Assembly (NCBI GenBank): GCA_046706745.1
Contig: JBJKPC010000010.1
Location: 27,139-91,138, forward strand
Reading direction: 5' to 3'
Source of the DNA: Candidatus Kryptoniota bacterium
GTDB lineage: Bacteria > Bacteroidota > Ignavibacteria > Kryptoniales > JAKASW01
Length of the DNA: 64,000 nucleotides
Below the pieces are notes generated by a model, which was given only the letters and a program-made list of their open reading frames with translations, ran no database searches and was not told where the DNA came from. Below, one piece after another: positions 1-64,000 of this stretch. Each line of letters begins with the position of its first letter. The first letter of the stretch is position 1. Position numbers and translations under genes: made by a program.

Positions 1-1
1 C

Positions 2-1504
2 GACTACATCGTTTACGAGCTCCATATCGGCACTTTTACACGAGAGGGCACTTTCGCTGCCGCTGCTGCGCGCATTTCAGAGCTGAAGGATCTTGGAATT
101 AACGCGATTGAGTTAATGCCGGTTGCGCAGTTTCCCGGCAAGAAGAATTGGGGCTATGACGGGGTCTATCCTTTCGCGGTTCAGGATACGTACGGCGGTG
201 TGAACGGCCTCAAATATCTCGTCAGGGAAGCTCACCGGCAAGAGATCGCCGTGATCCTCGACGTGGTCTACAATCACCTCGGACCGGAGGGGAATTACCT
301 GAGAGACTTCGGTCCGTATTTTACCGACCGCTACAGGACTCCGTGGGGCGAGAGTATCAACTTCGACGGCGCTTACAGCGACGCCGTATGCGATTACTTC
401 ATTACAAACGCGTTGTTTTGGTTCCGGGAATTTCACTTGGATGCCCTCCGCCTTGATGCCGTCCACGCAATCTGCGACATGGGTGCGCACCCGTTCCTTA
501 AGAGACTTGCCGAAGCGGTTGAGGCAGAATCGATTCGATCTGGTACAAGGAAATACCTCATTGCCGAAAGCGACCTTAACGACACACGGATAATCAGGGA
601 CCTCAGTAGCGGCGGCTTTGGCATCGATGCGCAATGGAGCGACGATTTTCATCATTCGATTCATACCCTTCTAACCGGCGAGAACCGCGGTTATTATGCG
701 GACTTCGGCAAAATCGATCACCTGGTTCGGACCCTACAGAAAGGATACTGTTATTCTGGCGAATATTCGGTCGCACGGAAGAGAACCCACGGGAACGATG
801 CGTCCGACTTGCATACGGGGAAGTTCGTGGTCTGTTCACAGAACCACGACCAGATCGGTAACCGAATGCTCGGAGAACGGCTGATTGCGATTACTGACTT
901 CGAGAGGGCAAAGCTCGCAGCGGCGGCAGTTCTCTTCTCACCCTATATCCCTCTTTTATTCATGGGTGAAGAACATGCGGAAGGGAATCCTTTCTTATAT
1001 TTTGCGGACCATTCGGACACAGGGCTCAGAGACGCCGTCCGAAGAGGGCGCAAGGCCGAATTCGCGGAGTTCCAGGCCTCCGGCGAGCCCCCGGATCCCT
1101 TCGACCCGAGTACCTTCGAAAGATCAAAGGTGGATTGGAACAAACTGAAACAAGAACCATATTCCGCCATGTACCGTTATTATAAAGAGTTGATCCGAAT
1201 AAGGAGATCGTATGCCGCGCTGGCTCAGCGTTCGCGGGACAAGTTGAGCATCGTACAGCACGGAGAGACTCCTGTCATTTCGATTCGCTACGCTTCCGAA
1301 TCAGAGCCCTTGGTTTGCGAATTTAATTTCGGAGAATCTCCTTCAGACATTGTGCTGGACGTTAAAGGGAATTGGGATAAAGTCTTCGACTCAAGAGACC
1401 CGCGGTGGACGAAAGGGGGGTCACAACTACCTGAGAAAATAGAGGGTTCAACATGTAAGGTGAGGATGGCACCTTATCATTGCGCCGTCTTTGTGAAAAA
1501 CTGA
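2..1504 (+). CDS. treZ: malto-oligosyltrehalose trehalohydrolase (GH13), 5' end cut by window edge
   Basis: Frame is open from base 2 (DYIVYELHIGTFT...) upstream of the listed Met at 116. The four GH13 conserved regions are visible: ILDVVYNH, LDALRLDAVH, YLIAESD, QNHDQIGNR. It lies directly upstream of treY. Confidence 0.85.
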   Translation, partial: DYIVYELHIGTFTREGTFAAAAARISELKDLGINAIELMPVAQFPGKKNWGYDGVYPFAVQDTYGGVNGLKYLVREAHRQEIAVILDVVYNHLGPEGNYLRDFGPYFTDRYRTPWGESINFDGAYSDAVCDYFITNALFWFREFHLDALRLDAVHAICDMGAHPFLKRLAEAVEAESIRSGTRKYLIAESDLNDTRIIRDLSSGGFGIDAQWSDDFHHSIHTLLTGENRGYYADFGKIDHLVRTLQKGYCYSGEYSVARKRTHGNDASDLHTGKFVVCSQNHDQIGNRMLGERLIAITDFERAKLAAAAVLFSPYIPLLFMGEEHAEGNPFLYFADHSDTGLRDAVRRGRKAEFAEFQASGEPPDPFDPSTFERSKVDWNKLKQEPYSAMYRYYKELIRIRRSYAALAQRSRDKLSIVQHGETPVISIRYASESEPLVCEFNFGESPSDIVLDVKGNWDKVFDSRDPRWTKGGSQLPEKIEGSTCKVRMAPYHCAVFVKN

Positions 1505-1534
1505 ATTCGACAACGCACAGGAGATTACCGGTAA

Positions 1535-4354
1535 ATGAAGAGGCCTCAGATACCGCGCGCGACATACCGACTGCAATTCACGCCGGAATTCGGGTTTGCC
1601 GAAGCACTGCATCTCCTGCCGTATCTGCAGCGTCTGGGGATAAGCCACATCTACGCATCCCCGGTGACCCGCGCCCGCACCGGAAGCACTCATGGCTACG
1701 ACGTTTGCGATCCGAAGACAGTAAATCCGGAACTGGGAACTCTCGACGAGTTCCGAAAGTTGCTTTCCGAAACAGCGCGGCGCAAGATGGGATGGCTGCA
1801 GGATATCGTCCCAAATCATATGGCGTATTCGCATGAGAACCCCTACCTGGTAGATGTGCTCGAACACGGAGAGGCGTCCCGTTACGCAGAATTCTTCGAC
1901 ATCACCTGGAATCATCAGCACGAAAGCCTGCGAGGGCGTCTGCTCGCTCCCTTCCTTGGAAAACCATACGGCGAGTGTGTTACTGACGGTGAGCTGAAGA
2001 TCGTTTTTGAAAACGGAGGACTTCTGGTTGCCTACTACGATCAGAGGTATCCGCTGTCGCCGGAGTCGTACTGGGAAGTTCTCGGGACAAGCTTCGAGAA
2101 GCTCAAAGATGCCATGGGAGCGACTGCCGACGACTACACTCACCTTCTGGGGGCACTGCACACACTCAAAAACCTTCCCTCGGTCAGCACCGGCCAGGAA
2201 CGATCCGCCCAATGTTCTATGGCAAAGGGGGTAATTCGCCGTTTGTACGAACGTCATCCGGCGGTTCGGCAGCACATCAAAGAAAGTGTTCACGAGTTTT
2301 CAACAGGTAATCCGGGCGCCAACACCCGTTTCGACAATCTGATGTCGAAACAGAACTTCAGGCTTGCATTCTGGAAAGTTGCTGCAGAAGAACTCAATTA
2401 CAGGCGGTTCTTTACCGTCAGCGATCTCATATGCATCCGCGTCGAGTATGAATCCGTCTTCGAGGAAACCCATTCCTTCATACTCGGTCTCATTGAAGAA
2501 GGACTGATCCACGGCCTGCGCGTCGACCACATCGACGGTCTTTTTGATCCTGCGGCATACCTGAGGCGCCTGCGAGCCCGTGCCCCGGAAGCCTACATTG
2601 TCGTTGAGAAGATACTTGATAGAACGGAGCACCTGCCCACGAACTGGCCGATCCAGGGAACGACAGGCTACGACTTCCTGAACCACTTGAGCTACTCTTT
2701 GTGCGATAGGGAATCGGAAGAGCGCTTCGATACTCTCTACGCAAAGTTCACAGGAGAGAGAGTCGATCCGGCCGAACTTCAAATTGACAAGAAGCGGCTG
2801 ATAATCGGAAAGCACATGGCCGGAGATATAGACAATCTCGCACGACTTGTCATGGGTATCGCCGGTGTGGATCTAATGGGAAGAGATATCACGTTGTACG
2901 GGCTTCGGAGGGCGCTCGTCGAAGTGCTCACCCATTTCCCGGTCTACCGCACTTATGTAACGACAAACATGTTCACGAGCGACGACGCCCGCGATATCGC
3001 AACCGCTCTGAAGCTTTGCAGGGAGACGATGGCGGGTCTCGCGGTCGAGTTCGATTTCATCGAGAGATTTCTTATGGTAAAGGGCGATGTCGTCCGCGAG
3101 GCGGAATTCGACGAAGCGTGGCGGAGCGCCGTAATGCGTTTCCAGCAATTCACCGGCCCGCTCATGGCGAAAGGATTCGAAGATACACTTTTCTATGTGT
3201 ACAATCGCAACGTCGCGCTGAATGAAGTGGGTGGATGGCCGGAGGAATTCGGCATCAGCCAGAAAGACTTCCGTCGCTTTATTGCCAACCGTTCATCCTC
3301 CCATCCGTGGTCGATGAACGCCACGGCAACGCACGACACGAAACGCGGCGAAGACACCCGTGCACGCCTGCTTGCATTAACGGAAATGCCTGCAGAGTGG
3401 GGTGAACGCCTTGCCTCTTGGACCAGGTTGAACAAGCGGAATGAAAAGACATTCGGCGAAGAGAGTTACCCAGATCGCAACGATCAGTACTTGTTCTACC
3501 AGACTCTTGTCGGGACCCTGCCGTTCGACGGTGCGATTGACAAATCCTACATCAAGAGACTGGAGGAATACATGGTGAAAGCCGTGCGGGAAGCCAAGGT
3601 GCACACCGCATGGATCAAGCCCGACGAAGACTATGAGAAAGCCACTTCAGGCTTCGTCAGAGGGTGTCTGGACGAATCGAAGAATCGTGAATTCATCTCC
3701 CAACTCCGCTCGTTTGTTCGCGACCTTTCGTGGTTCGGAATGATCAATTCTCTGTCCCAGCTGGTGCTGAAGCTTACGATGCCGGGCGTACCCGACTTTT
3801 ACCAGGGAACAGAACTCTGGGATCTCAGCCTTGTCGACCCTGACAATCGAAGACCTGTCGACTTTGTGAAGAGAGCCCGGTTCCTCGATAAAGTCTGCGG
3901 TAGAATAACGAATCTCTCGGGCGTATTGAAATCGGCGGACGACGGGCGGCTCAAAATGTTCATCATACACAAGCTGCTTACCTTGCGCCAAGAGCATGCC
4001 GGACTGTTCGAGAACGGCGGTTACGTGGCGGCAGTTGCGAGCGGTGTCCACAGAAAAAATATCGAGGCTTTCGTACGAATTGACGGAGGAGAGACACTGC
4101 TTGTGGCCGCTCCGAAACTTTCCCGAAGCCTTGTAAAACCGGGTGATTACCCACTCGGGACGGAAACATGGCAGGACACAAGGATCAAGCTGCGGAAGTC
4201 GCTTCCGTGTTCAACCATGACGAACGTCTTCACCGGCAAGAGCGTCGACGTGAGTAAAGAGATATATCTCAGCGACCTGCTAAAGGATTTCCCATCGGCC
4301 GTCCTCTGGGGTATATCCCCGGGCGCGGGCGGGAGGAGAGAAAGCGTTCAGTAG
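1535..4354 (+). CDS. treY: malto-oligosyltrehalose synthase (GH13)
   Basis: 939 aa. N-terminus TYRLQF..GF..A...LPYLQRLGISHIYASP, plus VPNHMA, GLRVDHIDGL and ATATHDTKRGED, are typical of TreY. Paired with treZ. Confidence 0.9.
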   Translation: MKRPQIPRATYRLQFTPEFGFAEALHLLPYLQRLGISHIYASPVTRARTGSTHGYDVCDPKTVNPELGTLDEFRKLLSETARRKMGWLQDIVPNHMAYSHENPYLVDVLEHGEASRYAEFFDITWNHQHESLRGRLLAPFLGKPYGECVTDGELKIVFENGGLLVAYYDQRYPLSPESYWEVLGTSFEKLKDAMGATADDYTHLLGALHTLKNLPSVSTGQERSAQCSMAKGVIRRLYERHPAVRQHIKESVHEFSTGNPGANTRFDNLMSKQNFRLAFWKVAAEELNYRRFFTVSDLICIRVEYESVFEETHSFILGLIEEGLIHGLRVDHIDGLFDPAAYLRRLRARAPEAYIVVEKILDRTEHLPTNWPIQGTTGYDFLNHLSYSLCDRESEERFDTLYAKFTGERVDPAELQIDKKRLIIGKHMAGDIDNLARLVMGIAGVDLMGRDITLYGLRRALVEVLTHFPVYRTYVTTNMFTSDDARDIATALKLCRETMAGLAVEFDFIERFLMVKGDVVREAEFDEAWRSAVMRFQQFTGPLMAKGFEDTLFYVYNRNVALNEVGGWPEEFGISQKDFRRFIANRSSSHPWSMNATATHDTKRGEDTRARLLALTEMPAEWGERLASWTRLNKRNEKTFGEESYPDRNDQYLFYQTLVGTLPFDGAIDKSYIKRLEEYMVKAVREAKVHTAWIKPDEDYEKATSGFVRGCLDESKNREFISQLRSFVRDLSWFGMINSLSQLVLKLTMPGVPDFYQGTELWDLSLVDPDNRRPVDFVKRARFLDKVCGRITNLSGVLKSADDGRLKMFIIHKLLTLRQEHAGLFENGGYVAAVASGVHRKNIEAFVRIDGGETLLVAAPKLSRSLVKPGDYPLGTETWQDTRIKLRKSLPCSTMTNVFTGKSVDVSKEIYLSDLLKDFPSAVLWGISPGAGGRRESVQ

Positions 4355-4559
4355 GCGGAGGCCGGATACGAGTAAGATCTCTTCATGCCGTCCCCGCACG
4401 AATCAGAATACCGTCAATTGATCGCGGCGGAACAAGAGCGTCGGGGCCGGTCGTAGAGAAGGTTATGGTGTATCGCAAATCGGGCGAAGGGCCGGCGACG
4501 CCCCATCCATTAGCCTTATTGCGTATATTAGAAATGACACTTATCGAAGAGGTAAGACT

Positions 4560-4892
4560 ATGGTACAAGACACGATCAAGAGAATCGAAGAGATGGTACG
4601 GGAAAACGATGCCATCGGCAAGGATACCAAGAGCCAGCTGCTGAAACTTATCGAGGAGTTGAAGCCTGAAATGGAAAGGCTTTCAAAATCTCATGAAGAG
4701 GATGCCGAGAGTGTCGCGGGCTTCATGGAGCGTTCTACTCATGAAACCCTGCGCAAAGAAAAGAACCCCGCGCTAAAACAGATGGCGCTCGACGGCCTTT
4801 CGGCTTCGGTAAGAAAAATCGAAGCTTCACACCCACAGCTCGTGAAGCAGATAGATTACATAATAAATGAGTTGGCAAGTTATGGACTATGA
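4560..4892 (+). CDS. small helical hypothetical protein (DUF4404-like)
   Basis: 110 aa, charged and helical, no TM segment. The overall pattern resembles DUF4404 proteins. Family assignment is from memory only. Confidence 0.5.
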   Translation: MVQDTIKRIEEMVRENDAIGKDTKSQLLKLIEELKPEMERLSKSHEEDAESVAGFMERSTHETLRKEKNPALKQMALDGLSASVRKIEASHPQLVKQIDYIINELASYGL

Positions 4893-5089
4893 GAGCCAGA
4901 AGTGAAGACGACTGCCGTCAAAATGGTTTGCGAAATGTGTTCCCGATCGGTGTACCACATCGAGTGCGGTTGAAGTTTAGATAATAGTTGTACTATGTGA
5001 ACTAGAACAATTCCGGTAGTTGAGGCATCAGCTGCGGCGAAATCGTTCCAGATTGGCGGCTGGCTCGCTACCTCACCACAGAGGACAAA

Positions 5090-6733
5090 ATGACTGCAAG
5101 CGTTAGTGCTGGAAAACCGGCAGAGCCGGCGATGCTCACGAACATACCAAAACTGATCACCGCTTACTATTCGGAAATACCTGATCCTGCAGTGCCCGCC
5201 CAGAGAGTCTCATTCGGAACTTCAGGACACCGCGGCTCATCCCTGGATATTGCGTTCAACGAGAGGCACATCATTGCCGTCAGCCAGGCTATCTGTTTTT
5301 ACCGGGAAGCGCACAATATTGACGGCCCATTGTTTCTCGGGACGGACACGCATGCGCTTTCGACTCCTGCTTTTGCGAGCGCTCTTGAAGTACTCGCGGC
5401 CAACGAGGTGGAGGTTATGATTTCTGAAGGAGACGAATACACGCCGACTCCCGTCATATCCCACGCCGTTCTAAGGTATAATGCAGGACGGAAGACGGGA
5501 CTCGCCGATGGCATCGTGATTACTCCGTCTCATAACCCACCGAGCGACGGCGGATTCAAATATAATCCTCCGAGCGGCGGACCTGCCGATCGCGACATCA
5601 CTGCCTGGATAGAAGCAAAGGCCAACGAGCTCCTTGAGAATAGTCTTGCCGGTGTGAGAAGGGTGTCATTTGAAAAAGCGTTGCGCGCCCGGACGACTCA
5701 CCGCCACGACTACCTATCTGAATATGTATCGGACCTCGCAAACGTCGTAGACATGGATGTTATCAGGATGCGAGGCGTCAAGATCGGAGTGGACCCTCTT
5801 GGTGGTGCCGCCGTCCATTACTGGGGCCCGATCGCAGATCGTTACAAATTGGACATGACCATCGTCAATGACTCAATCGACCCCACATTCAGTTTCATGA
5901 CGGTAGATTGGGACGGCAAGATTCGTATGGACCCTTCTTCGCCCTACGCTATGCAAAGACTGATCGGACTGAAAGATCGTTTCGAAATTGCATTTGCGTG
6001 CGATACTGATGCGGACAGACACGGGATCGTCACACAAAGCACAGGGTTGATGCCGCCTAATCATTACCTCTCCGTAGCCATTCATTACCTTTTTCAGAAC
6101 CGAACAGAATGGCGAAGAGAGTGTGCGGTTGGCAAAACGCTCGTCAGCAGTCGGATGATCGACCGCGTGGCCCATAAGATTGGGCGGAAACTCTACGAGG
6201 TGCCGGTGGGGTTCAAGTGGTTTGTGGAAGGACTGCTCGACGGCTCACTCGGCTTCGGCGGTGAAGAGAGCGCCGGTGCTTCCTTTTCCCGACGGAACGG
6301 GCGCGTATGGACGACAGACAAGGATGGGATTGCTCCCGCCTTGCTGGCCGCCGAGATCACTGCTCGCATGGAAAAAGATCCCGGCGAAATCTACAAAGAG
6401 CTTACGGAAGAGTTTGGCGAGCCTGCCTACGAGCGAATTGAAGCGCCGGCCAGCCCTGAGCAAAAAGCTGTGCTGAGTAAACTCTCGAGAGAGCAGGTTA
6501 GGGCGAAAGAGCTTGCTGGGGAGATGATACGAGCGATTGTTACGAACGCACCGGGAAACGGCGCGCCGATCGGCGGCCTGAAGGTCGAAGCAGAGAGCGG
6601 ATGGTTCGCCGCCCGTCCTTCCGGGACAGAAGACATTTACAAGATTTATGCCGAGAGCTTTCGTGGAACAGATCATCTCCGTCGGATACTCGACGAGGCT
6701 CAGGAAATTGTAAATGACGCTTTGCATGGTTAG
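5090..6733 (+). CDS. pgm: phosphoglucomutase, alpha-D-glucose phosphate-specific
   Basis: 547 aa with TSGHRG, the active-site loop TPSHNPPSDGG, the metal loop FACDTDADRHG and GEESAG. Confidence 0.9.
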   Translation: MTASVSAGKPAEPAMLTNIPKLITAYYSEIPDPAVPAQRVSFGTSGHRGSSLDIAFNERHIIAVSQAICFYREAHNIDGPLFLGTDTHALSTPAFASALEVLAANEVEVMISEGDEYTPTPVISHAVLRYNAGRKTGLADGIVITPSHNPPSDGGFKYNPPSGGPADRDITAWIEAKANELLENSLAGVRRVSFEKALRARTTHRHDYLSEYVSDLANVVDMDVIRMRGVKIGVDPLGGAAVHYWGPIADRYKLDMTIVNDSIDPTFSFMTVDWDGKIRMDPSSPYAMQRLIGLKDRFEIAFACDTDADRHGIVTQSTGLMPPNHYLSVAIHYLFQNRTEWRRECAVGKTLVSSRMIDRVAHKIGRKLYEVPVGFKWFVEGLLDGSLGFGGEESAGASFSRRNGRVWTTDKDGIAPALLAAEITARMEKDPGEIYKELTEEFGEPAYERIEAPASPEQKAVLSKLSREQVRAKELAGEMIRAIVTNAPGNGAPIGGLKVEAESGWFAARPSGTEDIYKIYAESFRGTDHLRRILDEAQEIVNDALHG

Positions 6734-7145
6734 CAGCATTCTATTGAAGCAGACAGGTGACGCCGGATCATGCTGCCGACTTGTGAAAAGAGGCATCTAA
6801 TGTATATTCGGCATGAGGAACAAATACATCGCGCCGACCGTTTTTATCTATAGTGAATGTTCCCTGAAATATGTCGGAGCATTTCCGCTGATGCTCTGCC
6901 GGACACGTTCAGCAATTACCGGTTATCCTCTGAGCCCTCTCATGAAACCGTGACTCGCTCAGCTTTTCAATCCGGATCTTACAGCCATAATCCGACATAC
7001 TCTGGAACGGCAAAATCCTGATAGAACCGGGTTCGAGTGCACGTAAAGATCACGCGGCGCGCCCCGGCCCTCACCAGTATTAGTCGACGAGTAAGATCCG
7101 TTACTTCAAATACATTTCCAATTCTTGAGTTGAAAGGACTACCAA

Positions 7146-8774
7146 ATGACTGAAATCCCCGATCTTTCGAAACGTCCAGCCTGGCGTGCTCTCCAGAAGC
7201 ACTATCAACAAATCGGGAAGACGCATCTTCGGAAGCTGTTTGCCGACGATCCGGAACGGGGTCAAAAGATGTCGGTTGAGGCGGCGGGAATCTATTTGGA
7301 TTACTCGAAACATCGCATCACCAGCGAAACTGTGAAGCTTCTCCTGCAGCTCGCGAAAGAGTCGGATCTGCAGAGCCGGATAAAGGCAATGTTTGAAGGT
7401 GAGAAAATTAACGTCACTGAAAAGCGCGCCGTCCTGCACACAGCTCTTCGCGCCCCGGGAACGAGTTCGGTATTTGTCGACGGGAAAAACGTCGTACCCG
7501 AAGTTCATGAAGTACTTGACAGGATGACCCACTTTGCGAATCGGGTAAGAAACGGGGAGTGGAAGGGTTATACCGGTAAGCGCATTCGCAACGTGATCAA
7601 TATCGGAATCGGCGGCTCTGACCTGGGCCCTGTAATGGCTTACGAAGCATTGCGCCACTACAGCACGCGCGATATGACATTTCGTTTCGTCTCAAACGTG
7701 GACGGAACTGATTTTGCGGAAGCGACGCGCGATTTAAATGCCGAAGAGACGTTGTTTATCATCTCGTCGAAAACCTTCACTACACTCGAAACCATGACCA
7801 ATGCTCGCACGGCCCGTGACTGGTCTTTGAAGGAGCTCAAGGAGTCTTCCGCGGTTGCGAAGCATTTCGTTGCTGTCTCGACCAACGATGATGAAGTGAG
7901 AAGGTTCGGCATAGACACTGAAAACATGTTCGGGTTCTGGGATTGGGTCGGCGGACGCTATTCCATGGACTCGGCAATCGGCCTCTCTACCATGATTGCA
8001 ATCGGACCCGATAATTTTCGTTCCATGCTGGACGGGTTTCACCAAATGGATGAGCATTTCCGTAGTGCTCCTTTTGAGAAAAACCTCCCTGTCCTTATGG
8101 GACTCATTGGAATCTGGTACAACAATTTCTTCGGCACACAAACGGTCGCTGTTCTTCCGTACGAGCAGTACCTTAAAAGATTCCCGGCCTATCTCCAGCA
8201 GCTGACCATGGAAAGCAATGGAAAACATGTTATGCTTAACGGAGATGAGCTTACGTATCAAAGCGGTCCAATCTACTGGGGGGAACCGGGGACGAACGGC
8301 CAACATTCCTTTTATCAGCTGATTCACCAGGGAACAAAGCTTATCCCTTGCGATTTCATCGCGTTTTTGGAACCACTTAATCCACTCGGGCGTCATCATG
8401 ACCTGCTCCTCGCAAATGTCTTTGCGCAATCGGAAGCCCTGGCATTCGGCAAGACACCTGAACAAGTCAGGGACGAGGGCACACCAGACTGGTTGGTCCC
8501 GCACCGGACATTTGAGGGCAACCGTCCTTCAAGCACAATTCTCATGGAGAAGCTGACCCCGGAGGCTCTGGGAAAGCTGGTTGCCCTTTATGAGCATACA
8601 GTCTTCACTCAGGGCGTAATCTGGAATATCGATTCCTTCGACCAATGGGGAGTGGAACTGGGCAAGGCGCTCGCTGTTCGGATCATTCCCGAGCTCGAGA
8701 AAAATTCGGGAGCCGAGCTTAAACATGACAGCTCCACGAACGCACTGATCAGGCGGTATGTAAAGTCGAAGTAA
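7146..8774 (+). CDS. pgi: glucose-6-phosphate isomerase
   Basis: 542 aa with [18 protein letters not shown] and [18 protein letters not shown] signatures. Confidence 0.93.
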
Positions 8775-8860
8775 ATATCGCCGAGCGCTGCGATTTGAAG
8801 GCAACAACAAGTGGATCAATTCAGAAGATCTGAGAGCATGAATCAATCGGAGATATATCA

Positions 8861-10288
8861 ATGACAAAGAATGAAAAACAGAAACAATGTGACATCGGTA
8901 TGATTGGGCTCGGAGTTATGGGGCGGAATCTGCTTCTCAATATAGCCGATGAAGGCTTCTCTGCGGCAGGATATGACAAGGACGAAAGTAAGGTGGAAGC
9001 CCTGCGGCAGGAAGCCGAAGAACGAGATGTTCGCGGTGCCGGTGACATCAAGGAATTTCTCACTCTCCTCAGAAGACCGAGGGCGGTAATGATGCTTGTG
9101 CCTGCCGGTGCACCGGTAGATTCCGTCATCAAGGAACTCGAACCGCTTCTCGAAGAGGGCGACCTCATCATCGACGGTGGAAACTCCTATTTTAAAGACA
9201 CGAATGTGCGGGCCCGATCGCTCGACAAGAAAGGGATACGGTTCATCGGTGTCGGAGTATCCGGAGGAGAGGAAGGCGCGCGTCACGGTCCGAGCATCAT
9301 GCCCGGCGGACCCAAAGAAGCATACGAGAGGGTGCGTCCGATCCTCGAGGCCGCCTCGGCGAAAGTCGGCAAAGACCCGTGCGTAACCTGGCTCGGTCCA
9401 GGTTCGGCAGGCCACTTCGTTAAGATGGTACATAACGGCATTGAATACGGCGTGATGCAGCTTATCTCCGAAACCTATGATATCATGAAGCGCGGGCTAG
9501 GCTTAACCGACGATGAATTGTACGAGACGTATGACTCATGGAACAAAGGCGAACTCAACGGCTATCTCGTGGAGATTACAAGCCATATTTTCACCAAGGT
9601 GGACAGGGTAACAGGGAAGCGACTCATAGACGAGATACTGGATGTGGCCAAACAGAAAGGAACGGGAATGTGGACCTCGCAAAGTGCGATGGAACTTCAC
9701 ATACCTGTACCGACGATCGACGCCGCGGTTATGATGCGCAACATGTCGATGCTCGAGGATCAGCGTCGAAGCGCCAGCACAAGTCTCGGCGAACCGACCC
9801 GCAGTCTGCATGTCGACAAAAAGCTTCTCATGAAACAACTGGAACGATCTCTTTATACCGGCGTCCTCCTCTGCTATGCTCAGGGCATATCCGTTCTTTC
9901 TGCGGCATCGGAGTCATACGGCTACAATCTTAACCTTGAAGCGGTGGCTCGGATTTGGCGAGGCGGGTGCATTATCCGCGCCGCCTTGCTGGAAGACATC
10001 CGGAAAGTGTTTTCCGACCGGCCGAAGTTGCCGAACTTATTGCTGGATGAGGGAATATCGAACAAGGTGAAGGAGGGAGAAGGGGATATGAGAGCAGTTG
10101 TTACAACGGCAGGCCAGTCGGGACTGGCTGTGCCGGGGTTCATGAGTGCTTTAAGTTATCTCGACAGCTTTCGCAGTGCCTGGGTACCAGCCAATCTCAT
10201 TCAGGCACAGCGCGATTACTTCGGTGCACACACATACGAGCGAATCGATACCAAAGGCACCTTTCACACTGAATGGGAGAAAGGTTGA
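8861..10288 (+). CDS. gnd: 6-phosphogluconate dehydrogenase, decarboxylating
   Basis: 475 aa with the N-terminal Rossmann motif GMIGLGVMGRNL, GVSGGEEGARHGPSIMPGG and HNGIEYG. Confidence 0.93.
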   Translation: MTKNEKQKQCDIGMIGLGVMGRNLLLNIADEGFSAAGYDKDESKVEALRQEAEERDVRGAGDIKEFLTLLRRPRAVMMLVPAGAPVDSVIKELEPLLEEGDLIIDGGNSYFKDTNVRARSLDKKGIRFIGVGVSGGEEGARHGPSIMPGGPKEAYERVRPILEAASAKVGKDPCVTWLGPGSAGHFVKMVHNGIEYGVMQLISETYDIMKRGLGLTDDELYETYDSWNKGELNGYLVEITSHIFTKVDRVTGKRLIDEILDVAKQKGTGMWTSQSAMELHIPVPTIDAAVMMRNMSMLEDQRRSASTSLGEPTRSLHVDKKLLMKQLERSLYTGVLLCYAQGISVLSAASESYGYNLNLEAVARIWRGGCIIRAALLEDIRKVFSDRPKLPNLLLDEGISNKVKEGEGDMRAVVTTAGQSGLAVPGFMSALSYLDSFRSAWVPANLIQAQRDYFGAHTYERIDTKGTFHTEWEKG

Positions 10289-10294
10289 GCTGAT

Positions 10295-11800
10295 ATGAAG
10301 AACAATCCATTGTTCCCACCTACCATCTTCGCTATCTTCGGAGGGCTGGGCGACCTCGCCTGGCGAAAGTTAGTTCCCGCGATCTACGACCTCTCTGAAG
10401 ATCGCGGCCTCCCGTCGGATTTTGCCATCATCGCAGTCGATCGCCTAAACAACAGCGACGCCAAATTGCGCAACCGTCTTCATGAAGGAATAAACAAGTT
10501 TTCGCGCCATGGAAAAGTGAAGGCCGGCGATTGGAGCGACTTTGCGAAGCACATCCGATATCTTCAGGGAGATTTCGAAAAGCAGCAGACATACTCATCG
10601 CTTGGCGAACTCTGCGGACAACTTGAGAAAACCTGGGGTGCCAAAGCCGAACGCATATTTTATATGGCGACCCCGCCGATGATGTTCGGGAAAATCCCGG
10701 TCCACCTCGGTCAGGCAGGGTTGGCGCGGGATCGAAAGCATGCAAGGCTCGTTGTCGAAAAACCTATCGGCTACGATCTGGGCTCGGCAGTCGAACTGAA
10801 TCGGACATTGGGTGAGCACTTCGATGAAGGCCAGATATACAGAATCGATCACTACCTCGGCAAGGAAACGGTACAGAACATTCTCGCGTTTCGGTTTGCC
10901 AATCCCCTCTTTGAGCCAATCTGGAACCGTCGATACATTGAAAGCGTCACAATCACTGTAGCGGAAACCGTTGGCGTGGAACACCGCGGCGGGTATTACG
11001 ACCACGCCGGGGCCCTGCGAGACATGGTTCAGAACCACCTGTTTCAGCTTCTGTGCCTCGTTGCAATGGAACCGATGGTTTCGTTTGAAGCCGACGAAAT
11101 ACGTAACAAGAAAGTCGATGTCCTTCATGCCGTCCGGCTGATCAGGCCCGAGGAGGTTCACAAGTGCAGCGTTCGCGGTCAGTATGGAAAGGGAAGAATA
11201 GGAGGGAAGCCCGTGGCCGGCTATCGCAGCGAACCCGGCGTGGACCCGGATTCCCACACGGAAACATTTGCAGCTCTAAGGCTCTTCGTTGACAATTGGC
11301 GATGGCAAGATGTGCCATTTTACCTCCGCACTGGAAAACGCCTTCCGCGCAAAGTTTCGGAAGTATCGATTCAGTTCCGCGCTGTTCCTCATCAGTCGTT
11401 TCCGCCGGAAGCGACGCTCGATTGGCAAGCGTCGAGGTTGGTGATGTCGATCCAGCCGGACGAAGGGATTGTCCTTCGCTTTCAGGCCAAGTACCCGGGG
11501 GCCGAAATGCATCTGCGACCGGTCGAGATGAAGTTCAATTACAGAGGCACTTTCCGCCAGGCATCGCCCGAAGCGTACGAAACGCTCCTTTGGGACGTGA
11601 TGAAGAACGATGCCACTTTATTCATGCGTGCAGACCAGGTTGAGGCCGCCTGGAAAGTTCTGACGCCGTTGCTCGACGTGTGGAAAGAGACTCCTCCCGT
11701 TGATTTTCCAAACTACGCGGCAGGCACGTGGGGCCCCGAGGCCACGCAATCGCTGCTTCTAAAACCGGAACACCGTTGGCCTCTACCGATGGAATTGTAG
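10295..11800 (+). CDS. zwf: glucose-6-phosphate 1-dehydrogenase
   Basis: 501 aa with the signature RIDHYLGKE and N-terminal IFGGLGDLAWRKL. Starts 6 nt after gnd. Confidence 0.93.
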   Translation: MKNNPLFPPTIFAIFGGLGDLAWRKLVPAIYDLSEDRGLPSDFAIIAVDRLNNSDAKLRNRLHEGINKFSRHGKVKAGDWSDFAKHIRYLQGDFEKQQTYSSLGELCGQLEKTWGAKAERIFYMATPPMMFGKIPVHLGQAGLARDRKHARLVVEKPIGYDLGSAVELNRTLGEHFDEGQIYRIDHYLGKETVQNILAFRFANPLFEPIWNRRYIESVTITVAETVGVEHRGGYYDHAGALRDMVQNHLFQLLCLVAMEPMVSFEADEIRNKKVDVLHAVRLIRPEEVHKCSVRGQYGKGRIGGKPVAGYRSEPGVDPDSHTETFAALRLFVDNWRWQDVPFYLRTGKRLPRKVSEVSIQFRAVPHQSFPPEATLDWQASRLVMSIQPDEGIVLRFQAKYPGAEMHLRPVEMKFNYRGTFRQASPEAYETLLWDVMKNDATLFMRADQVEAAWKVLTPLLDVWKETPPVDFPNYAAGTWGPEATQSLLLKPEHRWPLPMEL

Positions 11801-12085
11801 ATGGACCGAGATTACCTTTGATTCTTCTCATTGTTTTTCATTGCAAGGGGAGTCTCCAACAATTCTAAGGAGTGGACGAGCGCCCTCGAAAAAGCATTCT
11901 TTCACCAGGACGGATTGACTCTTGTGCCGATTACTGAGAGGTACAACGGTAATCTATCCAACACACCTCCGGCTCGTGATCAGACTGGCGAAATCCCACT
12001 CGCCGGCAAAAAATCCACGGAAATCGGAATTGCTTTCGCTACTGATCTAATTATATTCTGAGGTCAGAGATAGAAGGGACTACAT

Positions 12086-14035
12086 ATGATCGGAAGACTA
12101 ATATTAGCCTGCCTGCTGCTTAGCACCTCCGTTCCAGTACCTGCACAACACGACTCGAAGATAAGTCCATCCACAGCTGCGTCTGCTCCACGGGGGGCCC
12201 CCGTCATATTCAAACATGATACGCTCTTCACTATTTACGGGCAGCTCGGACCATTTACTCCTGAAAACCGCGCCGACGCGATAAGACGAACGCTCAATGA
12301 GATTCTAAAAGAGAGACTTGTTCCCTCCAATTTGAGAATTGTCGATCAGCAGGGGTATTCGGCAATCACGCTCGGCAGCTTAACCATAATGGCGGTTACC
12401 GATAGCGACGCTGCTCCGCTAGGAAAAACAAGAGAGACTCTAAGTAAAAGCTACCGGGACATCCTGGAGCATTCGCTTGCGATAGCAATGACAAGGTATA
12501 CCCTGAAGAGTCTGCTTTTCAGTATCGGGTTTGTACTCCTTCTAATAGCAGCATCCGCCGTGCTGCTATTACTCATGAGAATATTCATTCCCAAGCTCTA
12601 TACTGCAATTGAGCGGTGGGAAGGGACAATTATCCGTCCGATAAGATTGAGAAGGTATGAACTTCTAAGTGCCGGAACCATCGCAGGCTTCTTCATAGTA
12701 CTCCTGAAAGGCGTCCGATTGGCGATAACGCTCGCCATTTTCTATTTCCTTATAACTTATACCTTATCTCAATTTCCCTGGACCAGGACCCTGAACGTCA
12801 GACCTGTACTCGTCGGCGTGTTCCTTGCAATACTTACCACTACATTTGCTTTCGTTGCATTCAATGCCATACATACTTTCTTCGGCACGTTGTCGAAGAA
12901 GATCGAAGGGTGGAAAGGGACCTTCATACAGCCGGTAAAGCTGAAAACCGTTGAAGTTCTTTCCGCCGACCGGATTGCCGCCATGCTCAAAGGAGCATCG
13001 AAGCTACTTCGCTGGGTCGCGACCGCTGCGCTCGTATACGTTTATATTTCAATCCTGTTCAGCTTCTTTAACTTCACGCGGACCTGGGCGGCCACACTGA
13101 TAGAGTACATCATCAATCCGCTCGCCAATGTGTTCGTATCGTTCGTCAAATATCTGCCACATCTATTTTTCATTCTGGTCATCATATACATAACCCGGTA
13201 CGCAATAAAATTTGTCAGGCTGATTTTCGATGCAATCGAGCGGGAGACTATTAAGTTGCCGGGGTTCTATGGAGATTGGGCCCTCCCGACCTTCAAAATC
13301 GCAAGATTTCTCATCATAGCTTTTGCTGCCATAATCATTTTCCCATATTTGCCGGGTTCTTCCTCGCCCGTCTTCCAGGGAATTTCAGTTTTCATCGGTG
13401 TTCTATTCTCGCTCGGCTCGACCAGCGCAATCGGAAATATCGTTGCGGGAACCGTCATTACCTACATGCGCCCGTTCAAGATTGGGGATCGAGTTAAGAT
13501 AGCAGACACGGTCGGGGATGTCGTAGAGAAAACCCTTCTGGTCACACGAATCCGAACGATTAAGAATGTAGACGTCACCGTCCCGAATGCAATGGTGCTG
13601 GGAAGCCATATTATCAACTTCAGCTCGTCTGCCTCTGAACGCGGACTAATCCTTCACACGGGTGTGACAATCGGTTATGACGTGCCCTGGGTAAAAGTCC
13701 ACGAGTTGCTTATCGCCGCAGCTGACGCGACCGGAAATCTCATGAAGGACCCGAAACCCTTCGTCTATCAGACGAGTCTCGATGACTCCTACGTCAGCTA
13801 CGAATTGAATGCTTATACTGACAAGCCCAACATGATGGCCGCAATCTATTCGGAGCTCCACCAAAACATACAAAATAAATTCAACGAGGCGGGGATTGAA
13901 ATCCTCTCCCCTCGTTATTCATCTATTCGTGACGGAAACATGACAACAATCCCTGAAGCATATCTTCCAAAATCCTATTCTCCTCCGGCTTTTCGTATAT
14001 TTCCCTGGGTAAATAATCCGGGGAAGAGCGGTTAG
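12086..14035 (+). CDS. mechanosensitive ion channel family protein (MscS-type core with extended multi-TM N-terminal region)
   Basis: 649 aa. Signal-like N-terminus, many TM helices, and a C-terminal MscS-like core (GNIVAGTVITYMRPFKIGDRVKI...GDVVEKTLLVTRIRT..N). Confidence 0.8.
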   Translation: MIGRLILACLLLSTSVPVPAQHDSKISPSTAASAPRGAPVIFKHDTLFTIYGQLGPFTPENRADAIRRTLNEILKERLVPSNLRIVDQQGYSAITLGSLTIMAVTDSDAAPLGKTRETLSKSYRDILEHSLAIAMTRYTLKSLLFSIGFVLLLIAASAVLLLLMRIFIPKLYTAIERWEGTIIRPIRLRRYELLSAGTIAGFFIVLLKGVRLAITLAIFYFLITYTLSQFPWTRTLNVRPVLVGVFLAILTTTFAFVAFNAIHTFFGTLSKKIEGWKGTFIQPVKLKTVEVLSADRIAAMLKGASKLLRWVATAALVYVYISILFSFFNFTRTWAATLIEYIINPLANVFVSFVKYLPHLFFILVIIYITRYAIKFVRLIFDAIERETIKLPGFYGDWALPTFKIARFLIIAFAAIIIFPYLPGSSSPVFQGISVFIGVLFSLGSTSAIGNIVAGTVITYMRPFKIGDRVKIADTVGDVVEKTLLVTRIRTIKNVDVTVPNAMVLGSHIINFSSSASERGLILHTGVTIGYDVPWVKVHELLIAAADATGNLMKDPKPFVYQTSLDDSYVSYELNAYTDKPNMMAAIYSELHQNIQNKFNEAGIEILSPRYSSIRDGNMTTIPEAYLPKSYSPPAFRIFPWVNNPGKSG

Positions 14036-14265
14036 GCGAGCGATGCTTACCACGTTCGGTATTGTTTATTTACACAATAACACACAGGCTTCATGAATGA
14101 AGGCAGTAAATGAAGCAGGTGCGCCTTAAGCCTTGCTTTTAACTAAGTCAAGACACCGCCCGGACTGGTAATTTAAAATTATTTTCACTTTGGATATATT
14201 TATTAGCAAAAGGACAACCCGTTGTGGTTATTGCGGCATCAGCACGACACGAAAAAGGACCTGCC

Positions 14266-14745
14266 ATGGAATCAGAAATAGCTGACCTAGTTAGAAATCT
14301 TTTCAGTCCACACGGAATAGAACGTCAGAAAGCCAGGCAGAAGATTGTTAAAATCGGCAGAGCTGCCGTACCATTTTTGATCGGCCTGCAGTATTCCAGG
14401 AACCAGCACGTACGGTGGGAAGTCATAAAAGCGCTCAGCGAGATCGCTCATCCAGATGCCATTCCCATCCTCGTCAACGCATTGGAGAACTGCAGCGCGG
14501 ACGTGCGGTGGTTAGCTGCTGAGGGACTAGTTGAAATCGGGGCTCTATGCGTACCAGCTCTGATGGAGGCTCTGGAGGAACGTGGCGACTCAGTCGTACT
14601 TAGGGAAGGGGTCCACCACATTCTCAGCGAACTCAAGCGTCAGGGTCGTTTTGAGGATTCGCACGGGATAATCGGAATGCTCAGAGATTCATCTAAGGTG
14701 GCACAGCTACGCCCGACAGCAGCAGTCGTGCGCGCACAAGAGTGA
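14266..14745 (+). CDS. HEAT-repeat protein
   Basis: Repeated HEAT-like units (VRWEVIKALSEIAHPDAIPILVNALEN.SADVRWLAAEGLVEIG). I prefer ATG 14266, preceded by AAGGA, over the listed GTG at 14224. Confidence 0.6.
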   Translation: MESEIADLVRNLFSPHGIERQKARQKIVKIGRAAVPFLIGLQYSRNQHVRWEVIKALSEIAHPDAIPILVNALENCSADVRWLAAEGLVEIGALCVPALMEALEERGDSVVLREGVHHILSELKRQGRFEDSHGIIGMLRDSSKVAQLRPTAAVVRAQE

Positions 14746-14865
14746 GACTTGCCAACCTGGTTCCGAATCGTATTGAAGACTTCACTAGAGCCGCAACGGA
14801 CGGCGGGTAAATCCTCTATGCAACCAAATGCTTCGTTCATAAATGCAAAACAGCCCGACAAGAGC

Positions 14866-15903
14866 TCATAGACAGCCGCACGACTTGCGTACCGTGAGCT
14901 CAGTTTGGACGAGAAGTTTCCTACCCGGTTTCTCCCTTCCTTCGACCTCCGCGATCAGAGCCTCCGCTGCAGTCTTCCCGATTTGATATGCTGGCTGGCG
15001 TATGGTCGTCAACGGGCTGAAGACAAGCTCGGCCCGGACATCGTCTGACATTCCAACAATAGCAACGTCTTGTGGAATTCTTAACCGATGCTCCTGAATG
15101 GCTTTCATTGCGCCGAAGGCTGCCGGGTCGTTGACTGCCACAACGGCATCCGGTCTGCGGCGTGGAGGCATCTGAAGAAGTTTCTCCATGGCGAGATACC
15201 CCCCTTTCTCGTGAAAGCCCGATTGCACGACAAGTTCAGCTCTGTAAGGTATGTTGTTCCGGGTCAGGGCCTTGCGGTAGCCTTTGAGTCTCCCTCTCCC
15301 GATCGACACACTGGAAGGCCCGCTGAGATGAGCGATTATATTGTAACCGTGCCCGATCAGATGTTCAGTAATCCTCGCGCAGCAGTCCTCATCATCTATA
15401 CCTACGCAAGTCGCCCCGATCTTCTCGACTACACGGTCGAAAAACACTATCGGAATGCCCAGACGAATCGCGTCCTTGTAGGCTGCGTGATCTGTAACTG
15501 TCTGCGCGGTGGAAATCAGCAGCCCATCCACTCTCTTTGATTCAAGCGTGTTTATTGCGTCCTGTTCACGGTTCTCATCTTCAGCTGTATGAGTCAATAT
15601 CAAATGGTAACCAGCCGAGTAGATCGCGTCTTCAATCCCGCGAATCACCTCAGGGAAGAATGAGTGGCTTATTTCAGGAACAACCACACCGATTGTCTCT
15701 GTCTTGCTAAGGGCGAGACTTCGGGCAATGTGGTCGGGGGAGTATCCGTATTTTCTGGCTGCTTTGAGGACTCTTGCACGGGTTTTCTCATCCACGTTTG
15801 GACGATTGTTCAAAGCGCGAGAGACCGTCATGGCAGACACCCCCAGCAGGCGGGCGAGCTTATGCGCCGTTACGCGCGACTGAGATTTCTTAGAAGTCCT
15901 CAT
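14866..15903 (-). CDS. LacI-family transcriptional regulator
   Basis: N-terminal HTH (VTAHKLARLLGVSAMTVSRALNN) plus a periplasmic-binding-protein-like sugar-binding fold. I prefer ATG at 15903 (MRTSKK...). Divergent from the arabinose locus. Confidence 0.85.
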   Translation of the reverse strand: MRTSKKSQSRVTAHKLARLLGVSAMTVSRALNNRPNVDEKTRARVLKAARKYGYSPDHIARSLALSKTETIGVVVPEISHSFFPEVIRGIEDAIYSAGYHLILTHTAEDENREQDAINTLESKRVDGLLISTAQTVTDHAAYKDAIRLGIPIVFFDRVVEKIGATCVGIDDEDCCARITEHLIGHGYNIIAHLSGPSSVSIGRGRLKGYRKALTRNNIPYRAELVVQSGFHEKGGYLAMEKLLQMPPRRRPDAVVAVNDPAAFGAMKAIQEHRLRIPQDVAIVGMSDDVRAELVFSPLTTIRQPAYQIGKTAAEALIAEVEGREKPGRKLLVQTELTVRKSCGCL

Positions 15904-16219
15904 TGTGCAGTCGTAATGAGCCAAGTTCTCTATTACTTATCATAGATTTGCTTTACAAGATAACATGGACGATGGAAAGTATGAACTTTGAAGCGAATCT
16001 TTGATGTGAATCGGATCAGGCCTGAATTAAAAGGCCCCCCTCTCGTCCTAAAAAACATATGAGCCTCCTTCGGATGTAAGATCAATAACTTCCGCGATCG
16101 GTTTGGATGGATTTAGTCATCTGCACGACACGAGAAAAGTGGATTATAAGTGCATTCTTCCTCAAGCGACCATTTTGCGCGAACGCACTCGAGCTCTAGC
16201 GAAGGAAACGCTCAAATGT

Positions 16220-16233
16220 TGTTATCGCTAACA
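16220..16233. promoter_or_regulatory. candidate LacI-family operator TGTTATCGCTAACA
   Basis: 14-bp inverted repeat with a central CG and perfect TGTTA/TAACA arms. It fits the general LacI/CcpA-type operator shape. It sits in the divergent region between the repressor and the symporter. Confidence 0.45.
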
Positions 16234-16521
16234 GTATTGTTTTTGACCGATTATGACTATATTAATCGCGATGTCTCTGACGGACAGAGAGCCGGTGTAG
16301 AGCATCCGCAGGAGTTCCGCCAAGTTTGAATGAGGATTTGCTAAGAACACGCCGGTGGTCCAGTGGCGTCGGAGAATACGGTTGTCCTTTTCAACTGAAT
16401 CCTGCCGGATTTAAATTCTATTTAACGCCCTGGCGCTTCTTGAAGCAGTAAGCACCCCTGTCAATCCCTAGTGAGTTGACATGAAGGTGGTTTTACCACA
16501 GATAATTGAAGAAGGAGAAAG

Positions 16522-18255
16522 ATGATCAACGCTTCTGGTCGGAGTATTTTCCTGTTCCTGCTTAGTTCAAAAAGTCTGTTGTCACTCAACTGGGTGGACA
16601 CGCTTGTAATCGCGCTCTACTTTGTGTTTGTAATTGGCATTGGCTTTTATCTGCTGAGGTTTACGCGGACAGGCGAGGATTTCTTCCTGGCGGGGCGCAA
16701 GATGAGCTCCTGGGTGGCAGGACTATCTTTCGTCGCGGCTAATCTCGGCTCACTCGAGCTTATGGGCTGGGCTGCCTCTGCTTATCAATACGGGATATTG
16801 GCGACACACTGGTACTGGATCGGTGCAATACCGGCAATGCTTTTCTTGGCGATTGTGATGATGCCGTTCTATTACATAAGCAAAACCCATTCGGTCCCGG
16901 GGTATCTCAAACTAAGATATGGCGAATCAACTAGCCTGTTGTCAGGGGTCAGCTTCGCCTTCATGACCGTTCTCATGAGTGGCATCAACATGTTTGCCAT
17001 GGCTCTCGTTATGAAGGTTATTCTCGGATGGAGCCTCGATTTCAGCATATGGATTTCTTCATTGACTGTGATGCTTTACGTCGTACTCGGCGGGCTGCTG
17101 TCTGCAATTTTCAACGAAGTGCTGCAGTTCATGTTGATTTGGCTCGGCGCTCTCGTAATTCCTATACTTGGCCTGATCGAGGCCGGCGGTTGGTCGGGAA
17201 TGGTCGCAAAGATCCACGCGAACTTCCCCGCAGGGAATTATACTCACATGTGGAGCACTCTCGGGTCTTTCAAGGACAATCCAATGGGAATCAACTGGAT
17301 CGGGATAGTCTTCGGTCTCGGGTTTATAATCTCGTTCGGTTACTGGACGACGGACTTCCTTGTGGTACAGAGGCTGCTCTCGGCCAAGGATCTTAGATCC
17401 GCAAAAATGGCGCCGGTCATCGGTGCGGGATTCAAAATGATGGTCCCGCTTATCGTAATACTACCCGGTCTTCTTGGACTTGCCGTTATGCCGGGACTCC
17501 TTCCGCAGCAGCAGGCGATAGCAACGGGAGGAAACAGCTACAACGAGGTACTGCCGCTGATGCTTGCAAGATACGCAGGCCCGGGGCTTCTGGGCCTCGG
17601 AATAACGGCACTTATTGCCGGATTCATGTCCGGCATGGCTGGCAACGTGACGGCATTCTCGACGGTGTGGACATACGACATCTACCGCCCGCTCCATATG
17701 AGATTCTCAAAGAGAGAGAGATCCGACGAGTATTACGTCAAAATGGGAAGATGGGCGACAATTATCGGCGTGATAATAAGTATAGGCACAGCGTATCTTG
17801 TGATGCAGTTCGCCAGTATCATGGATTACGTGCAGGCGTTGTTCAGCTTCTTCATAGCACCCCTATTCGGAACGGTGATACTTGGAATGCTCTGGAAACG
17901 GACTACGGGACCAGGAGGGTTCTGGGGACTACTCGCAGGAACGGTATCGTCGGTTGGCATGTATGCGTGGGTTAAGCTCGACCCGAGCGCCCTTCGGGTT
18001 ATCGCGCTTTCAAAGTATGCAAAGCCCATGGCGGACGACATGTTCCGTGCTCTGTGGTGCTGGCTCATTACGGTGATAGTCACAATCGTAGTCAGTTACC
18101 TAACCGCGCCGAGACCCGAAACCGAACTTGTCGGGCTCGTAAGAGGTTGCACGGAGATCCCGTCCGAAGGTGATTTGCCCTTCTACAAGAGACCCATTTT
18201 CTGGGCCGGTATCGTGTTCGCGGTCCTCATCGCACTAAATATCATATTTTGGTAA
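16522..18255 (+). CDS. sodium:solute symporter (SSF/SGLT-like), probable pentose/hexose transporter
   Basis: 577 aa with about 13-14 TM helices and an SSF-like organisation. Strong RBS GAAGGAGAAAG before the ATG. First gene of the arabinose locus. Confidence 0.85.
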   Translation: MINASGRSIFLFLLSSKSLLSLNWVDTLVIALYFVFVIGIGFYLLRFTRTGEDFFLAGRKMSSWVAGLSFVAANLGSLELMGWAASAYQYGILATHWYWIGAIPAMLFLAIVMMPFYYISKTHSVPGYLKLRYGESTSLLSGVSFAFMTVLMSGINMFAMALVMKVILGWSLDFSIWISSLTVMLYVVLGGLLSAIFNEVLQFMLIWLGALVIPILGLIEAGGWSGMVAKIHANFPAGNYTHMWSTLGSFKDNPMGINWIGIVFGLGFIISFGYWTTDFLVVQRLLSAKDLRSAKMAPVIGAGFKMMVPLIVILPGLLGLAVMPGLLPQQQAIATGGNSYNEVLPLMLARYAGPGLLGLGITALIAGFMSGMAGNVTAFSTVWTYDIYRPLHMRFSKRERSDEYYVKMGRWATIIGVIISIGTAYLVMQFASIMDYVQALFSFFIAPLFGTVILGMLWKRTTGPGGFWGLLAGTVSSVGMYAWVKLDPSALRVIALSKYAKPMADDMFRALWCWLITVIVTIVVSYLTAPRPETELVGLVRGCTEIPSEGDLPFYKRPIFWAGIVFAVLIALNIIFW

Positions 18256-18268
18256 GGAGTTGGGCGCA

Positions 18269-18502
18269 ATGGAAGAGAATCAAGGAATTTCGATCTGGTT
18301 TTTTATCGGTACTTTGCTGACGCTTTACGGGATAATCATTACAGCCGCCAACATCTATGAGGCATTTGTACCGAGCTTCGGAAGGAGAACTGTACTCGAA
18401 GGGGCACACTTCGGGATTTGGTGGGGTATTCTCCTGATAATCCTCGGGCTTGTCTATTTTATAGGATTCCGGCCCTGGAAAAAACCCAAGGAAGGATCCT
18501 GA
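18269..18502 (+). CDS. small two-TM membrane protein, translationally coupled to the symporter
   Basis: 77 aa counted from ATG 18269. An AAGGAG RBS overlaps the symporter stop codon. Two clear hydrophobic helices. Confidence 0.6.
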   Translation: MEENQGISIWFFIGTLLTLYGIIITAANIYEAFVPSFGRRTVLEGAHFGIWWGILLIILGLVYFIGFRPWKKPKEGS

Positions 18503-18559
18503 GTCGCTAGCCGGGTGCCGACTCCGACCGGAAACGAACCAGAATACAGGAGCAAAGAC

Positions 18560-19702
18560 ATGAAGGGCATTGTCTTATTCGTTCTCAGCATAGTTGTAAT
18601 ATCTTCGACTGCACGCAGTCATCCAGTCAAAAAGGGAGGAAAGATGATTGAAAAGGAAGCTTTTGGGAAGCTCCCCGACGGACGTGAAGCATATCTCTAC
18701 ACCCTCAGGAATGAAAATGGGATGATAGTCAGGGTAACAAATTTCGGCGCAACAATTCAGTCGATTATCGTGCCGGGCAAAGACGGCAAGTATGCCGATG
18801 TAACTTTTGGATACGATAACGTGCAGGGCTACCTTAACGGTACGCAGTTCTACGGAGCGACGATCGGTCGCTACGCGAACCGCATAGCGAAAGGCACCTT
18901 CACACTGGACGGCAAGACTTACCACGTCCCGATCAACAACGGCCCAAACAGCCTTCACGGCGGTCCTAACGGATTCTACAAGAAACTCTGGGATGCTGAG
19001 CCGATGGAGACAAAGGAAGGGCCTGCGATTAAACTCACATACGTCAGCAAGAACGGGGAAGAGGGCTATCCCGGGACTTTGACTGCCACGGTCACGTTCA
19101 CGCTTGAAGAAGAAAACGCCCTTCGCATTCACTACACCGCTACTACAGACAAACCTACGGTAGTCAATCTCACCAACCACAGTTATTTTAATTTGAGTGG
19201 TAATCCCGACAAGAAAATCACCGATGAGGAGCTGCGGATAAATGCCGATTATTACACTCCTGTCGACTCCACCCAGATACCGACCGGGAAGATTGCACCG
19301 GTGGCTGGAACCCCGATGGATTTCCGCAAGCTCTCCATTATCGGTTCCCGTATTGATGAAGATAACGAACAACTGAAGACGGGTCATGGATACGATCTGA
19401 ACTGGGTGCTCAACGACTATCATGGAGAAATCCGCAGGGTAGCAGAGGTATACGATCCTTACAGCGACAGACTTCTCGACGTTTATACCGACCAGCCTGG
19501 CCTGCAGTTCTATAGCGGAAACTTCCTTGACGGATCACAAACTGGTAAGCAAGGCACTGTCTATAAGTTCAGAACTGCCCTTTGTCTCGAGACACAGCAT
19601 TTTCCGGATTCGCCAAACGAACCAAAATTTCCGTCAACCACACTTCTCCCGGGACAGACTTACCAAACAACGACTATATACAAATTCTCTGTCAGACGGT
19701 AA
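18560..19702 (+). CDS. galM: aldose 1-epimerase (galactose mutarotase)
   Basis: Mutarotase-like sequence (NFGATIQSIIVP.KDG, GRYANRI, NGPNSLHGG, ETQHFPDSPN). ATG 18560 (RBS AGGAG) adds a signal-like peptide. A second ATG at 18644 (RBS GGGAGG) would give a cytoplasmic form. Confidence 0.85.
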   Translation: MKGIVLFVLSIVVISSTARSHPVKKGGKMIEKEAFGKLPDGREAYLYTLRNENGMIVRVTNFGATIQSIIVPGKDGKYADVTFGYDNVQGYLNGTQFYGATIGRYANRIAKGTFTLDGKTYHVPINNGPNSLHGGPNGFYKKLWDAEPMETKEGPAIKLTYVSKNGEEGYPGTLTATVTFTLEEENALRIHYTATTDKPTVVNLTNHSYFNLSGNPDKKITDEELRINADYYTPVDSTQIPTGKIAPVAGTPMDFRKLSIIGSRIDEDNEQLKTGHGYDLNWVLNDYHGEIRRVAEVYDPYSDRLLDVYTDQPGLQFYSGNFLDGSQTGKQGTVYKFRTALCLETQHFPDSPNEPKFPSTTLLPGQTYQTTTIYKFSVRR

Positions 19703-19809
19703 CATTTCCTTTCGAGGGGGTGTTGCATGACGTCGAAAGTGGAGCACTTGGGGGTAACGATGACCCGAGGTTGTCGCCCCGAGTGCTCGATTATTTTTGA
19801 GAGGGACGA

Positions 19810-21516
19810 ATGAATCATTACGTAATAGGCCTTGATTTTGGAACGAACTCTTGCAGATCGCTGATCGTGGACGCCGGCGACGGCAGGGAGCTGGCATCTC
19901 ACGTCTTCCCGTATCCTTCCGGTGCAGATGGCGTGATCATCAACAGTGCAGATCCCAACCTGGCCAGACAGAACCCCGCGGACTATCTTAAGGGCATAGA
20001 GGTAACGATCAGGGAAGCACTTAAGAAAGCCTCTGCCAACGACCCCAGATTTACGCCTGAGAATGTCATCGGAATCGGAGTCGACACGACCGGGAGCAGC
20101 CCGATGCCGGTCGATTCAGATGGGATACCGCTTTGCTTCGTCGACTCGCTGAAAGATAATCCGGCAGCGTATGTCTGGCTTTGGAAGGACCACACAAGTT
20201 TCCGCGAAGCAGAGCAAATCACCTCTCTGGCATCGAGAATCCGTCCTCAATATCTCGACAAGATCGGCGGGACCTATTCTTCCGAGTGGTGGTGGAGCAA
20301 AATACTGCATTGCAAGAACGTTGCCCCCGAGGTCTTCAAAGCCGCACAGAGCTGGGTAGAGATATGTGACTGGATACCCGCTCACCTCGCGGGCGAGCTC
20401 AACCCTGGGAAGATCAAGCGAAGCGTGTGCGCAGCCGGACACAAAGCCATCTACAACCGGAGCTGGGACGGCTTGCCGGACGAAGAATTCCTCAAGGAAC
20501 TCTCGCCCGGTCTTGAACAACTACGCAGCCGACTCTACGACACGGCATATACATCCGACCAGCGTATCGGTTACCTTTCGAAAGAGTGGGGAGGGAAACT
20601 TGGACTGCCGACAACCGTGGCGATAGCGGTGGGAGCATTCGATGCGCATATGGGTGCGGTCGGCGCGAGCATCGCTCCCGGTACCCTCGTGAAGATTATG
20701 GGCACAAGCACATGCGACATCATGATTTCGCCGTCGCAAGAGAAATTAAAAGATATACCGGGTGTATGCGGAATAGTGGATGGCTCTGTGATGAACGGCT
20801 ACTACGGAATCGAAGCTGGCCAGTCGGCGGTCGGTGATATCTTCCTCTGGTTCGTCAACAACCTGACGCCCGAAAAATACGGCAGGACGCCCGATGAGAA
20901 ATTCGCCGGCCTCAATGAGGCCGCAGCCGCCCTCAAGCCTGGCGAATCCGGGCTGATTGCCCTCGACTGGAACAACGGCAACCGGACCATTTTGGTGGAC
21001 GTTCGTCTCTCGGGACTTCTCCTAGGACAGACACTTCACACTCAGCCCCACGAAATATACCGTGCGCTGCTCGAAGCGACTGCTTTCGGGGCCCTTGAGA
21101 TAATCGACCGCATCGAAGAATATGGCGTGCCGATCAAAGAGGTCGTGAACTGCGGAGGTCTCGCTTCCAAAAACCCATTGTTGATGCAGATCTATGCCGA
21201 CATAACGGGGAGGCCAATGAAGATATCAAGAAGCGACCAGACACCGGCGCTCGGCGCGGCGATATTCTCGGCGGTTGCAGCGGGAAAGGATGCTGGAGGG
21301 TATGCGACAACTACGGAAGCGGAAAAAGCAATGACTGGTACCGGAATAGTATTTGAACCGATAGCCGCAAATCACGAAGTTTATAGAAGACTCTATGCGC
21401 TCTATCGCCAGATGCACGACGGCTTCGGAACCAGGAGCTGGTCGGGAAGCATGTACAATGTCATGAAGGATTTGTTGAACATAAGGGACGAGGTAAGGAG
21501 AAGCAACGGTGCTTGA
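19810..21516 (+). CDS. araB: ribulokinase
   Basis: 568 aa FGGY-family kinase with N-terminal IGLDFGTNS. Its length and its position beside araD and araA fit AraB. Confidence 0.9.
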   Translation: MNHYVIGLDFGTNSCRSLIVDAGDGRELASHVFPYPSGADGVIINSADPNLARQNPADYLKGIEVTIREALKKASANDPRFTPENVIGIGVDTTGSSPMPVDSDGIPLCFVDSLKDNPAAYVWLWKDHTSFREAEQITSLASRIRPQYLDKIGGTYSSEWWWSKILHCKNVAPEVFKAAQSWVEICDWIPAHLAGELNPGKIKRSVCAAGHKAIYNRSWDGLPDEEFLKELSPGLEQLRSRLYDTAYTSDQRIGYLSKEWGGKLGLPTTVAIAVGAFDAHMGAVGASIAPGTLVKIMGTSTCDIMISPSQEKLKDIPGVCGIVDGSVMNGYYGIEAGQSAVGDIFLWFVNNLTPEKYGRTPDEKFAGLNEAAAALKPGESGLIALDWNNGNRTILVDVRLSGLLLGQTLHTQPHEIYRALLEATAFGALEIIDRIEEYGVPIKEVVNCGGLASKNPLLMQIYADITGRPMKISRSDQTPALGAAIFSAVAAGKDAGGYATTTEAEKAMTGTGIVFEPIAANHEVYRRLYALYRQMHDGFGTRSWSGSMYNVMKDLLNIRDEVRRSNGA

Positions 21517-22204
21517 AGAATTGAAAGAGAATGTGTGGAAAGCAAATCTGGACTTGGTTAAATACGGTCTCGTTGTTCTCACCTGGGGAAACGTGAGCGG
21601 AATCGACAGGAAAAAAGGCCTCATTGTAATCAAGCCGAGTGGAGTCGACTATGAGACAATGACTCCGTCCGACATGGTAGTTCTGGATATGGAGGGAAAG
21701 ATCGTCGAGGGTACCAAGCGACCTTCCTCGGATACTCCGACACATATCGAGCTCTACAGGGCTTTCACAGCGATCGGCGGGGTCACTCATACCCACAGCA
21801 CTAACGCCGCTGCGTTTGCGCAGGCGAAAAGAGAAATTTCGTGCATGGGTACCACGCACGCCGATCATTTTGCCGGATCCATTCCGATCACCCGTTTCTT
21901 AACGAAGCAAGAAATAGAAGAAGGCTACGAGCTCAACACCGGCACGGTTATCTTGGAAAAGTTCAAGGGAATAGATTATCAGACTATTCCAGGAGTTCTC
22001 GTGGCGGGACATGGCCCTTTTTGTTGGGGCAAAGACGCACACGACTCCGTAAAGAACGCACTTATACTCGAACGGGTTGCCGAGATAGCTCTGAAGACTC
22101 TGTCCATTGATGCAGACGCCGGAGAGCTACCTGATCATGTTCGGAACAAACACTACCAGAGAAAACACGGCAAGGACGCCTATTACGGTCAGGAAGGCTA
22201 CTAG
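21509..22204 (+). CDS. araD: L-ribulose-5-phosphate 4-epimerase
   Basis: 231 aa. The N-terminus MLEELKENVWKANLDL parallels E. coli AraD. GTG start with an AAGGAG RBS, overlapping the araB end by 8 nt. Confidence 0.92.
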   Translation: MLEELKENVWKANLDLVKYGLVVLTWGNVSGIDRKKGLIVIKPSGVDYETMTPSDMVVLDMEGKIVEGTKRPSSDTPTHIELYRAFTAIGGVTHTHSTNAAAFAQAKREISCMGTTHADHFAGSIPITRFLTKQEIEEGYELNTGTVILEKFKGIDYQTIPGVLVAGHGPFCWGKDAHDSVKNALILERVAEIALKTLSIDADAGELPDHVRNKHYQRKHGKDAYYGQEGY

Positions 22205-22257
22205 CCTTCGCCGTCAATCACAGAGTATTGGAAAGAATTACAAAAAGGGATTGAATA

Positions 22258-23763
22258 ATGATAGACATAAGTAAACTCGAGATATGGTTTGCCACGGGAA
22301 GCCAGCATCTTTATGGACCGGAGACTCTCAAACAAGTAGACAAGGACTCCCAAGCCATCGTTGACGGATTGAACAAGTCCGGAAACATTCCGCTGAAGAT
22401 AGTCTTTAAACCCGTGCTCACAAGCCCGGAGGCCATCAAGACTCTCTGTTCGGAGGCCAACAACAGTCAACAGTGCGTCGGCCTTATAACGTGGATGCAT
22501 ACATTCTCTCCGGCAAAGATGTGGATCGCAGGCCTCGGAATTCTGGCGAAGCCTTTCCTGCATCTTCACACACAATACAATCGCGACCTACCATGGGATT
22601 CGATCGACATGGATTTCATGAATCTGAACCAGTCGGCACATGGCGACAGGGAGTTCGGATTCATCGCTTCCCGGATGGGTAAGAGGAGGAAAGTAATAGT
22701 AGGCCACTGGCAGGACAAAGGTGTCCAGTCCGGAATAGCTGTATGGTCCCGTGCTGCCGCGGCATGGCACGATTTGCAGGGAGCGAAGTTCGCGCGGATC
22801 GGAGATAACATGCGCGAGGTCGCAGTTACCGAGGGCGACAAAGTCGAAGCACAGATGCGTCTCGGATATTCCGTGAACGGATACGGCGTGGGCGATCTCG
22901 TCAAGTATGTCGAGGCTGTATCCGACCAGGATGTAGAGAAACTTCTCGCGGAATACGCAGACAAATACACCGTCTCTTCCGAGGCTCAAAAGAACGGCAA
23001 GAGTTACGGCAACCTTCGCGACGGCGCCAGGATCGAGCTGGGTCTAAGAGCTTTTCTGAAGGAAGGCGGGTTCAAGGGCTTTACCGATACTTTCGAAAAT
23101 CTCCAAGGTCTGAAGCAGCTGCCGGGACTCTCTGTGCAGAGACTGATGGCCGACGGGTACGGCTTCGGCGCCGAGGGAGACTGGAAGACGGGAGCTCTCG
23201 TGAGGGCAATGAAGGTGATGTCCGCAGGACTCAAAGGCGGCACGTCGTTCATGGAAGACTACACTTACCACATGGACCCCAACGGGATGAAGGCACTCGG
23301 TGCTCACATGCTCGAGGTCTGCGAATCGATTGCGGAAGCGAAACCGAGACTCGAGATTCACCCGCTGTCCATAGGCGGAAAGGAAGATCCCCCGCGGCTG
23401 GTATTCAATGTGGCGCCCGGACCGGCAGTCAACGCCACGATTGTCGATATGGGAAACCGATTTCGCATGATTGTCAATGAGATCGAAGTAGTTCCGCCGG
23501 ACAAACCGCTTCCAAAGCTGCCGGTAGCGCGTGCGGTGTGGACCCCGAAACCGAACTTGCAGGTTGCCGCCTCCTCCTGGATATACGCCGGGGGCGCCCA
23601 TCATACGGGCTTCAGCAAAGCACTGACTTCCGAATATCTGGAGGACTTCGCGGAGATCGCAGGGCTTGAGTATCTCCTCATCGGCAACGACACGAAGCTT
23701 TCCGATTTCAAGAAAGAGCTCCGGTGGAACGAAATGTATTACCAGTTCGGAAGGGGGCTTTAG
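22258..23763 (+). CDS. araA: L-arabinose isomerase
   Basis: 501 aa. N-terminal [13 protein letters not shown] and overall colinearity with AraA. Confidence 0.93.
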
Positions 23764-23853
23764 GACGTTAACGAAATCGGACTTTTCCGCGACGGTCGGG
23801 GACGACAGACTGTGCGCGGACCTGCTCGAATAGAAATCGGGACCCGGCAATGA

Positions 23854-23878
23854 AATCTGTGAGTTGCTGAAACAGATT
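23854..23878 (+). terminator. hairpin downstream of araA (possible terminator)
   Basis: AATCTGT / ACAGATT 7-bp stem with an 11-nt loop, followed by CGGTTTCTT. The stem is modest and the U-tract imperfect. Confidence 0.35.
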
Positions 23879-23927
23879 CGGTTTCTTACCTAATCGTTGG
23901 TAAATTCCAGGCAAATAGGAGGGAACT

Positions 23928-24434
23928 ATGCCTGCAATGGAGCTTGCCGGTCTGATTTCAGCAATCAGGAGCGCCATCGACATCGTCAAGGAGTCAAGAT
24001 ATACTCATGACGACCAAAGGCTCATGCGAGCTCAAACAGAGCTGCTTGAAGAACTCATCGGAATCCACCAAACAGCTCTTTCCCTTCAGGATCAGCATGC
24101 TGCCCTTGTCAGTGAAAATGCCGAGCTCCAGAAGAGGTTAGCGGAATCTGACAAATGGGATGAGGTAAAATCGGGCTACAGGCTTCTTGAGGTTCAAAAC
24201 GGGAAATTTGTCTACTCTCTAAAAAGCCCTCAAGTGTCTCCCGAGCCGATCCATTGGCTCTGCGCAAACTGCTTCGAAGACAGAAAGAAATCCATATTAC
24301 AGGCGGTGATTAAGAATGACTTCGACGCTTTATACGCCTGCCCCCGATGCAAAACAAATCTGTACCTTCATTTCAAAGACTACCCATCACAAAGCAGGAA
24401 GAGATTTCGACTTTTTGGGAAATCGATCGAGTAG
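23928..24434 (+). CDS. hypothetical protein, coiled-coil N-terminus plus C-terminal CxxC...CxxC zinc-ribbon-like motif
   Basis: 168 aa with a strong RBS (AGGAGG). Contains CANC...CPRC cysteine pairs. I recognise no family. Confidence 0.6.
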   Translation: MPAMELAGLISAIRSAIDIVKESRYTHDDQRLMRAQTELLEELIGIHQTALSLQDQHAALVSENAELQKRLAESDKWDEVKSGYRLLEVQNGKFVYSLKSPQVSPEPIHWLCANCFEDRKKSILQAVIKNDFDALYACPRCKTNLYLHFKDYPSQSRKRFRLFGKSIE

Positions 24435-24581
24435 GGAGGGGAGCTAGTGCAGGATTTCAGACAGTGCGGAGACAGTCTTGCCTCTCTTGTGCTCGTCAAG
24501 CCACCTACCAAGGTTTTAAGTGGCCCCCACACAGCACCTACCCGTCTTCTTACGTACTAAGATGTAAGTGCATTACATTTG

Positions 24582-24656
24582 TGGGCAGTACAGGATTCGA
24601 ACCTGTGACCCCATGCGTGTAAGGCATGTGCTCTAAACCAGCTGAGCTAACTGCCC
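24582..24656 (-). tRNA. tRNA-Val (anticodon TAC)
   Basis: Cloverleaf folded by hand. Acceptor GGGCAGT/ACTGCCC, D stem GCTC/GAGC, anticodon stem CATGC/GCATG with loop CTTACAC, T arm ACAGG-TTCGAAT-CCTGT. 75 nt, CCA not encoded. Confidence 0.93.
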
Positions 24657-24708
24657 GGCGGAACTTATCTTCAACCGACCATAACGGTGGGTTGCGCTTT
24701 CGCTTCTG

Positions 24709-24780
<72 letters not shown>

Positions 24781-25130
24781 AAATAGAAACTTCAACTGCA
24801 GGAAGAACTTCAGTAAAACGTTTTCGTCCCGGCCCTTCCTGTAGCGTCGGCATTCGGACTTCATCCCGCCGACGAAGGGAACAGAATCACCCGCGCACCT
24901 CAAACAAGATCAGAATCAAAATAGGGACGAAGGCTCACGACCCTTCACATGACAGCTCAAATATGCACCATAAATCCGTCAGTTTCAATAGAATAAGTTC
25001 AATTTGAACGCCACCGTCGCCCGTCAGGCCGCTTTCCCTGCAACGAAAACAGGGGAGAAGATCTTGTCCAAGCAACTCCTTTTCAGTGGGTGATTCCTTT
25101 TCTTATGATTCGAAAGGTGCAAGTTAAGAG

Positions 25131-25159
25131 TTGACTTATTAATACTAATTAGTTATATT
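25131..25159 (+). promoter_or_regulatory. sigma70-type promoter TTGACT-17-TATATT for the marR operon
   Basis: Near-consensus -35 (25131-25136) and -10 (25154-25159) with a 17-bp spacer, about 37 nt upstream of the marR ATG. Confidence 0.55.
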
Positions 25160-25182
25160 TGAATTAGTTGATTCGTAATTAG
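25147..25182. repeat. three phased AATTAG(TT) direct repeats (15-bp period), candidate MarR operator
   Basis: AATTAGTT at 25147 and 25162, AATTAG at 25177, with exact 15-bp spacing. They overlap the -10 element and the predicted transcription start. Confidence 0.45.
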
Positions 25183-25195
25183 AGGCAACGCCAGG

Positions 25196-25657
25196 ATGAA
25201 GACAACGAAGAAATACGGCAGGAAGGCGGATCTTGCGCTTGGCCTTTGGGTCAAGCTTGCACGCGCCACAAACACGATGTCCACGCTGACGATACGTGAC
25301 ATCGCCGGCTATGGGCTGACGGAAGCGCAGTTCGGCGTCATCGAAGCACTTGGCCATCTCGGTCCGATGAAGGTAGGAGAACTCTGCCAGAAGAACCTTT
25401 CTTCCGGCGGGAACATGACCGTCGTCGTAGACAACCTCGTAAGAGACGGCCTGGCTGAAAGACTCAGATGCAAAGATGACCGACGCGCCTACATTATCCA
25501 GTTAACCGAAAGGGGAGCTCGCTTGTTTCGAGACATCTTCGTTCGTCACGCCCGCTTTGTAACTGAGCTGGTATATTCGGCGCTCAACGAGGAAGAGATC
25601 ACCCAGCTTTCGGCACTCCTCAAGAAACTTGGATTGTCTCTCAAGGAAAGACTCTAA
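25196..25657 (+). CDS. MarR-family transcriptional regulator
   Basis: 153 aa winged-helix pattern (LTEAQFGVIEALGHLGPMKVGELCQK......VVDNLVRDGLAER....DDRRAY.IQLTERG). Confidence 0.85.
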   Translation: MKTTKKYGRKADLALGLWVKLARATNTMSTLTIRDIAGYGLTEAQFGVIEALGHLGPMKVGELCQKNLSSGGNMTVVVDNLVRDGLAERLRCKDDRRAYIIQLTERGARLFRDIFVRHARFVTELVYSALNEEEITQLSALLKKLGLSLKERL

Positions 25658-25691
25658 GCTTAAAGGCATGTTCAAACAGAAGGCTATACAC

Positions 25692-26276
25692 ATGAATGAC
25701 AAATTGCATATTGCAGGAATATCAGGAAGCTTACGAAGAGGCTCTTTCAATACTCTGTTGCTTAACTCCGTTCCGGGTTTGCTGCCAAATGGGGTCGAGA
25801 TGGAAATCGTGGATATTGGGCAGTTGCCGCTTTATAACGCGGATCTCGATATCGATACGCCCCCTCAACAAGTAGACACATTGAGGAGATCGCTGGCTCG
25901 CGCGGACGCGTTTATCCTGGTATCGCCGGAATACAACTATTCGGTGCCGGGACCGCTGAAGAATGCGATTGACTGGGCTTCCCGGGCGAAGCCGTCGCCG
26001 TTTTCAGGGAAACCCGTAGCACTGATGGGCGCGACCCAAGGTATGTGGGGAACGGTCAGGATGCAGCTCGCATTCAGACCGATTTTCCAGTTCCTGAACC
26101 TGATTCCCGTGAATAAACCCGAGGTCCTCGTGGCACAGGCCCCCGCGAAGTTCGATTCAAACGGACATCTGATCGATGAGCAAACAATCTCCATAGTACG
26201 TCAGCAATTGCAGGAGCTCAAAAGACTTGCGAGACAAGCACTAATAGTCAAAGAAATAGTACAAGAAACCAACTAA
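25692..26276 (+). CDS. NADPH-dependent FMN reductase family protein
   Basis: From ATG 25692: MNDKLHIAGISGSLRRGSFN... and SPEYNYSVPGPLKNAIDW are typical of this family. The longer listed ORF overlaps marR and is unlikely. Confidence 0.8.
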   Translation: MNDKLHIAGISGSLRRGSFNTLLLNSVPGLLPNGVEMEIVDIGQLPLYNADLDIDTPPQQVDTLRRSLARADAFILVSPEYNYSVPGPLKNAIDWASRAKPSPFSGKPVALMGATQGMWGTVRMQLAFRPIFQFLNLIPVNKPEVLVAQAPAKFDSNGHLIDEQTISIVRQQLQELKRLARQALIVKEIVQETN

Positions 26277-26296
26277 GAGATGAAAGGACAATAGAA

Positions 26297-26839
26297 ATGT
26301 CAATCTGGAAGATAGATCCCGTTCATTCGGAGGTAAAGTTCAAGGTAAGGCACCTCGTAGTGTCATCGGTCACGGGACAGTTTAATACTTTCGATGCTAC
26401 GGTCGAGTCGGACAAACCGGATTTCAGCGATGCGAGAATAAGATTCGAAGCGGATGTGAACAGCATAACCACAAAGAACGATCAGAGAGATGGGCATCTG
26501 AAGTCGGCAGATTTCTTCGATGCCGCGAATCATCCCAAGCTCACTTTCGTGTCCACTTCGGTAGTGAAGAAAGACGACAATTACGAAGTCACCGGCGATC
26601 TGACAATCCGGGGGACCACGAAACCGATCATGCTTATCGTAAGCTATAATGGGACGGTGAAAGGTCTTGGCGGCGGCGAGGTGGCCGGGTTCGAGATAAG
26701 AGGGAAGGTGAACCGCTTCGACTACGGTCTTCAGTGGAATGGCCTAACAGAGGCCGGCGGTGTCGTTGTCGGCGACGAGGTGAAGCTTGAAATAGAAGCC
26801 GAGCTTAACCGGGTCGAAGAAGCAAAGCAAGCCGCATAA
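26297..26839 (+). CDS. YceI-family polyisoprenoid-binding protein
   Basis: 180 aa with W.IDP.HS.V.F.V.H and TIRG.TKP, characteristic of YceI-like proteins. Confidence 0.85.
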   Translation: MSIWKIDPVHSEVKFKVRHLVVSSVTGQFNTFDATVESDKPDFSDARIRFEADVNSITTKNDQRDGHLKSADFFDAANHPKLTFVSTSVVKKDDNYEVTGDLTIRGTTKPIMLIVSYNGTVKGLGGGEVAGFEIRGKVNRFDYGLQWNGLTEAGGVVVGDEVKLEIEAELNRVEEAKQAA

Positions 26840-26958
26840 GAATCGGCTCAAGCAGCCGACGATTCGCCTTTTGGCGGCATCGCACAGATCTTAATAATGG
26901 TTTCTTATACGAGAAGTGACAGCATATTTCTCACGGGAGATTGATACCTCCAATTGTC

Positions 26959-26989
26959 CGCCCGTCTGTTCGTAATGGACTGACGGGCG
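26959..26989. terminator. hairpin between convergent yceI-like and anmK genes
   Basis: CGCCCGTC / GACGGGCG 8-bp GC-rich stem with a 15-nt loop. No clear U-tract on either strand. Confidence 0.3.
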
Positions 26990-26998
26990 TGACGATCC

Positions 26999-28180
26999 CT
27001 ACGGCAGACAGATTTTCCCAAGCATTGTCCGCCTAGACGCCCCGGTTACGGAAGGGATGTTGGTCGGGTTGCCCGAGATTAGCTCGTTTGCAAGCACCGC
27101 GAAACATACTGCTTCCTTGGCGTCGGACGGAATGCCGGCATTATCCACTGGGTTGACAACCACTCCACTGAAGTGCCGACGCAAAGAATCAAGCATGTAC
27201 GTATTATGAACGCCCCCGCCGCTCACATACAGCTCGTCGATCTCTCCGCGCGGCTTTAGAAATAACAGGTAATTGGCGTATACTGAAGTAGGTGTGAATT
27301 CACTCAGCGTCGCCAAAAGATCTTCCCTCTTTCTATCCTGGTACTTCTCAAGCAGGGAAGAAACAAACGAACGTCCATAGCGCTCTCTTCCGGTAGACTT
27401 CGGGGGTTTCATTCGCACGAAATCATCCATCATCAGCCGGTCGATTATATCACCCTGTATGGTCCCTGTGGCGGCGGTTGCACCGTCCTCGTCGAAATCG
27501 CTATCAAACAACTTCCTCATAAGCTGATCCGCCAGCATATTCCCGGGCCCCGTGTCGAAAGCGAGGACTTCTCCTGCGCCGCATCCTTTCGGCAAATAGG
27601 TAATATTCGCGATCCCTCCGATATTCAATAACGCCCTGGTTTTTTCCTTGGAATTGAACATGATGTAATCAAAGTAAGGCACCAGTGGCGCTCCCTGACC
27701 CCCGAGGGCCACATCGCCCACTCTGAAATCTCCGACGGTCAATATACCAGTTAGCTTCGCGAGGACCGACGGGTCGCCGATCTGCAGGGTAGCCCGAACG
27801 CGTCTGCCGAACATCGGTTCCTCCTCAGGCAAGTGGTGTATCGTTTGTCCGTGCGATCCGATAAGATCCACCTCACCCGTCGACACACCAGCCTCGTCGC
27901 ACAACTTCTTCACACACTCCGCATACAATTCGGCAATGAGGAAATTCAGCCTGGCAATATCCGCTACATCGCCCGACTCTTTCTGCGAGTTCTTCACCAC
28001 GAATTCTTTGAAACCCTGAGGAAATGGAGTGGTAAGGAATTTGAGCTGCTTTAACCTCGTGCCGGATCCACTTCCGGATATCTCGACCAGCACGGCATCG
28101 ATCCCGTCCACGCTGGTACCGCTCATGAGTCCGATCACGAGCCGTGTTTTCTTCTTTGCCAATTCGATGAGCTGTTTCAT
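26999..28180 (-). CDS. anmK: anhydro-N-acetylmuramic acid kinase
   Basis: From ATG 28180: ...VIGLMSGTSVDGIDAVLVEI, plus GSHGQTI, LNIGGIANI and FDTGPGN signatures. Confidence 0.88.
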   Translation of the reverse strand: MKQLIELAKKKTRLVIGLMSGTSVDGIDAVLVEISGSGSGTRLKQLKFLTTPFPQGFKEFVVKNSQKESGDVADIARLNFLIAELYAECVKKLCDEAGVSTGEVDLIGSHGQTIHHLPEEEPMFGRRVRATLQIGDPSVLAKLTGILTVGDFRVGDVALGGQGAPLVPYFDYIMFNSKEKTRALLNIGGIANITYLPKGCGAGEVLAFDTGPGNMLADQLMRKLFDSDFDEDGATAATGTIQGDIIDRLMMDDFVRMKPPKSTGRERYGRSFVSSLLEKYQDRKREDLLATLSEFTPTSVYANYLLFLKPRGEIDELYVSGGGVHNTYMLDSLRRHFSGVVVNPVDNAGIPSDAKEAVCFAVLANELISGNPTNIPSVTGASRRTMLGKICLP

Positions 28181-28239
28181 TGTGGACCCGTTTTCCGTTA
28201 TCTTCTGTCGTGAAAACAAAACCTGACGATAAGGGGGAC

Positions 28240-29103
28240 ATGCTGATCGGAGCGCATATGTCCGTTGCCGGCGGACTTTATACGGCTTTTGAAAGGGCCG
28301 ACCGAGTCGGCTGCCCCGCCATGCAGATCTTTACGAAGAATTCCAATCAGTGGAGCGATCCTCAACTTCTAAATGAAGACATTGCAAAATACCGACAGGC
28401 ACAGAATAAATCAAAAGTCCGGATCGTGGTGTCTCACGATTCCTACCTGATCAACCTTTGCGGTGCGACTCAGGAACTCCTCTCCAGGTCCAGAAAGGCT
28501 TTCATCAACGAGATTGAAAGATGCGCCGTGTTGGGGATCAATTTCATGATATTCCATCCCGGAGCCCACACAACCCAGGACCGCAAGGCCGCCCTGAAGG
28601 TGGTGTCGGAGTCTTTGAATGTTGCCCATGATGCAACTTCCTCTTCCAAAGTGGTTACGCTCGTCGAAACAACCGCCGGACAGGGTACCACCGTCGGAAG
28701 TTCATTTGGCGAGATCGCCGAGATAATTTCTCGAGTCAGTAATCAGGAGCGCGTCGGGGTTTGCATCGATACCTGCCACATTTTCGCCGCAGGCTACGAC
28801 ATAAGAACCCGAAGCAAATATGACAAAACAATGAAGGAATTTGATGACATACTTGGCATTGAGACTCTTCATGCAATTCATTTCAACGATGCAAAGAGAC
28901 CTCTGAATTCCCGCGTGGATCGTCACGAGCACATAGGGAAGGGGGAGATCGGCAAACAGGCGTTCGGTTTCTTCATGAACGACGCGCGGTTGACCGAAAT
29001 CCCGAAGATACTCGAAACGCCCAAGGGAGAAGACGGCTACAGCATGGATATCGAGAACCTCGGGCTTCTTCAATCGCTCGTGAAGAGAAAAGGAACCCCC
29101 TGA
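28240..29103 (+). CDS. nfo: deoxyribonuclease IV (endonuclease IV)
   Basis: From ATG 28240: MLIGAHMSVAGG parallels E. coli Nfo. FHPG, VCIDTCH and HFNDAK metal-site motifs are present. Confidence 0.9.
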   Translation: MLIGAHMSVAGGLYTAFERADRVGCPAMQIFTKNSNQWSDPQLLNEDIAKYRQAQNKSKVRIVVSHDSYLINLCGATQELLSRSRKAFINEIERCAVLGINFMIFHPGAHTTQDRKAALKVVSESLNVAHDATSSSKVVTLVETTAGQGTTVGSSFGEIAEIISRVSNQERVGVCIDTCHIFAAGYDIRTRSKYDKTMKEFDDILGIETLHAIHFNDAKRPLNSRVDRHEHIGKGEIGKQAFGFFMNDARLTEIPKILETPKGEDGYSMDIENLGLLQSLVKRKGTP

Positions 29104-29213
29104 AAATCCTGAAGACATAGATCTCTAAGAAAATGACAGAGCAGGGAAGTCAAAAGACCATCTCTTCGTATGATCCTAACGACCGACTTCTGGTTCCCCG
29201 CGGTTATCCCGAC

Positions 29214-30407
29214 CTAACCCTTAAGCACGCCGAGTTTCTTCCCGATCTTCTCGAAGGCATTGATCGCCCTGTCGAGCTGTTCTCTCGAATGTGCCGCGGA
29301 CAACTGGACCCGGATCCGAGCTTGTCCCTTTGGAACAACCGGGTATGAGAATCCTATGACGTATATCCCTTCTCCAAGAAGCGAGTCGGCGAAATCAGTA
29401 GCAAGCTTCGCCTCGTAGAGCATTATCGGCACAATTGGGTGTTCCCCCGGAGTGATCTTGAAGCCGCGTTTCGTCAATTCGGAACGAAAGTATTTCGTGT
29501 TTGTTTCGAGTCTATCACGCAGCTCAGTGGTGGATTCCAGCAGATCGAAGACCGCGATAGCCGCGCTGACGATCGGGGGAGGTAGCGTGTTTGAAAAGAG
29601 ATAGGGCCTGGATCTCTGTCTTAATAATTCAATTATCTCCTTTCGCCCGCTGGTGAAACCGCCTGACGCTCCACCAGCGGCCTTGCCGAGCGTGCTCGTG
29701 ACCACGTCAACCCGCCCCATGACATTTCTGTACTCAATGCTTCCACGACCTGTCCTGCCGACAAAACCCGTCGCATGGGAGTCGTCGACCATAACAAGGG
29801 CACCGTACTTGTCTGCCAGGTCGCATATTGCGTCAAGCTTCGCTATGTCACCATCCATGGAGAACACACCATCTGTAGCAATCATTTTAAACCTTGTCGA
29901 TGAAGCCTCCTGCAGTTTCGCCTCGAGATCAGACATATCTCCGTGCTTGTACCTGAACCTGTTAGCCTTGCTGCCTCGAATCCCGTCGATTATGCTGGCG
30001 TGGTTCAACTCATCAGAAATTATAGCATCTTCCGCCATCAGCAACGGCTCGAATATTCCTCCATTGGCATCGAAGCAAGCCACATAAAGGATCGTGTCCT
30101 CCATATGCAGGAATTTCGAAATCTTGTTCTCGAGTTCTTTGTGAATGTCCTGAGTGCCGCATATGAATCGCACGGAAGACATACCGTAGCCTCGCTGATC
30201 GAGGCCGCGCTTTGCGGCTTCAACAACTTTGGGGTGGCTCGAAAGCCCGAGATAATTGTTCGCACAGAAGTTCAAAACTTCTTTGCCATTTTCAAGCTTA
30301 ATGGATGCCCCTTGTTGAGAGGCGATTATTCGCTCATTCTTGTAAAGGCCGCTTTCCCGAATGGATCCGAGCTCCTTCTGAAGATGTTTCTTGAAGTCTC
30401 CGTACAT
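29214..30407 (-). CDS. kbl: glycine C-acetyltransferase (2-amino-3-ketobutyrate CoA ligase)
   Basis: From ATG 30407 (RBS GGAG): [26 protein letters not shown] parallels E. coli Kbl. PLP-lysine context TSTLGKA. No tdh gene is adjacent. Confidence 0.9.
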
Positions 30408-30783
30408 GTACTGTTCTCCGTGCTTTAGGTTCCGAATTGGCATTTGTAATGCCGTGGTTCAACGACGGCATGATCTACTGCCGGCCGCTGTGTTCCATTT
30501 TAGCCAAGAGGGCAGGAAAAATCAAACTCCTCAGTGGAGGCGCTTCATCGAAGAGCACCTTGTCAGCTTTCACCATTTCGACCGACTCGAATCTAATTAT
30601 CAATCTAGCAGGTGACCGGCGAAATAGCAGCTTTATCTGCTCACCATAGACGTGGGAAGACTGACGTTGGGGGAATGGGTCTCCCGAGCCGAAACAATAC
30701 CCGCTCCGTTGAAGCATGGGGCGGGCATTGCTTGTGTTCGGGAGGGCTGTTTGGCTCGATTGCAGACTTACTTCGGATTCACA

Positions 30784-31176
30784 TCAGTATCGACCCATTG
30801 ATTTGAGGTTAACTGAGACCGTATTGCTTCGGGGGCTTTCCTGACCGTTACCGTCCACCGCGGTCACGTAGTAAACATAAATGGCCCCGCTGGATATTGT
30901 TTTGTCCTGAAAGCTTGTTTGATTTGTTGAATTGATCTTCATGAATTTCAGCGACGACGGGTTTGCACCTTTGGCGGGCGCCACTGCTCTGTAAATATTG
31001 TAGCGGCCAGCCGTTCCTGCCATAGGCGGGCTCCAGGTAAGTGTAACAGCCTGGTTCATCGCTTTCGCCCGGAGATTCGTCGGCGGCCCTGTTTGAGCAT
31101 AGGCGGTTCCGGCAAACATGCAAGCCAGCATCAAAAGCATCGGCACATACGATCTTTTTGATTTGTGAGAGAACAT
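30784..31176 (-). CDS. secreted single fibronectin type III domain protein
   Basis: 130 aa. Signal peptide (...MFAGTAYAQ), then an FN3-like pattern (PPTNLRA......VTLTWSPP.......YNIYR......YVYYVTAVD..G.ESP.SN). Strong RBS GGAGG. Confidence 0.7.
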   Translation of the reverse strand: MFSHKSKRSYVPMLLMLACMFAGTAYAQTGPPTNLRAKAMNQAVTLTWSPPMAGTAGRYNIYRAVAPAKGANPSSLKFMKINSTNQTSFQDKTISSGAIYVYYVTAVDGNGQESPRSNTVSVNLKSMGRY

Positions 31177-31237
31177 TTTCTTACCTCCTCAGTTTTACTT
31201 TCAAACGTTCGTGTCTTTATGACGACACTTGATCTCA

Positions 31238-31253
31238 TTCAACGGCTATGCCA
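31238..31253 (-). promoter_or_regulatory. sigma54-like -24/-12 element TGGCAT-N5-TTGAA upstream of the FN3 gene
   Basis: The minus strand reads TGGCATAGCCGTTGAA with the correct GG-to-G spacing. It departs from TGGCAC-N5-TTGCW at two positions, including the -12 C. It ends about 60 nt upstream of the FN3 ATG. Confidence 0.35.
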
Positions 31254-31276
31254 TTTAGCTCCAGGCTGCGTAAGTG

Positions 31277-31311
31277 TTAATGCGGCGGGCACTTGCCCGC
31301 CCTGGCATTAA
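31277..31311. terminator. strong extended hairpin TTAATGC-GGCGGGC-ACTT-GCCCGCC-ctg-GCATTAA
   Basis: Seven GC-rich bp plus a 7-bp outer stem with a 3-nt bulge. It lies between the sigma54-activator gene and the FN3 gene. No U-tract, so its role (terminator, RNA-stability element or protein-binding palindrome) is unresolved. Confidence 0.45.
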
Positions 31312-31575
31312 TCTCGGTTATGCCGGAACGACGTCAAGTTATGTCGGATTTCTTCTTTCCTACGTTTCGAGCGTGCAGCTGGCTCGCCATGAGCACTAAG
31401 AGGCTTCTCTGTTTTATCCCAGGAGTTGAGGTTTTGAATGGAAGTAATCCACCCGGAGGGTCACCGACACGTTACCATGCTTGGCGAAAGGGATGGAACT
31501 GGCAGCACGTCGGGAATCTTCCGGTCGGGGTTGAGTAACGATAAGGCACGACACTAGGACATCTATATCGTTGAA

Positions 31576-34215
31576 TTACTCGAGATGTCCGTTACCGGTC
31601 GGTATATACAACCTCTCTACCATTTGGTGAAGGAACATGTGGTATCTCGATGGGAGCTTCTTGTATTTCAGTGAAATCTTCTGTTTGGTTTCATCGAGCG
31701 AAGCATTGAAATCGATCTCTCGCGTAAAATTCACGAGATATTCGTTTAGTTTAGTCCTGACTCTCTCAAGCACTTCTTGATCTTCGGTGTCGGCTATCCA
31801 CTTAACAGCTTCGCTCATCATGAAATTGCTCTGGCAGTAGGTCTTGAAACAAACGCCCCGCAAGTATTCCCCGACCGTGCTCCTGTGAATTCCCCCCAGA
31901 TCAAATGCAGTCTCCTTGATCGAGTTTCTCGAAAAGCCCTTTTTTCTCAAGGACATGACGATTTGCTCCTCTATGTCAAGCTTGGATTTAAGATGCACCG
32001 CGATCTCCGTCGGAACATCTTTAAGTCTGATCAGATTTCGCCCCTCAGCACGGGCGAGTATGACGGCTCTTTTTATCGTACTCTCCAGTTCGCGGACGTT
32101 TCCCGGCCAAGAGTAGCTCAGGAACGCTTCCATCACAGAACCTGCCACGTAGATTTCATCAGGCCCTTCTATTTTCAGGAAATGGTCTATAAGGGCAGGG
32201 ATGTCCGCTTTGCGGTCACGCAGCGGCGGTACTACGATTCTTATCACGTTGAGTCGGTAGTAGAGATCCTTCCTGAACTTCTCCTGTGCGACTAGATCCT
32301 CTATCCTTTTATTGCTGGCCGCGAGCACCCGCACATCAACCTTGATCGTTTCCGTTCCTCCGACCCTGTGAAGTTCGCCCGACTGCAGGACACGGAGAAG
32401 CCTGGTCTGGAAAAATTCGCTGGTCTCCGTAATCTCGTCGAGGAATATCGTCCCTTGGTGAGCGGCTTCAAAGAGTCCCATCTTTGCTTTGCCGGCCCCC
32501 GTAAATGCCCCCTGTTCATGTCCGAACAGTTCGCTTTCAAGGAGGGACTCGGGAATCGCGCCGCAGTTTACGGCGACGAACTCTTTCGCCCGTCGCCCGC
32601 TCAGAGTGTGTATCGCACCCGCGATCACCTCTTTACCGGTCCCGCTTTCACCGAGAATTAGAATCGTGGCGTCACTGGTGGCTACCTTTGAAACCATGTC
32701 GACAACCTTTTTCATCTTTCCGTTTCGCGAGAAGACAATACCTTCGAAGACGTCGCGCTTCTCCCTTCCTTCCCGGCGGTACGGAAGACTATCATCGTAC
32801 CTAGAAGCAAAGTCGGAAATGGCATCGTCCTCGTGTTGGGCCGCGGGCGTTGCGATCCCCTCCAGTCGCCTGTTTATCCTTTCTAATTCCTCCTCCAGTA
32901 GCCTTATTTGCCTCGCATCTTTCCTGAGCAGATCCTCTACACGGTTTTTTTCCGTTTCGATGTTTTGCGAACGCACCCTTACGTTGTTGAGTTGATAGAC
33001 GACTCCTGCAACAGAAGCCGCAATTACCGCTACGAACGGCTGGAACGAAAGGATGTATCCTAATTTGAAAAGAGCGAAAGCGACCAGCGGATAGCCACAA
33101 ATAACTGAAGCGAGAACCGGCACGGATTTCTTCATAGAAACTCGCGGATTAGAGATGAACACAAACGAACCTGATCCCAGCAGTATTGCCAGAACCAAAG
33201 AAAGCCACTGCGATGGTCCAATCAAAAACCTTCGCCTTAGTGCCGTATCAATTGCGTTTGCGAATATCCCGACGACCGGGAATTTGGTTGAAAAAGGAGT
33301 TGCGCCGAATTCGCCCAGATGATTTGCCGCTAGGCCGATCAGCACTATCTTACCGCGAAACGTTCCCAGCGCCGGCCAATCTTTTCCAGTGTTTAGGTAG
33401 TTCTCGTATCGATGCAGGAAATCTTCAGCCGAACACATATTCAGATCGTTGACGCCGCCGCAATAGTTTATCCGCATGGCCCCGTCGGTGATCGGAATGG
33501 ACAAATTCCTGGCGCCGTCTCTTATCGTGATCTCTCCTTTTTCGACACTCACAGAATCTCTCGGAACTCCCGTTTTGAGACGCAATAATTCGAGAACCAC
33601 GGAAGGTATAAGTGCCCCCGCCGTCCCTTTATTGTCTCCATCGCTTACCACGACCATAGGTATTTTTCTCGTGACAAGGGATGAGTTCAAATTTAAATGT
33701 CCCCATCCGGCAGCAAACTTTTCAAGGGAGGGGAAGGGAAAGGAAAAGCCGGTACCAGCGGGAAAACGTCCAGCTGCAGGAACTAAATCGTACCCGCCCC
33801 CTGGCGATCGGGCCGCAGATTCGGTCTTTCCAATGCGAGTGAAGTACCCGCCCAGGCATACGTTATCCGAACGTTTGACCGCATCGACGAGTGATGTCAG
33901 TCGATACCGATTACCACCTGGGCTGCCCTCCAACGGCAAGCAGATTCCTACGGCCTTTGCGCGAAGATTATCGAGCGCATTTATAAGCATCGAATAATAG
34001 TCCCACCGGAGAGGAGCCCCGCCAACTGAGTCTATCAGGGAATCACGAACTGCCAGGATAACTACGGAGCTATCCATCTTCACCTCTCCTCTGATCCTGA
34101 ATTCGGCGTCACTCAATGAGTCGTCAAGATTTCCTAATGGTTTTCTGAAAATAAGTAACGCCGATACTATTAAAAGCGCCGCGATAACATAATCTCTTGC
34201 CGATTTGTTGATCAT
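31576..34215 (-). CDS. membrane-anchored sigma54-dependent transcriptional activator with N-terminal CHASE2 sensor domain
   Basis: N-terminal TM, a CHASE2-like extracytoplasmic region (VVILAVRDSLIDSVGGAPLRWDYYSMLINAL, KIVLIGLAANHLGEFGATPF....VVGIFANAIDTAL) and three TM helices. Then a coiled coil and an AAA+ sigma54 module (GESGTGKE, ESELFGHEQGAFTGA, IFLDEI, RVLAASN). Then a Fis-type HTH and about 90 extra C-terminal residues. I prefer ATG 34215 over the listed TTG at 34242. Confidence 0.88.
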   Translation of the reverse strand: MINKSARDYVIAALLIVSALLIFRKPLGNLDDSLSDAEFRIRGEVKMDSSVVILAVRDSLIDSVGGAPLRWDYYSMLINALDNLRAKAVGICLPLEGSPGGNRYRLTSLVDAVKRSDNVCLGGYFTRIGKTESAARSPGGGYDLVPAAGRFPAGTGFSFPFPSLEKFAAGWGHLNLNSSLVTRKIPMVVVSDGDNKGTAGALIPSVVLELLRLKTGVPRDSVSVEKGEITIRDGARNLSIPITDGAMRINYCGGVNDLNMCSAEDFLHRYENYLNTGKDWPALGTFRGKIVLIGLAANHLGEFGATPFSTKFPVVGIFANAIDTALRRRFLIGPSQWLSLVLAILLGSGSFVFISNPRVSMKKSVPVLASVICGYPLVAFALFKLGYILSFQPFVAVIAASVAGVVYQLNNVRVRSQNIETEKNRVEDLLRKDARQIRLLEEELERINRRLEGIATPAAQHEDDAISDFASRYDDSLPYRREGREKRDVFEGIVFSRNGKMKKVVDMVSKVATSDATILILGESGTGKEVIAGAIHTLSGRRAKEFVAVNCGAIPESLLESELFGHEQGAFTGAGKAKMGLFEAAHQGTIFLDEITETSEFFQTRLLRVLQSGELHRVGGTETIKVDVRVLAASNKRIEDLVAQEKFRKDLYYRLNVIRIVVPPLRDRKADIPALIDHFLKIEGPDEIYVAGSVMEAFLSYSWPGNVRELESTIKRAVILARAEGRNLIRLKDVPTEIAVHLKSKLDIEEQIVMSLRKKGFSRNSIKETAFDLGGIHRSTVGEYLRGVCFKTYCQSNFMMSEAVKWIADTEDQEVLERVRTKLNEYLVNFTREIDFNASLDETKQKISLKYKKLPSRYHMFLHQMVERLYIPTGNGHLE

Positions 34216-34345
34216 ACGTCCTTGATGGGAACGCCATGGCAAAGGAACCGATTAGCCATGGGCGTCTTCCGTTCGTTTAACTAACTTACACTAAACCGTT
34301 TGTCCCAATTTCTCCCGAGAGCTTATCCATTTAATAACAACCTGT

Positions 34346-34376
34346 CAAGTACTTGCCGAAGAGGTTGCTCAGCAAG
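34346..34376. promoter_or_regulatory. palindromes CAAGTACTTG and TTGCTcAGCAA in the divergent control region
   Basis: Perfect 10-bp palindrome at 34346-34355. A 5+1+5 palindrome at 34365-34375. Together they give three CAAGT/ACTTG half-sites. Function unknown. Confidence 0.25.
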
Positions 34377-34684
34377 TTATTCCTGCAGATGAATAATGTC
34401 AATTGCACTAATCGGCTGATAAAGCATTAACGAGAAAATGTGTACAATGGAAACATCCCGATAACGGCAGAACAGGCAAATCGCTGTGGGCCGATCTAGA
34501 ATAACATAAATGGAATCGCCAACTCCCCTCTGCAGAAAACGTACGGCCGTTTATATCCCTGCAAGATCAGAGTAAATCCAACTTTTAGGATACTTCTTTA
34601 TAGAGGGCCGATACCAGTCTTTCTCCGTAAAGGAGCGGATCGCATCAGGGAACTTCGCCCCCCTGTGCACAGGTTCTACAATAA

Positions 34685-35581
34685 ATGGACTTTCGACAGA
34701 ACCTTAGGGCGACACTACTCTACTTCGACCTCTTCGATTATCCATTGACCGAAGAAGAGCTTTTTCAATTCATGCCCGAGAAAACTTCCTTGTCCGAATT
34801 CAGGCCTCTCGCACGCCGGAGCGGGTTCCGGTCGTCGAACGGCTATATCCAGATCCGAGAAAGAGCAGATTTGACGCCTATACGTCAAGAGAGGCAGAGA
34901 CGCGCCGAAAGGATGCTACTCGCTTCAAAATTCGTAGGGGAGTTGGTTAAGATATGCCCGTTCGTTAGGGGCGTTTTCCTGTCGGGCTCCCTGAGCAAAG
35001 GAGTGAACGATGGCGGTGCCGACGTGGATCTTTTCATTGTTTCCTCAGAGCACCGGCTCTGGATCAGCCGATCGATCCTGACCCTATTCAAGAAGTCTTT
35101 TCTTCTGAACAGTAAGAAATTCCTTTGTCCGAATTATTTCGTCACAGAGAGACACCTGGAAATACCCGATAGAAACATATTCACTGCAACCGAGCTAATC
35201 ACGCTTAGGCCGTTATATAACACCGAAATGCTGAGCACACTTCTAGAGGCTAACAGGAGATGGATAGAGAACTTCTATCCTAACTTCATGCTGGAGTACG
35301 GGAAGAGTCCGGCACATCGATCTCTCCTTCAGCGGGTTCTCGAGCTTCCGATGAACGACGGCTATACGGAAAGGCTTGATGCCAGACTTATGGAATTCTA
35401 CCGGAAGAGCTGGAAACACCGATATCCCGGATTTACAGACGAGGAACGTGATTTCTTATTTAGGACAACACCATACGCCTCAAAAGTGCATCCGAACGAT
35501 TACCAGAGTAAAATCCTCCTGGAATATGAAAGGCGATTGAGCATCGAGGGGTTAACGAGATTGACACGATTAAATGGCTGA
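34685..35581 (+). CDS. nucleotidyltransferase-fold protein (Pol-beta-like GS...DxD motif)
   Basis: 298 aa. GSLSKGVNDGGADVDLFIV matches the minimal nucleotidyltransferase signature. First gene of the eight-gene operon. Confidence 0.6.
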   Translation: MDFRQNLRATLLYFDLFDYPLTEEELFQFMPEKTSLSEFRPLARRSGFRSSNGYIQIRERADLTPIRQERQRRAERMLLASKFVGELVKICPFVRGVFLSGSLSKGVNDGGADVDLFIVSSEHRLWISRSILTLFKKSFLLNSKKFLCPNYFVTERHLEIPDRNIFTATELITLRPLYNTEMLSTLLEANRRWIENFYPNFMLEYGKSPAHRSLLQRVLELPMNDGYTERLDARLMEFYRKSWKHRYPGFTDEERDFLFRTTPYASKVHPNDYQSKILLEYERRLSIEGLTRLTRLNG

Positions 35582-37055
35582 TATACTCCTGACACATTCT
35601 TATTTCATGAAGTTTGACATCAAGCAGTGGCGTACTATGCAACCGTATGCCCCTCTTGGTACTCTTTACGCCGCGGCCGTCCTTCGAGGAGCAGGGATGA
35701 GTGTCGCATTTTTCGATACGATGTTCGCATCCTCGGAGAATGAGCTTACTCGAGCCATCGATTTGCATCACCCCTCAGCGGTCGTGATTTATGAGGATAG
35801 TTTCAACTACCTGACCAAGATGTGCCTCGAGCGAATGCGGACCGCAGCTTTTCGAATGATCGATATCTCAAAGCGCGCCGGATGCAGGGTAGTGGTAACC
35901 GGATCAGATGCTTCAGACAATGTCATGCAATACCTTGAAAAAGGGGCCGACTATCTCATCTTCGGTGAGGGCGAAAACACACTGCAGGAGCTTTGCTCCC
36001 GACTGATTTCAGGAAAGGAGACAGATCTCGGGTCCGTCGAAGGTATTTCCTTCTTGTCTCACGGAACCGCTGTCAGGACAGCCCCCAGACAACCAGTGAG
36101 AGATCTTGATTCATTCCCATTTCCGGCCTGGGATCTTGTCGATCTCGATACGTACCGCCGGGCTTGGAGTCGTCACGGCTACTTTTCGATGAACATCGTC
36201 ACGACACGAGGGTGCCCCTTCGGCTGCAATTGGTGCGCGAAACCGATTTACGGAAGAGGGTATAACTCACGGTCTCCCAACAATGTAGTCGACGAAATCG
36301 AATGGCTAAAGAAGGTGTACCGTCCGGACCATCTCTGGTTTTGCGACGACATATTCGGCCTTAAACCCGGATGGATCGAAGAATTCCGCGAGGCGGTTTT
36401 GCGAAAGAATGTCAGAATAGAATACAAATGTCTTTCAAGACCCGACTTGCTTCTCAAAGAAAACAGCTTTGATGCGTTGGCGGCCTCGGGATGCCGCACT
36501 GTCTGGATAGGTGCGGAGAGCGGTGACCAGAGGATACTCGATGCCATGGAAAAGGGAACTACGGTGGAACAGATTCGGGAAGCCACCCGCAGGCTCAAGG
36601 AGAGACGCATTAAGGTCGGTTATTTCCTCCAGTTCGGATATCCGGGCGAGAAGTATGATATGATCAAGAAAACTATGGCTATGGTTCGTGACGAGAGACC
36701 TGATGAAATTGGAATTTCAGTGTCATACCCTCTCCCGGGGACAAAGTTCTATGATATTGTCAGGAGCAGGATCGGAAACAAGCATAATTGGTATGACAGC
36801 GACGATCTTGCACTGCTTTTTCCGGGAGAATTTCGGCCGGATTTCTATGTCACCCTGCATCGCATTGTACACCAGCGCCATCGGCTGCGCAGAATTCTTT
36901 CAGGTAACGAGCGGCTGACCCCGCGCACTATCGCCGCACTGGTCTACACTCTCTTGAGACTCCCGTATTCGGCCGTAATGCTCAAGTTTAAACGCAGGCA
37001 AAACCCGCGGCGTTTCAATTTGCCTGATACATTTAACTACGGACGTGGCAGATGA
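35574..37055 (+). CDS. B12-binding-domain radical SAM protein
   Basis: 493 aa. N-terminal cobalamin-binding-like Rossmann region (ILLTHSYF....PYAPLGTLYAAAVLRGAGMSVAFFD) and the CxxxCxxC cluster CPFGCNWC. Overlaps the upstream gene by 8 nt. Confidence 0.85.
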   Translation: MADILLTHSYFMKFDIKQWRTMQPYAPLGTLYAAAVLRGAGMSVAFFDTMFASSENELTRAIDLHHPSAVVIYEDSFNYLTKMCLERMRTAAFRMIDISKRAGCRVVVTGSDASDNVMQYLEKGADYLIFGEGENTLQELCSRLISGKETDLGSVEGISFLSHGTAVRTAPRQPVRDLDSFPFPAWDLVDLDTYRRAWSRHGYFSMNIVTTRGCPFGCNWCAKPIYGRGYNSRSPNNVVDEIEWLKKVYRPDHLWFCDDIFGLKPGWIEEFREAVLRKNVRIEYKCLSRPDLLLKENSFDALAASGCRTVWIGAESGDQRILDAMEKGTTVEQIREATRRLKERRIKVGYFLQFGYPGEKYDMIKKTMAMVRDERPDEIGISVSYPLPGTKFYDIVRSRIGNKHNWYDSDDLALLFPGEFRPDFYVTLHRIVHQRHRLRRILSGNERLTPRTIAALVYTLLRLPYSAVMLKFKRRQNPRRFNLPDTFNYGRGR

Positions 37056-37867
37056 AGGACGGCAACGCCTACGGTTTCGAGAAGGTTGAAGAGGCATTCA
37101 ACCGCCAATCGCCGTTGTTCGACGGCTATGAAGAAAGCAACCCAACTCTGATCTGGATGCGCCGCACGATTCACCGTCACGTGGAAACTCTCATACACCC
37201 CGGCGAGCGCCTTCTCGATTTGAATGCCGGTACGGGCACCGACGCCATCTACTTTGCTCAAAGGGGCCTGTCGGTCCATGCAATCGATATTTCACAGGCC
37301 ATGCTTGAAAGGCTGAAAGAGAAGGCGACACAGGAGCATGTGAGCGATCGCATTTCCGTCGAACACAAATCGTTTACGAATCTATCTTGCCTCCAAGACG
37401 GACCGTTCAATCACATTTTTTCTAACTTCGGCGGCCTCAACTGCATCAAAGACCCCTCAGCTGTGATATCGCAATTCGGCGGCATCCTTGTACCCGGGGG
37501 GACAGTCACACTTGTAGTTATGCCGCCAATGTGCCCCTGGGAGTTAGCGGTATCTCTTAGAGGAAACTTCAGAATGGCTTTCCGCAGGCTAAAGAGGGGA
37601 GGGACTCACGCAAACGTCGAAGGGATAATATTTAAGACATACTATCATTCTCCCGCACATCTTGTTGAACGTTTCGGCGCCGAATACTCGGTGGCCGGAC
37701 TCAGGGGTCTTTGCGCGGTCGTTCCGCCTCCAAATTTCAATCGACTGGCTTATCGTCATCCGAAAATATTCCGGAGACTCACTGCATTGGACGAAAGACT
37801 TTGTACGCTCCCTCCTTTTTCCTCGTGGGCAGACCATTACATACTTACAATGCGTTACAATACCTGA
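37052..37867 (+). CDS. class I SAM-dependent methyltransferase
   Basis: 271 aa. SAM motif I LLDLNAGTGTDAIYFAQRG. ATGA start/stop overlap with the radical SAM gene. Confidence 0.8.
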   Translation: MKDGNAYGFEKVEEAFNRQSPLFDGYEESNPTLIWMRRTIHRHVETLIHPGERLLDLNAGTGTDAIYFAQRGLSVHAIDISQAMLERLKEKATQEHVSDRISVEHKSFTNLSCLQDGPFNHIFSNFGGLNCIKDPSAVISQFGGILVPGGTVTLVVMPPMCPWELAVSLRGNFRMAFRRLKRGGTHANVEGIIFKTYYHSPAHLVERFGAEYSVAGLRGLCAVVPPPNFNRLAYRHPKIFRRLTALDERLCTLPPFSSWADHYILTMRYNT

Positions 37868-37873
37868 TGTGAT

Positions 37874-39619
37874 ATGAGAGTCCCGAGCTACCATACTTTG
37901 GCATCGACTCTCACCGGCAGGTCCGGGGTGACTATAGCCTTGCTCTTTGGCGGACTGTTGGCCTACCTCGGCTGTTATCGCGCTCTGACTTCACCAGTCC
38001 AAGATTTTGCAAATTACTACACCTCGTCGCGATTGGTACTCGACGGTTCATTCAAAAAAGTAAATGTCTACGACTATTACACTTTCGAGAAAACTGTCGA
38101 CAACTACTTCAGGAATACCCTTTCGTCTTTCATACCATTTCCGCCGAGTACCGCGCTGATGTTCATTCCGCTGGCATGGCTGCCCCCTGATTCTGCGCGA
38201 GCGTTATTTCTACTCATTAATGTTGCCTGCGCAGCCCTTCTTGTATGGATGCTTTATCGACTTACCCGGCTCCCTGTCCTCCTCCTGATATGCCTAGTCT
38301 TACTCAACGGCATCAGCCTTTGGAGCGATCTCCGGGAAGGTCAAGTTTACCTGCTATTGACTCTCCTGATCGTCGCTGCGCTCGTTCTTGAGAGAAAAGG
38401 GAGGAGGTTTAGCGCGGGAGCACTTTTCGGGCTGGCACTTCCGGTGAAATACCTTACAGGGTTATTCATCGCTTACTTCCTTGCCCGAAAAAGGGTCAAG
38501 CTCGTGATCGGCGCGGTCGTCGCTGCAATCGGAGTCTTCGCAGCGGGATTGGTTGCGGGCGGAACAAAAATGAACGACTATTATCTTTCCGTGATCCTGC
38601 CGCAGCATCTGGCCGGGAACATTCAGAATCCGTTCGCGGTCAATTTTCAATCTTTCAATTCGCTCTTCAACCGGATTTTCATCCCCAACCAAAGTATGAA
38701 TCCTCATCCGATTCTCGACGCTCCGATGATCGGTTACTGGCTTCGCGCCCTCGTGCCACTCATTGCACTAGCCCTAGTGCTCATCTCGTTATCCAAAACG
38801 CGCCGAGCTCCCGAACACCTGCGAACTATGTATTCCGCAGGGCTGCTCGTTATCTTCGGTTTTGTGGTCTCCCCCGCATCAGCGAATTACCACCTTACGC
38901 TACTGATTATTCCGATGGCCATACTTTTCTCAATTGCAGCGGAACCGGATCTGCCTCGCGAATTGATCCATCTCAGAAAGAGAATACCTTCCATTTTCGG
39001 ACTCTACCTTGCGATCAATCTCATTCCATACTATAAGCTGTACGCGTTTGAGTCCGATCCCGCCCTTCAGCTCGCATCATATTTCCGATTAGTTCTGATC
39101 ACGGCTCTCTTCTTGATCGCAATTCCGCCGATCGCCCTCAGAGACACCGGGTTGAAGGGGCTCGTCGGTGGCGCAATAGCGGTCAGTTTAATATTGGGCT
39201 ACGTTCGGCTTCCAAAGAGGATGGCCGGAGACGATGCCAAGTGGGCGGGTGTTCCGGGGCTCATAATACCGAGACTGTACAGCGACGGTCAGGCTATCTC
39301 CTATCTGAGCGATACGCCTCGGGGATATGTTGAGAAGAGGCTCAGGCTCCGTACTGATTCTATCGAGAGGAAGAATGCCGGCGTCAAAAGACATTTCGAA
39401 CTCTCGGCCTTCGATTCCACAGCGGATGACTCGACACAACTTTTCGTGCGAAACGATCTCACCGGCGCCACATCACAACTGACACGGCACGGATTACACA
39501 ATATGGATCCAGTTTGGAATGCCGATCATACCAGGCTTTACTTCTTGTCCGATAGGGGAAGAGGTATTGATTGCACGAGCATTTTCTATTTTCCGGCCGA
39601 GCGAGTCCACATGCCATGA
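37874..39619 (+). CDS. polytopic GT-C-type glycosyltransferase (DUF2029/GT87-like) with C-terminal PD40/TolB-like repeat
   Basis: 581 aa with at least 10 TM helices. First-loop motif QDFANYYTSSRLVLDG as in DUF2029-type mannosyltransferases. The soluble C-terminal tail has a PD40-like repeat (SQLTRHGLHNMDPVWNADHTRLYFLSDRGRG). Confidence 0.7.
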   Translation: MRVPSYHTLASTLTGRSGVTIALLFGGLLAYLGCYRALTSPVQDFANYYTSSRLVLDGSFKKVNVYDYYTFEKTVDNYFRNTLSSFIPFPPSTALMFIPLAWLPPDSARALFLLINVACAALLVWMLYRLTRLPVLLLICLVLLNGISLWSDLREGQVYLLLTLLIVAALVLERKGRRFSAGALFGLALPVKYLTGLFIAYFLARKRVKLVIGAVVAAIGVFAAGLVAGGTKMNDYYLSVILPQHLAGNIQNPFAVNFQSFNSLFNRIFIPNQSMNPHPILDAPMIGYWLRALVPLIALALVLISLSKTRRAPEHLRTMYSAGLLVIFGFVVSPASANYHLTLLIIPMAILFSIAAEPDLPRELIHLRKRIPSIFGLYLAINLIPYYKLYAFESDPALQLASYFRLVLITALFLIAIPPIALRDTGLKGLVGGAIAVSLILGYVRLPKRMAGDDAKWAGVPGLIIPRLYSDGQAISYLSDTPRGYVEKRLRLRTDSIERKNAGVKRHFELSAFDSTADDSTQLFVRNDLTGATSQLTRHGLHNMDPVWNADHTRLYFLSDRGRGIDCTSIFYFPAERVHMP

Positions 39620-40773
39620 AGATCGGGTTCATGAAGTTCGTCGATGAGTATTTCGGCACGGCGATTCTCGCGTTGTTGTCATGTGTTTTTGGCGTGGACC
39701 CGCGTCCTCGGAGTCCGAATCCTTCGAAGATCCTCGTAGTAAAATTTTGGGGAATTGGAAGCGTGACTCTATCCACTTCGTTGCTGGTGCGGCTGAGGCA
39801 AAGATATCCCGAAGTCAAGATCCACTACCTTACTCTCGAGAGTAACCGCGAGCTCTGCTCTCTGATTCCCGAAATAAACTCGATCCATTCGGTGACTTTA
39901 TCGTCCGCACGCGCATTTGTAACGTCGTTTACCCGCGAACTCCTGGAAATTCGCAGACAACATTTCGACACGATGTTTGATCTGGAATTCTATTCCAATG
40001 TGTCGGCACTCGCCGGATTTCTTTCTGGAGCACCGAACAGGATCGGATTCGCTAATCCGCGCAAGGCGCGTCCGGCAAGAAAGAGGATGTATACCCAAAC
40101 CATTCCATTCCGGGACAATGAACATGTAGCGAGAAATTTCGTCCGACTGCTTGAACCGGTGGGTCCGCTCGTTCTTTCTTCTCTAATTCGAAGTCCGGAG
40201 CCCCACGTGCTGGTCCACCAATTCCCGGTTGTAATGAATATCAATTCCAGTCCACTCGCTTATGAACGGTTGTGGAGCCGCAACGGATTCAATGAACTCG
40301 CCCGTCACCTCATCAACAGATTCGGAGCACACATATTCCTGACGGGTACTCCGGGCGAAATGGAATATGTCAGCGGCCTCGAAGCAGCACTCGACGATCA
40401 CGATAATGTCACTAACCTGGCGGGGAAGACGACGATCCGCGGGCTGGTAGACCTGATCTCTTCATCGAGCCTAGTGGTGACGAACGATTCAGGGCCACTG
40501 CACCTCGCGTCCGCGTTGAACGTTCCCACAATATCGTTCTTCGGGCCCGAAACGCCCCGGCGTTATAATAGTCTTGCCGATCACCGTCTCACTTTTTATG
40601 CGGGACTCTGGTGCAGTCCCTGTATGACTGTAAGTAATCTCAAGACTGTCAACTGCATCAACGGCGGACAATGCATGAAGCAAATACGTTTCCCGGACAT
40701 CGAGCGCTCAGTCGACCGCTTCGTGTATTCAATCCGTCAGCTGTCGCCGACTGAACAAAGGAAAGTCCTTTAG
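39616..40773 (+). CDS. glycosyltransferase family 9 (heptosyltransferase-like)
   Basis: GT9 C-terminal signature LVVTNDSGPLHLASALNVPTISFFGP. ATGA overlap with the upstream gene at 39616-39619. Confidence 0.82.
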   Translation: MKIGFMKFVDEYFGTAILALLSCVFGVDPRPRSPNPSKILVVKFWGIGSVTLSTSLLVRLRQRYPEVKIHYLTLESNRELCSLIPEINSIHSVTLSSARAFVTSFTRELLEIRRQHFDTMFDLEFYSNVSALAGFLSGAPNRIGFANPRKARPARKRMYTQTIPFRDNEHVARNFVRLLEPVGPLVLSSLIRSPEPHVLVHQFPVVMNINSSPLAYERLWSRNGFNELARHLINRFGAHIFLTGTPGEMEYVSGLEAALDDHDNVTNLAGKTTIRGLVDLISSSSLVVTNDSGPLHLASALNVPTISFFGPETPRRYNSLADHRLTFYAGLWCSPCMTVSNLKTVNCINGGQCMKQIRFPDIERSVDRFVYSIRQLSPTEQRKVL

Positions 40774-40783
40774 GAGGAACCAC

Positions 40784-42262
40784 ATGATTATCCTCTTCAA
40801 TCCTAGGAGTTGCCACTCTAACTACCGACTTCCGCTGTCGTTGTTGTCGCTGGGTTCCACCCTGGAAGGGAAGTTCGACTATGAGATCATCGAGGGGAAC
40901 TTTCTCTCCGATCCCATGCCCGCGCTTACCAAGGCCGTCGAGGAGAAGAAGGCCGATGTCTTGGGTTTCAGCGTAATGCCGGGACCGCAGCTTCAGCAAT
41001 CGATCCCTTTGTCGAGAGCTATCAGACAGCGCTTCCCGGCGCTGAGGATTGTATGGGGCGGTTATTTCCCTTCTAGCCATACGGATGTCTGCGTGAAGTC
41101 TCCTACAGTTGATTTTGTAATGCGCGGACAATGCGAGAAGGCATTCCCCATGTTGATCCAAGCTATCCTGGACCATGGAAGTTTGGATGACGTCCCCAAT
41201 CTATCTTACGAAATCGGAGGCCGGGTGCACCATAACCCTGATGCGGAGCTGATCCACCCGGACGAATTGCCGCAGTTACCGTATCACAAGATCGACGTCG
41301 AGAAGTACGTCAGCAGGACTTACCTTGGAACGCGTACTCTTTCGTATCATTCTTCGTACGGCTGTCCGTTTCAGTGCGGCTTCTGCGCGGTTGTACCGAT
41401 CTATAACGCGAGATGGCTTGGCAAGAGTGCTCCTCGGATGGCAGAAGACATTGAGAAATTAATCGTCGACCATCGTGCGAATGCGATCGAGTTCCATGAC
41501 AACAACTTGTTTACTTCTGAAAGAAGACTCGTCGAATTCTCGGAGTATATTCTCAAACGCGGGCTCAAATTTTCCTGGTGGGGGGAAGGACGACCCGACA
41601 CGTTGCTGAACTTTTCCGAGAATTCATTTTCAATAATGAAACGGGCCGGACTGAAGATGGTCTTCATGGGCGCCGAATCCGGTGATGACGCAACGCTTGC
41701 TTCAATGAACAAGGGAGGAACTCAAACGGGCGAGACAGTCATCCGGGTAGTGGAAAAATTCAAACGGCACGGAATAGTCCCGGAATGTTCCTTTGTTTTC
41801 GGGATCCCGTGCGGCGATGTGGACGCCTCCATAGAAAAGGAGATAGGATTTATCAGGGATCTTAAAAACAGAAATGAACAGACCGAGATAATTATTTACA
41901 TGTACTCCCCCATCGCCCTTGAAGGCTCGACGGTTTATTCAAACGCCGAAGAACGCGGATTCAAGTTCCCTCAAACTTTGCAGGATTGGGCAAAACCGGA
42001 ATGGGCGGAATTCGATCTGAGACGAAACCCTCTGACTCCCTGGATCAAGCGAAGGCACGTTAGGCGCGTAAAGGGCTTTGAGAAAGTGCTAAACGCGGTG
42101 TACCCGACGAATTCCGACATAAAACTGAAATCATACCAACGAACGGTCCTGAAATTAGCAGGTACCTGGCGATACCTCGCCAGGGCTTATTCCTTCCCGT
42201 TTGAAATCAGGCTGCTGCAGCATTACTTTCGATATCGGCAGCCGGAGATCGAGGGGTTCTGA
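40784..42262 (+). CDS. B12-binding-domain radical SAM protein (second copy)
   Basis: 492 aa. N-terminal B12-binding-like region (IILFNPRS....LPLSLLSLGSTLEG) and CxxxCxxC as CPFQCGFC. Confidence 0.85.
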   Translation: MIILFNPRSCHSNYRLPLSLLSLGSTLEGKFDYEIIEGNFLSDPMPALTKAVEEKKADVLGFSVMPGPQLQQSIPLSRAIRQRFPALRIVWGGYFPSSHTDVCVKSPTVDFVMRGQCEKAFPMLIQAILDHGSLDDVPNLSYEIGGRVHHNPDAELIHPDELPQLPYHKIDVEKYVSRTYLGTRTLSYHSSYGCPFQCGFCAVVPIYNARWLGKSAPRMAEDIEKLIVDHRANAIEFHDNNLFTSERRLVEFSEYILKRGLKFSWWGEGRPDTLLNFSENSFSIMKRAGLKMVFMGAESGDDATLASMNKGGTQTGETVIRVVEKFKRHGIVPECSFVFGIPCGDVDASIEKEIGFIRDLKNRNEQTEIIIYMYSPIALEGSTVYSNAEERGFKFPQTLQDWAKPEWAEFDLRRNPLTPWIKRRHVRRVKGFEKVLNAVYPTNSDIKLKSYQRTVLKLAGTWRYLARAYSFPFEIRLLQHYFRYRQPEIEGF

Positions 42263-42291
42263 ATTTTGTTTCTGTCAAGAGCGATCCGCTC

Positions 42292-43857
42292 ATGATTTAC
42301 CTAATGCTGAGTTACGCCAGGTCCGGAGGGACATTACTGAACAGATGTCTGGGCTCATTCGACGAGGTTGTGATGCTGTCCGAGATAAATCCGATGGACA
42401 ACGGCAATCGGAGAATGGACGCACCGAGACAGTGCAGGTCATGGTACGGTATAGATGTGCACAACACAGACTTCAAAGGGATCATTTCGGAATGTAATGA
42501 CTGGTGCAACGCACATAACAAGAAGTTAATAGTCCGGGATTGGTCAACGGTAAACTTCAGGAAAATGGACAAGAACCATTTCAGTCCCCCGAACAGATTT
42601 CTCATCATCGACGAACTTAAGGAAGTGGACGACCTGAAGATATTTACCCTGGTAAGAGATCCCATAGACGTCTTCATATGTGCCGGTTCGGAAACCGTCG
42701 CACTTGAAGGCTATGCGCGCTTTGTAAAGGAGGCGATGAACATAAAGGGTAATAAGATCATCAAGTACGAAGATCTCTGCCGTTCCCCCAACGAGGTGAT
42801 GAAAGACCTCTGCGACTACATTGGCATCCCATACTCCGAAGAGTGGCGACTCTTTTACCGGAATACCAAAGCGACCGGCGACATCGACTTGAAAGCAGAG
42901 CCGCGGAATAGGAAAAAGGAATTGATTACACTGCCGCGTCGCAAGAGAATCAGCGCCATCTCTATACTTGAAGTCAACCAATCTGTTTACTTGAGAGAAG
43001 TCAATTCGTATCTCAATTATCTATCGAGTTATCACGATGGGGCGGAGATTGAGAAGAATTATGACAGACTTCGATCCTATCTGGGTTCGGTACGATTTCG
43101 CTTGACATCACCCGGATCCATCGCACTAAAGGGTCGGAAGTCCTTGAGAATCCTGCTCAATCATATTTACAGGCCGTATGCACTGAAGAGGATGGCGCGA
43201 CCCGACGCAGTTTCCATATATGGCTGCAATATCAATACAAGTCCGGAGGTATTTCATCCGATCCTATTTCATAGCACTAAAATTCTAGCTTCCGAAATCA
43301 CGACAGCTCAGATGAAAGGGAAGAGGGTGCTTGACATGGGAACGGGCACCGGTGCAATTGGCATCCTTGCAGCACGGCAAGGTGCCTCTGTTACAGCTGC
43401 GGACATAAACCCTTCCGCGGTGGAGCTTTCCAGAAACAATGCGCAAAATAACTCAGTTGAAATGAACGTCGTACAATCCGATCTCTATTCCTCATTGGAC
43501 GGCAAAAAGTACGACGCTATATTCTTCAACATCCCGTTCTATCCTAAAATCGCCCATGATATGTCCGAGGAGGCGTTCAACGCCGGTGAATCCTTCTCGA
43601 CGGTAGTACGATTCGCACAACAATCTGTTCGTCATTTAGCCGATGGAGGGACCGTTATGATAGTGTTCTCGGAAGTCTCCGGCTACCGCGCCATCACGGA
43701 TATATTTTATGAGGCGGGCTTCGTGGTTCGAAGATCGAAAGTGCGCCAAGCGTTCTTCGAGAAGTTTTTCATTGTTACGTTTTCCATGAATACTTTGTCG
43801 GGTAAGGTAACGACTCGCAAGAACACCGAAGGACAAATCGGGAGGTTTGCTGGGTAA
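42292..43857 (+). CDS. fusion protein: N-terminal sulfotransferase-like domain plus C-terminal small-domain (NPPY-like) SAM methyltransferase
   Basis: N-terminus has a PAPS 5'-phosphate-loop-like SYARSGGTLL and a 3'-phosphate motif-like TLVRDPIDVFIC. C-terminus has VLDMGTGTGAIGILAARQGA, DINP and FFNIPFY (NPPY-like), as in PrmC/RsmC-type methyltransferases. Confidence 0.65.
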   Translation: MIYLMLSYARSGGTLLNRCLGSFDEVVMLSEINPMDNGNRRMDAPRQCRSWYGIDVHNTDFKGIISECNDWCNAHNKKLIVRDWSTVNFRKMDKNHFSPPNRFLIIDELKEVDDLKIFTLVRDPIDVFICAGSETVALEGYARFVKEAMNIKGNKIIKYEDLCRSPNEVMKDLCDYIGIPYSEEWRLFYRNTKATGDIDLKAEPRNRKKELITLPRRKRISAISILEVNQSVYLREVNSYLNYLSSYHDGAEIEKNYDRLRSYLGSVRFRLTSPGSIALKGRKSLRILLNHIYRPYALKRMARPDAVSIYGCNINTSPEVFHPILFHSTKILASEITTAQMKGKRVLDMGTGTGAIGILAARQGASVTAADINPSAVELSRNNAQNNSVEMNVVQSDLYSSLDGKKYDAIFFNIPFYPKIAHDMSEEAFNAGESFSTVVRFAQQSVRHLADGGTVMIVFSEVSGYRAITDIFYEAGFVVRRSKVRQAFFEKFFIVTFSMNTLSGKVTTRKNTEGQIGRFAG

Positions 43858-43862
43858 GACAA

Positions 43863-44669
43863 ATGGCAGGCCGGCTACTTCCAACAGCGGACAACCTTTC
43901 CCATGACTATTACGATTCCATAGCATCGATTTACGATGCCATGCTAAGCGACAATCCGCGCACACATTGGATTCGTGAGGCGTTTCATGATTTGGTACAT
44001 CAATCCGTACCTGCCGGTAGTACGCTTCTGGACTTCGGTTGCGGTACCGGGACAGATGCAAAGTGGTACGCGGCACATGGCTACAATATTGTCGCCTATG
44101 ACCAATCGAGCGGAATGATTCAACAGCTCGAAGAAAAATGCGCTGTAGAGATCAGGGACGGTCTGATTTCCACCGTGTTAGGCGACAAGTCAACTCTTCT
44201 TCGTGAGATGCAGAAGATCCGTTCTGTCCAGGGGATCGTCTCAAATTTTGCCGTAGTAAATGAAGTATTCGACCTTGCGGAGCTTTTCGATTGCTTCAGC
44301 AAGTGCCTCGATCCGGGAGGACGGCTTGTAGTGAGCGCCCTTAATCCGATTATGTGGACGGTACCGGAAGCTGTTTCAATCCGGAGGCGGATAATCGGGC
44401 ACGTCTCAGGAGGAAGGCTCGCGTACCATGTGGTTAAGCCAGGAACCGTCTTGCATTCGACCCAACATCTGGAAGATGCCTCCGGTCTCCGTTTTATCAA
44501 GGTGGCACAAGCCGGGGTAGGGATGTTTGTCAATGAAAGCGCCGGGAGACTCGATTGGACCAAGCCGTCGGGCCTTGGTGAGAGGATTGAACGCCGGGTT
44601 TGGAAAACTCGTCCGTTTTCCCAACTGGGAAGGTTCATCTTCACGGTTTGGAAGAAGAAGGTCTCGTAA
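43863..44669 (+). CDS. class I SAM-dependent methyltransferase
   Basis: 268 aa. Motif I LLDFGCGTGTDAKWYAAHG resembles the methyltransferase at 37052. Last gene of the operon, convergent with the RND genes. Confidence 0.8.
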   Translation: MAGRLLPTADNLSHDYYDSIASIYDAMLSDNPRTHWIREAFHDLVHQSVPAGSTLLDFGCGTGTDAKWYAAHGYNIVAYDQSSGMIQQLEEKCAVEIRDGLISTVLGDKSTLLREMQKIRSVQGIVSNFAVVNEVFDLAELFDCFSKCLDPGGRLVVSALNPIMWTVPEAVSIRRRIIGHVSGGRLAYHVVKPGTVLHSTQHLEDASGLRFIKVAQAGVGMFVNESAGRLDWTKPSGLGERIERRVWKTRPFSQLGRFIFTVWKKKVS

Positions 44670-44820
44670 TCCAGCACCGTCAGAACTCACCGGTTCATAT
44701 CGTGGATGGATAAAGGCGGCAATGCTCCCTGACGTAGGATTATCGACGTTCCCCGTGACCAGCGAAGAAGGGCAGGGAATATTATCTTTCCTGAATCCGC
44801 CCGCGATATGCCAAAAGCGG

Positions 44821-47800
44821 CTATCTCAAATCTTCGTCCTGTTTGAGCTCTCTCTTGAACTTCTCTTCAAAAATTGTGTACAGCGTCGGGACGAAGATAA
44901 GGGTCAAAAATGTCGACACTGTCAGGCCACCAATGACCGCGATTGCAAGCGGCGCCTGTGATCTGTCCCCGCCGATTCCAATGGCCATCGGAATTAGGCC
45001 GATTACCGTGGCGATGGAAGTCATGAGGATCGGCCGCAGCCTTGTTCGGCCGCCGAGGATCACCGATTCATGGAGTTCCATCCCTCTCTTTCTTAATCGA
45101 TTTATGTAGTCAACCAACAGAATACCGTTCGACACAACTATTCCGATCATCACAATCACACCTTCAAAAGATGTAACGGATAGGTCCGTGTTCGTCAGGA
45201 ACAGCGCCCACACCACTCCTACGAGTCCCAGAGGAACGGAAAACATTATGATAAACGGATCGACGAGCGACTGGAACTGAGACGCCATAACCATATACAC
45301 CATTACAACTGCGAGAAGAAGAGCGACAAGAAGAGAGCTGAAGGTACTTTTCTGTTGTTGGATGTTACCGCTCTGTTTTATCTGGAAACCGCTTGGTACG
45401 TGCAGAACGTCCAATCTCCTTTGGATACTCGCTGCAACACTACCGAGATCCCTGCCGGTGACATTCGCAGTAACATCGATAATCCTCTGCTGATACTTTC
45501 GATCTATTTCAACGGGCGTTTTCGTCATCACCACCTTCGCGATGTTGCCCAACTGTATCAGTTGTCCGCTTGAACTCGGTACCGTCAGCTTTCCGAGATC
45601 ACTGATATTGTCCCGGTCACTCTTTTCGAGGCGGACAAGTATGTTATACTCGTTTCCCGTCCGTGGAGAAGTAAATTGTGATGCGACTGTTCCGTCGATG
45701 GCTGTCGTGACGGTGTTTGCCACGTCGGCAACGTTGACCCCTAAGGCTCCTGCTTTCTTACGGTTGACTATAACGTTCAGCTCGGGCATATCGGCATCCA
45801 TGCTGATCTGCGTGTCTGTTGCACCTGGAGTCGAACGGACTATGTTGTCAACCTCATGCGCAAGGTGCATTCCCGTTGTTAGGTTGTATCCCATGATTTC
45901 GACATCGATTGGAGCATTAGAGCCGAAGTTCAGCAGAAAATGAAGAAAGCCGCCGGGAGCGAGATATATTTTCGCGCCGGGCAACGCCATCAACTTGGGC
46001 CTTAGGGAATTCATTATTTGATCTTCCGAACGACTTCTCTTGCTTGCAGAAACTAGCTGAACATTGATATTTCCTGCATATTCACCGGGATTCCGGCTGA
46101 AAAGGTTTCCGCTTTTTTCTGACGGGACACCGATATCTGAGATGATCGTTTTTGTTTCCGGAACATTTTTCCTGATCAGCGCCTCGACTTCCTTCACGTA
46201 TGCCACAGTCTTTCCGATCCTCGTGCCGACAGGCATTTTCACAGAGACAGTGAACTGGCTTTCATCGGTCGAGGGGAAGAACTCCGATCCCACAAACTTG
46301 AAGAGTGCCAAAGACAATATGGAAAATCCTAGCACGCTGAATATAACTGCTTTCCGGTGATTCAAAGATGTGGAAATGAATTTCTGATAACTGATATCGA
46401 TACTGTCGAAGAAATTCTTCGAATAGAGCTTCAATTTATCCATCTGTGTAGCGGACCGCAGGTCAACTTCCTTCTCCGGTTGTATCACCTTGAATGAGAG
46501 GAGGGAAGTGACGCTTTGCGACACGAAAAATGAGGCAAAGAGAGCGACGCTGATGGTAAGCACAAGGGGCATAAACAGCAGTTTCGCTATTCCGGTCAAG
46601 AAAATAACGGGAAGGAATACGATTACCGTGGAAAGAGTCGATATGAATATAGGGCCGGCCACTTCAAGTGCGGCGTTCAATGTCGCTTGTATCCGGCTCA
46701 AGCCGCTGGTATCCATCAGGTTGTAATGCCTTGTTATGTTTTCGAGCTCCACGATGGAATCATCCACCATCCTGCCTACACCGAGCGCTAATCCTCCCAG
46801 CGTCATTATGTTAAGCGAGTTGCCGCTGAACCTGAAGAAAATGAAGGTCACAAGTATCGACAAAGGAATAGCGACGAAGATTATTATTGCGCTCTTGAAG
46901 TCTCTCAAGAACAGGAGTATTACTATCGTGGCAAGGAGGGCACCAATGATTGCCTCCTGTTCCAAACCGCTCACCGACTGCTCTATGTACGTGGCCTGGT
47001 TGAAAGCCAGCGAGGTCTTCACCGATTTCGGAACCCCCTGAAGCTTGGGAAGCTCCTTTAGAACTTCATCGACCACCTGCACGGTGTTTGCGTTGGGAGA
47101 TTTTTGAACCCTCAACACAACTCCGTTTCTGCCGTTCACTCTGAGAATTTCGCTCTGCTCCTGGAAAGAATCCTCCACTTTGCCGATGTCGCCAATTGTA
47201 ATCGGATCGCCGTTCACGTCCTTCACAACGATATTTTCCATCGGCTCGACCAAATTGAACTGTGTCCTGGTAGCAAGAGTGTAGTCGAAGACGCCCGTTT
47301 TCAAATCGCCCGACGGAAGAATCAGGTTTGAATTCGCAACTGCACTGGTGACGTCCTCAATCGGGATATTGAGCGCCTGCAGTTTGTTCCGGTTGACGAG
47401 AACGTGGATTTCCCTGATCTTTCCACCGGAAACTGCAGCCTGAGCCACCCCGGGAAGATGTTCGAGTTGCGGTTCAATAACATTGTAAGCGAGGTTATAT
47501 AGAGCCCGACCGCCCAGGTTGCTGCTAAGGACAACTGTACAGACCGGAACATTCGAAATATCGAATTGCAGTGCAATTGGCTGAGAAACGCCGGGGGGTA
47601 ATAGCTCTAGTTCTCTGTTTATTTTCTGAATAATGTCAACCAGACCCACGTCGGTATTCGTCCCCCAATTAAAATAGACGAAGATTTGGGACGCCCCTTC
47701 ACGGGTCCTGGATTCTACGTAACTAATATCGTTTGTGCTGCTTACCGCCCGCTCGAGGGGGACCGTGACAGACTGTTCCATGCTTTCAGGAGCAGCTCCG

Positions 47801-47955
47801 TTGTAGAAAGTGATTACGGATATTACCGGAATCTGTATATTCGGGAGCATATCGATCGGGAGCTGAAGAAAAGACACGAGCCCCAATACAAAGATTGCGA
47901 TAGACCCCATCAAGGTTGAGATAGGATACTTGAGCGCGAGTCGAGTCAACCACAT
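44821..47955 (-). CDS. RND efflux transporter permease (AcrB/HAE1-like), distal paralog
   Basis: 1044 aa with 12-TM RND topology and two large periplasmic loops. Colinear with the gene at 48183-51311. Confidence 0.9.
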   Translation of the reverse strand: MWLTRLALKYPISTLMGSIAIFVLGLVSFLQLPIDMLPNIQIPVISVITFYNGAAPESMEQSVTVPLERAVSSTNDISYVESRTREGASQIFVYFNWGTNTDVGLVDIIQKINRELELLPPGVSQPIALQFDISNVPVCTVVLSSNLGGRALYNLAYNVIEPQLEHLPGVAQAAVSGGKIREIHVLVNRNKLQALNIPIEDVTSAVANSNLILPSGDLKTGVFDYTLATRTQFNLVEPMENIVVKDVNGDPITIGDIGKVEDSFQEQSEILRVNGRNGVVLRVQKSPNANTVQVVDEVLKELPKLQGVPKSVKTSLAFNQATYIEQSVSGLEQEAIIGALLATIVILLFLRDFKSAIIIFVAIPLSILVTFIFFRFSGNSLNIMTLGGLALGVGRMVDDSIVELENITRHYNLMDTSGLSRIQATLNAALEVAGPIFISTLSTVIVFLPVIFLTGIAKLLFMPLVLTISVALFASFFVSQSVTSLLSFKVIQPEKEVDLRSATQMDKLKLYSKNFFDSIDISYQKFISTSLNHRKAVIFSVLGFSILSLALFKFVGSEFFPSTDESQFTVSVKMPVGTRIGKTVAYVKEVEALIRKNVPETKTIISDIGVPSEKSGNLFSRNPGEYAGNINVQLVSASKRSRSEDQIMNSLRPKLMALPGAKIYLAPGGFLHFLLNFGSNAPIDVEIMGYNLTTGMHLAHEVDNIVRSTPGATDTQISMDADMPELNVIVNRKKAGALGVNVADVANTVTTAIDGTVASQFTSPRTGNEYNILVRLEKSDRDNISDLGKLTVPSSSGQLIQLGNIAKVVMTKTPVEIDRKYQQRIIDVTANVTGRDLGSVAASIQRRLDVLHVPSGFQIKQSGNIQQQKSTFSSLLVALLLAVVMVYMVMASQFQSLVDPFIIMFSVPLGLVGVVWALFLTNTDLSVTSFEGVIVMIGIVVSNGILLVDYINRLRKRGMELHESVILGGRTRLRPILMTSIATVIGLIPMAIGIGGDRSQAPLAIAVIGGLTVSTFLTLIFVPTLYTIFEEKFKRELKQDEDLR

Positions 47956-48182
47956 GAGATCACCTCGACCTCTTCGACCACCCGTAACCCTGACTCGATT
48001 GTCAAACCGACTGCGGCTTCACTTATTTGATAGTTCATCGTTATCTCTTTTCTTTCTTGCGGCACGGGGAAGTCGCCGAAAATCCGTGCAACAAGTTACA
48101 TCAAGTTATATCCGCAAATCTATCTCGTCCTAAAATGACTCCTTCGTAAAACTGAAAGATGGATCACACATGAAGCTTCTCA

Positions 48183-51100
48183 TCAGGCTTCGTCCTGTTT
48201 TATCTCCCTCTTGAATCTCTCTTCGAATATTGTGTAAAGAGTCGGCACGAAAATCAATGTCAGAAATGTCGACACGGTGAGGCCGCCGATGACCGCAATG
48301 GCGAGAGGTGCCTGGGACCTGTCTCCGCCCATGCCGAATGCCATAGGGAGCAGTCCCAGAACCGTGGCAAGTGAAGTCATAAGTATGGGCCGAAGCCTTG
48401 TTCTGCCGCCGAGCGTTACCGCTTCATGAAGCTCGACTCCTTGTTTTCTTAAGCGGTTGATATAGTCGATCAGGAGTATTCCGTTGGATACTACGATACC
48501 CACCATCACTATCACTCCCTCGAACGACGTGACTGACAGGGTCGTGTTGGTGAGAAAGAGTGCCCAAACCACTCCTGCTAGACCGAGCGGAACTGTGAAC
48601 ATTATTATAAACGGATCGACTAGGGACTGGAATTGCGAAGCCATCACCATGTACACCATCACGATGGCAAGAATAAGGGCAAGGAGAAGCGATCGAAACG
48701 TACTTCTCTGCTGTTCGATGTTGCCGCTCTGCACGACCTGGAACCCTGTCGGAACCTTGAGTCCATCCAACTTCGATTGTATATCCGAGGATACGCTGCC
48801 GAGATCTCTTCCGGTCACGTTTGCCGTCACATCAATGATCCTTTGTTGATACTTCCTGTCGATCTCGACTGGCGTATTGCTCATGACCACCTGAGCAATA
48901 TTGCCCAGTTTGACGAGCTGACCGGAAGAACTGGGAACAGTCAGCTGACCGACATCGCTGATCCTGTTACGATCAGTTGAATCAAGCCGCACAAGGATAT
49001 TATACTGGTTCCCGCTTTGTGGATCGGTAAACTGCGAGGCGACGGCGCCGTCGATTGCAGTAGCGACGGTATTGGCAACATCGGCGACGTTGACCCCCAA
49101 CGCTCCGGCCTTGTCACGGTTGACAATTACTTTCAGCTGGGGCATGTTGGGATCCATGCTTATCTGTGCGTCGGTTGCTCCCGGCGTGGTCCTCACCATG
49201 TCCAGAACCTGATGTGCGAGATTCATTCCTGTCTGGAGATTGTATCCCATTATCTCGACGTCGATGGGAGCGTTTGAACCGAAGTTCATTAAGAAATGCA
49301 TGAAACCGCCCGGAGTCAGGAAAACACTCACTCCCGGGATCGACATCAGCCGCGGACGGACAGCATTCATTATCTGGTCCTGGGATCGCTGTCTGTAAGC
49401 GGCATCAACGAGCTGTACCTGCAGGTTCGCCGCGTACGTCCCTGAGTTCCGGCTGAACAGACTTCCGCTCTTCGCGTTGGGCACGCCTATGTCAGCGATA
49501 ATCTTCGAAGTCTCCGGAGCATATTTCCATATTATCTGTTCGACTTTATGGACGGCCTTTTCCGTCTCTTCGATCCGAGCCCCGACGGGAAGTTTAACGC
49601 TTACCGAGAATTGGCCTTCGTCGCTGTTGGGGAAAAATTCAGTTCCGATGAACTTGAACAGCAAGAAAGACAACAGGGCGAATCCAGCGACCCCAAAGAC
49701 AACCTCTTTCTTGTGTCTGAGGGATGTCCCTATCAGCCTTTGATAACCGGCGTCGAGGCCGTCGAAGAAGTCCTTGGACCTCACTTTTACCCTGTCGAAG
49801 AATCTGACGGAGTTCGGATCGATTTCCTCCTCCGGCTTCAAAATCCGGTTACAGAGCAGGGGAGTCACGGTACGAGATACGAAAAAAGATCCGAATAGCG
49901 CTACGGTGATCGTAAGTACGAGCGGCAGGAAGAGAAGCTGTGCGATGCCGGAAAGGAAGATCACCGGCAGAAAAACGATTACCGTGGACAGGGTAGAGAT
50001 AAAAATTGGACCGGCTACCTCAAGCGCCGCATCGAGAGTCGCCTGCATCTTACTCACTCCGGTCGTACCCATTAGGCCGAAGTGACGGGTAATGTTTTCC
50101 AGCTCCACAATCGAATCGTCCACCATTCGTCCTACACCGAGCGCCAATCCCCCCAAGGTCATGATATTGAGTGAATTCCCGCTGAACCTGAAAAAGATGA
50201 ACGCGACGAGAATGGAAAGCGGAATCGCAATGAAGACAACCACGGCACTCCTGAAATCTCTCAGGAAAATAAGAATGACAATCGTTGCGAGAAGCGCGCC
50301 GAGAGCGGCCTCCTGCTCCAGCCCGCTGATAGACTGTTTGATATACTTGCTCTGATCGAAGGCGAGCGACGATTTTACGGACGCGGGAACCCCTTGAAGC
50401 TTCGGGAGCTCGTTCATCACTTCCTTCACGACCTGTACGGTATTTGCATCGGGAGACTTCTGAATTCTCAGAACTACACCATTTTTTCCGTCGACGCTGA
50501 GCACCTCCGTCTGTTCCTGATGCGAGTCTTCAACCCTGCCGATGTCCCTGATTCGCACCGGGTGACCGTTGACCACCTTCACCACGATGTTCTCCATCGG
50601 CTTCACAAGGCTGAACTGACTCTCGGTTGTCAAAGAATAATCATACATCCCAGTTTTCAAATCTCCGGACGGGAGAATGAGATTTGAATTTGCAACTGCC
50701 TGGGTTACTGCTTCGATGGGGATATCGAGCGCTTCCAGCTTGCTCCTGTTGATGATGAGGTGAATCTCTCTCACTTGACCGCCCGAAACGGCAGCCTGGG
50801 CGACACCGGGAAGATGCTCGATCTGAGGCTCTATTACGTTGTAAGCCAGGTCGTATAAGTCCCGTGGATCCATATTACTGCTGAGCACGACGGTACAAAC
50901 AGGCATGTTGCTTATATCGAACTGCAGGGCGACCGGCTGGGAGACACCCGGGGGCAGAAGTTCGAGAGCCCGATTGACTTTCTGAATGATATCAACCAGG
51001 CCGACGTCCGTGTTCGTACCCCAGTTAAAATAGACCATTATCTGTGACATACCCTCGCGCGTGCGGGATTGAACATAACTGATGTCGTTTGTACTGCTGA

Positions 51101-51311
51101 CGGCACGCTCAAGGGGAACCGTCACCGACTGTTCCATATCGGTTGGAGCCGCTCCGTTGTAAAACGTTATCACGGACACGACAGGTATCTGGATGTTCGG
51201 CAGCATATCAATGGGAAGCTGCAGAAAGGATACCAGGCCGAGGACAAATATCGCTATCGACCCCATCAACGTCGAGATGGGGTACTTAAGAGCTAGTCTT
51301 GTTAACCACAT
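48183..51311 (-). CDS. RND efflux transporter permease (AcrB/HAE1-like), proximal paralog
   Basis: 1042 aa. Its first 44 residues are identical to those of the downstream paralog. Follows the adaptor gene by 3 nt. Confidence 0.9.
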   Translation of the reverse strand: MWLTRLALKYPISTLMGSIAIFVLGLVSFLQLPIDMLPNIQIPVVSVITFYNGAAPTDMEQSVTVPLERAVSSTNDISYVQSRTREGMSQIMVYFNWGTNTDVGLVDIIQKVNRALELLPPGVSQPVALQFDISNMPVCTVVLSSNMDPRDLYDLAYNVIEPQIEHLPGVAQAAVSGGQVREIHLIINRSKLEALDIPIEAVTQAVANSNLILPSGDLKTGMYDYSLTTESQFSLVKPMENIVVKVVNGHPVRIRDIGRVEDSHQEQTEVLSVDGKNGVVLRIQKSPDANTVQVVKEVMNELPKLQGVPASVKSSLAFDQSKYIKQSISGLEQEAALGALLATIVILIFLRDFRSAVVVFIAIPLSILVAFIFFRFSGNSLNIMTLGGLALGVGRMVDDSIVELENITRHFGLMGTTGVSKMQATLDAALEVAGPIFISTLSTVIVFLPVIFLSGIAQLLFLPLVLTITVALFGSFFVSRTVTPLLCNRILKPEEEIDPNSVRFFDRVKVRSKDFFDGLDAGYQRLIGTSLRHKKEVVFGVAGFALLSFLLFKFIGTEFFPNSDEGQFSVSVKLPVGARIEETEKAVHKVEQIIWKYAPETSKIIADIGVPNAKSGSLFSRNSGTYAANLQVQLVDAAYRQRSQDQIMNAVRPRLMSIPGVSVFLTPGGFMHFLMNFGSNAPIDVEIMGYNLQTGMNLAHQVLDMVRTTPGATDAQISMDPNMPQLKVIVNRDKAGALGVNVADVANTVATAIDGAVASQFTDPQSGNQYNILVRLDSTDRNRISDVGQLTVPSSSGQLVKLGNIAQVVMSNTPVEIDRKYQQRIIDVTANVTGRDLGSVSSDIQSKLDGLKVPTGFQVVQSGNIEQQRSTFRSLLLALILAIVMVYMVMASQFQSLVDPFIIMFTVPLGLAGVVWALFLTNTTLSVTSFEGVIVMVGIVVSNGILLIDYINRLRKQGVELHEAVTLGGRTRLRPILMTSLATVLGLLPMAFGMGGDRSQAPLAIAVIGGLTVSTFLTLIFVPTLYTIFEERFKREIKQDEA

Positions 51312-51314
51312 AGA

Positions 51315-52430
51315 TTACTTTGCCACCCTGACTTTCATTCCGTCATGTACCAAGTTGTACCCCACAAAGACTACCTGATCGTTCTCGTTCAATCCGGAGA
51401 GAATCTGGTCGCGGTTATCGTGGGTGACTCCTATCTTGACGTAGTTTTTGTGCACAACATCGCCCTGACCGAGCGTATAAACATAGCTTCCCGAATCATC
51501 GTCCATCAAAACCTGAGTCGGTAGTATAATCGTATTAGTTTCTCTGTCGAAGATCAGGTCGACGGTCGCAAACATGCCCGGTTTTAGAAGGTCCTGCGGA
51601 TTGTCGATGTCTACCTCGACCGGCATCGTACGCGTCGAAAGATCAAGTTGTTGACTGATCCTCGTTATCTTTCCGTGGAATACCTTATCAGGGTACGCAT
51701 CGACGACAGTCTGAACGTCCTCGACTTTGGGAAGGAGCGGAATATCCTCCTCAAGAACGTCAACCATGACTTTGACCTTGGAGATGTCCGCAAGATAAAA
51801 GAGGGTTGAACTCGATGCATTGGTTGAAGCAGTCACATACGTACCCGGGTCAAAGAATCGCCTGGTAATGAAACCAGTGAAGGGAGCGTCCACACGACAA
51901 TAGCTTAATTGGACCTGAGCATTCTTGAGACTTGCCGCGGCAGCCTCTTCCTGTGCCAGAGCAACTTTGTATGCCGTCTCCGCGTTGTCCAGGTCCTGGG
52001 CCGCAATAAGATTCTGTTCAAGCAGACTCTTGTCACGCTGATATGTCAGCTTCGCGTTGGCAAGCGTCGCGTTTGCCTGTAGGAACGTAGCTCTGGCTTG
52101 CCGGGCATTTTCTGAATATACGGTTGTATCTATCAGCGCCAGCAATTGTCCCCTTCGGACAAAATCGCCGATGTCCACATACTCCCGCTCGATATTTCCG
52201 TTAACTCTCGGAAATATATTTGATTCCTGTATAGCCGCTACGTTGCCCGTGAACGATAACGATTTCGAGATATCCCCGATCTCAGGTTTTTCCACCTGTA
52301 CGGTTGGAACGGGCCTAGAGACTTTGGTGTCCTCGGCCGCATTAGCCTTGATCCTGAAATAAACGAGGAGCGCCAGCAGAACAACTATGCCCGCCGAAAA
52401 CATGTATACCCGCTTTTGATTCTTGCTCAT
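51315..52430 (-). CDS. RND efflux periplasmic adaptor (membrane fusion protein)
   Basis: 371 aa. N-terminal TM anchor, coiled-coil hairpin and beta-barrel pattern typical of HlyD/AcrA-family adaptors. Confidence 0.88.
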   Translation of the reverse strand: MSKNQKRVYMFSAGIVVLLALLVYFRIKANAAEDTKVSRPVPTVQVEKPEIGDISKSLSFTGNVAAIQESNIFPRVNGNIEREYVDIGDFVRRGQLLALIDTTVYSENARQARATFLQANATLANAKLTYQRDKSLLEQNLIAAQDLDNAETAYKVALAQEEAAAASLKNAQVQLSYCRVDAPFTGFITRRFFDPGTYVTASTNASSSTLFYLADISKVKVMVDVLEEDIPLLPKVEDVQTVVDAYPDKVFHGKITRISQQLDLSTRTMPVEVDIDNPQDLLKPGMFATVDLIFDRETNTIILPTQVLMDDDSGSYVYTLGQGDVVHKNYVKIGVTHDNRDQILSGLNENDQVVFVGYNLVHDGMKVRVAK

Positions 52431-52438
52431 TTAACTTC

Positions 52439-52798
52439 CTATTTCTTGTCGTTGTCCCCCCGCATCTTTCTATCGAGTGCGTCGAGTTTCTTTTGTTGCT
52501 GCGGACTTAAGATTGACCTTATCATGGCCTGCGTAGAGTCCGCCTGGCTCTTCATCGCGGCCCCGAAAGTCCTTCTGATTGCCTGAAACTTCGGATGTAC
52601 GAATGTTATAATGGAATCGAGTTGATGCTGCTGCCTCGCCGAAAGACCCAGTTGCTGCGTCATGAAGCCGACAAATCTCGATTTGCCGAAACGCGACTCG
52701 TTCGGCTGCACTACAAGCCTGTCAATCGCAAATCCTCCGACGCCGCCGATGACCAGAGAAATGACGATGGATATCAGAAGAGTTCTTTTCGTGATCAC
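52439..52798 (-). CDS. membrane-anchored periplasmic Spy/CpxP-family-like protein
   Basis: 119 aa. N-terminal TM, then two LTxxQ-like motifs (LSARQQHQLD and LSPQQQKKLD) in a helical basic protein. Confidence 0.6.
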   Translation of the reverse strand: MITKRTLLISIVISLVIGGVGGFAIDRLVVQPNESRFGKSRFVGFMTQQLGLSARQQHQLDSIITFVHPKFQAIRRTFGAAMKSQADSTQAMIRSILSPQQQKKLDALDRKMRGDNDKK

Positions 52799-53244
52799 TA
52801 TCTGTTCCTCACTACAAGTTCGAGAACCTGATCGTTGGATATATTAGTCTGTTCGAGTGAGCTCCGCTCGATCCGGTCGAGCCTTCCGGCCATTTCTATG
52901 GGAGTGACCTTCGGTCTTCCGAACAATTGAATGCCCAAAAGGACCAGAACCAGAAGCGTCGCAAAGCTTATGACTATATCCTCGAGGGCAGTACGAATTT
53001 CTCTGACAGAGTCTCTCTTACGCCAATCCCTTAAATCCCTGACTACAGAATAGTCGAAACGCTCATCGAGAGAAACAGTGAATGAACTGGTCAGGGAATC
53101 TCTCAGATTTCCGAGGGCCCTGACCTCTTGTTTGCACCGAGAACAGGAGCCAAGATGCGTTTCAAACTCTGTCAACTTGTGCCCCTGCATTTCGCCGTGG
53201 ACATAGGCATCGATGTCATCGGAATGGTCGCAGCTATTTTCCAT
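52798..53244 (-). CDS. anti-sigma factor (zf-HC2 type, single TM)
   Basis: 148 aa. HLGSCSRCKQEV matches the H-x3-C-x2-C zinc motif. One TM helix (IVISFATLLVLVLLGIQLF). Overlaps the sigma gene by 11 nt. Confidence 0.8.
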   Translation of the reverse strand: MENSCDHSDDIDAYVHGEMQGHKLTEFETHLGSCSRCKQEVRALGNLRDSLTSSFTVSLDERFDYSVVRDLRDWRKRDSVREIRTALEDIVISFATLLVLVLLGIQLFGRPKVTPIEMAGRLDRIERSSLEQTNISNDQVLELVVRNR

Positions 53245-53878
53245 AGTTCAGCCTCGCAGTTAGTTTTTCGCGAAGTACCTGACGCGCACGAAAGACTCTT
53301 GTCTTTGCGGTACCTACACTTATCTTGAGGACTTTCGCAATCTCGTTGTAGCTCAGCCCGTCAATCTCGCGCATGGTGACAGCCATACGCAGTATAGGAG
53401 GAAGGTCTTCCATTTCTTCCCTCACTATTGCAACCGTTTCTCCGGCATCGAATATATTAACCGGGTCGCTCGACGAGCCTGTTTCAATTTGATCCTGAAA
53501 ATTATAATTGTCATCTCTGCTGAAGACTTCTGTGAAATTGAATATTCGTTTTATCTGCTTTCGCCGTATCTCGTCTCTGCACAGGTTGACCGTTATCCTG
53601 ATCAAATAAGTGTAGAATGACGAGTCTCTCCTGTATTGTCTTATAGAGTTGAACGCACGCATGAAGGCTTCGTGCGAAACATCTTCCACATAGTCTCTGC
53701 CGAGAATCGAATAAACCGTCGCAGCGATCTTTCCCTTGTAGAGTCTGATGATCTCGGAAAACGCCGATTCATCTCCCGAAAGAGCGCGGTCAATGAGTGC
53801 ATTTTCCCTGATCCTCTTATCATCCGGCTTCGAATCATTAGACGAGTCCGAGGTGCTGCGGTTCAGTTTATCAGCCAT
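53234..53878 (-). CDS. ECF-type RNA polymerase sigma-70 family factor
   Basis: Region 2 (ESAFSEIIRLYKGKIAATVYSILGRDYVEDVSHEAFMRAF) and region 4 (REIDGLSYNEIAKVLKISVGTAKTRVFRARQ). I prefer ATG 53878 over the listed TTG at 53905. Confidence 0.85.
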   Translation of the reverse strand: MADKLNRSTSDSSNDSKPDDKRIRENALIDRALSGDESAFSEIIRLYKGKIAATVYSILGRDYVEDVSHEAFMRAFNSIRQYRRDSSFYTYLIRITVNLCRDEIRRKQIKRIFNFTEVFSRDDNYNFQDQIETGSSSDPVNIFDAGETVAIVREEMEDLPPILRMAVTMREIDGLSYNEIAKVLKISVGTAKTRVFRARQVLREKLTARLNYGK

Positions 53879-53888
53879 AATTTTTGTA

Positions 53889-53917
53889 TTGATAATTTTG
53901 TTCAATGCCGATAAATT
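53889..53917 (+). promoter_or_regulatory. sigma70-type promoter TTGATA-17-TAAATT for the ABC operon
   Basis: Lies within the 49-bp divergent spacer. The -10 ends 10 nt before the ABC ATG, implying a leaderless or very short-leader transcript. Confidence 0.35.
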
Positions 53918-53927
53918 TGCAAACGTT

Positions 53928-54893
53928 ATGGGATTAGAGGTTAGAGGAGTTCAGAAGCTGTTCGGCTCAAAAACAGCTGTGGATGGAATTTCGTTCCAGA
54001 TAAACGATCCGAGCGTCGTCGGCTTTCTCGGGCCGAACGGAGCAGGGAAGACTACTACGATGAGGATTATAACCGGCTATCTGGCGCCGAGCGGGGGTGA
54101 AGTCCTAATCGATGGCCGGCCGGTAGGTCCGCAGAGTGTCTCGATGCGGGCGAAGATAGGATACCTTCCCGAAAGCAACCCCCTCTACACCGAACTGGAA
54201 GTCCATGAATACCTGAAATTCGCGGCGCAGTTGTCGGGGCTGGACGCGCGCGCGACGACCAAGCGTCTCGAGTTCGTGGTCGAGAGATGCGGACTGCGCG
54301 AAGTGTTGTACGATCCGATATACAGGCTGTCAAAAGGGTACAAACAGCGTGTCGGCCTCGCGCAGGCAATCATACACGACCCGGAGATACTTATACTCGA
54401 CGAGCCGACTTCGGGTCTTGATCCAAACCAGGTTATAGGAATACGAGATTTAATATCCGAGCTCGCCAGGGAGAAATTCGTGGTCCTTTCCACCCACATT
54501 CTCTCGGAAGTGCAGGCGCTGTGTGACAGGGTGCTCATTATCAACAGGGGCAAGTTGGCGCTTGATGCCACCGCAGAACAGCTGCAACACAGCGGGACGG
54601 GATCGATTTCGGTGGTGGTCAAAACTACGATGGCCGAGGGCCAGGTCGCGGAAATCTTTACCAAGGCTTTGGATCCTTCGCGATGCACCACAAAGAGAAG
54701 CGATGGCACCGTCTCTCTTCAACTTGCCCTGAAAGACAGCGACGAGTTGCGTGAACGAGTCTTCGACGTATGCGTATCGAACAATTTCAAGATGCTGGGG
54801 CTGAGTAACTCGGGGTCGGACCTCGAGAATATATTCAGAGAATTAACCTTAGGTGCAGATGAAACAGGACAGCAGCAGCAACAGCAGCAGTAG
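53928..54893 (+). CDS. ABC transporter ATP-binding protein (GldA-like ABC-2 exporter ATPase) with C-terminal poly-Q tail
   Basis: From ATG 53928: Walker A GPNGAGKTT, signature LSKGYKQRV, Walker B ILILDEPTSGLD. Ends in seven glutamines. Confidence 0.88.
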   Translation: MGLEVRGVQKLFGSKTAVDGISFQINDPSVVGFLGPNGAGKTTTMRIITGYLAPSGGEVLIDGRPVGPQSVSMRAKIGYLPESNPLYTELEVHEYLKFAAQLSGLDARATTKRLEFVVERCGLREVLYDPIYRLSKGYKQRVGLAQAIIHDPEILILDEPTSGLDPNQVIGIRDLISELAREKFVVLSTHILSEVQALCDRVLIINRGKLALDATAEQLQHSGTGSISVVVKTTMAEGQVAEIFTKALDPSRCTTKRSDGTVSLQLALKDSDELRERVFDVCVSNNFKMLGLSNSGSDLENIFRELTLGADETGQQQQQQQ

Positions 54894-55596
54894 CAGTCTA
54901 AAAGTTCTTCTCAAGAAAGAAATTCTCATTTCTTTGAAAACTCCGTCCGCGTACGTGGTGATCATAGTCTTTCTCCTAATCTCGGGCTATATGTTCGCTG
55001 ACGGCCTTTACCTCTCAGACGTAGCCACACTCCGCCCCTTTTTCACTCTTACAAGCATTCTGTTTCTGTTTTTTATTCCAGCATTGACTATGAGATCCTT
55101 TTCGGAAGAGTTCAGAAACGGGACCCTGGAAGTGCTAGTTACTCATCCGGTGAGCCGGACAAGGCTTATCGCAGCAAAACTCCTGTCGAGTTACTTGATC
55201 GTGGTCGCGTCTCTTGCTCCGACAATCTTCTATTACATAATAGTTGCAAGTCTTGGTAATATCGACCCTGGAACCGCGTTCGCCGGATATCTCGGCCTCT
55301 TATTCCTGGCAGCGGGATACGTTTCCGCAGGGGTGTTCGCTTCGAGCTTGACTCAGAACCAGGTTGTTTCTTTTATCATCGCACTTTTTGTGCTTTTCAT
55401 CTTTTTCATTCTAGACAAAGTCACTGCGCTGACGACAGGGTCGGTGGCATACATACTTCAGTATGCGAGCTCCGATTTCCATCTGGCGAATTTCTACAAG
55501 GGCGCAATCGATTTCAGAGACGTCGTATACTTCCTCGGCGTTACGCTCTTCTTTTCCAGCATGACGTCAAAGTGGCTGGAGCTCAAGTTCAAATGA
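54859..55596 (+). CDS. ABC-2 type transporter permease (GldF-like)
   Basis: Six hydrophobic helices, directly coupled to the ATPase gene. The start is ambiguous between GTG 54853 and ATG 54859. Confidence 0.8.
   Translation: MKQDSSSNSSSSSLKVLLKKEILISLKTPSAYVVIIVFLLISGYMFADGLYLSDVATLRPFFTLTSILFLFFIPALTMRSFSEEFRNGTLEVLVTHPVSRTRLIAAKLLSSYLIVVASLAPTIFYYIIVASLGNIDPGTAFAGYLGLLFLAAGYVSAGVFASSLTQNQVVSFIIALFVLFIFFILDKVTALTTGSVAYILQYASSDFHLANFYKGAIDFRDVVYFLGVTLFFSSMTSKWLELKFK
54870..54896. repeat. CAG/CAA trinucleotide tract spanning the ATPase/permease overlap
   Basis: cagcagcagcaacagcagcagtagcag. It reads as Q7-stop in the ATPase frame and as SSSNSSSSS in the overlapping permease frame. Confidence 0.9.
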
Positions 55597-57179
55597 AAAA
55601 GGCCACCCGTGATACGGTCATCCAGGCCGTTCTCTATTTCGTAGTAATTGTTCTTGTCAACGTCGTAGTCAGTGGCTGGTTCTTCAGAATCGACCTCACA
55701 AGAAACAAAGTCAACACCCTTTCGCCCGCCACAGAGAAGCTCCTGCACGAGCTGAAGGATCAAATGCTCGTCAAAGTCTATTTCAATTCCGGGCTTCCTT
55801 CACCGTACAACAGCAACCGGCGCGCCTTAACCGACATGCTTCAGGAATTCAGAAGTCTGTCCGATGGAAAACTCGAGTACGATATAATAAATCCTTCGAC
55901 GAGCTCGCAGGTAGAGAAGGGCACATCCGACGGCATCCCGCAGATCCAGGTCCAGGTGGTAAACAACGACAAGCTAGAGGTAAAGCGCGCGATGATGGGG
56001 CTCGTCATCGAATACAGGGCGAAGAAAGAGGTCATCCCGGTGATACAGAGCCTGTCGAATTTCGAGTACGAAATGGCTTCACGCATCGATCGTCTTATTC
56101 ATACTCGGAAGAAGCTGGTGGCCATTGCGCAGGGAAACGGAGAGCCTTCGTTTGCCAATATCCGTCAGGCCGAAAACGCGTTGTCCGGAAGGTACCGGGT
56201 TATTCCTGTGAACTTTTCAAAGCCCGTTCCCGATTCGGTATCGGCGCTCGTAATCATACAGCCCACCACCGCCTTCGCTGACTCACAACTCTACTATATC
56301 GACCAGTACATGATGGACCGGGGAAGGGCAGCTTTTCTCGGGAGCATGGTCAACGCTTCGATGCAGAATCAATATGCTAGCGACCTGAGCCTCAACCTTT
56401 CCCAGCTTACGCGTAATTATGGGTTTGAAATCAAGAAAGATCTAGTGCGGGATGCCTCGTGCGCTTCCGTTTCGGTGATGCAGCAGGAGGCGGGGATGAC
56501 GATACAAACCGAGGTCCCAAATCCCTATATTCCGATCGTAAGCAATCTGAGCCGGTCGTTTATCGTGACTCAAGATCTCCATCAGGTGGTGATGCCGTTT
56601 CCGAGCGAGGTGGATACGTCCTATTCGCGCAGTCTGCATCTCAAGGTCCTTCCGTTTGCATCGTCGAGCGATCAGAGCGGGGTGCAGACGGGAATTTACA
56701 ATCTCGACCCGACGGCGCAATTCACGCGGGCCATGTTTCAGAAGCATGATCTGCTGTTGGGTGCGGCAATAACCGGCAAAATACACTCGGCGATACCCGA
56801 TACAAGCCTCCTGGCAAAGTCACACCCCGGCAGAAGAACGGAAGGGGACGAACGCATCGTTGTTGTAGGAAACGGGGATTTTATCCAGGATGCTTTCCTT
56901 CGCAATCCGGACAACCTTTCCATCTTCCTGAATGCCGTGGATTACCTTACTGACAATATCGGATTAGTTTCAATACGTTCGAAGACTTTTCTCCCTCCGC
57001 CACTGAAGCCGGTATCCGAAACGGTTAGAGCTGCAACAAAAGATTTTATAGTGATTTTTCCTCCGCTCCTGATTCTCGCTATAGGTTTGTTCTACTGGAG
57101 AAAGACGGCGAAACGTCGCAAAGACTACCGAGATTCCCTCGCTAAGAAAGCAGAAATTCCCGATGAGCAAAACGACTAA
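55593..57179 (+). CDS. GldG-like ABC-transporter auxiliary protein
   Basis: N- and C-terminal TM anchors flank a large extracytoplasmic domain. ATGA overlap with the permease stop at 55593-55596. Position and architecture match GldG-family proteins. Confidence 0.7.
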   Translation: MKKATRDTVIQAVLYFVVIVLVNVVVSGWFFRIDLTRNKVNTLSPATEKLLHELKDQMLVKVYFNSGLPSPYNSNRRALTDMLQEFRSLSDGKLEYDIINPSTSSQVEKGTSDGIPQIQVQVVNNDKLEVKRAMMGLVIEYRAKKEVIPVIQSLSNFEYEMASRIDRLIHTRKKLVAIAQGNGEPSFANIRQAENALSGRYRVIPVNFSKPVPDSVSALVIIQPTTAFADSQLYYIDQYMMDRGRAAFLGSMVNASMQNQYASDLSLNLSQLTRNYGFEIKKDLVRDASCASVSVMQQEAGMTIQTEVPNPYIPIVSNLSRSFIVTQDLHQVVMPFPSEVDTSYSRSLHLKVLPFASSSDQSGVQTGIYNLDPTAQFTRAMFQKHDLLLGAAITGKIHSAIPDTSLLAKSHPGRRTEGDERIVVVGNGDFIQDAFLRNPDNLSIFLNAVDYLTDNIGLVSIRSKTFLPPPLKPVSETVRAATKDFIVIFPPLLILAIGLFYWRKTAKRRKDYRDSLAKKAEIPDEQND

Positions 57180-58086
57180 GATACTTATAGCCCTTGTGAT
57201 CTTGTTGGGTGCGATTTATGTGATACAGATGATCACGTCTTCAAATTCCACGACGCAGAATTCGCATCCATTTGCCGGTATCGACACGGCAAAGATAAAC
57301 CAGGTGACCGTCGACTTCGGAAAGAAGATCGTCGTAAAACGATCAGGAAACGGGTGGATGATCACAGACCCCATCAAGTTTCCGGCTGATCCTGGACAAA
57401 TGGAGTTGCTGCTTGCAAGGGTGGCGTTGAATCCTGCAGCGACCGTCATCGCAGAGAATCTTGCGGACAGTTCTGCGTACGGTCTCGGAATGAACGCTGC
57501 GACAGCAATTTTCGCGGAAGGAAACGGAAAGAAGGTGACGTTACGTATCGGCGACGTCACCCCGGATTTCGACGGCTGCTACGTTCAGCTGGACGGCGAA
57601 AACAAGGTGCTCCAGCTCTCGACCGACATCAGACCGCTAGTAACCCAGTCGCTGACAAACTGGCGCGACAAGACAATATTTCATTTCGGAATTTCAGACA
57701 TCGAGGCAGTAGATTTTTCGATCGGGGATACGCTGTATCATTTCTTCCACCGGGATACGACCTGGAAAGTGAACGATATTACGGTTCCCGCAATGAAGGC
57801 TCAAGATATTGTGGAAACTCTTACGGGATCTACAGCGCTCGGCTTCATCGACAGCACAGTATCGCCGTCCAAACTGCTGCTCGACTACGGCGTCACTTTA
57901 AACGACAGGCGGCACATTACGGGTCAGATATATAAATCGGCCGGATCCGAGGTGTCACCGGGACAACTTTGCCTCTCGAACTCGGCCGACCATCAAATCT
58001 TCACTATAAGCTCCACTCTTCCTGAAAGTCTTCTGCGGGGACTCAAGGAAATGGAGGTTACCTACCTAACCAAGAAGAGATCGTAA
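57163..58086 (+). CDS. DUF4340-like membrane-anchored protein
   Basis: 307 aa with an N-terminal TM anchor. The usual fourth gene after GldA/F/G-like genes. Family assignment is by context and memory. Confidence 0.55.
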   Translation: MSKTTKILIALVILLGAIYVIQMITSSNSTTQNSHPFAGIDTAKINQVTVDFGKKIVVKRSGNGWMITDPIKFPADPGQMELLLARVALNPAATVIAENLADSSAYGLGMNAATAIFAEGNGKKVTLRIGDVTPDFDGCYVQLDGENKVLQLSTDIRPLVTQSLTNWRDKTIFHFGISDIEAVDFSIGDTLYHFFHRDTTWKVNDITVPAMKAQDIVETLTGSTALGFIDSTVSPSKLLLDYGVTLNDRRHITGQIYKSAGSEVSPGQLCLSNSADHQIFTISSTLPESLLRGLKEMEVTYLTKKRS

Positions 58087-58934
58087 TCGGTCGTTTGTGT
58101 CATCGGAATACTCATCTTCTGTTGACCTGAGGAGACCATGTTGAGTTTTTGTTCGGTCTTGCCGCTCATCTTCACAATCCGGCCGTTCGTGTAGTCGAAC
58201 AGGGCAGTCCCTTTGATATTCCCGGTCCCATCAATTGCAAAATCAATTCCCTGGTACGAGGTGCTCCCTTTGACCAGGACCGTTCCTGTGAATACGATCC
58301 TCACACACGGCACTCCTCCCGCAGCCTCCTCGTCGGCGATCTTGTAATCGGAATTGGTGGTGACGAAAATTTCGCCCTGGCCGCCGCCCCTGACTACCGT
58401 GTCAACTTTGGCATCGCTCCATGTCGAGCCGGTGCTTACCTTCTTGTCGGGAAGCTTGAAAAAGAAGCTCCCGAGATCCTTCGCACGGCCTTCCTGCGTT
58501 TTTGCAAAAGTCGAATCCAGCCACCGAGTTGAAATCTCCTGACCGTCGGGTTGCATCAGGGTTTCTTTGGTCTGACCGACGACAGGTGACGACGGGATGC
58601 GGGTTGTATCCCCGGTAGGCATCAAGGTCTCGCTGCTGCTCGAGTCTATCGTGATGTCATAAAGAAGGTCCTTACCCGCCATTCTGCTCTTCATGCTGAC
58701 CTGTTGATCCGACTTTATGGAAACGGTCGCCTGTTGCCCCATCATGCTTTCAACTGTCTTGGTCTCGGTGTGAGCTTTGTAACGCAGCGGAGTGGAGCCT
58801 GAGGGTTTGTATTCAAGCTTATGCTGCGCATAAGCGCCGGCGCTTATCGCAAAGACCAGAACGGTCGTAAATATAGCTGCTACAGATTTCAATTTGCCTC
58901 CATTTTGTCTAGTTGTTTGTAGCTCCGAGTTCAC
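58062..58934 (-). CDS. secreted beta-rich hypothetical protein
   Basis: 290 aa. Signal peptide (...VFAISAGAYAQ) and Thr/Ser/Gly-rich beta-strand-like composition. Overlaps the upstream Fe-S gene by 26 nt and the convergent DUF4340 gene by 25 nt. Confidence 0.65.
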   Translation of the reverse strand: MNSELQTTRQNGGKLKSVAAIFTTVLVFAISAGAYAQHKLEYKPSGSTPLRYKAHTETKTVESMMGQQATVSIKSDQQVSMKSRMAGKDLLYDITIDSSSSETLMPTGDTTRIPSSPVVGQTKETLMQPDGQEISTRWLDSTFAKTQEGRAKDLGSFFFKLPDKKVSTGSTWSDAKVDTVVRGGGQGEIFVTTNSDYKIADEEAAGGVPCVRIVFTGTVLVKGSTSYQGIDFAIDGTGNIKGTALFDYTNGRIVKMSGKTEQKLNMVSSGQQKMSIPMTQTTDYDLFLVR

Positions 58935-60933
58935 CCTCGCCTATAGCTTCCAGAATGAGCTCTGCTACGTCTTTCACTTCAACTGATTGTGTTTGTTTTG
59001 CTTTCACTCCGTCCGTCAGCATCGTCATGCAAAACGGACATGCCGATGCAATAACGTCGGGATCTGTCGAGAGAGCTTCCTCGGCTCGTTCGACGTTTAC
59101 TTTTTTGCCCGTCTTCTCCTCCATCCACATCCTCGCCCCGCCTGCACCGCAGCAAAAGCCTTTGTCCTTCGACCGTTTCATTTCGACCAGGCTGACCCCT
59201 TCGATGCTTCCGATTGCCTTCCTTGGCGCGTCATAGATGCCGTTATAGCGGCCTATGTAACAGGAGTCGTGGTATGTAATGCGGGCCTTCTGCGATGCTG
59301 TAAGCGTCAGCTTTCCGGATTCGACCAGTTCACTGATGAACTGAGTATGGTGAACGACTTCATATCTGCCACCGAAATCCGGATATTCGTTCTTAAGGGA
59401 ATTAAAACAATGAGGGCAGGTAGTTACAATTTTCTTCACGTTATGTTTGTTGAGGGTCTGAACGTTTTCGGAAATCAGCGTCTGAGCTAAATATTCGTTT
59501 CCGCTTCGGCGCGCCGGATCCCCGGTGCACTTCTCTTCATTCCCCAGAATCGCAAATTTGACTCCGGCCATCTTCATCAATTTCGAAAAAGCGCGTGCCA
59601 CTTTCTGGTATCTCATGTCGAAGCTTCCGGCGCACCCGACCCAGTAAAGAATCTCGAAATCGTCATTGATATCCGAAGCGATCGGCACATCGTAGCCTTG
59701 AGCCCATTTCGAGCGATCTCTCCAGTTGAAAGCCCACACCGTGTAGTTGTTTTCCAGGTTCTTGTACGCAGCCGCCAATTCCGAAGGGAAGCGCGATTCG
59801 TTGAGAACGAGATACCTTCTCATATCGACAATCGAATTGACGTGCTCGATCATGACCGGACACTCTTCCATGCACGCCCGGCATGTGGTACATGCCCACA
59901 ATTCGTCTTCAGTAATGTAGCCATCTACGAGCAACTTCCCGTCACTCTTTCCATCCGCCAAAATTATGGGAGCCTTCTCCATCGTCCGGCGTCTGATATC
60001 CGTGATGATCTTCCGAGGTGAAAGCGGTTTGCCCGTAGTATTGGCAGGACATACAGAGTCGCATCTTCCACATTCAGTACACGTGTAGCCGTCCAGAAGC
60101 TGCTTCCAGGTAAGATCCTCCACATCGCCCGCGCCAAACCTGGTTACGTTTTCCGCCTCAAGATTCAACGGTTGAAGCTCCCCTTTGGGCCTCTGACTTG
60201 CGAAATAGACATTGAATATTGAAGAAGCAATGTGAAGATGTTTGGAGTAGGGAAGATAGTTCAGGAAACCGAGCACCAGCGTTACATGAGTCCACCAGAA
60301 TAATTCGAACAACGAATTCCTCGCCGCCGGCGAGAACCCAACGAAAATCATCGCGAGGGAGGAAGAGAAGAATCTTGCGCCCGCGTCAAGGGTGTCGTTC
60401 CCGGGTCCGGAAGCTCTTTCGATTGCAATATGAACCGCGTTCTGAAGAAACATCGAAACCATGATCAGCAGAATGAGGACAAGTATCACGTTCGCGTCAA
60501 TTCGAGAGTGCTTCGTCGTCTGGAGGCGCTTCACTCGCGCTACGTTTCGCCTGTAAAGCGCGACGAGCACCGAGAGAACAACCAATAAACCGATAAGGTC
60601 CTGCAGAAAGACCAAAGGGCCGTAGATGAATCCCAGGAACGACAGTGAAAGATGCCGGCCGAATCCCTGGAGAAAACTCTCCAGAATAGCGGTCAGCAAA
60701 ATCACGAAGCCCCAGAAGATGAAAAAGTGCATCCAGCCCGCTACCGGTTCCCGAAGGAGTTTCTTTTGTCCGAAGACGAGTGAAGCAACGTTCTTGAGCC
60801 TTTCGAACCTGTCGCCGGCCCGCCTTTCATCCTTCCCAATGGTGAGGTAGCCGATGAGACGTTTTGCGTTGATCCCGAAGAAGGTAATGCCCCCCAGCAA
60901 AAGCAGCAGAAAAATGATCGTTCTCATTGTCAC
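58909..60933 (-). CDS. fused membrane (multi-TM, His-rich) / 2x[4Fe-4S] / 2xCCG-domain oxidoreductase (HdrD/DsrK/GlpC-like)
   Basis: 674 aa. About 5-6 N-terminal TM helices with conserved His. Ferredoxin motifs CTECGRCDSVCP and CTTCRACMEECP. CCG-type cysteine motifs (FCCGAGG, CPFC). Start is GTG 60933 or ATG 60927. Confidence 0.8.
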   Translation of the reverse strand: MTMRTIIFLLLLLGGITFFGINAKRLIGYLTIGKDERRAGDRFERLKNVASLVFGQKKLLREPVAGWMHFFIFWGFVILLTAILESFLQGFGRHLSLSFLGFIYGPLVFLQDLIGLLVVLSVLVALYRRNVARVKRLQTTKHSRIDANVILVLILLIMVSMFLQNAVHIAIERASGPGNDTLDAGARFFSSSLAMIFVGFSPAARNSLFELFWWTHVTLVLGFLNYLPYSKHLHIASSIFNVYFASQRPKGELQPLNLEAENVTRFGAGDVEDLTWKQLLDGYTCTECGRCDSVCPANTTGKPLSPRKIITDIRRRTMEKAPIILADGKSDGKLLVDGYITEDELWACTTCRACMEECPVMIEHVNSIVDMRRYLVLNESRFPSELAAAYKNLENNYTVWAFNWRDRSKWAQGYDVPIASDINDDFEILYWVGCAGSFDMRYQKVARAFSKLMKMAGVKFAILGNEEKCTGDPARRSGNEYLAQTLISENVQTLNKHNVKKIVTTCPHCFNSLKNEYPDFGGRYEVVHHTQFISELVESGKLTLTASQKARITYHDSCYIGRYNGIYDAPRKAIGSIEGVSLVEMKRSKDKGFCCGAGGARMWMEEKTGKKVNVERAEEALSTDPDVIASACPFCMTMLTDGVKAKQTQSVEVKDVAELILEAIGEGELGATNN

Positions 60934-60948
60934 GACTTAATTTAGATG

Positions 60949-60977
60949 AATATATCGACATAACGACATACAATCAA
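60949..60977 (-). promoter_or_regulatory. sigma70-type promoter TTGATT-17-TATATT for the Fe-S oxidoreductase operon
   Basis: On the minus strand, -35 is at 60977-60972 and -10 at 60954-60949 with a 17-bp spacer. The start codon is only about 15-20 nt downstream and has no obvious RBS. Confidence 0.45.
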
Positions 60978-61012
60978 TTGAAGTGTTTCCTCGACGGGGT
61001 TATCTTGGTTTC

Positions 61013-61717
61013 ATGATATTGAAAGACAATATATCAGTGATAACCGGAGCGTCTCGAGGAATCGGGAAGGCAGTGGCTCTCAGGTTCGCGAAAGAGGGAG
61101 CCCGGGTCATCGCGGTGTCCAGAAGCTCGTTGCTCCTGGATTCTCTCCTCGCCGAGGTAGCTAAAGAAGGAGGGTCGGCAACGAAGATTGTTGCCGATGT
61201 CTCTACGGAATCGGCGTGTCGATCTGTGGTCGATGAAACGCTCTCACGACACGGGAGGATAGACACGCTCATCAATTGCGCCGGATTGCTCGGCAGTCGC
61301 GTAGAGCTGACATCGATCGATACAGCCGAGTGGCGAAGCGTCTTTGACACGAACGTTACCGGCGTTTTTATACTATCGAAGTATGCAGCTTTGAGGATGC
61401 GGGAGGCCGGATCCGGATCGATAATCAATGTGACATCCGGTGTAGTAAGACATCCATCCCCGATGTGGGGTGCATATCTGCCGTCGAAGTTTGCAGTGGA
61501 AGGTCTGACCATCATGCTTGCCGAGGAACTTAAGGAATCGGGCGTTAGGGTAAATATGGTCGACCCCGGAAGGACTAACACGGACATGATAGAATCGGCC
61601 TTTCCGGATATACCTCGAAATACCTTCAAATCTCCTGAGGATGTGGTCGAACCTTTTGTTTTTCTTGCTTCCAACGAATCCAGATTGGTCACGGGCACCC
61701 GAATCCGTGTACGTTGA
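61013..61717 (+). CDS. SDR-family oxidoreductase
   Basis: From ATG 61013: cofactor motif TGASRGIG and catalytic YLPSK (YxxxK). Confidence 0.85.
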   Translation: MILKDNISVITGASRGIGKAVALRFAKEGARVIAVSRSSLLLDSLLAEVAKEGGSATKIVADVSTESACRSVVDETLSRHGRIDTLINCAGLLGSRVELTSIDTAEWRSVFDTNVTGVFILSKYAALRMREAGSGSIINVTSGVVRHPSPMWGAYLPSKFAVEGLTIMLAEELKESGVRVNMVDPGRTNTDMIESAFPDIPRNTFKSPEDVVEPFVFLASNESRLVTGTRIRVR

Positions 61718-61753
61718 CTTCCCGCCAAATACGCGGATTTCAAGGTGTTTTAA

Positions 61754-61782
61754 TTGAAGTTTTTTGCGAGTAGATTTATATT
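61754..61782 (+). promoter_or_regulatory. sigma70-type promoter TTGAAG-17-TATATT upstream of parA
   Basis: -35 at 61754-61759, a 17-bp spacer, -10 at 61777-61782. About 50 nt upstream of the parA ATG. Confidence 0.45.
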
Positions 61783-61833
61783 CATTCAGCAATGAAAAGC
61801 CATACCTCAAAAACAAAATGACATGCCGACCTA

Positions 61834-62676
61834 ATGGGAAAAGTAATCGCAATCGCTAATCAAAAGGGAGGTGTCGGCAAGACAACTACGACCGTAAATG
61901 TATCAGCATGCATTGCTGCTATGGAGCACAACGTGCTTTTGGTCGATATTGATCCGCAGTCAAATGCTACGAGCGCGCTGGGCTTCGACAAGGATCAGGA
62001 ACATATGAGCACATACCATGTCCTGATCGGTTCGGCCGAACCAGACTCTGCGATCCGTGAGACTTCAATTTCGTACCTCAAAGTCATGCCTTCAGACATC
62101 AACCTGGTTGGAGCTGAAATTGAACTTGTCGACATCGACAGCAGAGAAATGCTTCTACGGAACGCGCTGGCACGGGTCAGGGAAAGCTACGAATATGTCT
62201 TTATTGACTGCCCTCCCTCTCTTGGTCTCCTTACAGTCAACGCTCTGGTGGCGGCAGACAGCGTTCTCGTGCCGGTGCAGACTGAGTATTTTGCTCTGGA
62301 AGGCCTCGGACAGCTGCTGAATACTATATCGAGGGTGAAGCGCAATCTGAATTCGGGGCTGGAGCTTGAAGGGGTTTTGCTGACGATGTACGATTCCCGC
62401 CTCAAGCTCTCTAACCAGGTCGTCGAAGAGGTGCGTCGATATTTCGATCAGCGCGTTTTCAGTACGGTGATAGGCCGCAATGTCAGGCTGAGCGAAGCAC
62501 AGAGTTTCGGCAAGCCCATCATACTTTACGATGCGGCCTCACTCGGTGCGCGCCACTACATGGAACTGGCCAGGGAGCTGCTCGGAAGAAACTCATCCAA
62601 CCGATCTGATCAGGCCGTCCCCCAGACTCAACAAGATGAGAACCCGGTGAGGGATAGAGAAGAGACGAACCCATGA
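61834..62676 (+). CDS. parA: chromosome partitioning ATPase ParA/Soj
   Basis: Deviant Walker A NQKGGVGKTT. Colinear with Soj/ParA. About 30 extra polar residues at the C-terminus. Confidence 0.92.
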   Translation: MGKVIAIANQKGGVGKTTTTVNVSACIAAMEHNVLLVDIDPQSNATSALGFDKDQEHMSTYHVLIGSAEPDSAIRETSISYLKVMPSDINLVGAEIELVDIDSREMLLRNALARVRESYEYVFIDCPPSLGLLTVNALVAADSVLVPVQTEYFALEGLGQLLNTISRVKRNLNSGLELEGVLLTMYDSRLKLSNQVVEEVRRYFDQRVFSTVIGRNVRLSEAQSFGKPIILYDAASLGARHYMELARELLGRNSSNRSDQAVPQTQQDENPVRDREETNP

Positions 62677-63614
62677 AATCCAACATACGCTTGGGCAGAG
62701 GTTTAGACGCTTTGATAAAGAAGGAGTCGGAAGCTCCCCAAGAACCGTTACAGCAACCCTCAACCCGGCAGCCTTCAATCAATTCGATCGCTAAAATAAG
62801 TGTAGGGAGAATTCGCGCCAACAAATTTCAGCCACGAAAGGAGTTCGGCAGGGAAGGGCTGGAAGAATTGAAGAACTCGATCCGCGAGAATGGACTGATA
62901 CAGCCTATCACTGTCAGGAGGATCGATGAAGGGCTTTTCGAGCTGGTTTCAGGTGAACGGCGATTCAGAGCGGTCACGGAACTGGGATTGACGGAGGTCC
63001 CTGCTTACGTTTTGCAGATCGATTCAGACACAAAGATGTTGGAGCTCGCTTTGACTGAGAACCTGCAGCGCGAAGATCTGAATGCGATCGAGATCGCCGC
63101 GGGCTATCAGCGTCTCATCGATGAATGTGGACTCACTCAGGAACAGGTAGCCCGCAAAGTCGGCAAAGACAGGGTTACCGTGACAAATTTCCTGCGACTT
63201 CTCAGACTCCCCGCATCGATTCAAAAAGGCCTTGTCGCGGGTGATATTTCCGCAGGCCATGCAAGGGCACTGTTATCGCTCGAAGATGAAAACGAGCGCA
63301 TGCGACTCTTCAGCAAGATCGTTCGTCATAACCTCAACGTTCGACAAGTAGAAAAAGAGGTGCGGCGGATTCAGGGCCGGGAAGCTCGAACAGGTAACGA
63401 GGCAAGAGATCACGGAAAATCTCGTGACGAACATAACAGCTCGATAAGCGACCCAATCATTCTAGACCTAATTGACAAGCTGCGGGCCCATTTAGGCACG
63501 AAGATTAAGATATCTTATAGTGATTCGACCACCGGAGAAATCCGAATTCAATTCTATGGCAATGAAGACCTAGGGCGCCTTGTTGAACTAATCCTGCAGA
63601 CTCAGAGGGAATAG
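62673..63614 (+). CDS. parB: chromosome partitioning protein ParB/Spo0J
   Basis: ParB box LVSGERRFRA and HTH (LTQEQVARKVGKDRVTVTNFLRLL). ATGA overlap with parA. Confidence 0.92.
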   Translation: MKSNIRLGRGLDALIKKESEAPQEPLQQPSTRQPSINSIAKISVGRIRANKFQPRKEFGREGLEELKNSIRENGLIQPITVRRIDEGLFELVSGERRFRAVTELGLTEVPAYVLQIDSDTKMLELALTENLQREDLNAIEIAAGYQRLIDECGLTQEQVARKVGKDRVTVTNFLRLLRLPASIQKGLVAGDISAGHARALLSLEDENERMRLFSKIVRHNLNVRQVEKEVRRIQGREARTGNEARDHGKSRDEHNSSISDPIILDLIDKLRAHLGTKIKISYSDSTTGEIRIQFYGNEDLGRLVELILQTQRE

Positions 63615-63617
63615 ACG

Positions 63618-63989
63618 ATGAAAATTCTCTACACTAAGAATGCACCTCAACCTATCGGCCCTTACTCCCAGGGCATTGAGAATGAGGGTCTTATTTTCCT
63701 CTCCGGGCAGATTGCACTGAAGCCGGAGACCGGCGAACTGGTGGAGGGGTTGACTCAACAAACACACCAGGTAATTCAAAACGCTCGAGCGGTACTTGAA
63801 TCAACGGGGTCTTCGCTTGCTAAAGTTATAAAGACCACAGTGTATCTTCGTCATATCGAAGACTTTGCGGAATTTAACCGTGCCTACTCAGAGTATTTCA
63901 AAGATGTCATGCCGGCAAGGACTACGGTTGAGGTCTCCGGACTTCCGAAGAATGCATTGATTGAGATAGAGATCATTGCCCGCAAGTAA
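63618..63989 (+). CDS. ridA: RidA/YjgF-family reactive intermediate deaminase
   Basis: 123 aa. PIGPYSQG...IFLSGQI and ARTTVEVSGLPKNALIEIE are typical of the YjgF/UK114 family. Confidence 0.88.
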   Translation: MKILYTKNAPQPIGPYSQGIENEGLIFLSGQIALKPETGELVEGLTQQTHQVIQNARAVLESTGSSLAKVIKTTVYLRHIEDFAEFNRAYSEYFKDVMPARTTVEVSGLPKNALIEIEIIARK

Positions 63990-64000
63990 TTGTCCGCGAT

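Follow-up and report, generated by a model that had tools for sequence, protein, structure and literature searches.

A modular eight-gene operon with two B12-binding radical SAM enzymes in a Kryptoniota bacterium, a candidate system for tailoring an envelope glycan

Gene block and upstream region

The window, i.e., the whole stretch of 64,000 nucleotides which was analysed here, contains eight genes (g1–g8) on one strand, which an earlier note had described as a single tight block and for which it had proposed domains (Table 1). This description was confirmed: overlaps and gaps were re-measured, terminator-like and sigma-70-like sites within the block were not more frequent than in shuffled sequence, and GC3 was even over all eight genes (0.55–0.61). 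For g5 (385 aa) the mechanically assigned TTG start at 39571 is unnecessary, since the ATG at 39616 overlaps g4.

The upstream intergenic region matched no Rfam family, and thus contains no cobalamin riboswitch; no sigma-70-like site was reported in it, and no sigma-54 promoter of the -24/-12 type was found upstream of g1 with up to 2 mismatches. The divergent CHASE2/sigma-54 activator is present as the earlier note had stated, but it is an insertion specific to this window. Genes for a flippase, Wzx/Wzy, a polymerase, lipid A, PAPS or nucleotide-sugars were not found among the surveyed ORFs of the window, in agreement with the earlier note, which had stated that the cluster lacks nucleotide-sugar synthesis, Wzx/Wzy and lipid A genes. 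The sole ABC set in the window is syntenic in relatives which possess just the first three genes of the block.

Table 1. Positions of genes, domains and neighbouring features in the window.
Feature	Position	Strand	Remarks
Operon g1-g8	34685-44669	+	8 ORFs, overlapping by 8 nt or ATGA, or 5-29 nt apart
Upstream intergenic region	34243..34684	+	presumed operon promoter region, 442 nt, no ORF >=80 aa
g1	34685..35581	+	first gene of block
g2	35574..37055	+	8-nt overlap with g1
g3	37052..37867	+	ATGA overlap with g2
g4	37874..39619	+	6-nt gap after g3
g5	39616..40773	+	ATGA overlap with g4
g6	40784..42262	+	10-nt gap after g5
g7	42292..43857	+	29-nt gap after g6
g7, N-terminal domain	42292..43131	+	PAPS-type sulfotransferase, ~residues 1-280 (Sulfotransfer_3, motifs, fold)
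g7, C-terminal domain	43132..43857	+	HemK2/MTS-type (NPPY-class) methyltransferase, ~residues 281-521 (profiles, motif)
g8	43863..44669	+	5-nt gap after g7
CHASE2/sigma-54 activator	31576-34242	-	divergent neighbour, window-specific insertion
ABC set	53748-58086		

The three-gene core

The product of g1 (298 aa) is a nucleotidyltransferase of the pol-beta fold with a winged-helix-like N-terminal region and a helical C-terminal domain. The NTP_transf_2 profile scored 24.3 bits (cut-off 21), the catalytic G-S...D-x-D motif is intact, and the stretch G101-S-L-S-K-G...D113-V-D115 was invariant across 42 relatives. When the AF2 model (pLDDT 92.6) was searched with Foldseek, the NTase core alone was matched (best E 0.017), the matches being MNT antitoxins and aminoglycoside or lincosamide nucleotidyltransferases (ANT(4'), AadA, LinB); the predicted fold resembles that of MNT and of these enzymes, which modify hydroxyls of small molecules. 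The family is large, with 1950 clusters at 50% identity (E <= 1e-30). Fusions of the g1 domain to Bac_transf (P0331), GT4 (P0348) and a class I methyltransferase (P0364) were found, although part of these proteins are metagenomic gene calls, for which mis-joining is possible.

Related loci numbered 80, of which 75 were scored for gene order and presence. In 44 of the latter, g1 lies directly 5' of g2 on the same strand. The g2 product (493 aa) is a B12-binding radical SAM enzyme, here called A-type, with PF02310 and PF04055 and the motif CPFGCNWC at residue 214; its relatives in other phyla showed 50–63% identity. The top NCBIfam matches were BchE (147 bits, cut-off 481), the ladderane radical-SAM family (131, cut-off 360) and HpnJ (130, cut-off 578). 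Sequence matches in the PDB included AprD4 and OxsB, and the best one was 9ccb (61 bits), which is MgmA, an MCR glutamine C-methyltransferase (PMC11796369). A methyltransferase gene comes after g2 in most loci; in the window it is g3, encoding a class I SAM methyltransferase (271 aa; Methyltransf_25/31/11, GTGTDA at residue 60), with just 28–32% identity to the enzyme at the core position of minimal three-gene relatives.

Glycosyltransferases

The g4 product is a polytopic GT-C glycosyltransferase with at least 10 hydrophobic segments. Its GT-C assignment by the earlier note held up (GT87, 106 bits); the proposed PD40 identity of the soluble C-terminal tail (~residues 450–581) is weaker, with faint PD40/TolB matches and a PD40 score of 16.4 bits, below its cut-off of 20.9. 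The g5 product belongs to GT9 (Glyco_transf_9, 88 bits); the equivalogs for heptosyltransferases I, II and III were all under cut-off. Orthologues of g4 occur with 65% identity in the closest relatives, L005 and L090, from which GT9 is missing, and with 24–34% identity in distant loci, next to GT9. As an accessory pair, GT87 and GT9 recur beside radical SAM genes in nine distant loci (L008, L011, L012, L013, L015, L016, L020, L045, L064).

The second module

A second, B-type B12-binding radical SAM enzyme (492 aa; PF02310, PF04055, CPFQCGFC at residue 194) is encoded by g6, for which BchE (112 bits) and HpnJ (94 bits) were the top NCBIfam matches, under the family cut-offs. Its orthologues (41–49% identity, about 30 of the 80 loci, 28 of the 75 scored) form a separate subfamily.

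The N-terminal domain of g7 scored 26.5 bits with Sulfotransfer_3, just below the Pfam cut-off of 27, and contains both PAPS-binding motifs (RSGGT at residue 10, RDPID at residue 122). Its AlphaFold model (pLDDT 90.9) gave 59 Foldseek matches to the PDB with E <= 0.001, and all 50 listed were sulfotransferases (best: CurM ST, 6.9e-8), by which the sulfotransferase fold was confirmed at the level of the model. The other domain calls of the earlier note were likewise upheld by profile or fold comparisons. All 59 sulfotransferase relatives are stand-alone proteins of 201–319 aa. Three of their neighbourhoods were examined: those of P0243 and P0244 (37–40% identity) are O-antigen/capsule-type polysaccharide loci, one with an APS kinase and Wzm/Wzt, and the third is not a polysaccharide locus.

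The C-terminal domain matched MTS (77 bits), TIGR00537 (100.8 bits, cut-off 87) and PRK14968 (130 bits), and has the motif N-I-P-F at residue 413. From residue 280 onwards g7 is 48% identical to a stand-alone methyltransferase of 226–230 aa which in both L005 and L090 comes after the B-type enzyme; the order of B-type radical SAM and methyltransferase was found in 9 loci, and this methyltransferase type is the usual partner of the B-type enzyme. The B-type enzyme and the NPPY-class methyltransferase are a second conserved module. The last gene, g8, encodes another class I methyltransferase (268 aa; Methyltransf_23/11/25, GTGTDA at residue 61). No specific orthologue of it was found in the 80 loci, where matches merely shadow g3, and it is absent from L005 and L090.

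The suggestion that a tailoring module had been duplicated was not borne out: g2 and g6 are 28% identical and fall into separate subfamilies, the methyltransferases paired with them are of the Methyltransf_25-type class I and the NPPY/HemK type, respectively, and g8 is a paralogue of g3 with 27% identity over the full length. The two modules are an old paralogue pair and not the result of a recent duplication.

Conservation and accretion

A core of pol-beta nucleotidyltransferase, A-type B12-radical SAM enzyme and class I methyltransferase is widespread, with representatives in Bacteroidota, Ignavibacteriota, Kryptoniota, Chloroflexota, Acidobacteriota and Armatimonadota; g1 was present in 56 and a g3-type methyltransferase in 47 of the 75 scored loci. 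At the same syntenic site, L006 and L091 contain three genes (g1, g2 and the methyltransferase), L005 and L090 six, and the window eight. The fusion of a carbohydrate-type PAPS sulfotransferase to the NPPY methyltransferase and the extra methyltransferase g8 are changes seen in this window alone. The block is a lineage-specific build-up by accretion around the three-gene core. The neighbourhood comparison showed that the genes are co-conserved and not together by chance, but, as the relatives with three or six genes show, they are not a fixed eight-gene unit.

The recurrent neighbours in related loci were GT4, GT2, GT9, GT87, a Wzx-type flippase, an ABC exporter and a polyprenyl-phosphate sugar-1-phosphate transferase. 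At least one glycosyltransferase family which recurred in our own clustering was present in 45 of 80 loci (a raw count within these loci), and in 39 of these the glycosyltransferase and radical SAM genes form a single uninterrupted block. By gene content, the core recurs inside loci for surface-sugar assembly. A SPASM radical SAM enzyme was recurrent in 22 loci. Some loci also share genes for an amidohydrolase and a nucleoside-phosphorylase-like protein.

Putative function

The earlier note could name no pathway for these genes, and none was found in the curated families, solved structures or literature searched: NCBIfam equivalogs scored far under their cut-offs and similarities in the PDB were generic. 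Its interpretation as a whole, tailoring of an envelope glycolipid or glycan, was partly supported. The glycan-assembly genes in related loci and the g1 fusions to a polyprenyl-phosphate sugar transferase and GT4 strengthen the envelope-glycan reading independently, and we consider it somewhat more probable than not that the operon, modular and accreted around its core, builds or tailors a sugar unit for an envelope glycoconjugate whose carrier during assembly is polyprenyl phosphate or a lipid. We infer its chemistry (radical C-H chemistry, O/N-methylation, sulfation) as well as its product.

On the cytoplasmic side, g1 would place a nucleotide on a hydroxyl or phosphate of a sugar, either to activate it or to serve as a handle for recognition; aminoglycoside nucleotidyltransferases carry out chemically the same kind of transfer, and Fom3 and OxsB require a nucleotide handle on their substrates. 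The sugar could then undergo radical C-H chemistry by g2, i.e., C-methylation or a BchE/HpnJ-like rearrangement, and O-methylation by g3 and g8. A second radical step by g6 may follow, with N-methylation of an amino or amide nitrogen by the C-terminal domain of g7 and transfer of sulfate from PAPS by its N-terminal domain. GT9 would transfer a nucleotide-sugar at the inner membrane face and, after flipping, GT87 would add a sugar borne by polyprenyl phosphate at the outer face. Genes for export, polymerisation and the supply of precursors would lie in other parts of the genome.

Several points count against this glycan reading. Nucleotide-sugars are not usually made by pol-beta nucleotidyltransferases, and no flippase, polymerase, PAPS or nucleotide-sugar genes came up among the surveyed ORFs of the window. 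In L003, L006 and L091 the minimal core has no adjacent glycosyltransferase, and hence its substrate could be a common non-glycan metabolite. C-methylation, as proposed in the earlier note, remains a candidate; it is not the sole one, because the best profiles of g2 and g6 (BchE, HpnJ, ladderane family) belong to cyclase or ring-contraction types which act on hydrophobic substrates. Alternatively, the radical SAM enzymes might methylate, cyclise or cross-link a hydrophobic lipid of the membrane (an isoprenoid, a hopanoid-like compound or a long-chain alkyl), with the glycosyltransferases and the sulfotransferase making just its polar head group. These profile similarities of g2 and g6, the isolated core, weak similarities to HpnH (SPASM radical SAM, 48 bits) and HpnG (PNP_UDP_1, 40 bits) in some loci, and the structural closeness of the sulfotransferase domain, among the matches listed, to the sulfotransferases of CurM and olefin synthase, whose substrates are acyl chains, are in line with this. 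We regard it as rather unlikely, in view of BchE, ladderane and HpnJ scores 3- to 5-fold under cut-offs, recurrent neighbour families without squalene/hopene cyclase, fatty-acid, polyprenyl or ether-lipid genes, g1 fusions to glycan-assembly and not to lipid enzymes, and the polysaccharide loci of two of three sulfotransferase relatives.

A diffusible glycosidic product, resembling aminoglycosides, cyclitols or nucleosides, with an ANT-like g1 and GenK-, Fom3- or OxsB-like radical SAM enzymes, is a little less likely still. To our knowledge, B12-radical SAM enzymes acting on sugars or nucleotides come so far from antibiotic pathways alone (GenK, GenD1, Fom3, OxsB, AprD4), and the fold of g1, the PDB matches of g2 to AprD4 and OxsB, and the amidohydrolase and nucleoside-phosphorylase-like genes would fit. 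Yet aminocyclitol and sugar-aminotransferase core genes are missing from the operon, as are a dedicated exporter and a resistance gene; g2 identities of 50–63% over six phyla are atypical of secondary metabolism; and the polytopic GT-C (such enzymes use polyprenyl-phosphate sugars at the outer membrane face), the Wzx flippase and the polyprenyl-phosphate sugar transferase, which is also fused to g1, point to assembly on a carrier lipid. Modification of a peptide or protein (a proteusin-like RiPP or a cellular protein) seems improbable: small intergenic ORFs (25–110 aa) formed no family common to more than two loci, no small ORF lies next to g1 in the three-gene relatives L006 and L091, protease, leader-recognition and peptide-export genes were not recurrent, and the neighbourhoods consist mostly of glycan genes. 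Residues are C-methylated by PoyB/PoyC, Mmp10 and MgmA, the best PDB match of g2; Gln/Asn side chains are N-methylated by HemK and PoyE, and the C-terminal domain of g7 passes the HemK2/MTQ2 cut-off; MntA/MNT antitoxins, the best Foldseek matches of g1, AMPylate proteins; and SPASM enzymes recur, so that radical C-methylation, N-methylation of Gln/Asn and AMPylation by g1 would be conceivable. A chance juxtaposition of eight unrelated enzymes is very improbable. In its favour, the closest relatives lack GT9, g8 and the sulfotransferase domain, and the core stands alone in some genomes; this reading is largely refuted by the co-conservation across loci, with 7 of 8 components together in L012, where g2 is just 57% identical, and the GT9 and GT87 pair beside radical SAM genes, besides the translational coupling predicted throughout the block and the fusion of the sulfotransferase to a conserved cluster member.

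Organization of the gene cluster

The eight genes g1 to g8 are carried on the same strand, and the dense packing described in the earlier note was recovered for all of them, with junctions that either overlap or are 5–29 nt apart (see the table). For g5, the mechanical ORF start is a TTG at 39571; the true start is likely an ATG (39616) that overlaps with the stop codon of g4. Terminator-like and sigma-70-like sites were not more frequent within g1–g8 than expected from shuffled sequences, and GC3 was uniform over the cluster (0.55–0.61); together with the tight junctions, this makes it very likely that the genes form a single predicted transcript. A composition scan for horizontal transfer gave no signal, and neither a cobalamin riboswitch nor any other RNA was detected by an Rfam scan of the cluster.

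Coordinates (window positions) of the cluster genes and of other features discussed in the text
Feature	Position	Strand	Remarks
Sugar housekeeping genes	116-23763		
tRNA gene	24582-24656	-	
tRNA gene	24709-24780	-	
80-aa ORF	30475-30717	-	window-specific insertion
fn3-domain protein	30784-31176	-	window-specific insertion
-24/-12-like match	31253-31238	-	
CHASE2/sigma-54 activator	31576-34242	-	window-specific insertion
g1	34685-35581	+	ORF call
g2	35574-37055	+	ORF call; 8-nt overlap with g1
g3	37052-37867	+	ORF call; ATGA overlap with g2
g4	37874-39619	+	ORF call; 6-nt gap after g3
g5	39616-40773	+	ATG start; ATGA overlap with g4
g6	40784-42262	+	ORF call; 10-nt gap after g5
g7	42292-43857	+	ORF call; 29-nt gap after g6
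g8	43863-44669	+	ORF call; 5-nt gap after g7
RND pump genes	44821-52430	-	convergent to the operon
ABC gene set	53748-58086	+	
674-aa CCG/4Fe-4S protein	58909-60933	-	
ParA/ParB pair	61834-63614	+	

The gene for a CHASE2/sigma-54 activator is divergent from the operon, as had been stated before; together with the genes for the fn3 protein and the 80-aa ORF it is situated between an aminotransferase gene and g1, and all three are absent from the four syntenic relatives (4/4). A sigma-54 -24/-12 site was sought upstream of g1, with up to two mismatches, and none was found; window-wide matches occurred at chance level. Control of the operon by the activator is thus unsupported, and the divergent placement of its gene is probably incidental. 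Since a weak -24/-12-like match, TGGCATAGCCGTTGAA, precedes the start of the fn3 gene by about 60 nt, the activator may serve the fn3 gene rather than the operon; such matches are found at chance frequency in the window.

Predicted enzymes

Radical SAM enzymes: Both g2 (PF02310, 40.5 bits; PF04055, 81.7 bits) and g6 (42.0 and 40.8 bits, respectively) scored above the Pfam gathering cut-offs. The CxxxCxxC [4Fe-4S] motif is CPFGCNWC at residue 214 of g2, with cysteines invariant in 24 relatives, and CPFQCGFC at residue 194 of g6. By domains and motif, the two proteins are predicted to be B12-binding (class B) radical SAM enzymes. No closer assignment could be made with NCBIfam models, since the scores of g2 were below the cut-offs for BchE (146.7 against 481 bits), the ladderane radical SAM protein (130.6/360), HpnJ (130.3/578), PhpK (113.5/600) and the MgmA family (104.2/360), and those of g6 were lower than those of g2 on each of these models. 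PDB sequence searches yielded only generic B12-radical SAM similarity, with AprD4 among the matches of both proteins and OxsB as a weak match of g2; entry 9ccb is MgmA (PMC11796369). The identity between g2 and g6 is 28%, and between g3 and g8 it is 27%, values which rule out a recent duplication; the "duplicated module" of the earlier note must therefore be given up, and the two pairs are old paralogues.

Nucleotidyltransferase: The match of g1 to PF01909 (NTP_transf_2) was weak but passing (24.3 bits, cut-off 21), and the motif G-[GS]-x(9-13)-D-x-[DE] is intact (G101-S102...D113-V-D115) and invariant in relatives. An AlphaFold model (pLDDT 92.6) consists of an N-terminal winged-helix-like unit, a long helix, a pol-beta nucleotidyltransferase core and a helical C-terminal domain. 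Foldseek matches were confined to the core, which is shared with MNT antitoxins and with aminoglycoside/lincosamide nucleotidyltransferases, the best value being that for MntA (probability 0.98, E 0.017), and no full-length structural analogue was found; a PDB sequence search at E <= 1 gave no match. An assignment as aminoglycoside or lincosamide nucleotidyltransferase was rejected, with TM-scores of 0.21–0.28 on the query and low rmsd for no more than about 130 aligned columns of the core. From profile, motif and modelled fold, g1 is thus assigned to the pol-beta-fold nucleotidyltransferases, and in its two-domain shape it resembles small-molecule hydroxyl nucleotidyltransferases more than it does nucleotide-sugar pyrophosphorylases. 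The family is large, with 1950 clusters (50% identity) at E <= 1e-30 in a profile search of 1.84 billion representatives; in a few longer proteins among the matches, the g1 domain is apparently joined to other domains, namely to Bac_transf (P0331), GT4 (P0348) and a class I methyltransferase (P0364) in metagenomic proteins.

Sulfotransferase-methyltransferase fusion: Since the N-terminal half of g7 scored 0.5 bit short of the Pfam cut-off (Sulfotransfer_3, 26.5 against 27 bits; Sulfotransfer_1, 18.5 against 22), its fold and motifs were tested separately. Its 59 relatives are all stand-alone proteins (201–319 aa), many with precomputed matches to PF13469 or PF00685. A model built on their alignment (AlphaFold, pLDDT 90.9) gave 59 Foldseek matches in the PDB at E <= 0.001, and all 50 listed were sulfotransferases, the top-ranked being the CurM and olefin-synthase sulfotransferase domains and TPST2. 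The PAPS motifs 5'-PSB (RSGGT, residue 10) and 3'-PB (RDPID...S, residue 122) are both present, with R10, G12, T14 and R122 invariant. Fold and motifs thus bear out the sulfotransferase proposed earlier, and the domain is very probably of the PAPS type. Two of its relatives (P0243 and P0244, 37–40% identical) are encoded in polysaccharide loci with many GT2, GT4 and GT11 genes and an epimerase gene, that of P0244 additionally with Wzm/Wzt and APS kinase; the locus of the closer relative P0242, the third neighbourhood examined, is not of the polysaccharide type. The C-terminal domain is of the MTS/HemK2 type (TIGR00537, HemK2/MTQ2, 100.8 bits, cut-off 87), and this generic match was the only NCBIfam equivalog cut-off reached by any of g1–g8. 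Its (N/D)PP(Y/F) motif has the variant form N-I-P-F (residue 413); a stand-alone orthologue in a related locus (L083) has NPPY. On these grounds the domain is assigned to the HemK2/MTQ2-type (NPPY) methyltransferase class.

Other methyltransferases and glycosyltransferases: g3 and g8 are class I methyltransferases with the GTGTDA motif (Pfam/NCBIfam). g4 matched GT87 (PF09594) with 106.4 bits (cut-off 25); it has at least ten hydrophobic segments, ends in a soluble tail of roughly 130 aa and is predicted to belong to the GT-C-fold class which depends on polyprenyl-phosphate sugars. A mycobacterial PimE-type mannosyltransferase would not fit (PRK13375, 38.8 bits, cut-off 413). g5 matched Glyco_transf_9 (PF01075, 88.4 bits, cut-off 22) and fell short of the models TIGR02195 (109.4/134.6), TIGR02201 (95.1/170.2) and TIGR02193 (68.6/185.3) for the LPS heptosyltransferases I, II and III (RfaC, RfaF and RfaQ). 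Most of the original domain calls for g1–g8 were thus upheld by Pfam, NCBIfam or fold tests; the exception is the PD40 tail of g4, for which there was only a faint match.

Distribution and growth of the cluster

The g2 family is a large one and shows strong conservation, with identities of 50–63% for members from Bacteroidota, Ignavibacteriota, Chloroflexota, Acidobacteriota and other groups. In a protein search, the best 120 matches listed were all at least 54% identical, and carriers among the Kryptoniota were found in this way. When a single genome of each GTDB species was scanned for a pattern, at least 596 stretches were confirmed, the closest genome among these having a g2 with only 63% identity. 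The best 80 loci, which were analysed, came from Bacteroidota, Ignavibacteriota, Chloroflexota, Acidobacteriota, Armatimonadota and Balneolaceae, with Mucilaginibacter, Pinibacter and Ohtaekwangia (Bacteroidota) and Melioribacter (Ignavibacteriota) as cultured carriers; these include M. flavidus (L061), P. soli (L073), O. kribbensis (L030) and Melioribacter roseus (L034).

Components were counted by tblastn and by clustering of all ORFs in these 80 loci, 75 of which were scored. g1 was present in 56 of the 75, in 44 immediately before g2 and in the same orientation, and a g3-type methyltransferase in 47. The g6-like (B-type) radical SAM protein, found in 28 loci, is a distinct subfamily, with 41–49% identity to g6 compared to a paralogous cross-match of about 25–28%; a stand-alone HemK-type methyltransferase gene followed it in nine of the 28. 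GT9 and GT87 occurred together in nine loci of Bacteroidota and Ignavibacteriota. A second copy of the g2-like (A-type) subfamily was detected in 23 loci (34–42% identity to g2), and a SPASM/twitch radical SAM protein of about 348 aa in 22; these genes come right after the g2 orthologue in L008, L010, L014, L024, L030, L035 and others. A few related loci contain a third, C-type B12-radical SAM protein. In related clusters, the number of radical SAM genes can thus reach four or five; the second A-type, SPASM/twitch and C-type genes are absent from the window.

The components are therefore co-conserved, but the eight genes are not a fixed unit, as is evident from the four relatives which share the chromosomal site. 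There, as in the window, the upstream order is MarR, YceI, AnmK, AP_endonuc_2 protein and aminotransferase, and the cluster is followed by AcrB, membrane-fusion protein, ECF sigma factor and the GldG-like ABC set. Three genes make up the cluster in loci L006 and L091 (g2 63–64% identical), where g1 and g2 are accompanied by one class I methyltransferase gene; L005 and L090 (g2 77–78%) have six genes, namely g1, g2, g3, GT87, the B-type radical SAM gene and a stand-alone methyltransferase of 226–230 aa which is homologous to g7 from residue 280. Compared to the latter, the window has GT9 inserted between GT87 and g6, a sulfotransferase domain in frame ahead of the B-type partner methyltransferase, and g8 added. 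This series of three, six and eight genes at one site provides a clean example of operon growth by module insertion and gene fusion.

Recurrent neighbours in the 80 best loci are GT4 of several families, GT2, and extra copies of GT9 and GT87; further, a Wzx-type flippase (Chloroflexota loci), an ABC exporter and a polyprenyl-phosphate sugar-1-phosphate transferase; and also a metallophosphoesterase, an amidohydrolase, a PNP_UDP_1 protein and more class I methyltransferases. At least one recurrent glycosyltransferase family was present in 45 of the 80, contiguous with the radical SAM genes in 39. Genes for cytidine/dCMP deaminase and thymidine kinase adjoin the cluster downstream in L008, L010, L012 and L013 (Ignavibacteria-like), and in L006 a dCMP-deaminase-like gene (12341-12880 of that locus) follows the three-gene core; they could reflect lineage synteny or give a hint of nucleotide chemistry. 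Among the surveyed ORFs of the window, no genes for flipping, polymerisation, PAPS or nucleotide-sugar supply were found, which agrees with the lack of nucleotide-sugar and Wzx/Wzy-type genes reported before.

Proposed function and alternatives

The reading which we favour, at somewhat better than even chances, is that the cluster tailors a sugar unit of a carrier-lipid-linked envelope glycan. The sugar substrate would be nucleotidylated by g1, and g2 would carry out radical C-H chemistry on the product, either C-methylation or a BchE/HpnJ-like rearrangement; g3 and g8 would O-methylate, g6 would provide a second radical step, and g7 would sulfate with its N-terminal and N-methylate with its C-terminal domain. 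GT9 (g5) would act on the inner face and GT87 (g4) on the outer face of the membrane. C-methylation had been assumed earlier; rearrangement is kept as an alternative candidate for g2, since its best profile matches are non-methylase families, far below their cut-offs. In anaerobic bacteriochlorophyll synthesis, the class I methyltransferase BchM is followed by the B12-radical SAM cyclase BchE. The cluster has the same pairing of enzyme classes, BchE is the top NCBIfam match of g2 and g6 over nearly the full length, and weak BchM matches were obtained for g3, the C-terminal domain of g7, and g8; however, the scores were 112–147 bits against a cut-off of 481, and other tetrapyrrole genes are lacking in the window and among the recurrent neighbours. 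Cultured carriers, Mucilaginibacter for one, are not known to be phototrophs.

In the fosfomycin (Fom1/Fom3) and oxetanocin (OxsA/OxsB) systems, a B12-radical SAM enzyme acts on a nucleotide-tagged substrate; the coupling of a nucleotidyltransferase gene to a B12-radical SAM gene is the feature in common with the cluster. Fom3 methylates only the cytidylylated 2-hydroxyethylphosphonate, and the substrates of OxsB are deoxyadenosine phosphates; g1 and g2 would likewise be linked through their substrate. The fold of the Fom1 nucleotidyltransferase differs from the pol-beta fold of g1, PEP mutase and phosphonate genes are missing from the cluster, and PhpK-family scores were 76–114 bits (cut-off 600). 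With O-antigen, capsule and LPS-core loci, the cluster shares GT9, GT-C, methyltransferases and a sulfotransferase with relatives in Wzm/Wzt- or GT-rich loci, and its relatives contain Wzx, polyprenyl-phosphate sugar transferase, GT2 and GT4; yet g5 is not an RfaC/RfaF/RfaQ equivalog, and literature searches found no described envelope-glycan locus with a B12-radical SAM enzyme or a pol-beta nucleotidyltransferase.

Tailoring of a lipid would appear unlikely, but is the strongest competitor. In the hopanoid side-chain pathway, the radical SAM protein HpnH, nucleosidase HpnG, glycosyltransferase HpnI and deacetylase HpnK act together with HpnJ, a B12-radical SAM enzyme for ring contraction; HpnP and HpnR are B12-radical SAM methylases. 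The hopanoid pathway, too, combines B12-radical SAM enzymes with a glycosyltransferase and a hydrolase, there for the remodelling of a lipid's sugar head group; g2 and g6 align over their full length to the HpnJ model, and weak HpnH-like and HpnG-like genes occur in related loci. Differences are the 130 bits of g2 against the HpnJ cut-off of 578, the lack of a squalene-hopene cyclase context, and the presence of a pol-beta nucleotidyltransferase, GT87, GT9 and a sulfotransferase, none of which belongs to the hopanoid pathway. A diffusible glycoside as product is a little less probable still. Aminoglycosides are tailored by the same enzyme classes, i.e., the B12-radical SAM C-methyltransferases GenK and GenD1, AprD4, class I N/O-methyltransferases and ANT-type nucleotidyltransferases, which act on sugars, and the fold of g1 resembles ANT(4'), AadA and LinB (Foldseek E 0.017 or worse); the cluster differs in lacking aminocyclitol core genes, in its membrane GT-C and LPS-type GT9, and in spanning six phyla at high identity.

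Modification of a peptide or protein is improbable. Small intergenic ORFs of the loci compared fell into no family common to more than two loci, as expected from the earlier claim that a precursor peptide was absent; with no such gene conserved beside the modifying enzymes, a RiPP cluster was rejected. That the eight genes are merely juxtaposed by chance has a very low probability and is excluded, in our view, by the co-conservation across loci, above all by L012, which has seven of the eight window components at a g2 identity of 57%. The main weakness of the glycan model lies elsewhere: in some genomes, the three-gene core (g1, g2 and the class I methyltransferase gene) occurs by itself, so that it might act on some common molecule other than a glycan.

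The equivalog level (NCBIfam) was missed for each specific family named as nearest analogy, and the literature searched, including reviews of 2026, gave no account of the g1–g8 gene set; within these resources, the lack of a nameable pathway stated in the earlier note was thus supported. We would class the cluster as a glycan-tailoring operon of known enzyme superfamilies around an undescribed, widely distributed radical SAM core, and not as a categorically new system. A more far-reaching idea, tentative and rather unlikely as yet, is that the core installs an as yet undescribed radical-modified sugar (C-methyl-branched or ring-rearranged) into surface glycans via a nucleotidylated intermediate, with A-, B- and C-type radical SAM/methyltransferase modules as interchangeable cassettes for decoration in at least six phyla; if true, the assembly of envelope glycans would for the first time be credited with B12-radical SAM chemistry.

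To our knowledge, B12-dependent radical SAM proteins are among the least assigned of the large enzyme groups, and the sugar-acting ones are known from antibiotic pathways. The widespread g2 family, for which there is no curated name, is encoded within loci for glycan assembly. Should the glycan link be right, undescribed methylated or rearranged (and here sulfated) surface sugars would be expected in abundant soil and sediment bacteria, a question which is testable with the cultured carriers. The cluster would therefore appear to be a good target for radical SAM enzymology as well as glycobiology.

Other genes in the window

Downstream of the operon are genes for a membrane-fusion protein and, in tandem, for two RND pumps of the AcrB type (1044 and 1042 aa); at the syntenic site, one pump is present in L006 and L091 and two in L005. 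The ABC gene set encodes an ABC ATPase and a permease of the ABC-2 type, together with a GldG-like ABC_transp_aux/DUF7088 protein and one with DUF4340; since the set is syntenic in relatives with only the three-gene core, a role as exporter of the cluster is improbable. The set is followed by a gene for an HdrD/GlpC-like protein of 674 aa, in which two CCG cysteine-rich domains are combined with 4Fe-4S dicluster domains, and by a ParA/ParB pair, which points to a chromosomal region. The two tRNA genes were the only Rfam matches in the window. The sugar housekeeping genes comprise two alpha-amylase-family proteins, phosphoglucomutase, PGI, 6PGD and G6PD, an MscS channel, a LacI regulator, an SSF symporter and an aldose epimerase, and genes for arabinose utilisation (FGGY kinase, class II aldolase and AraA).
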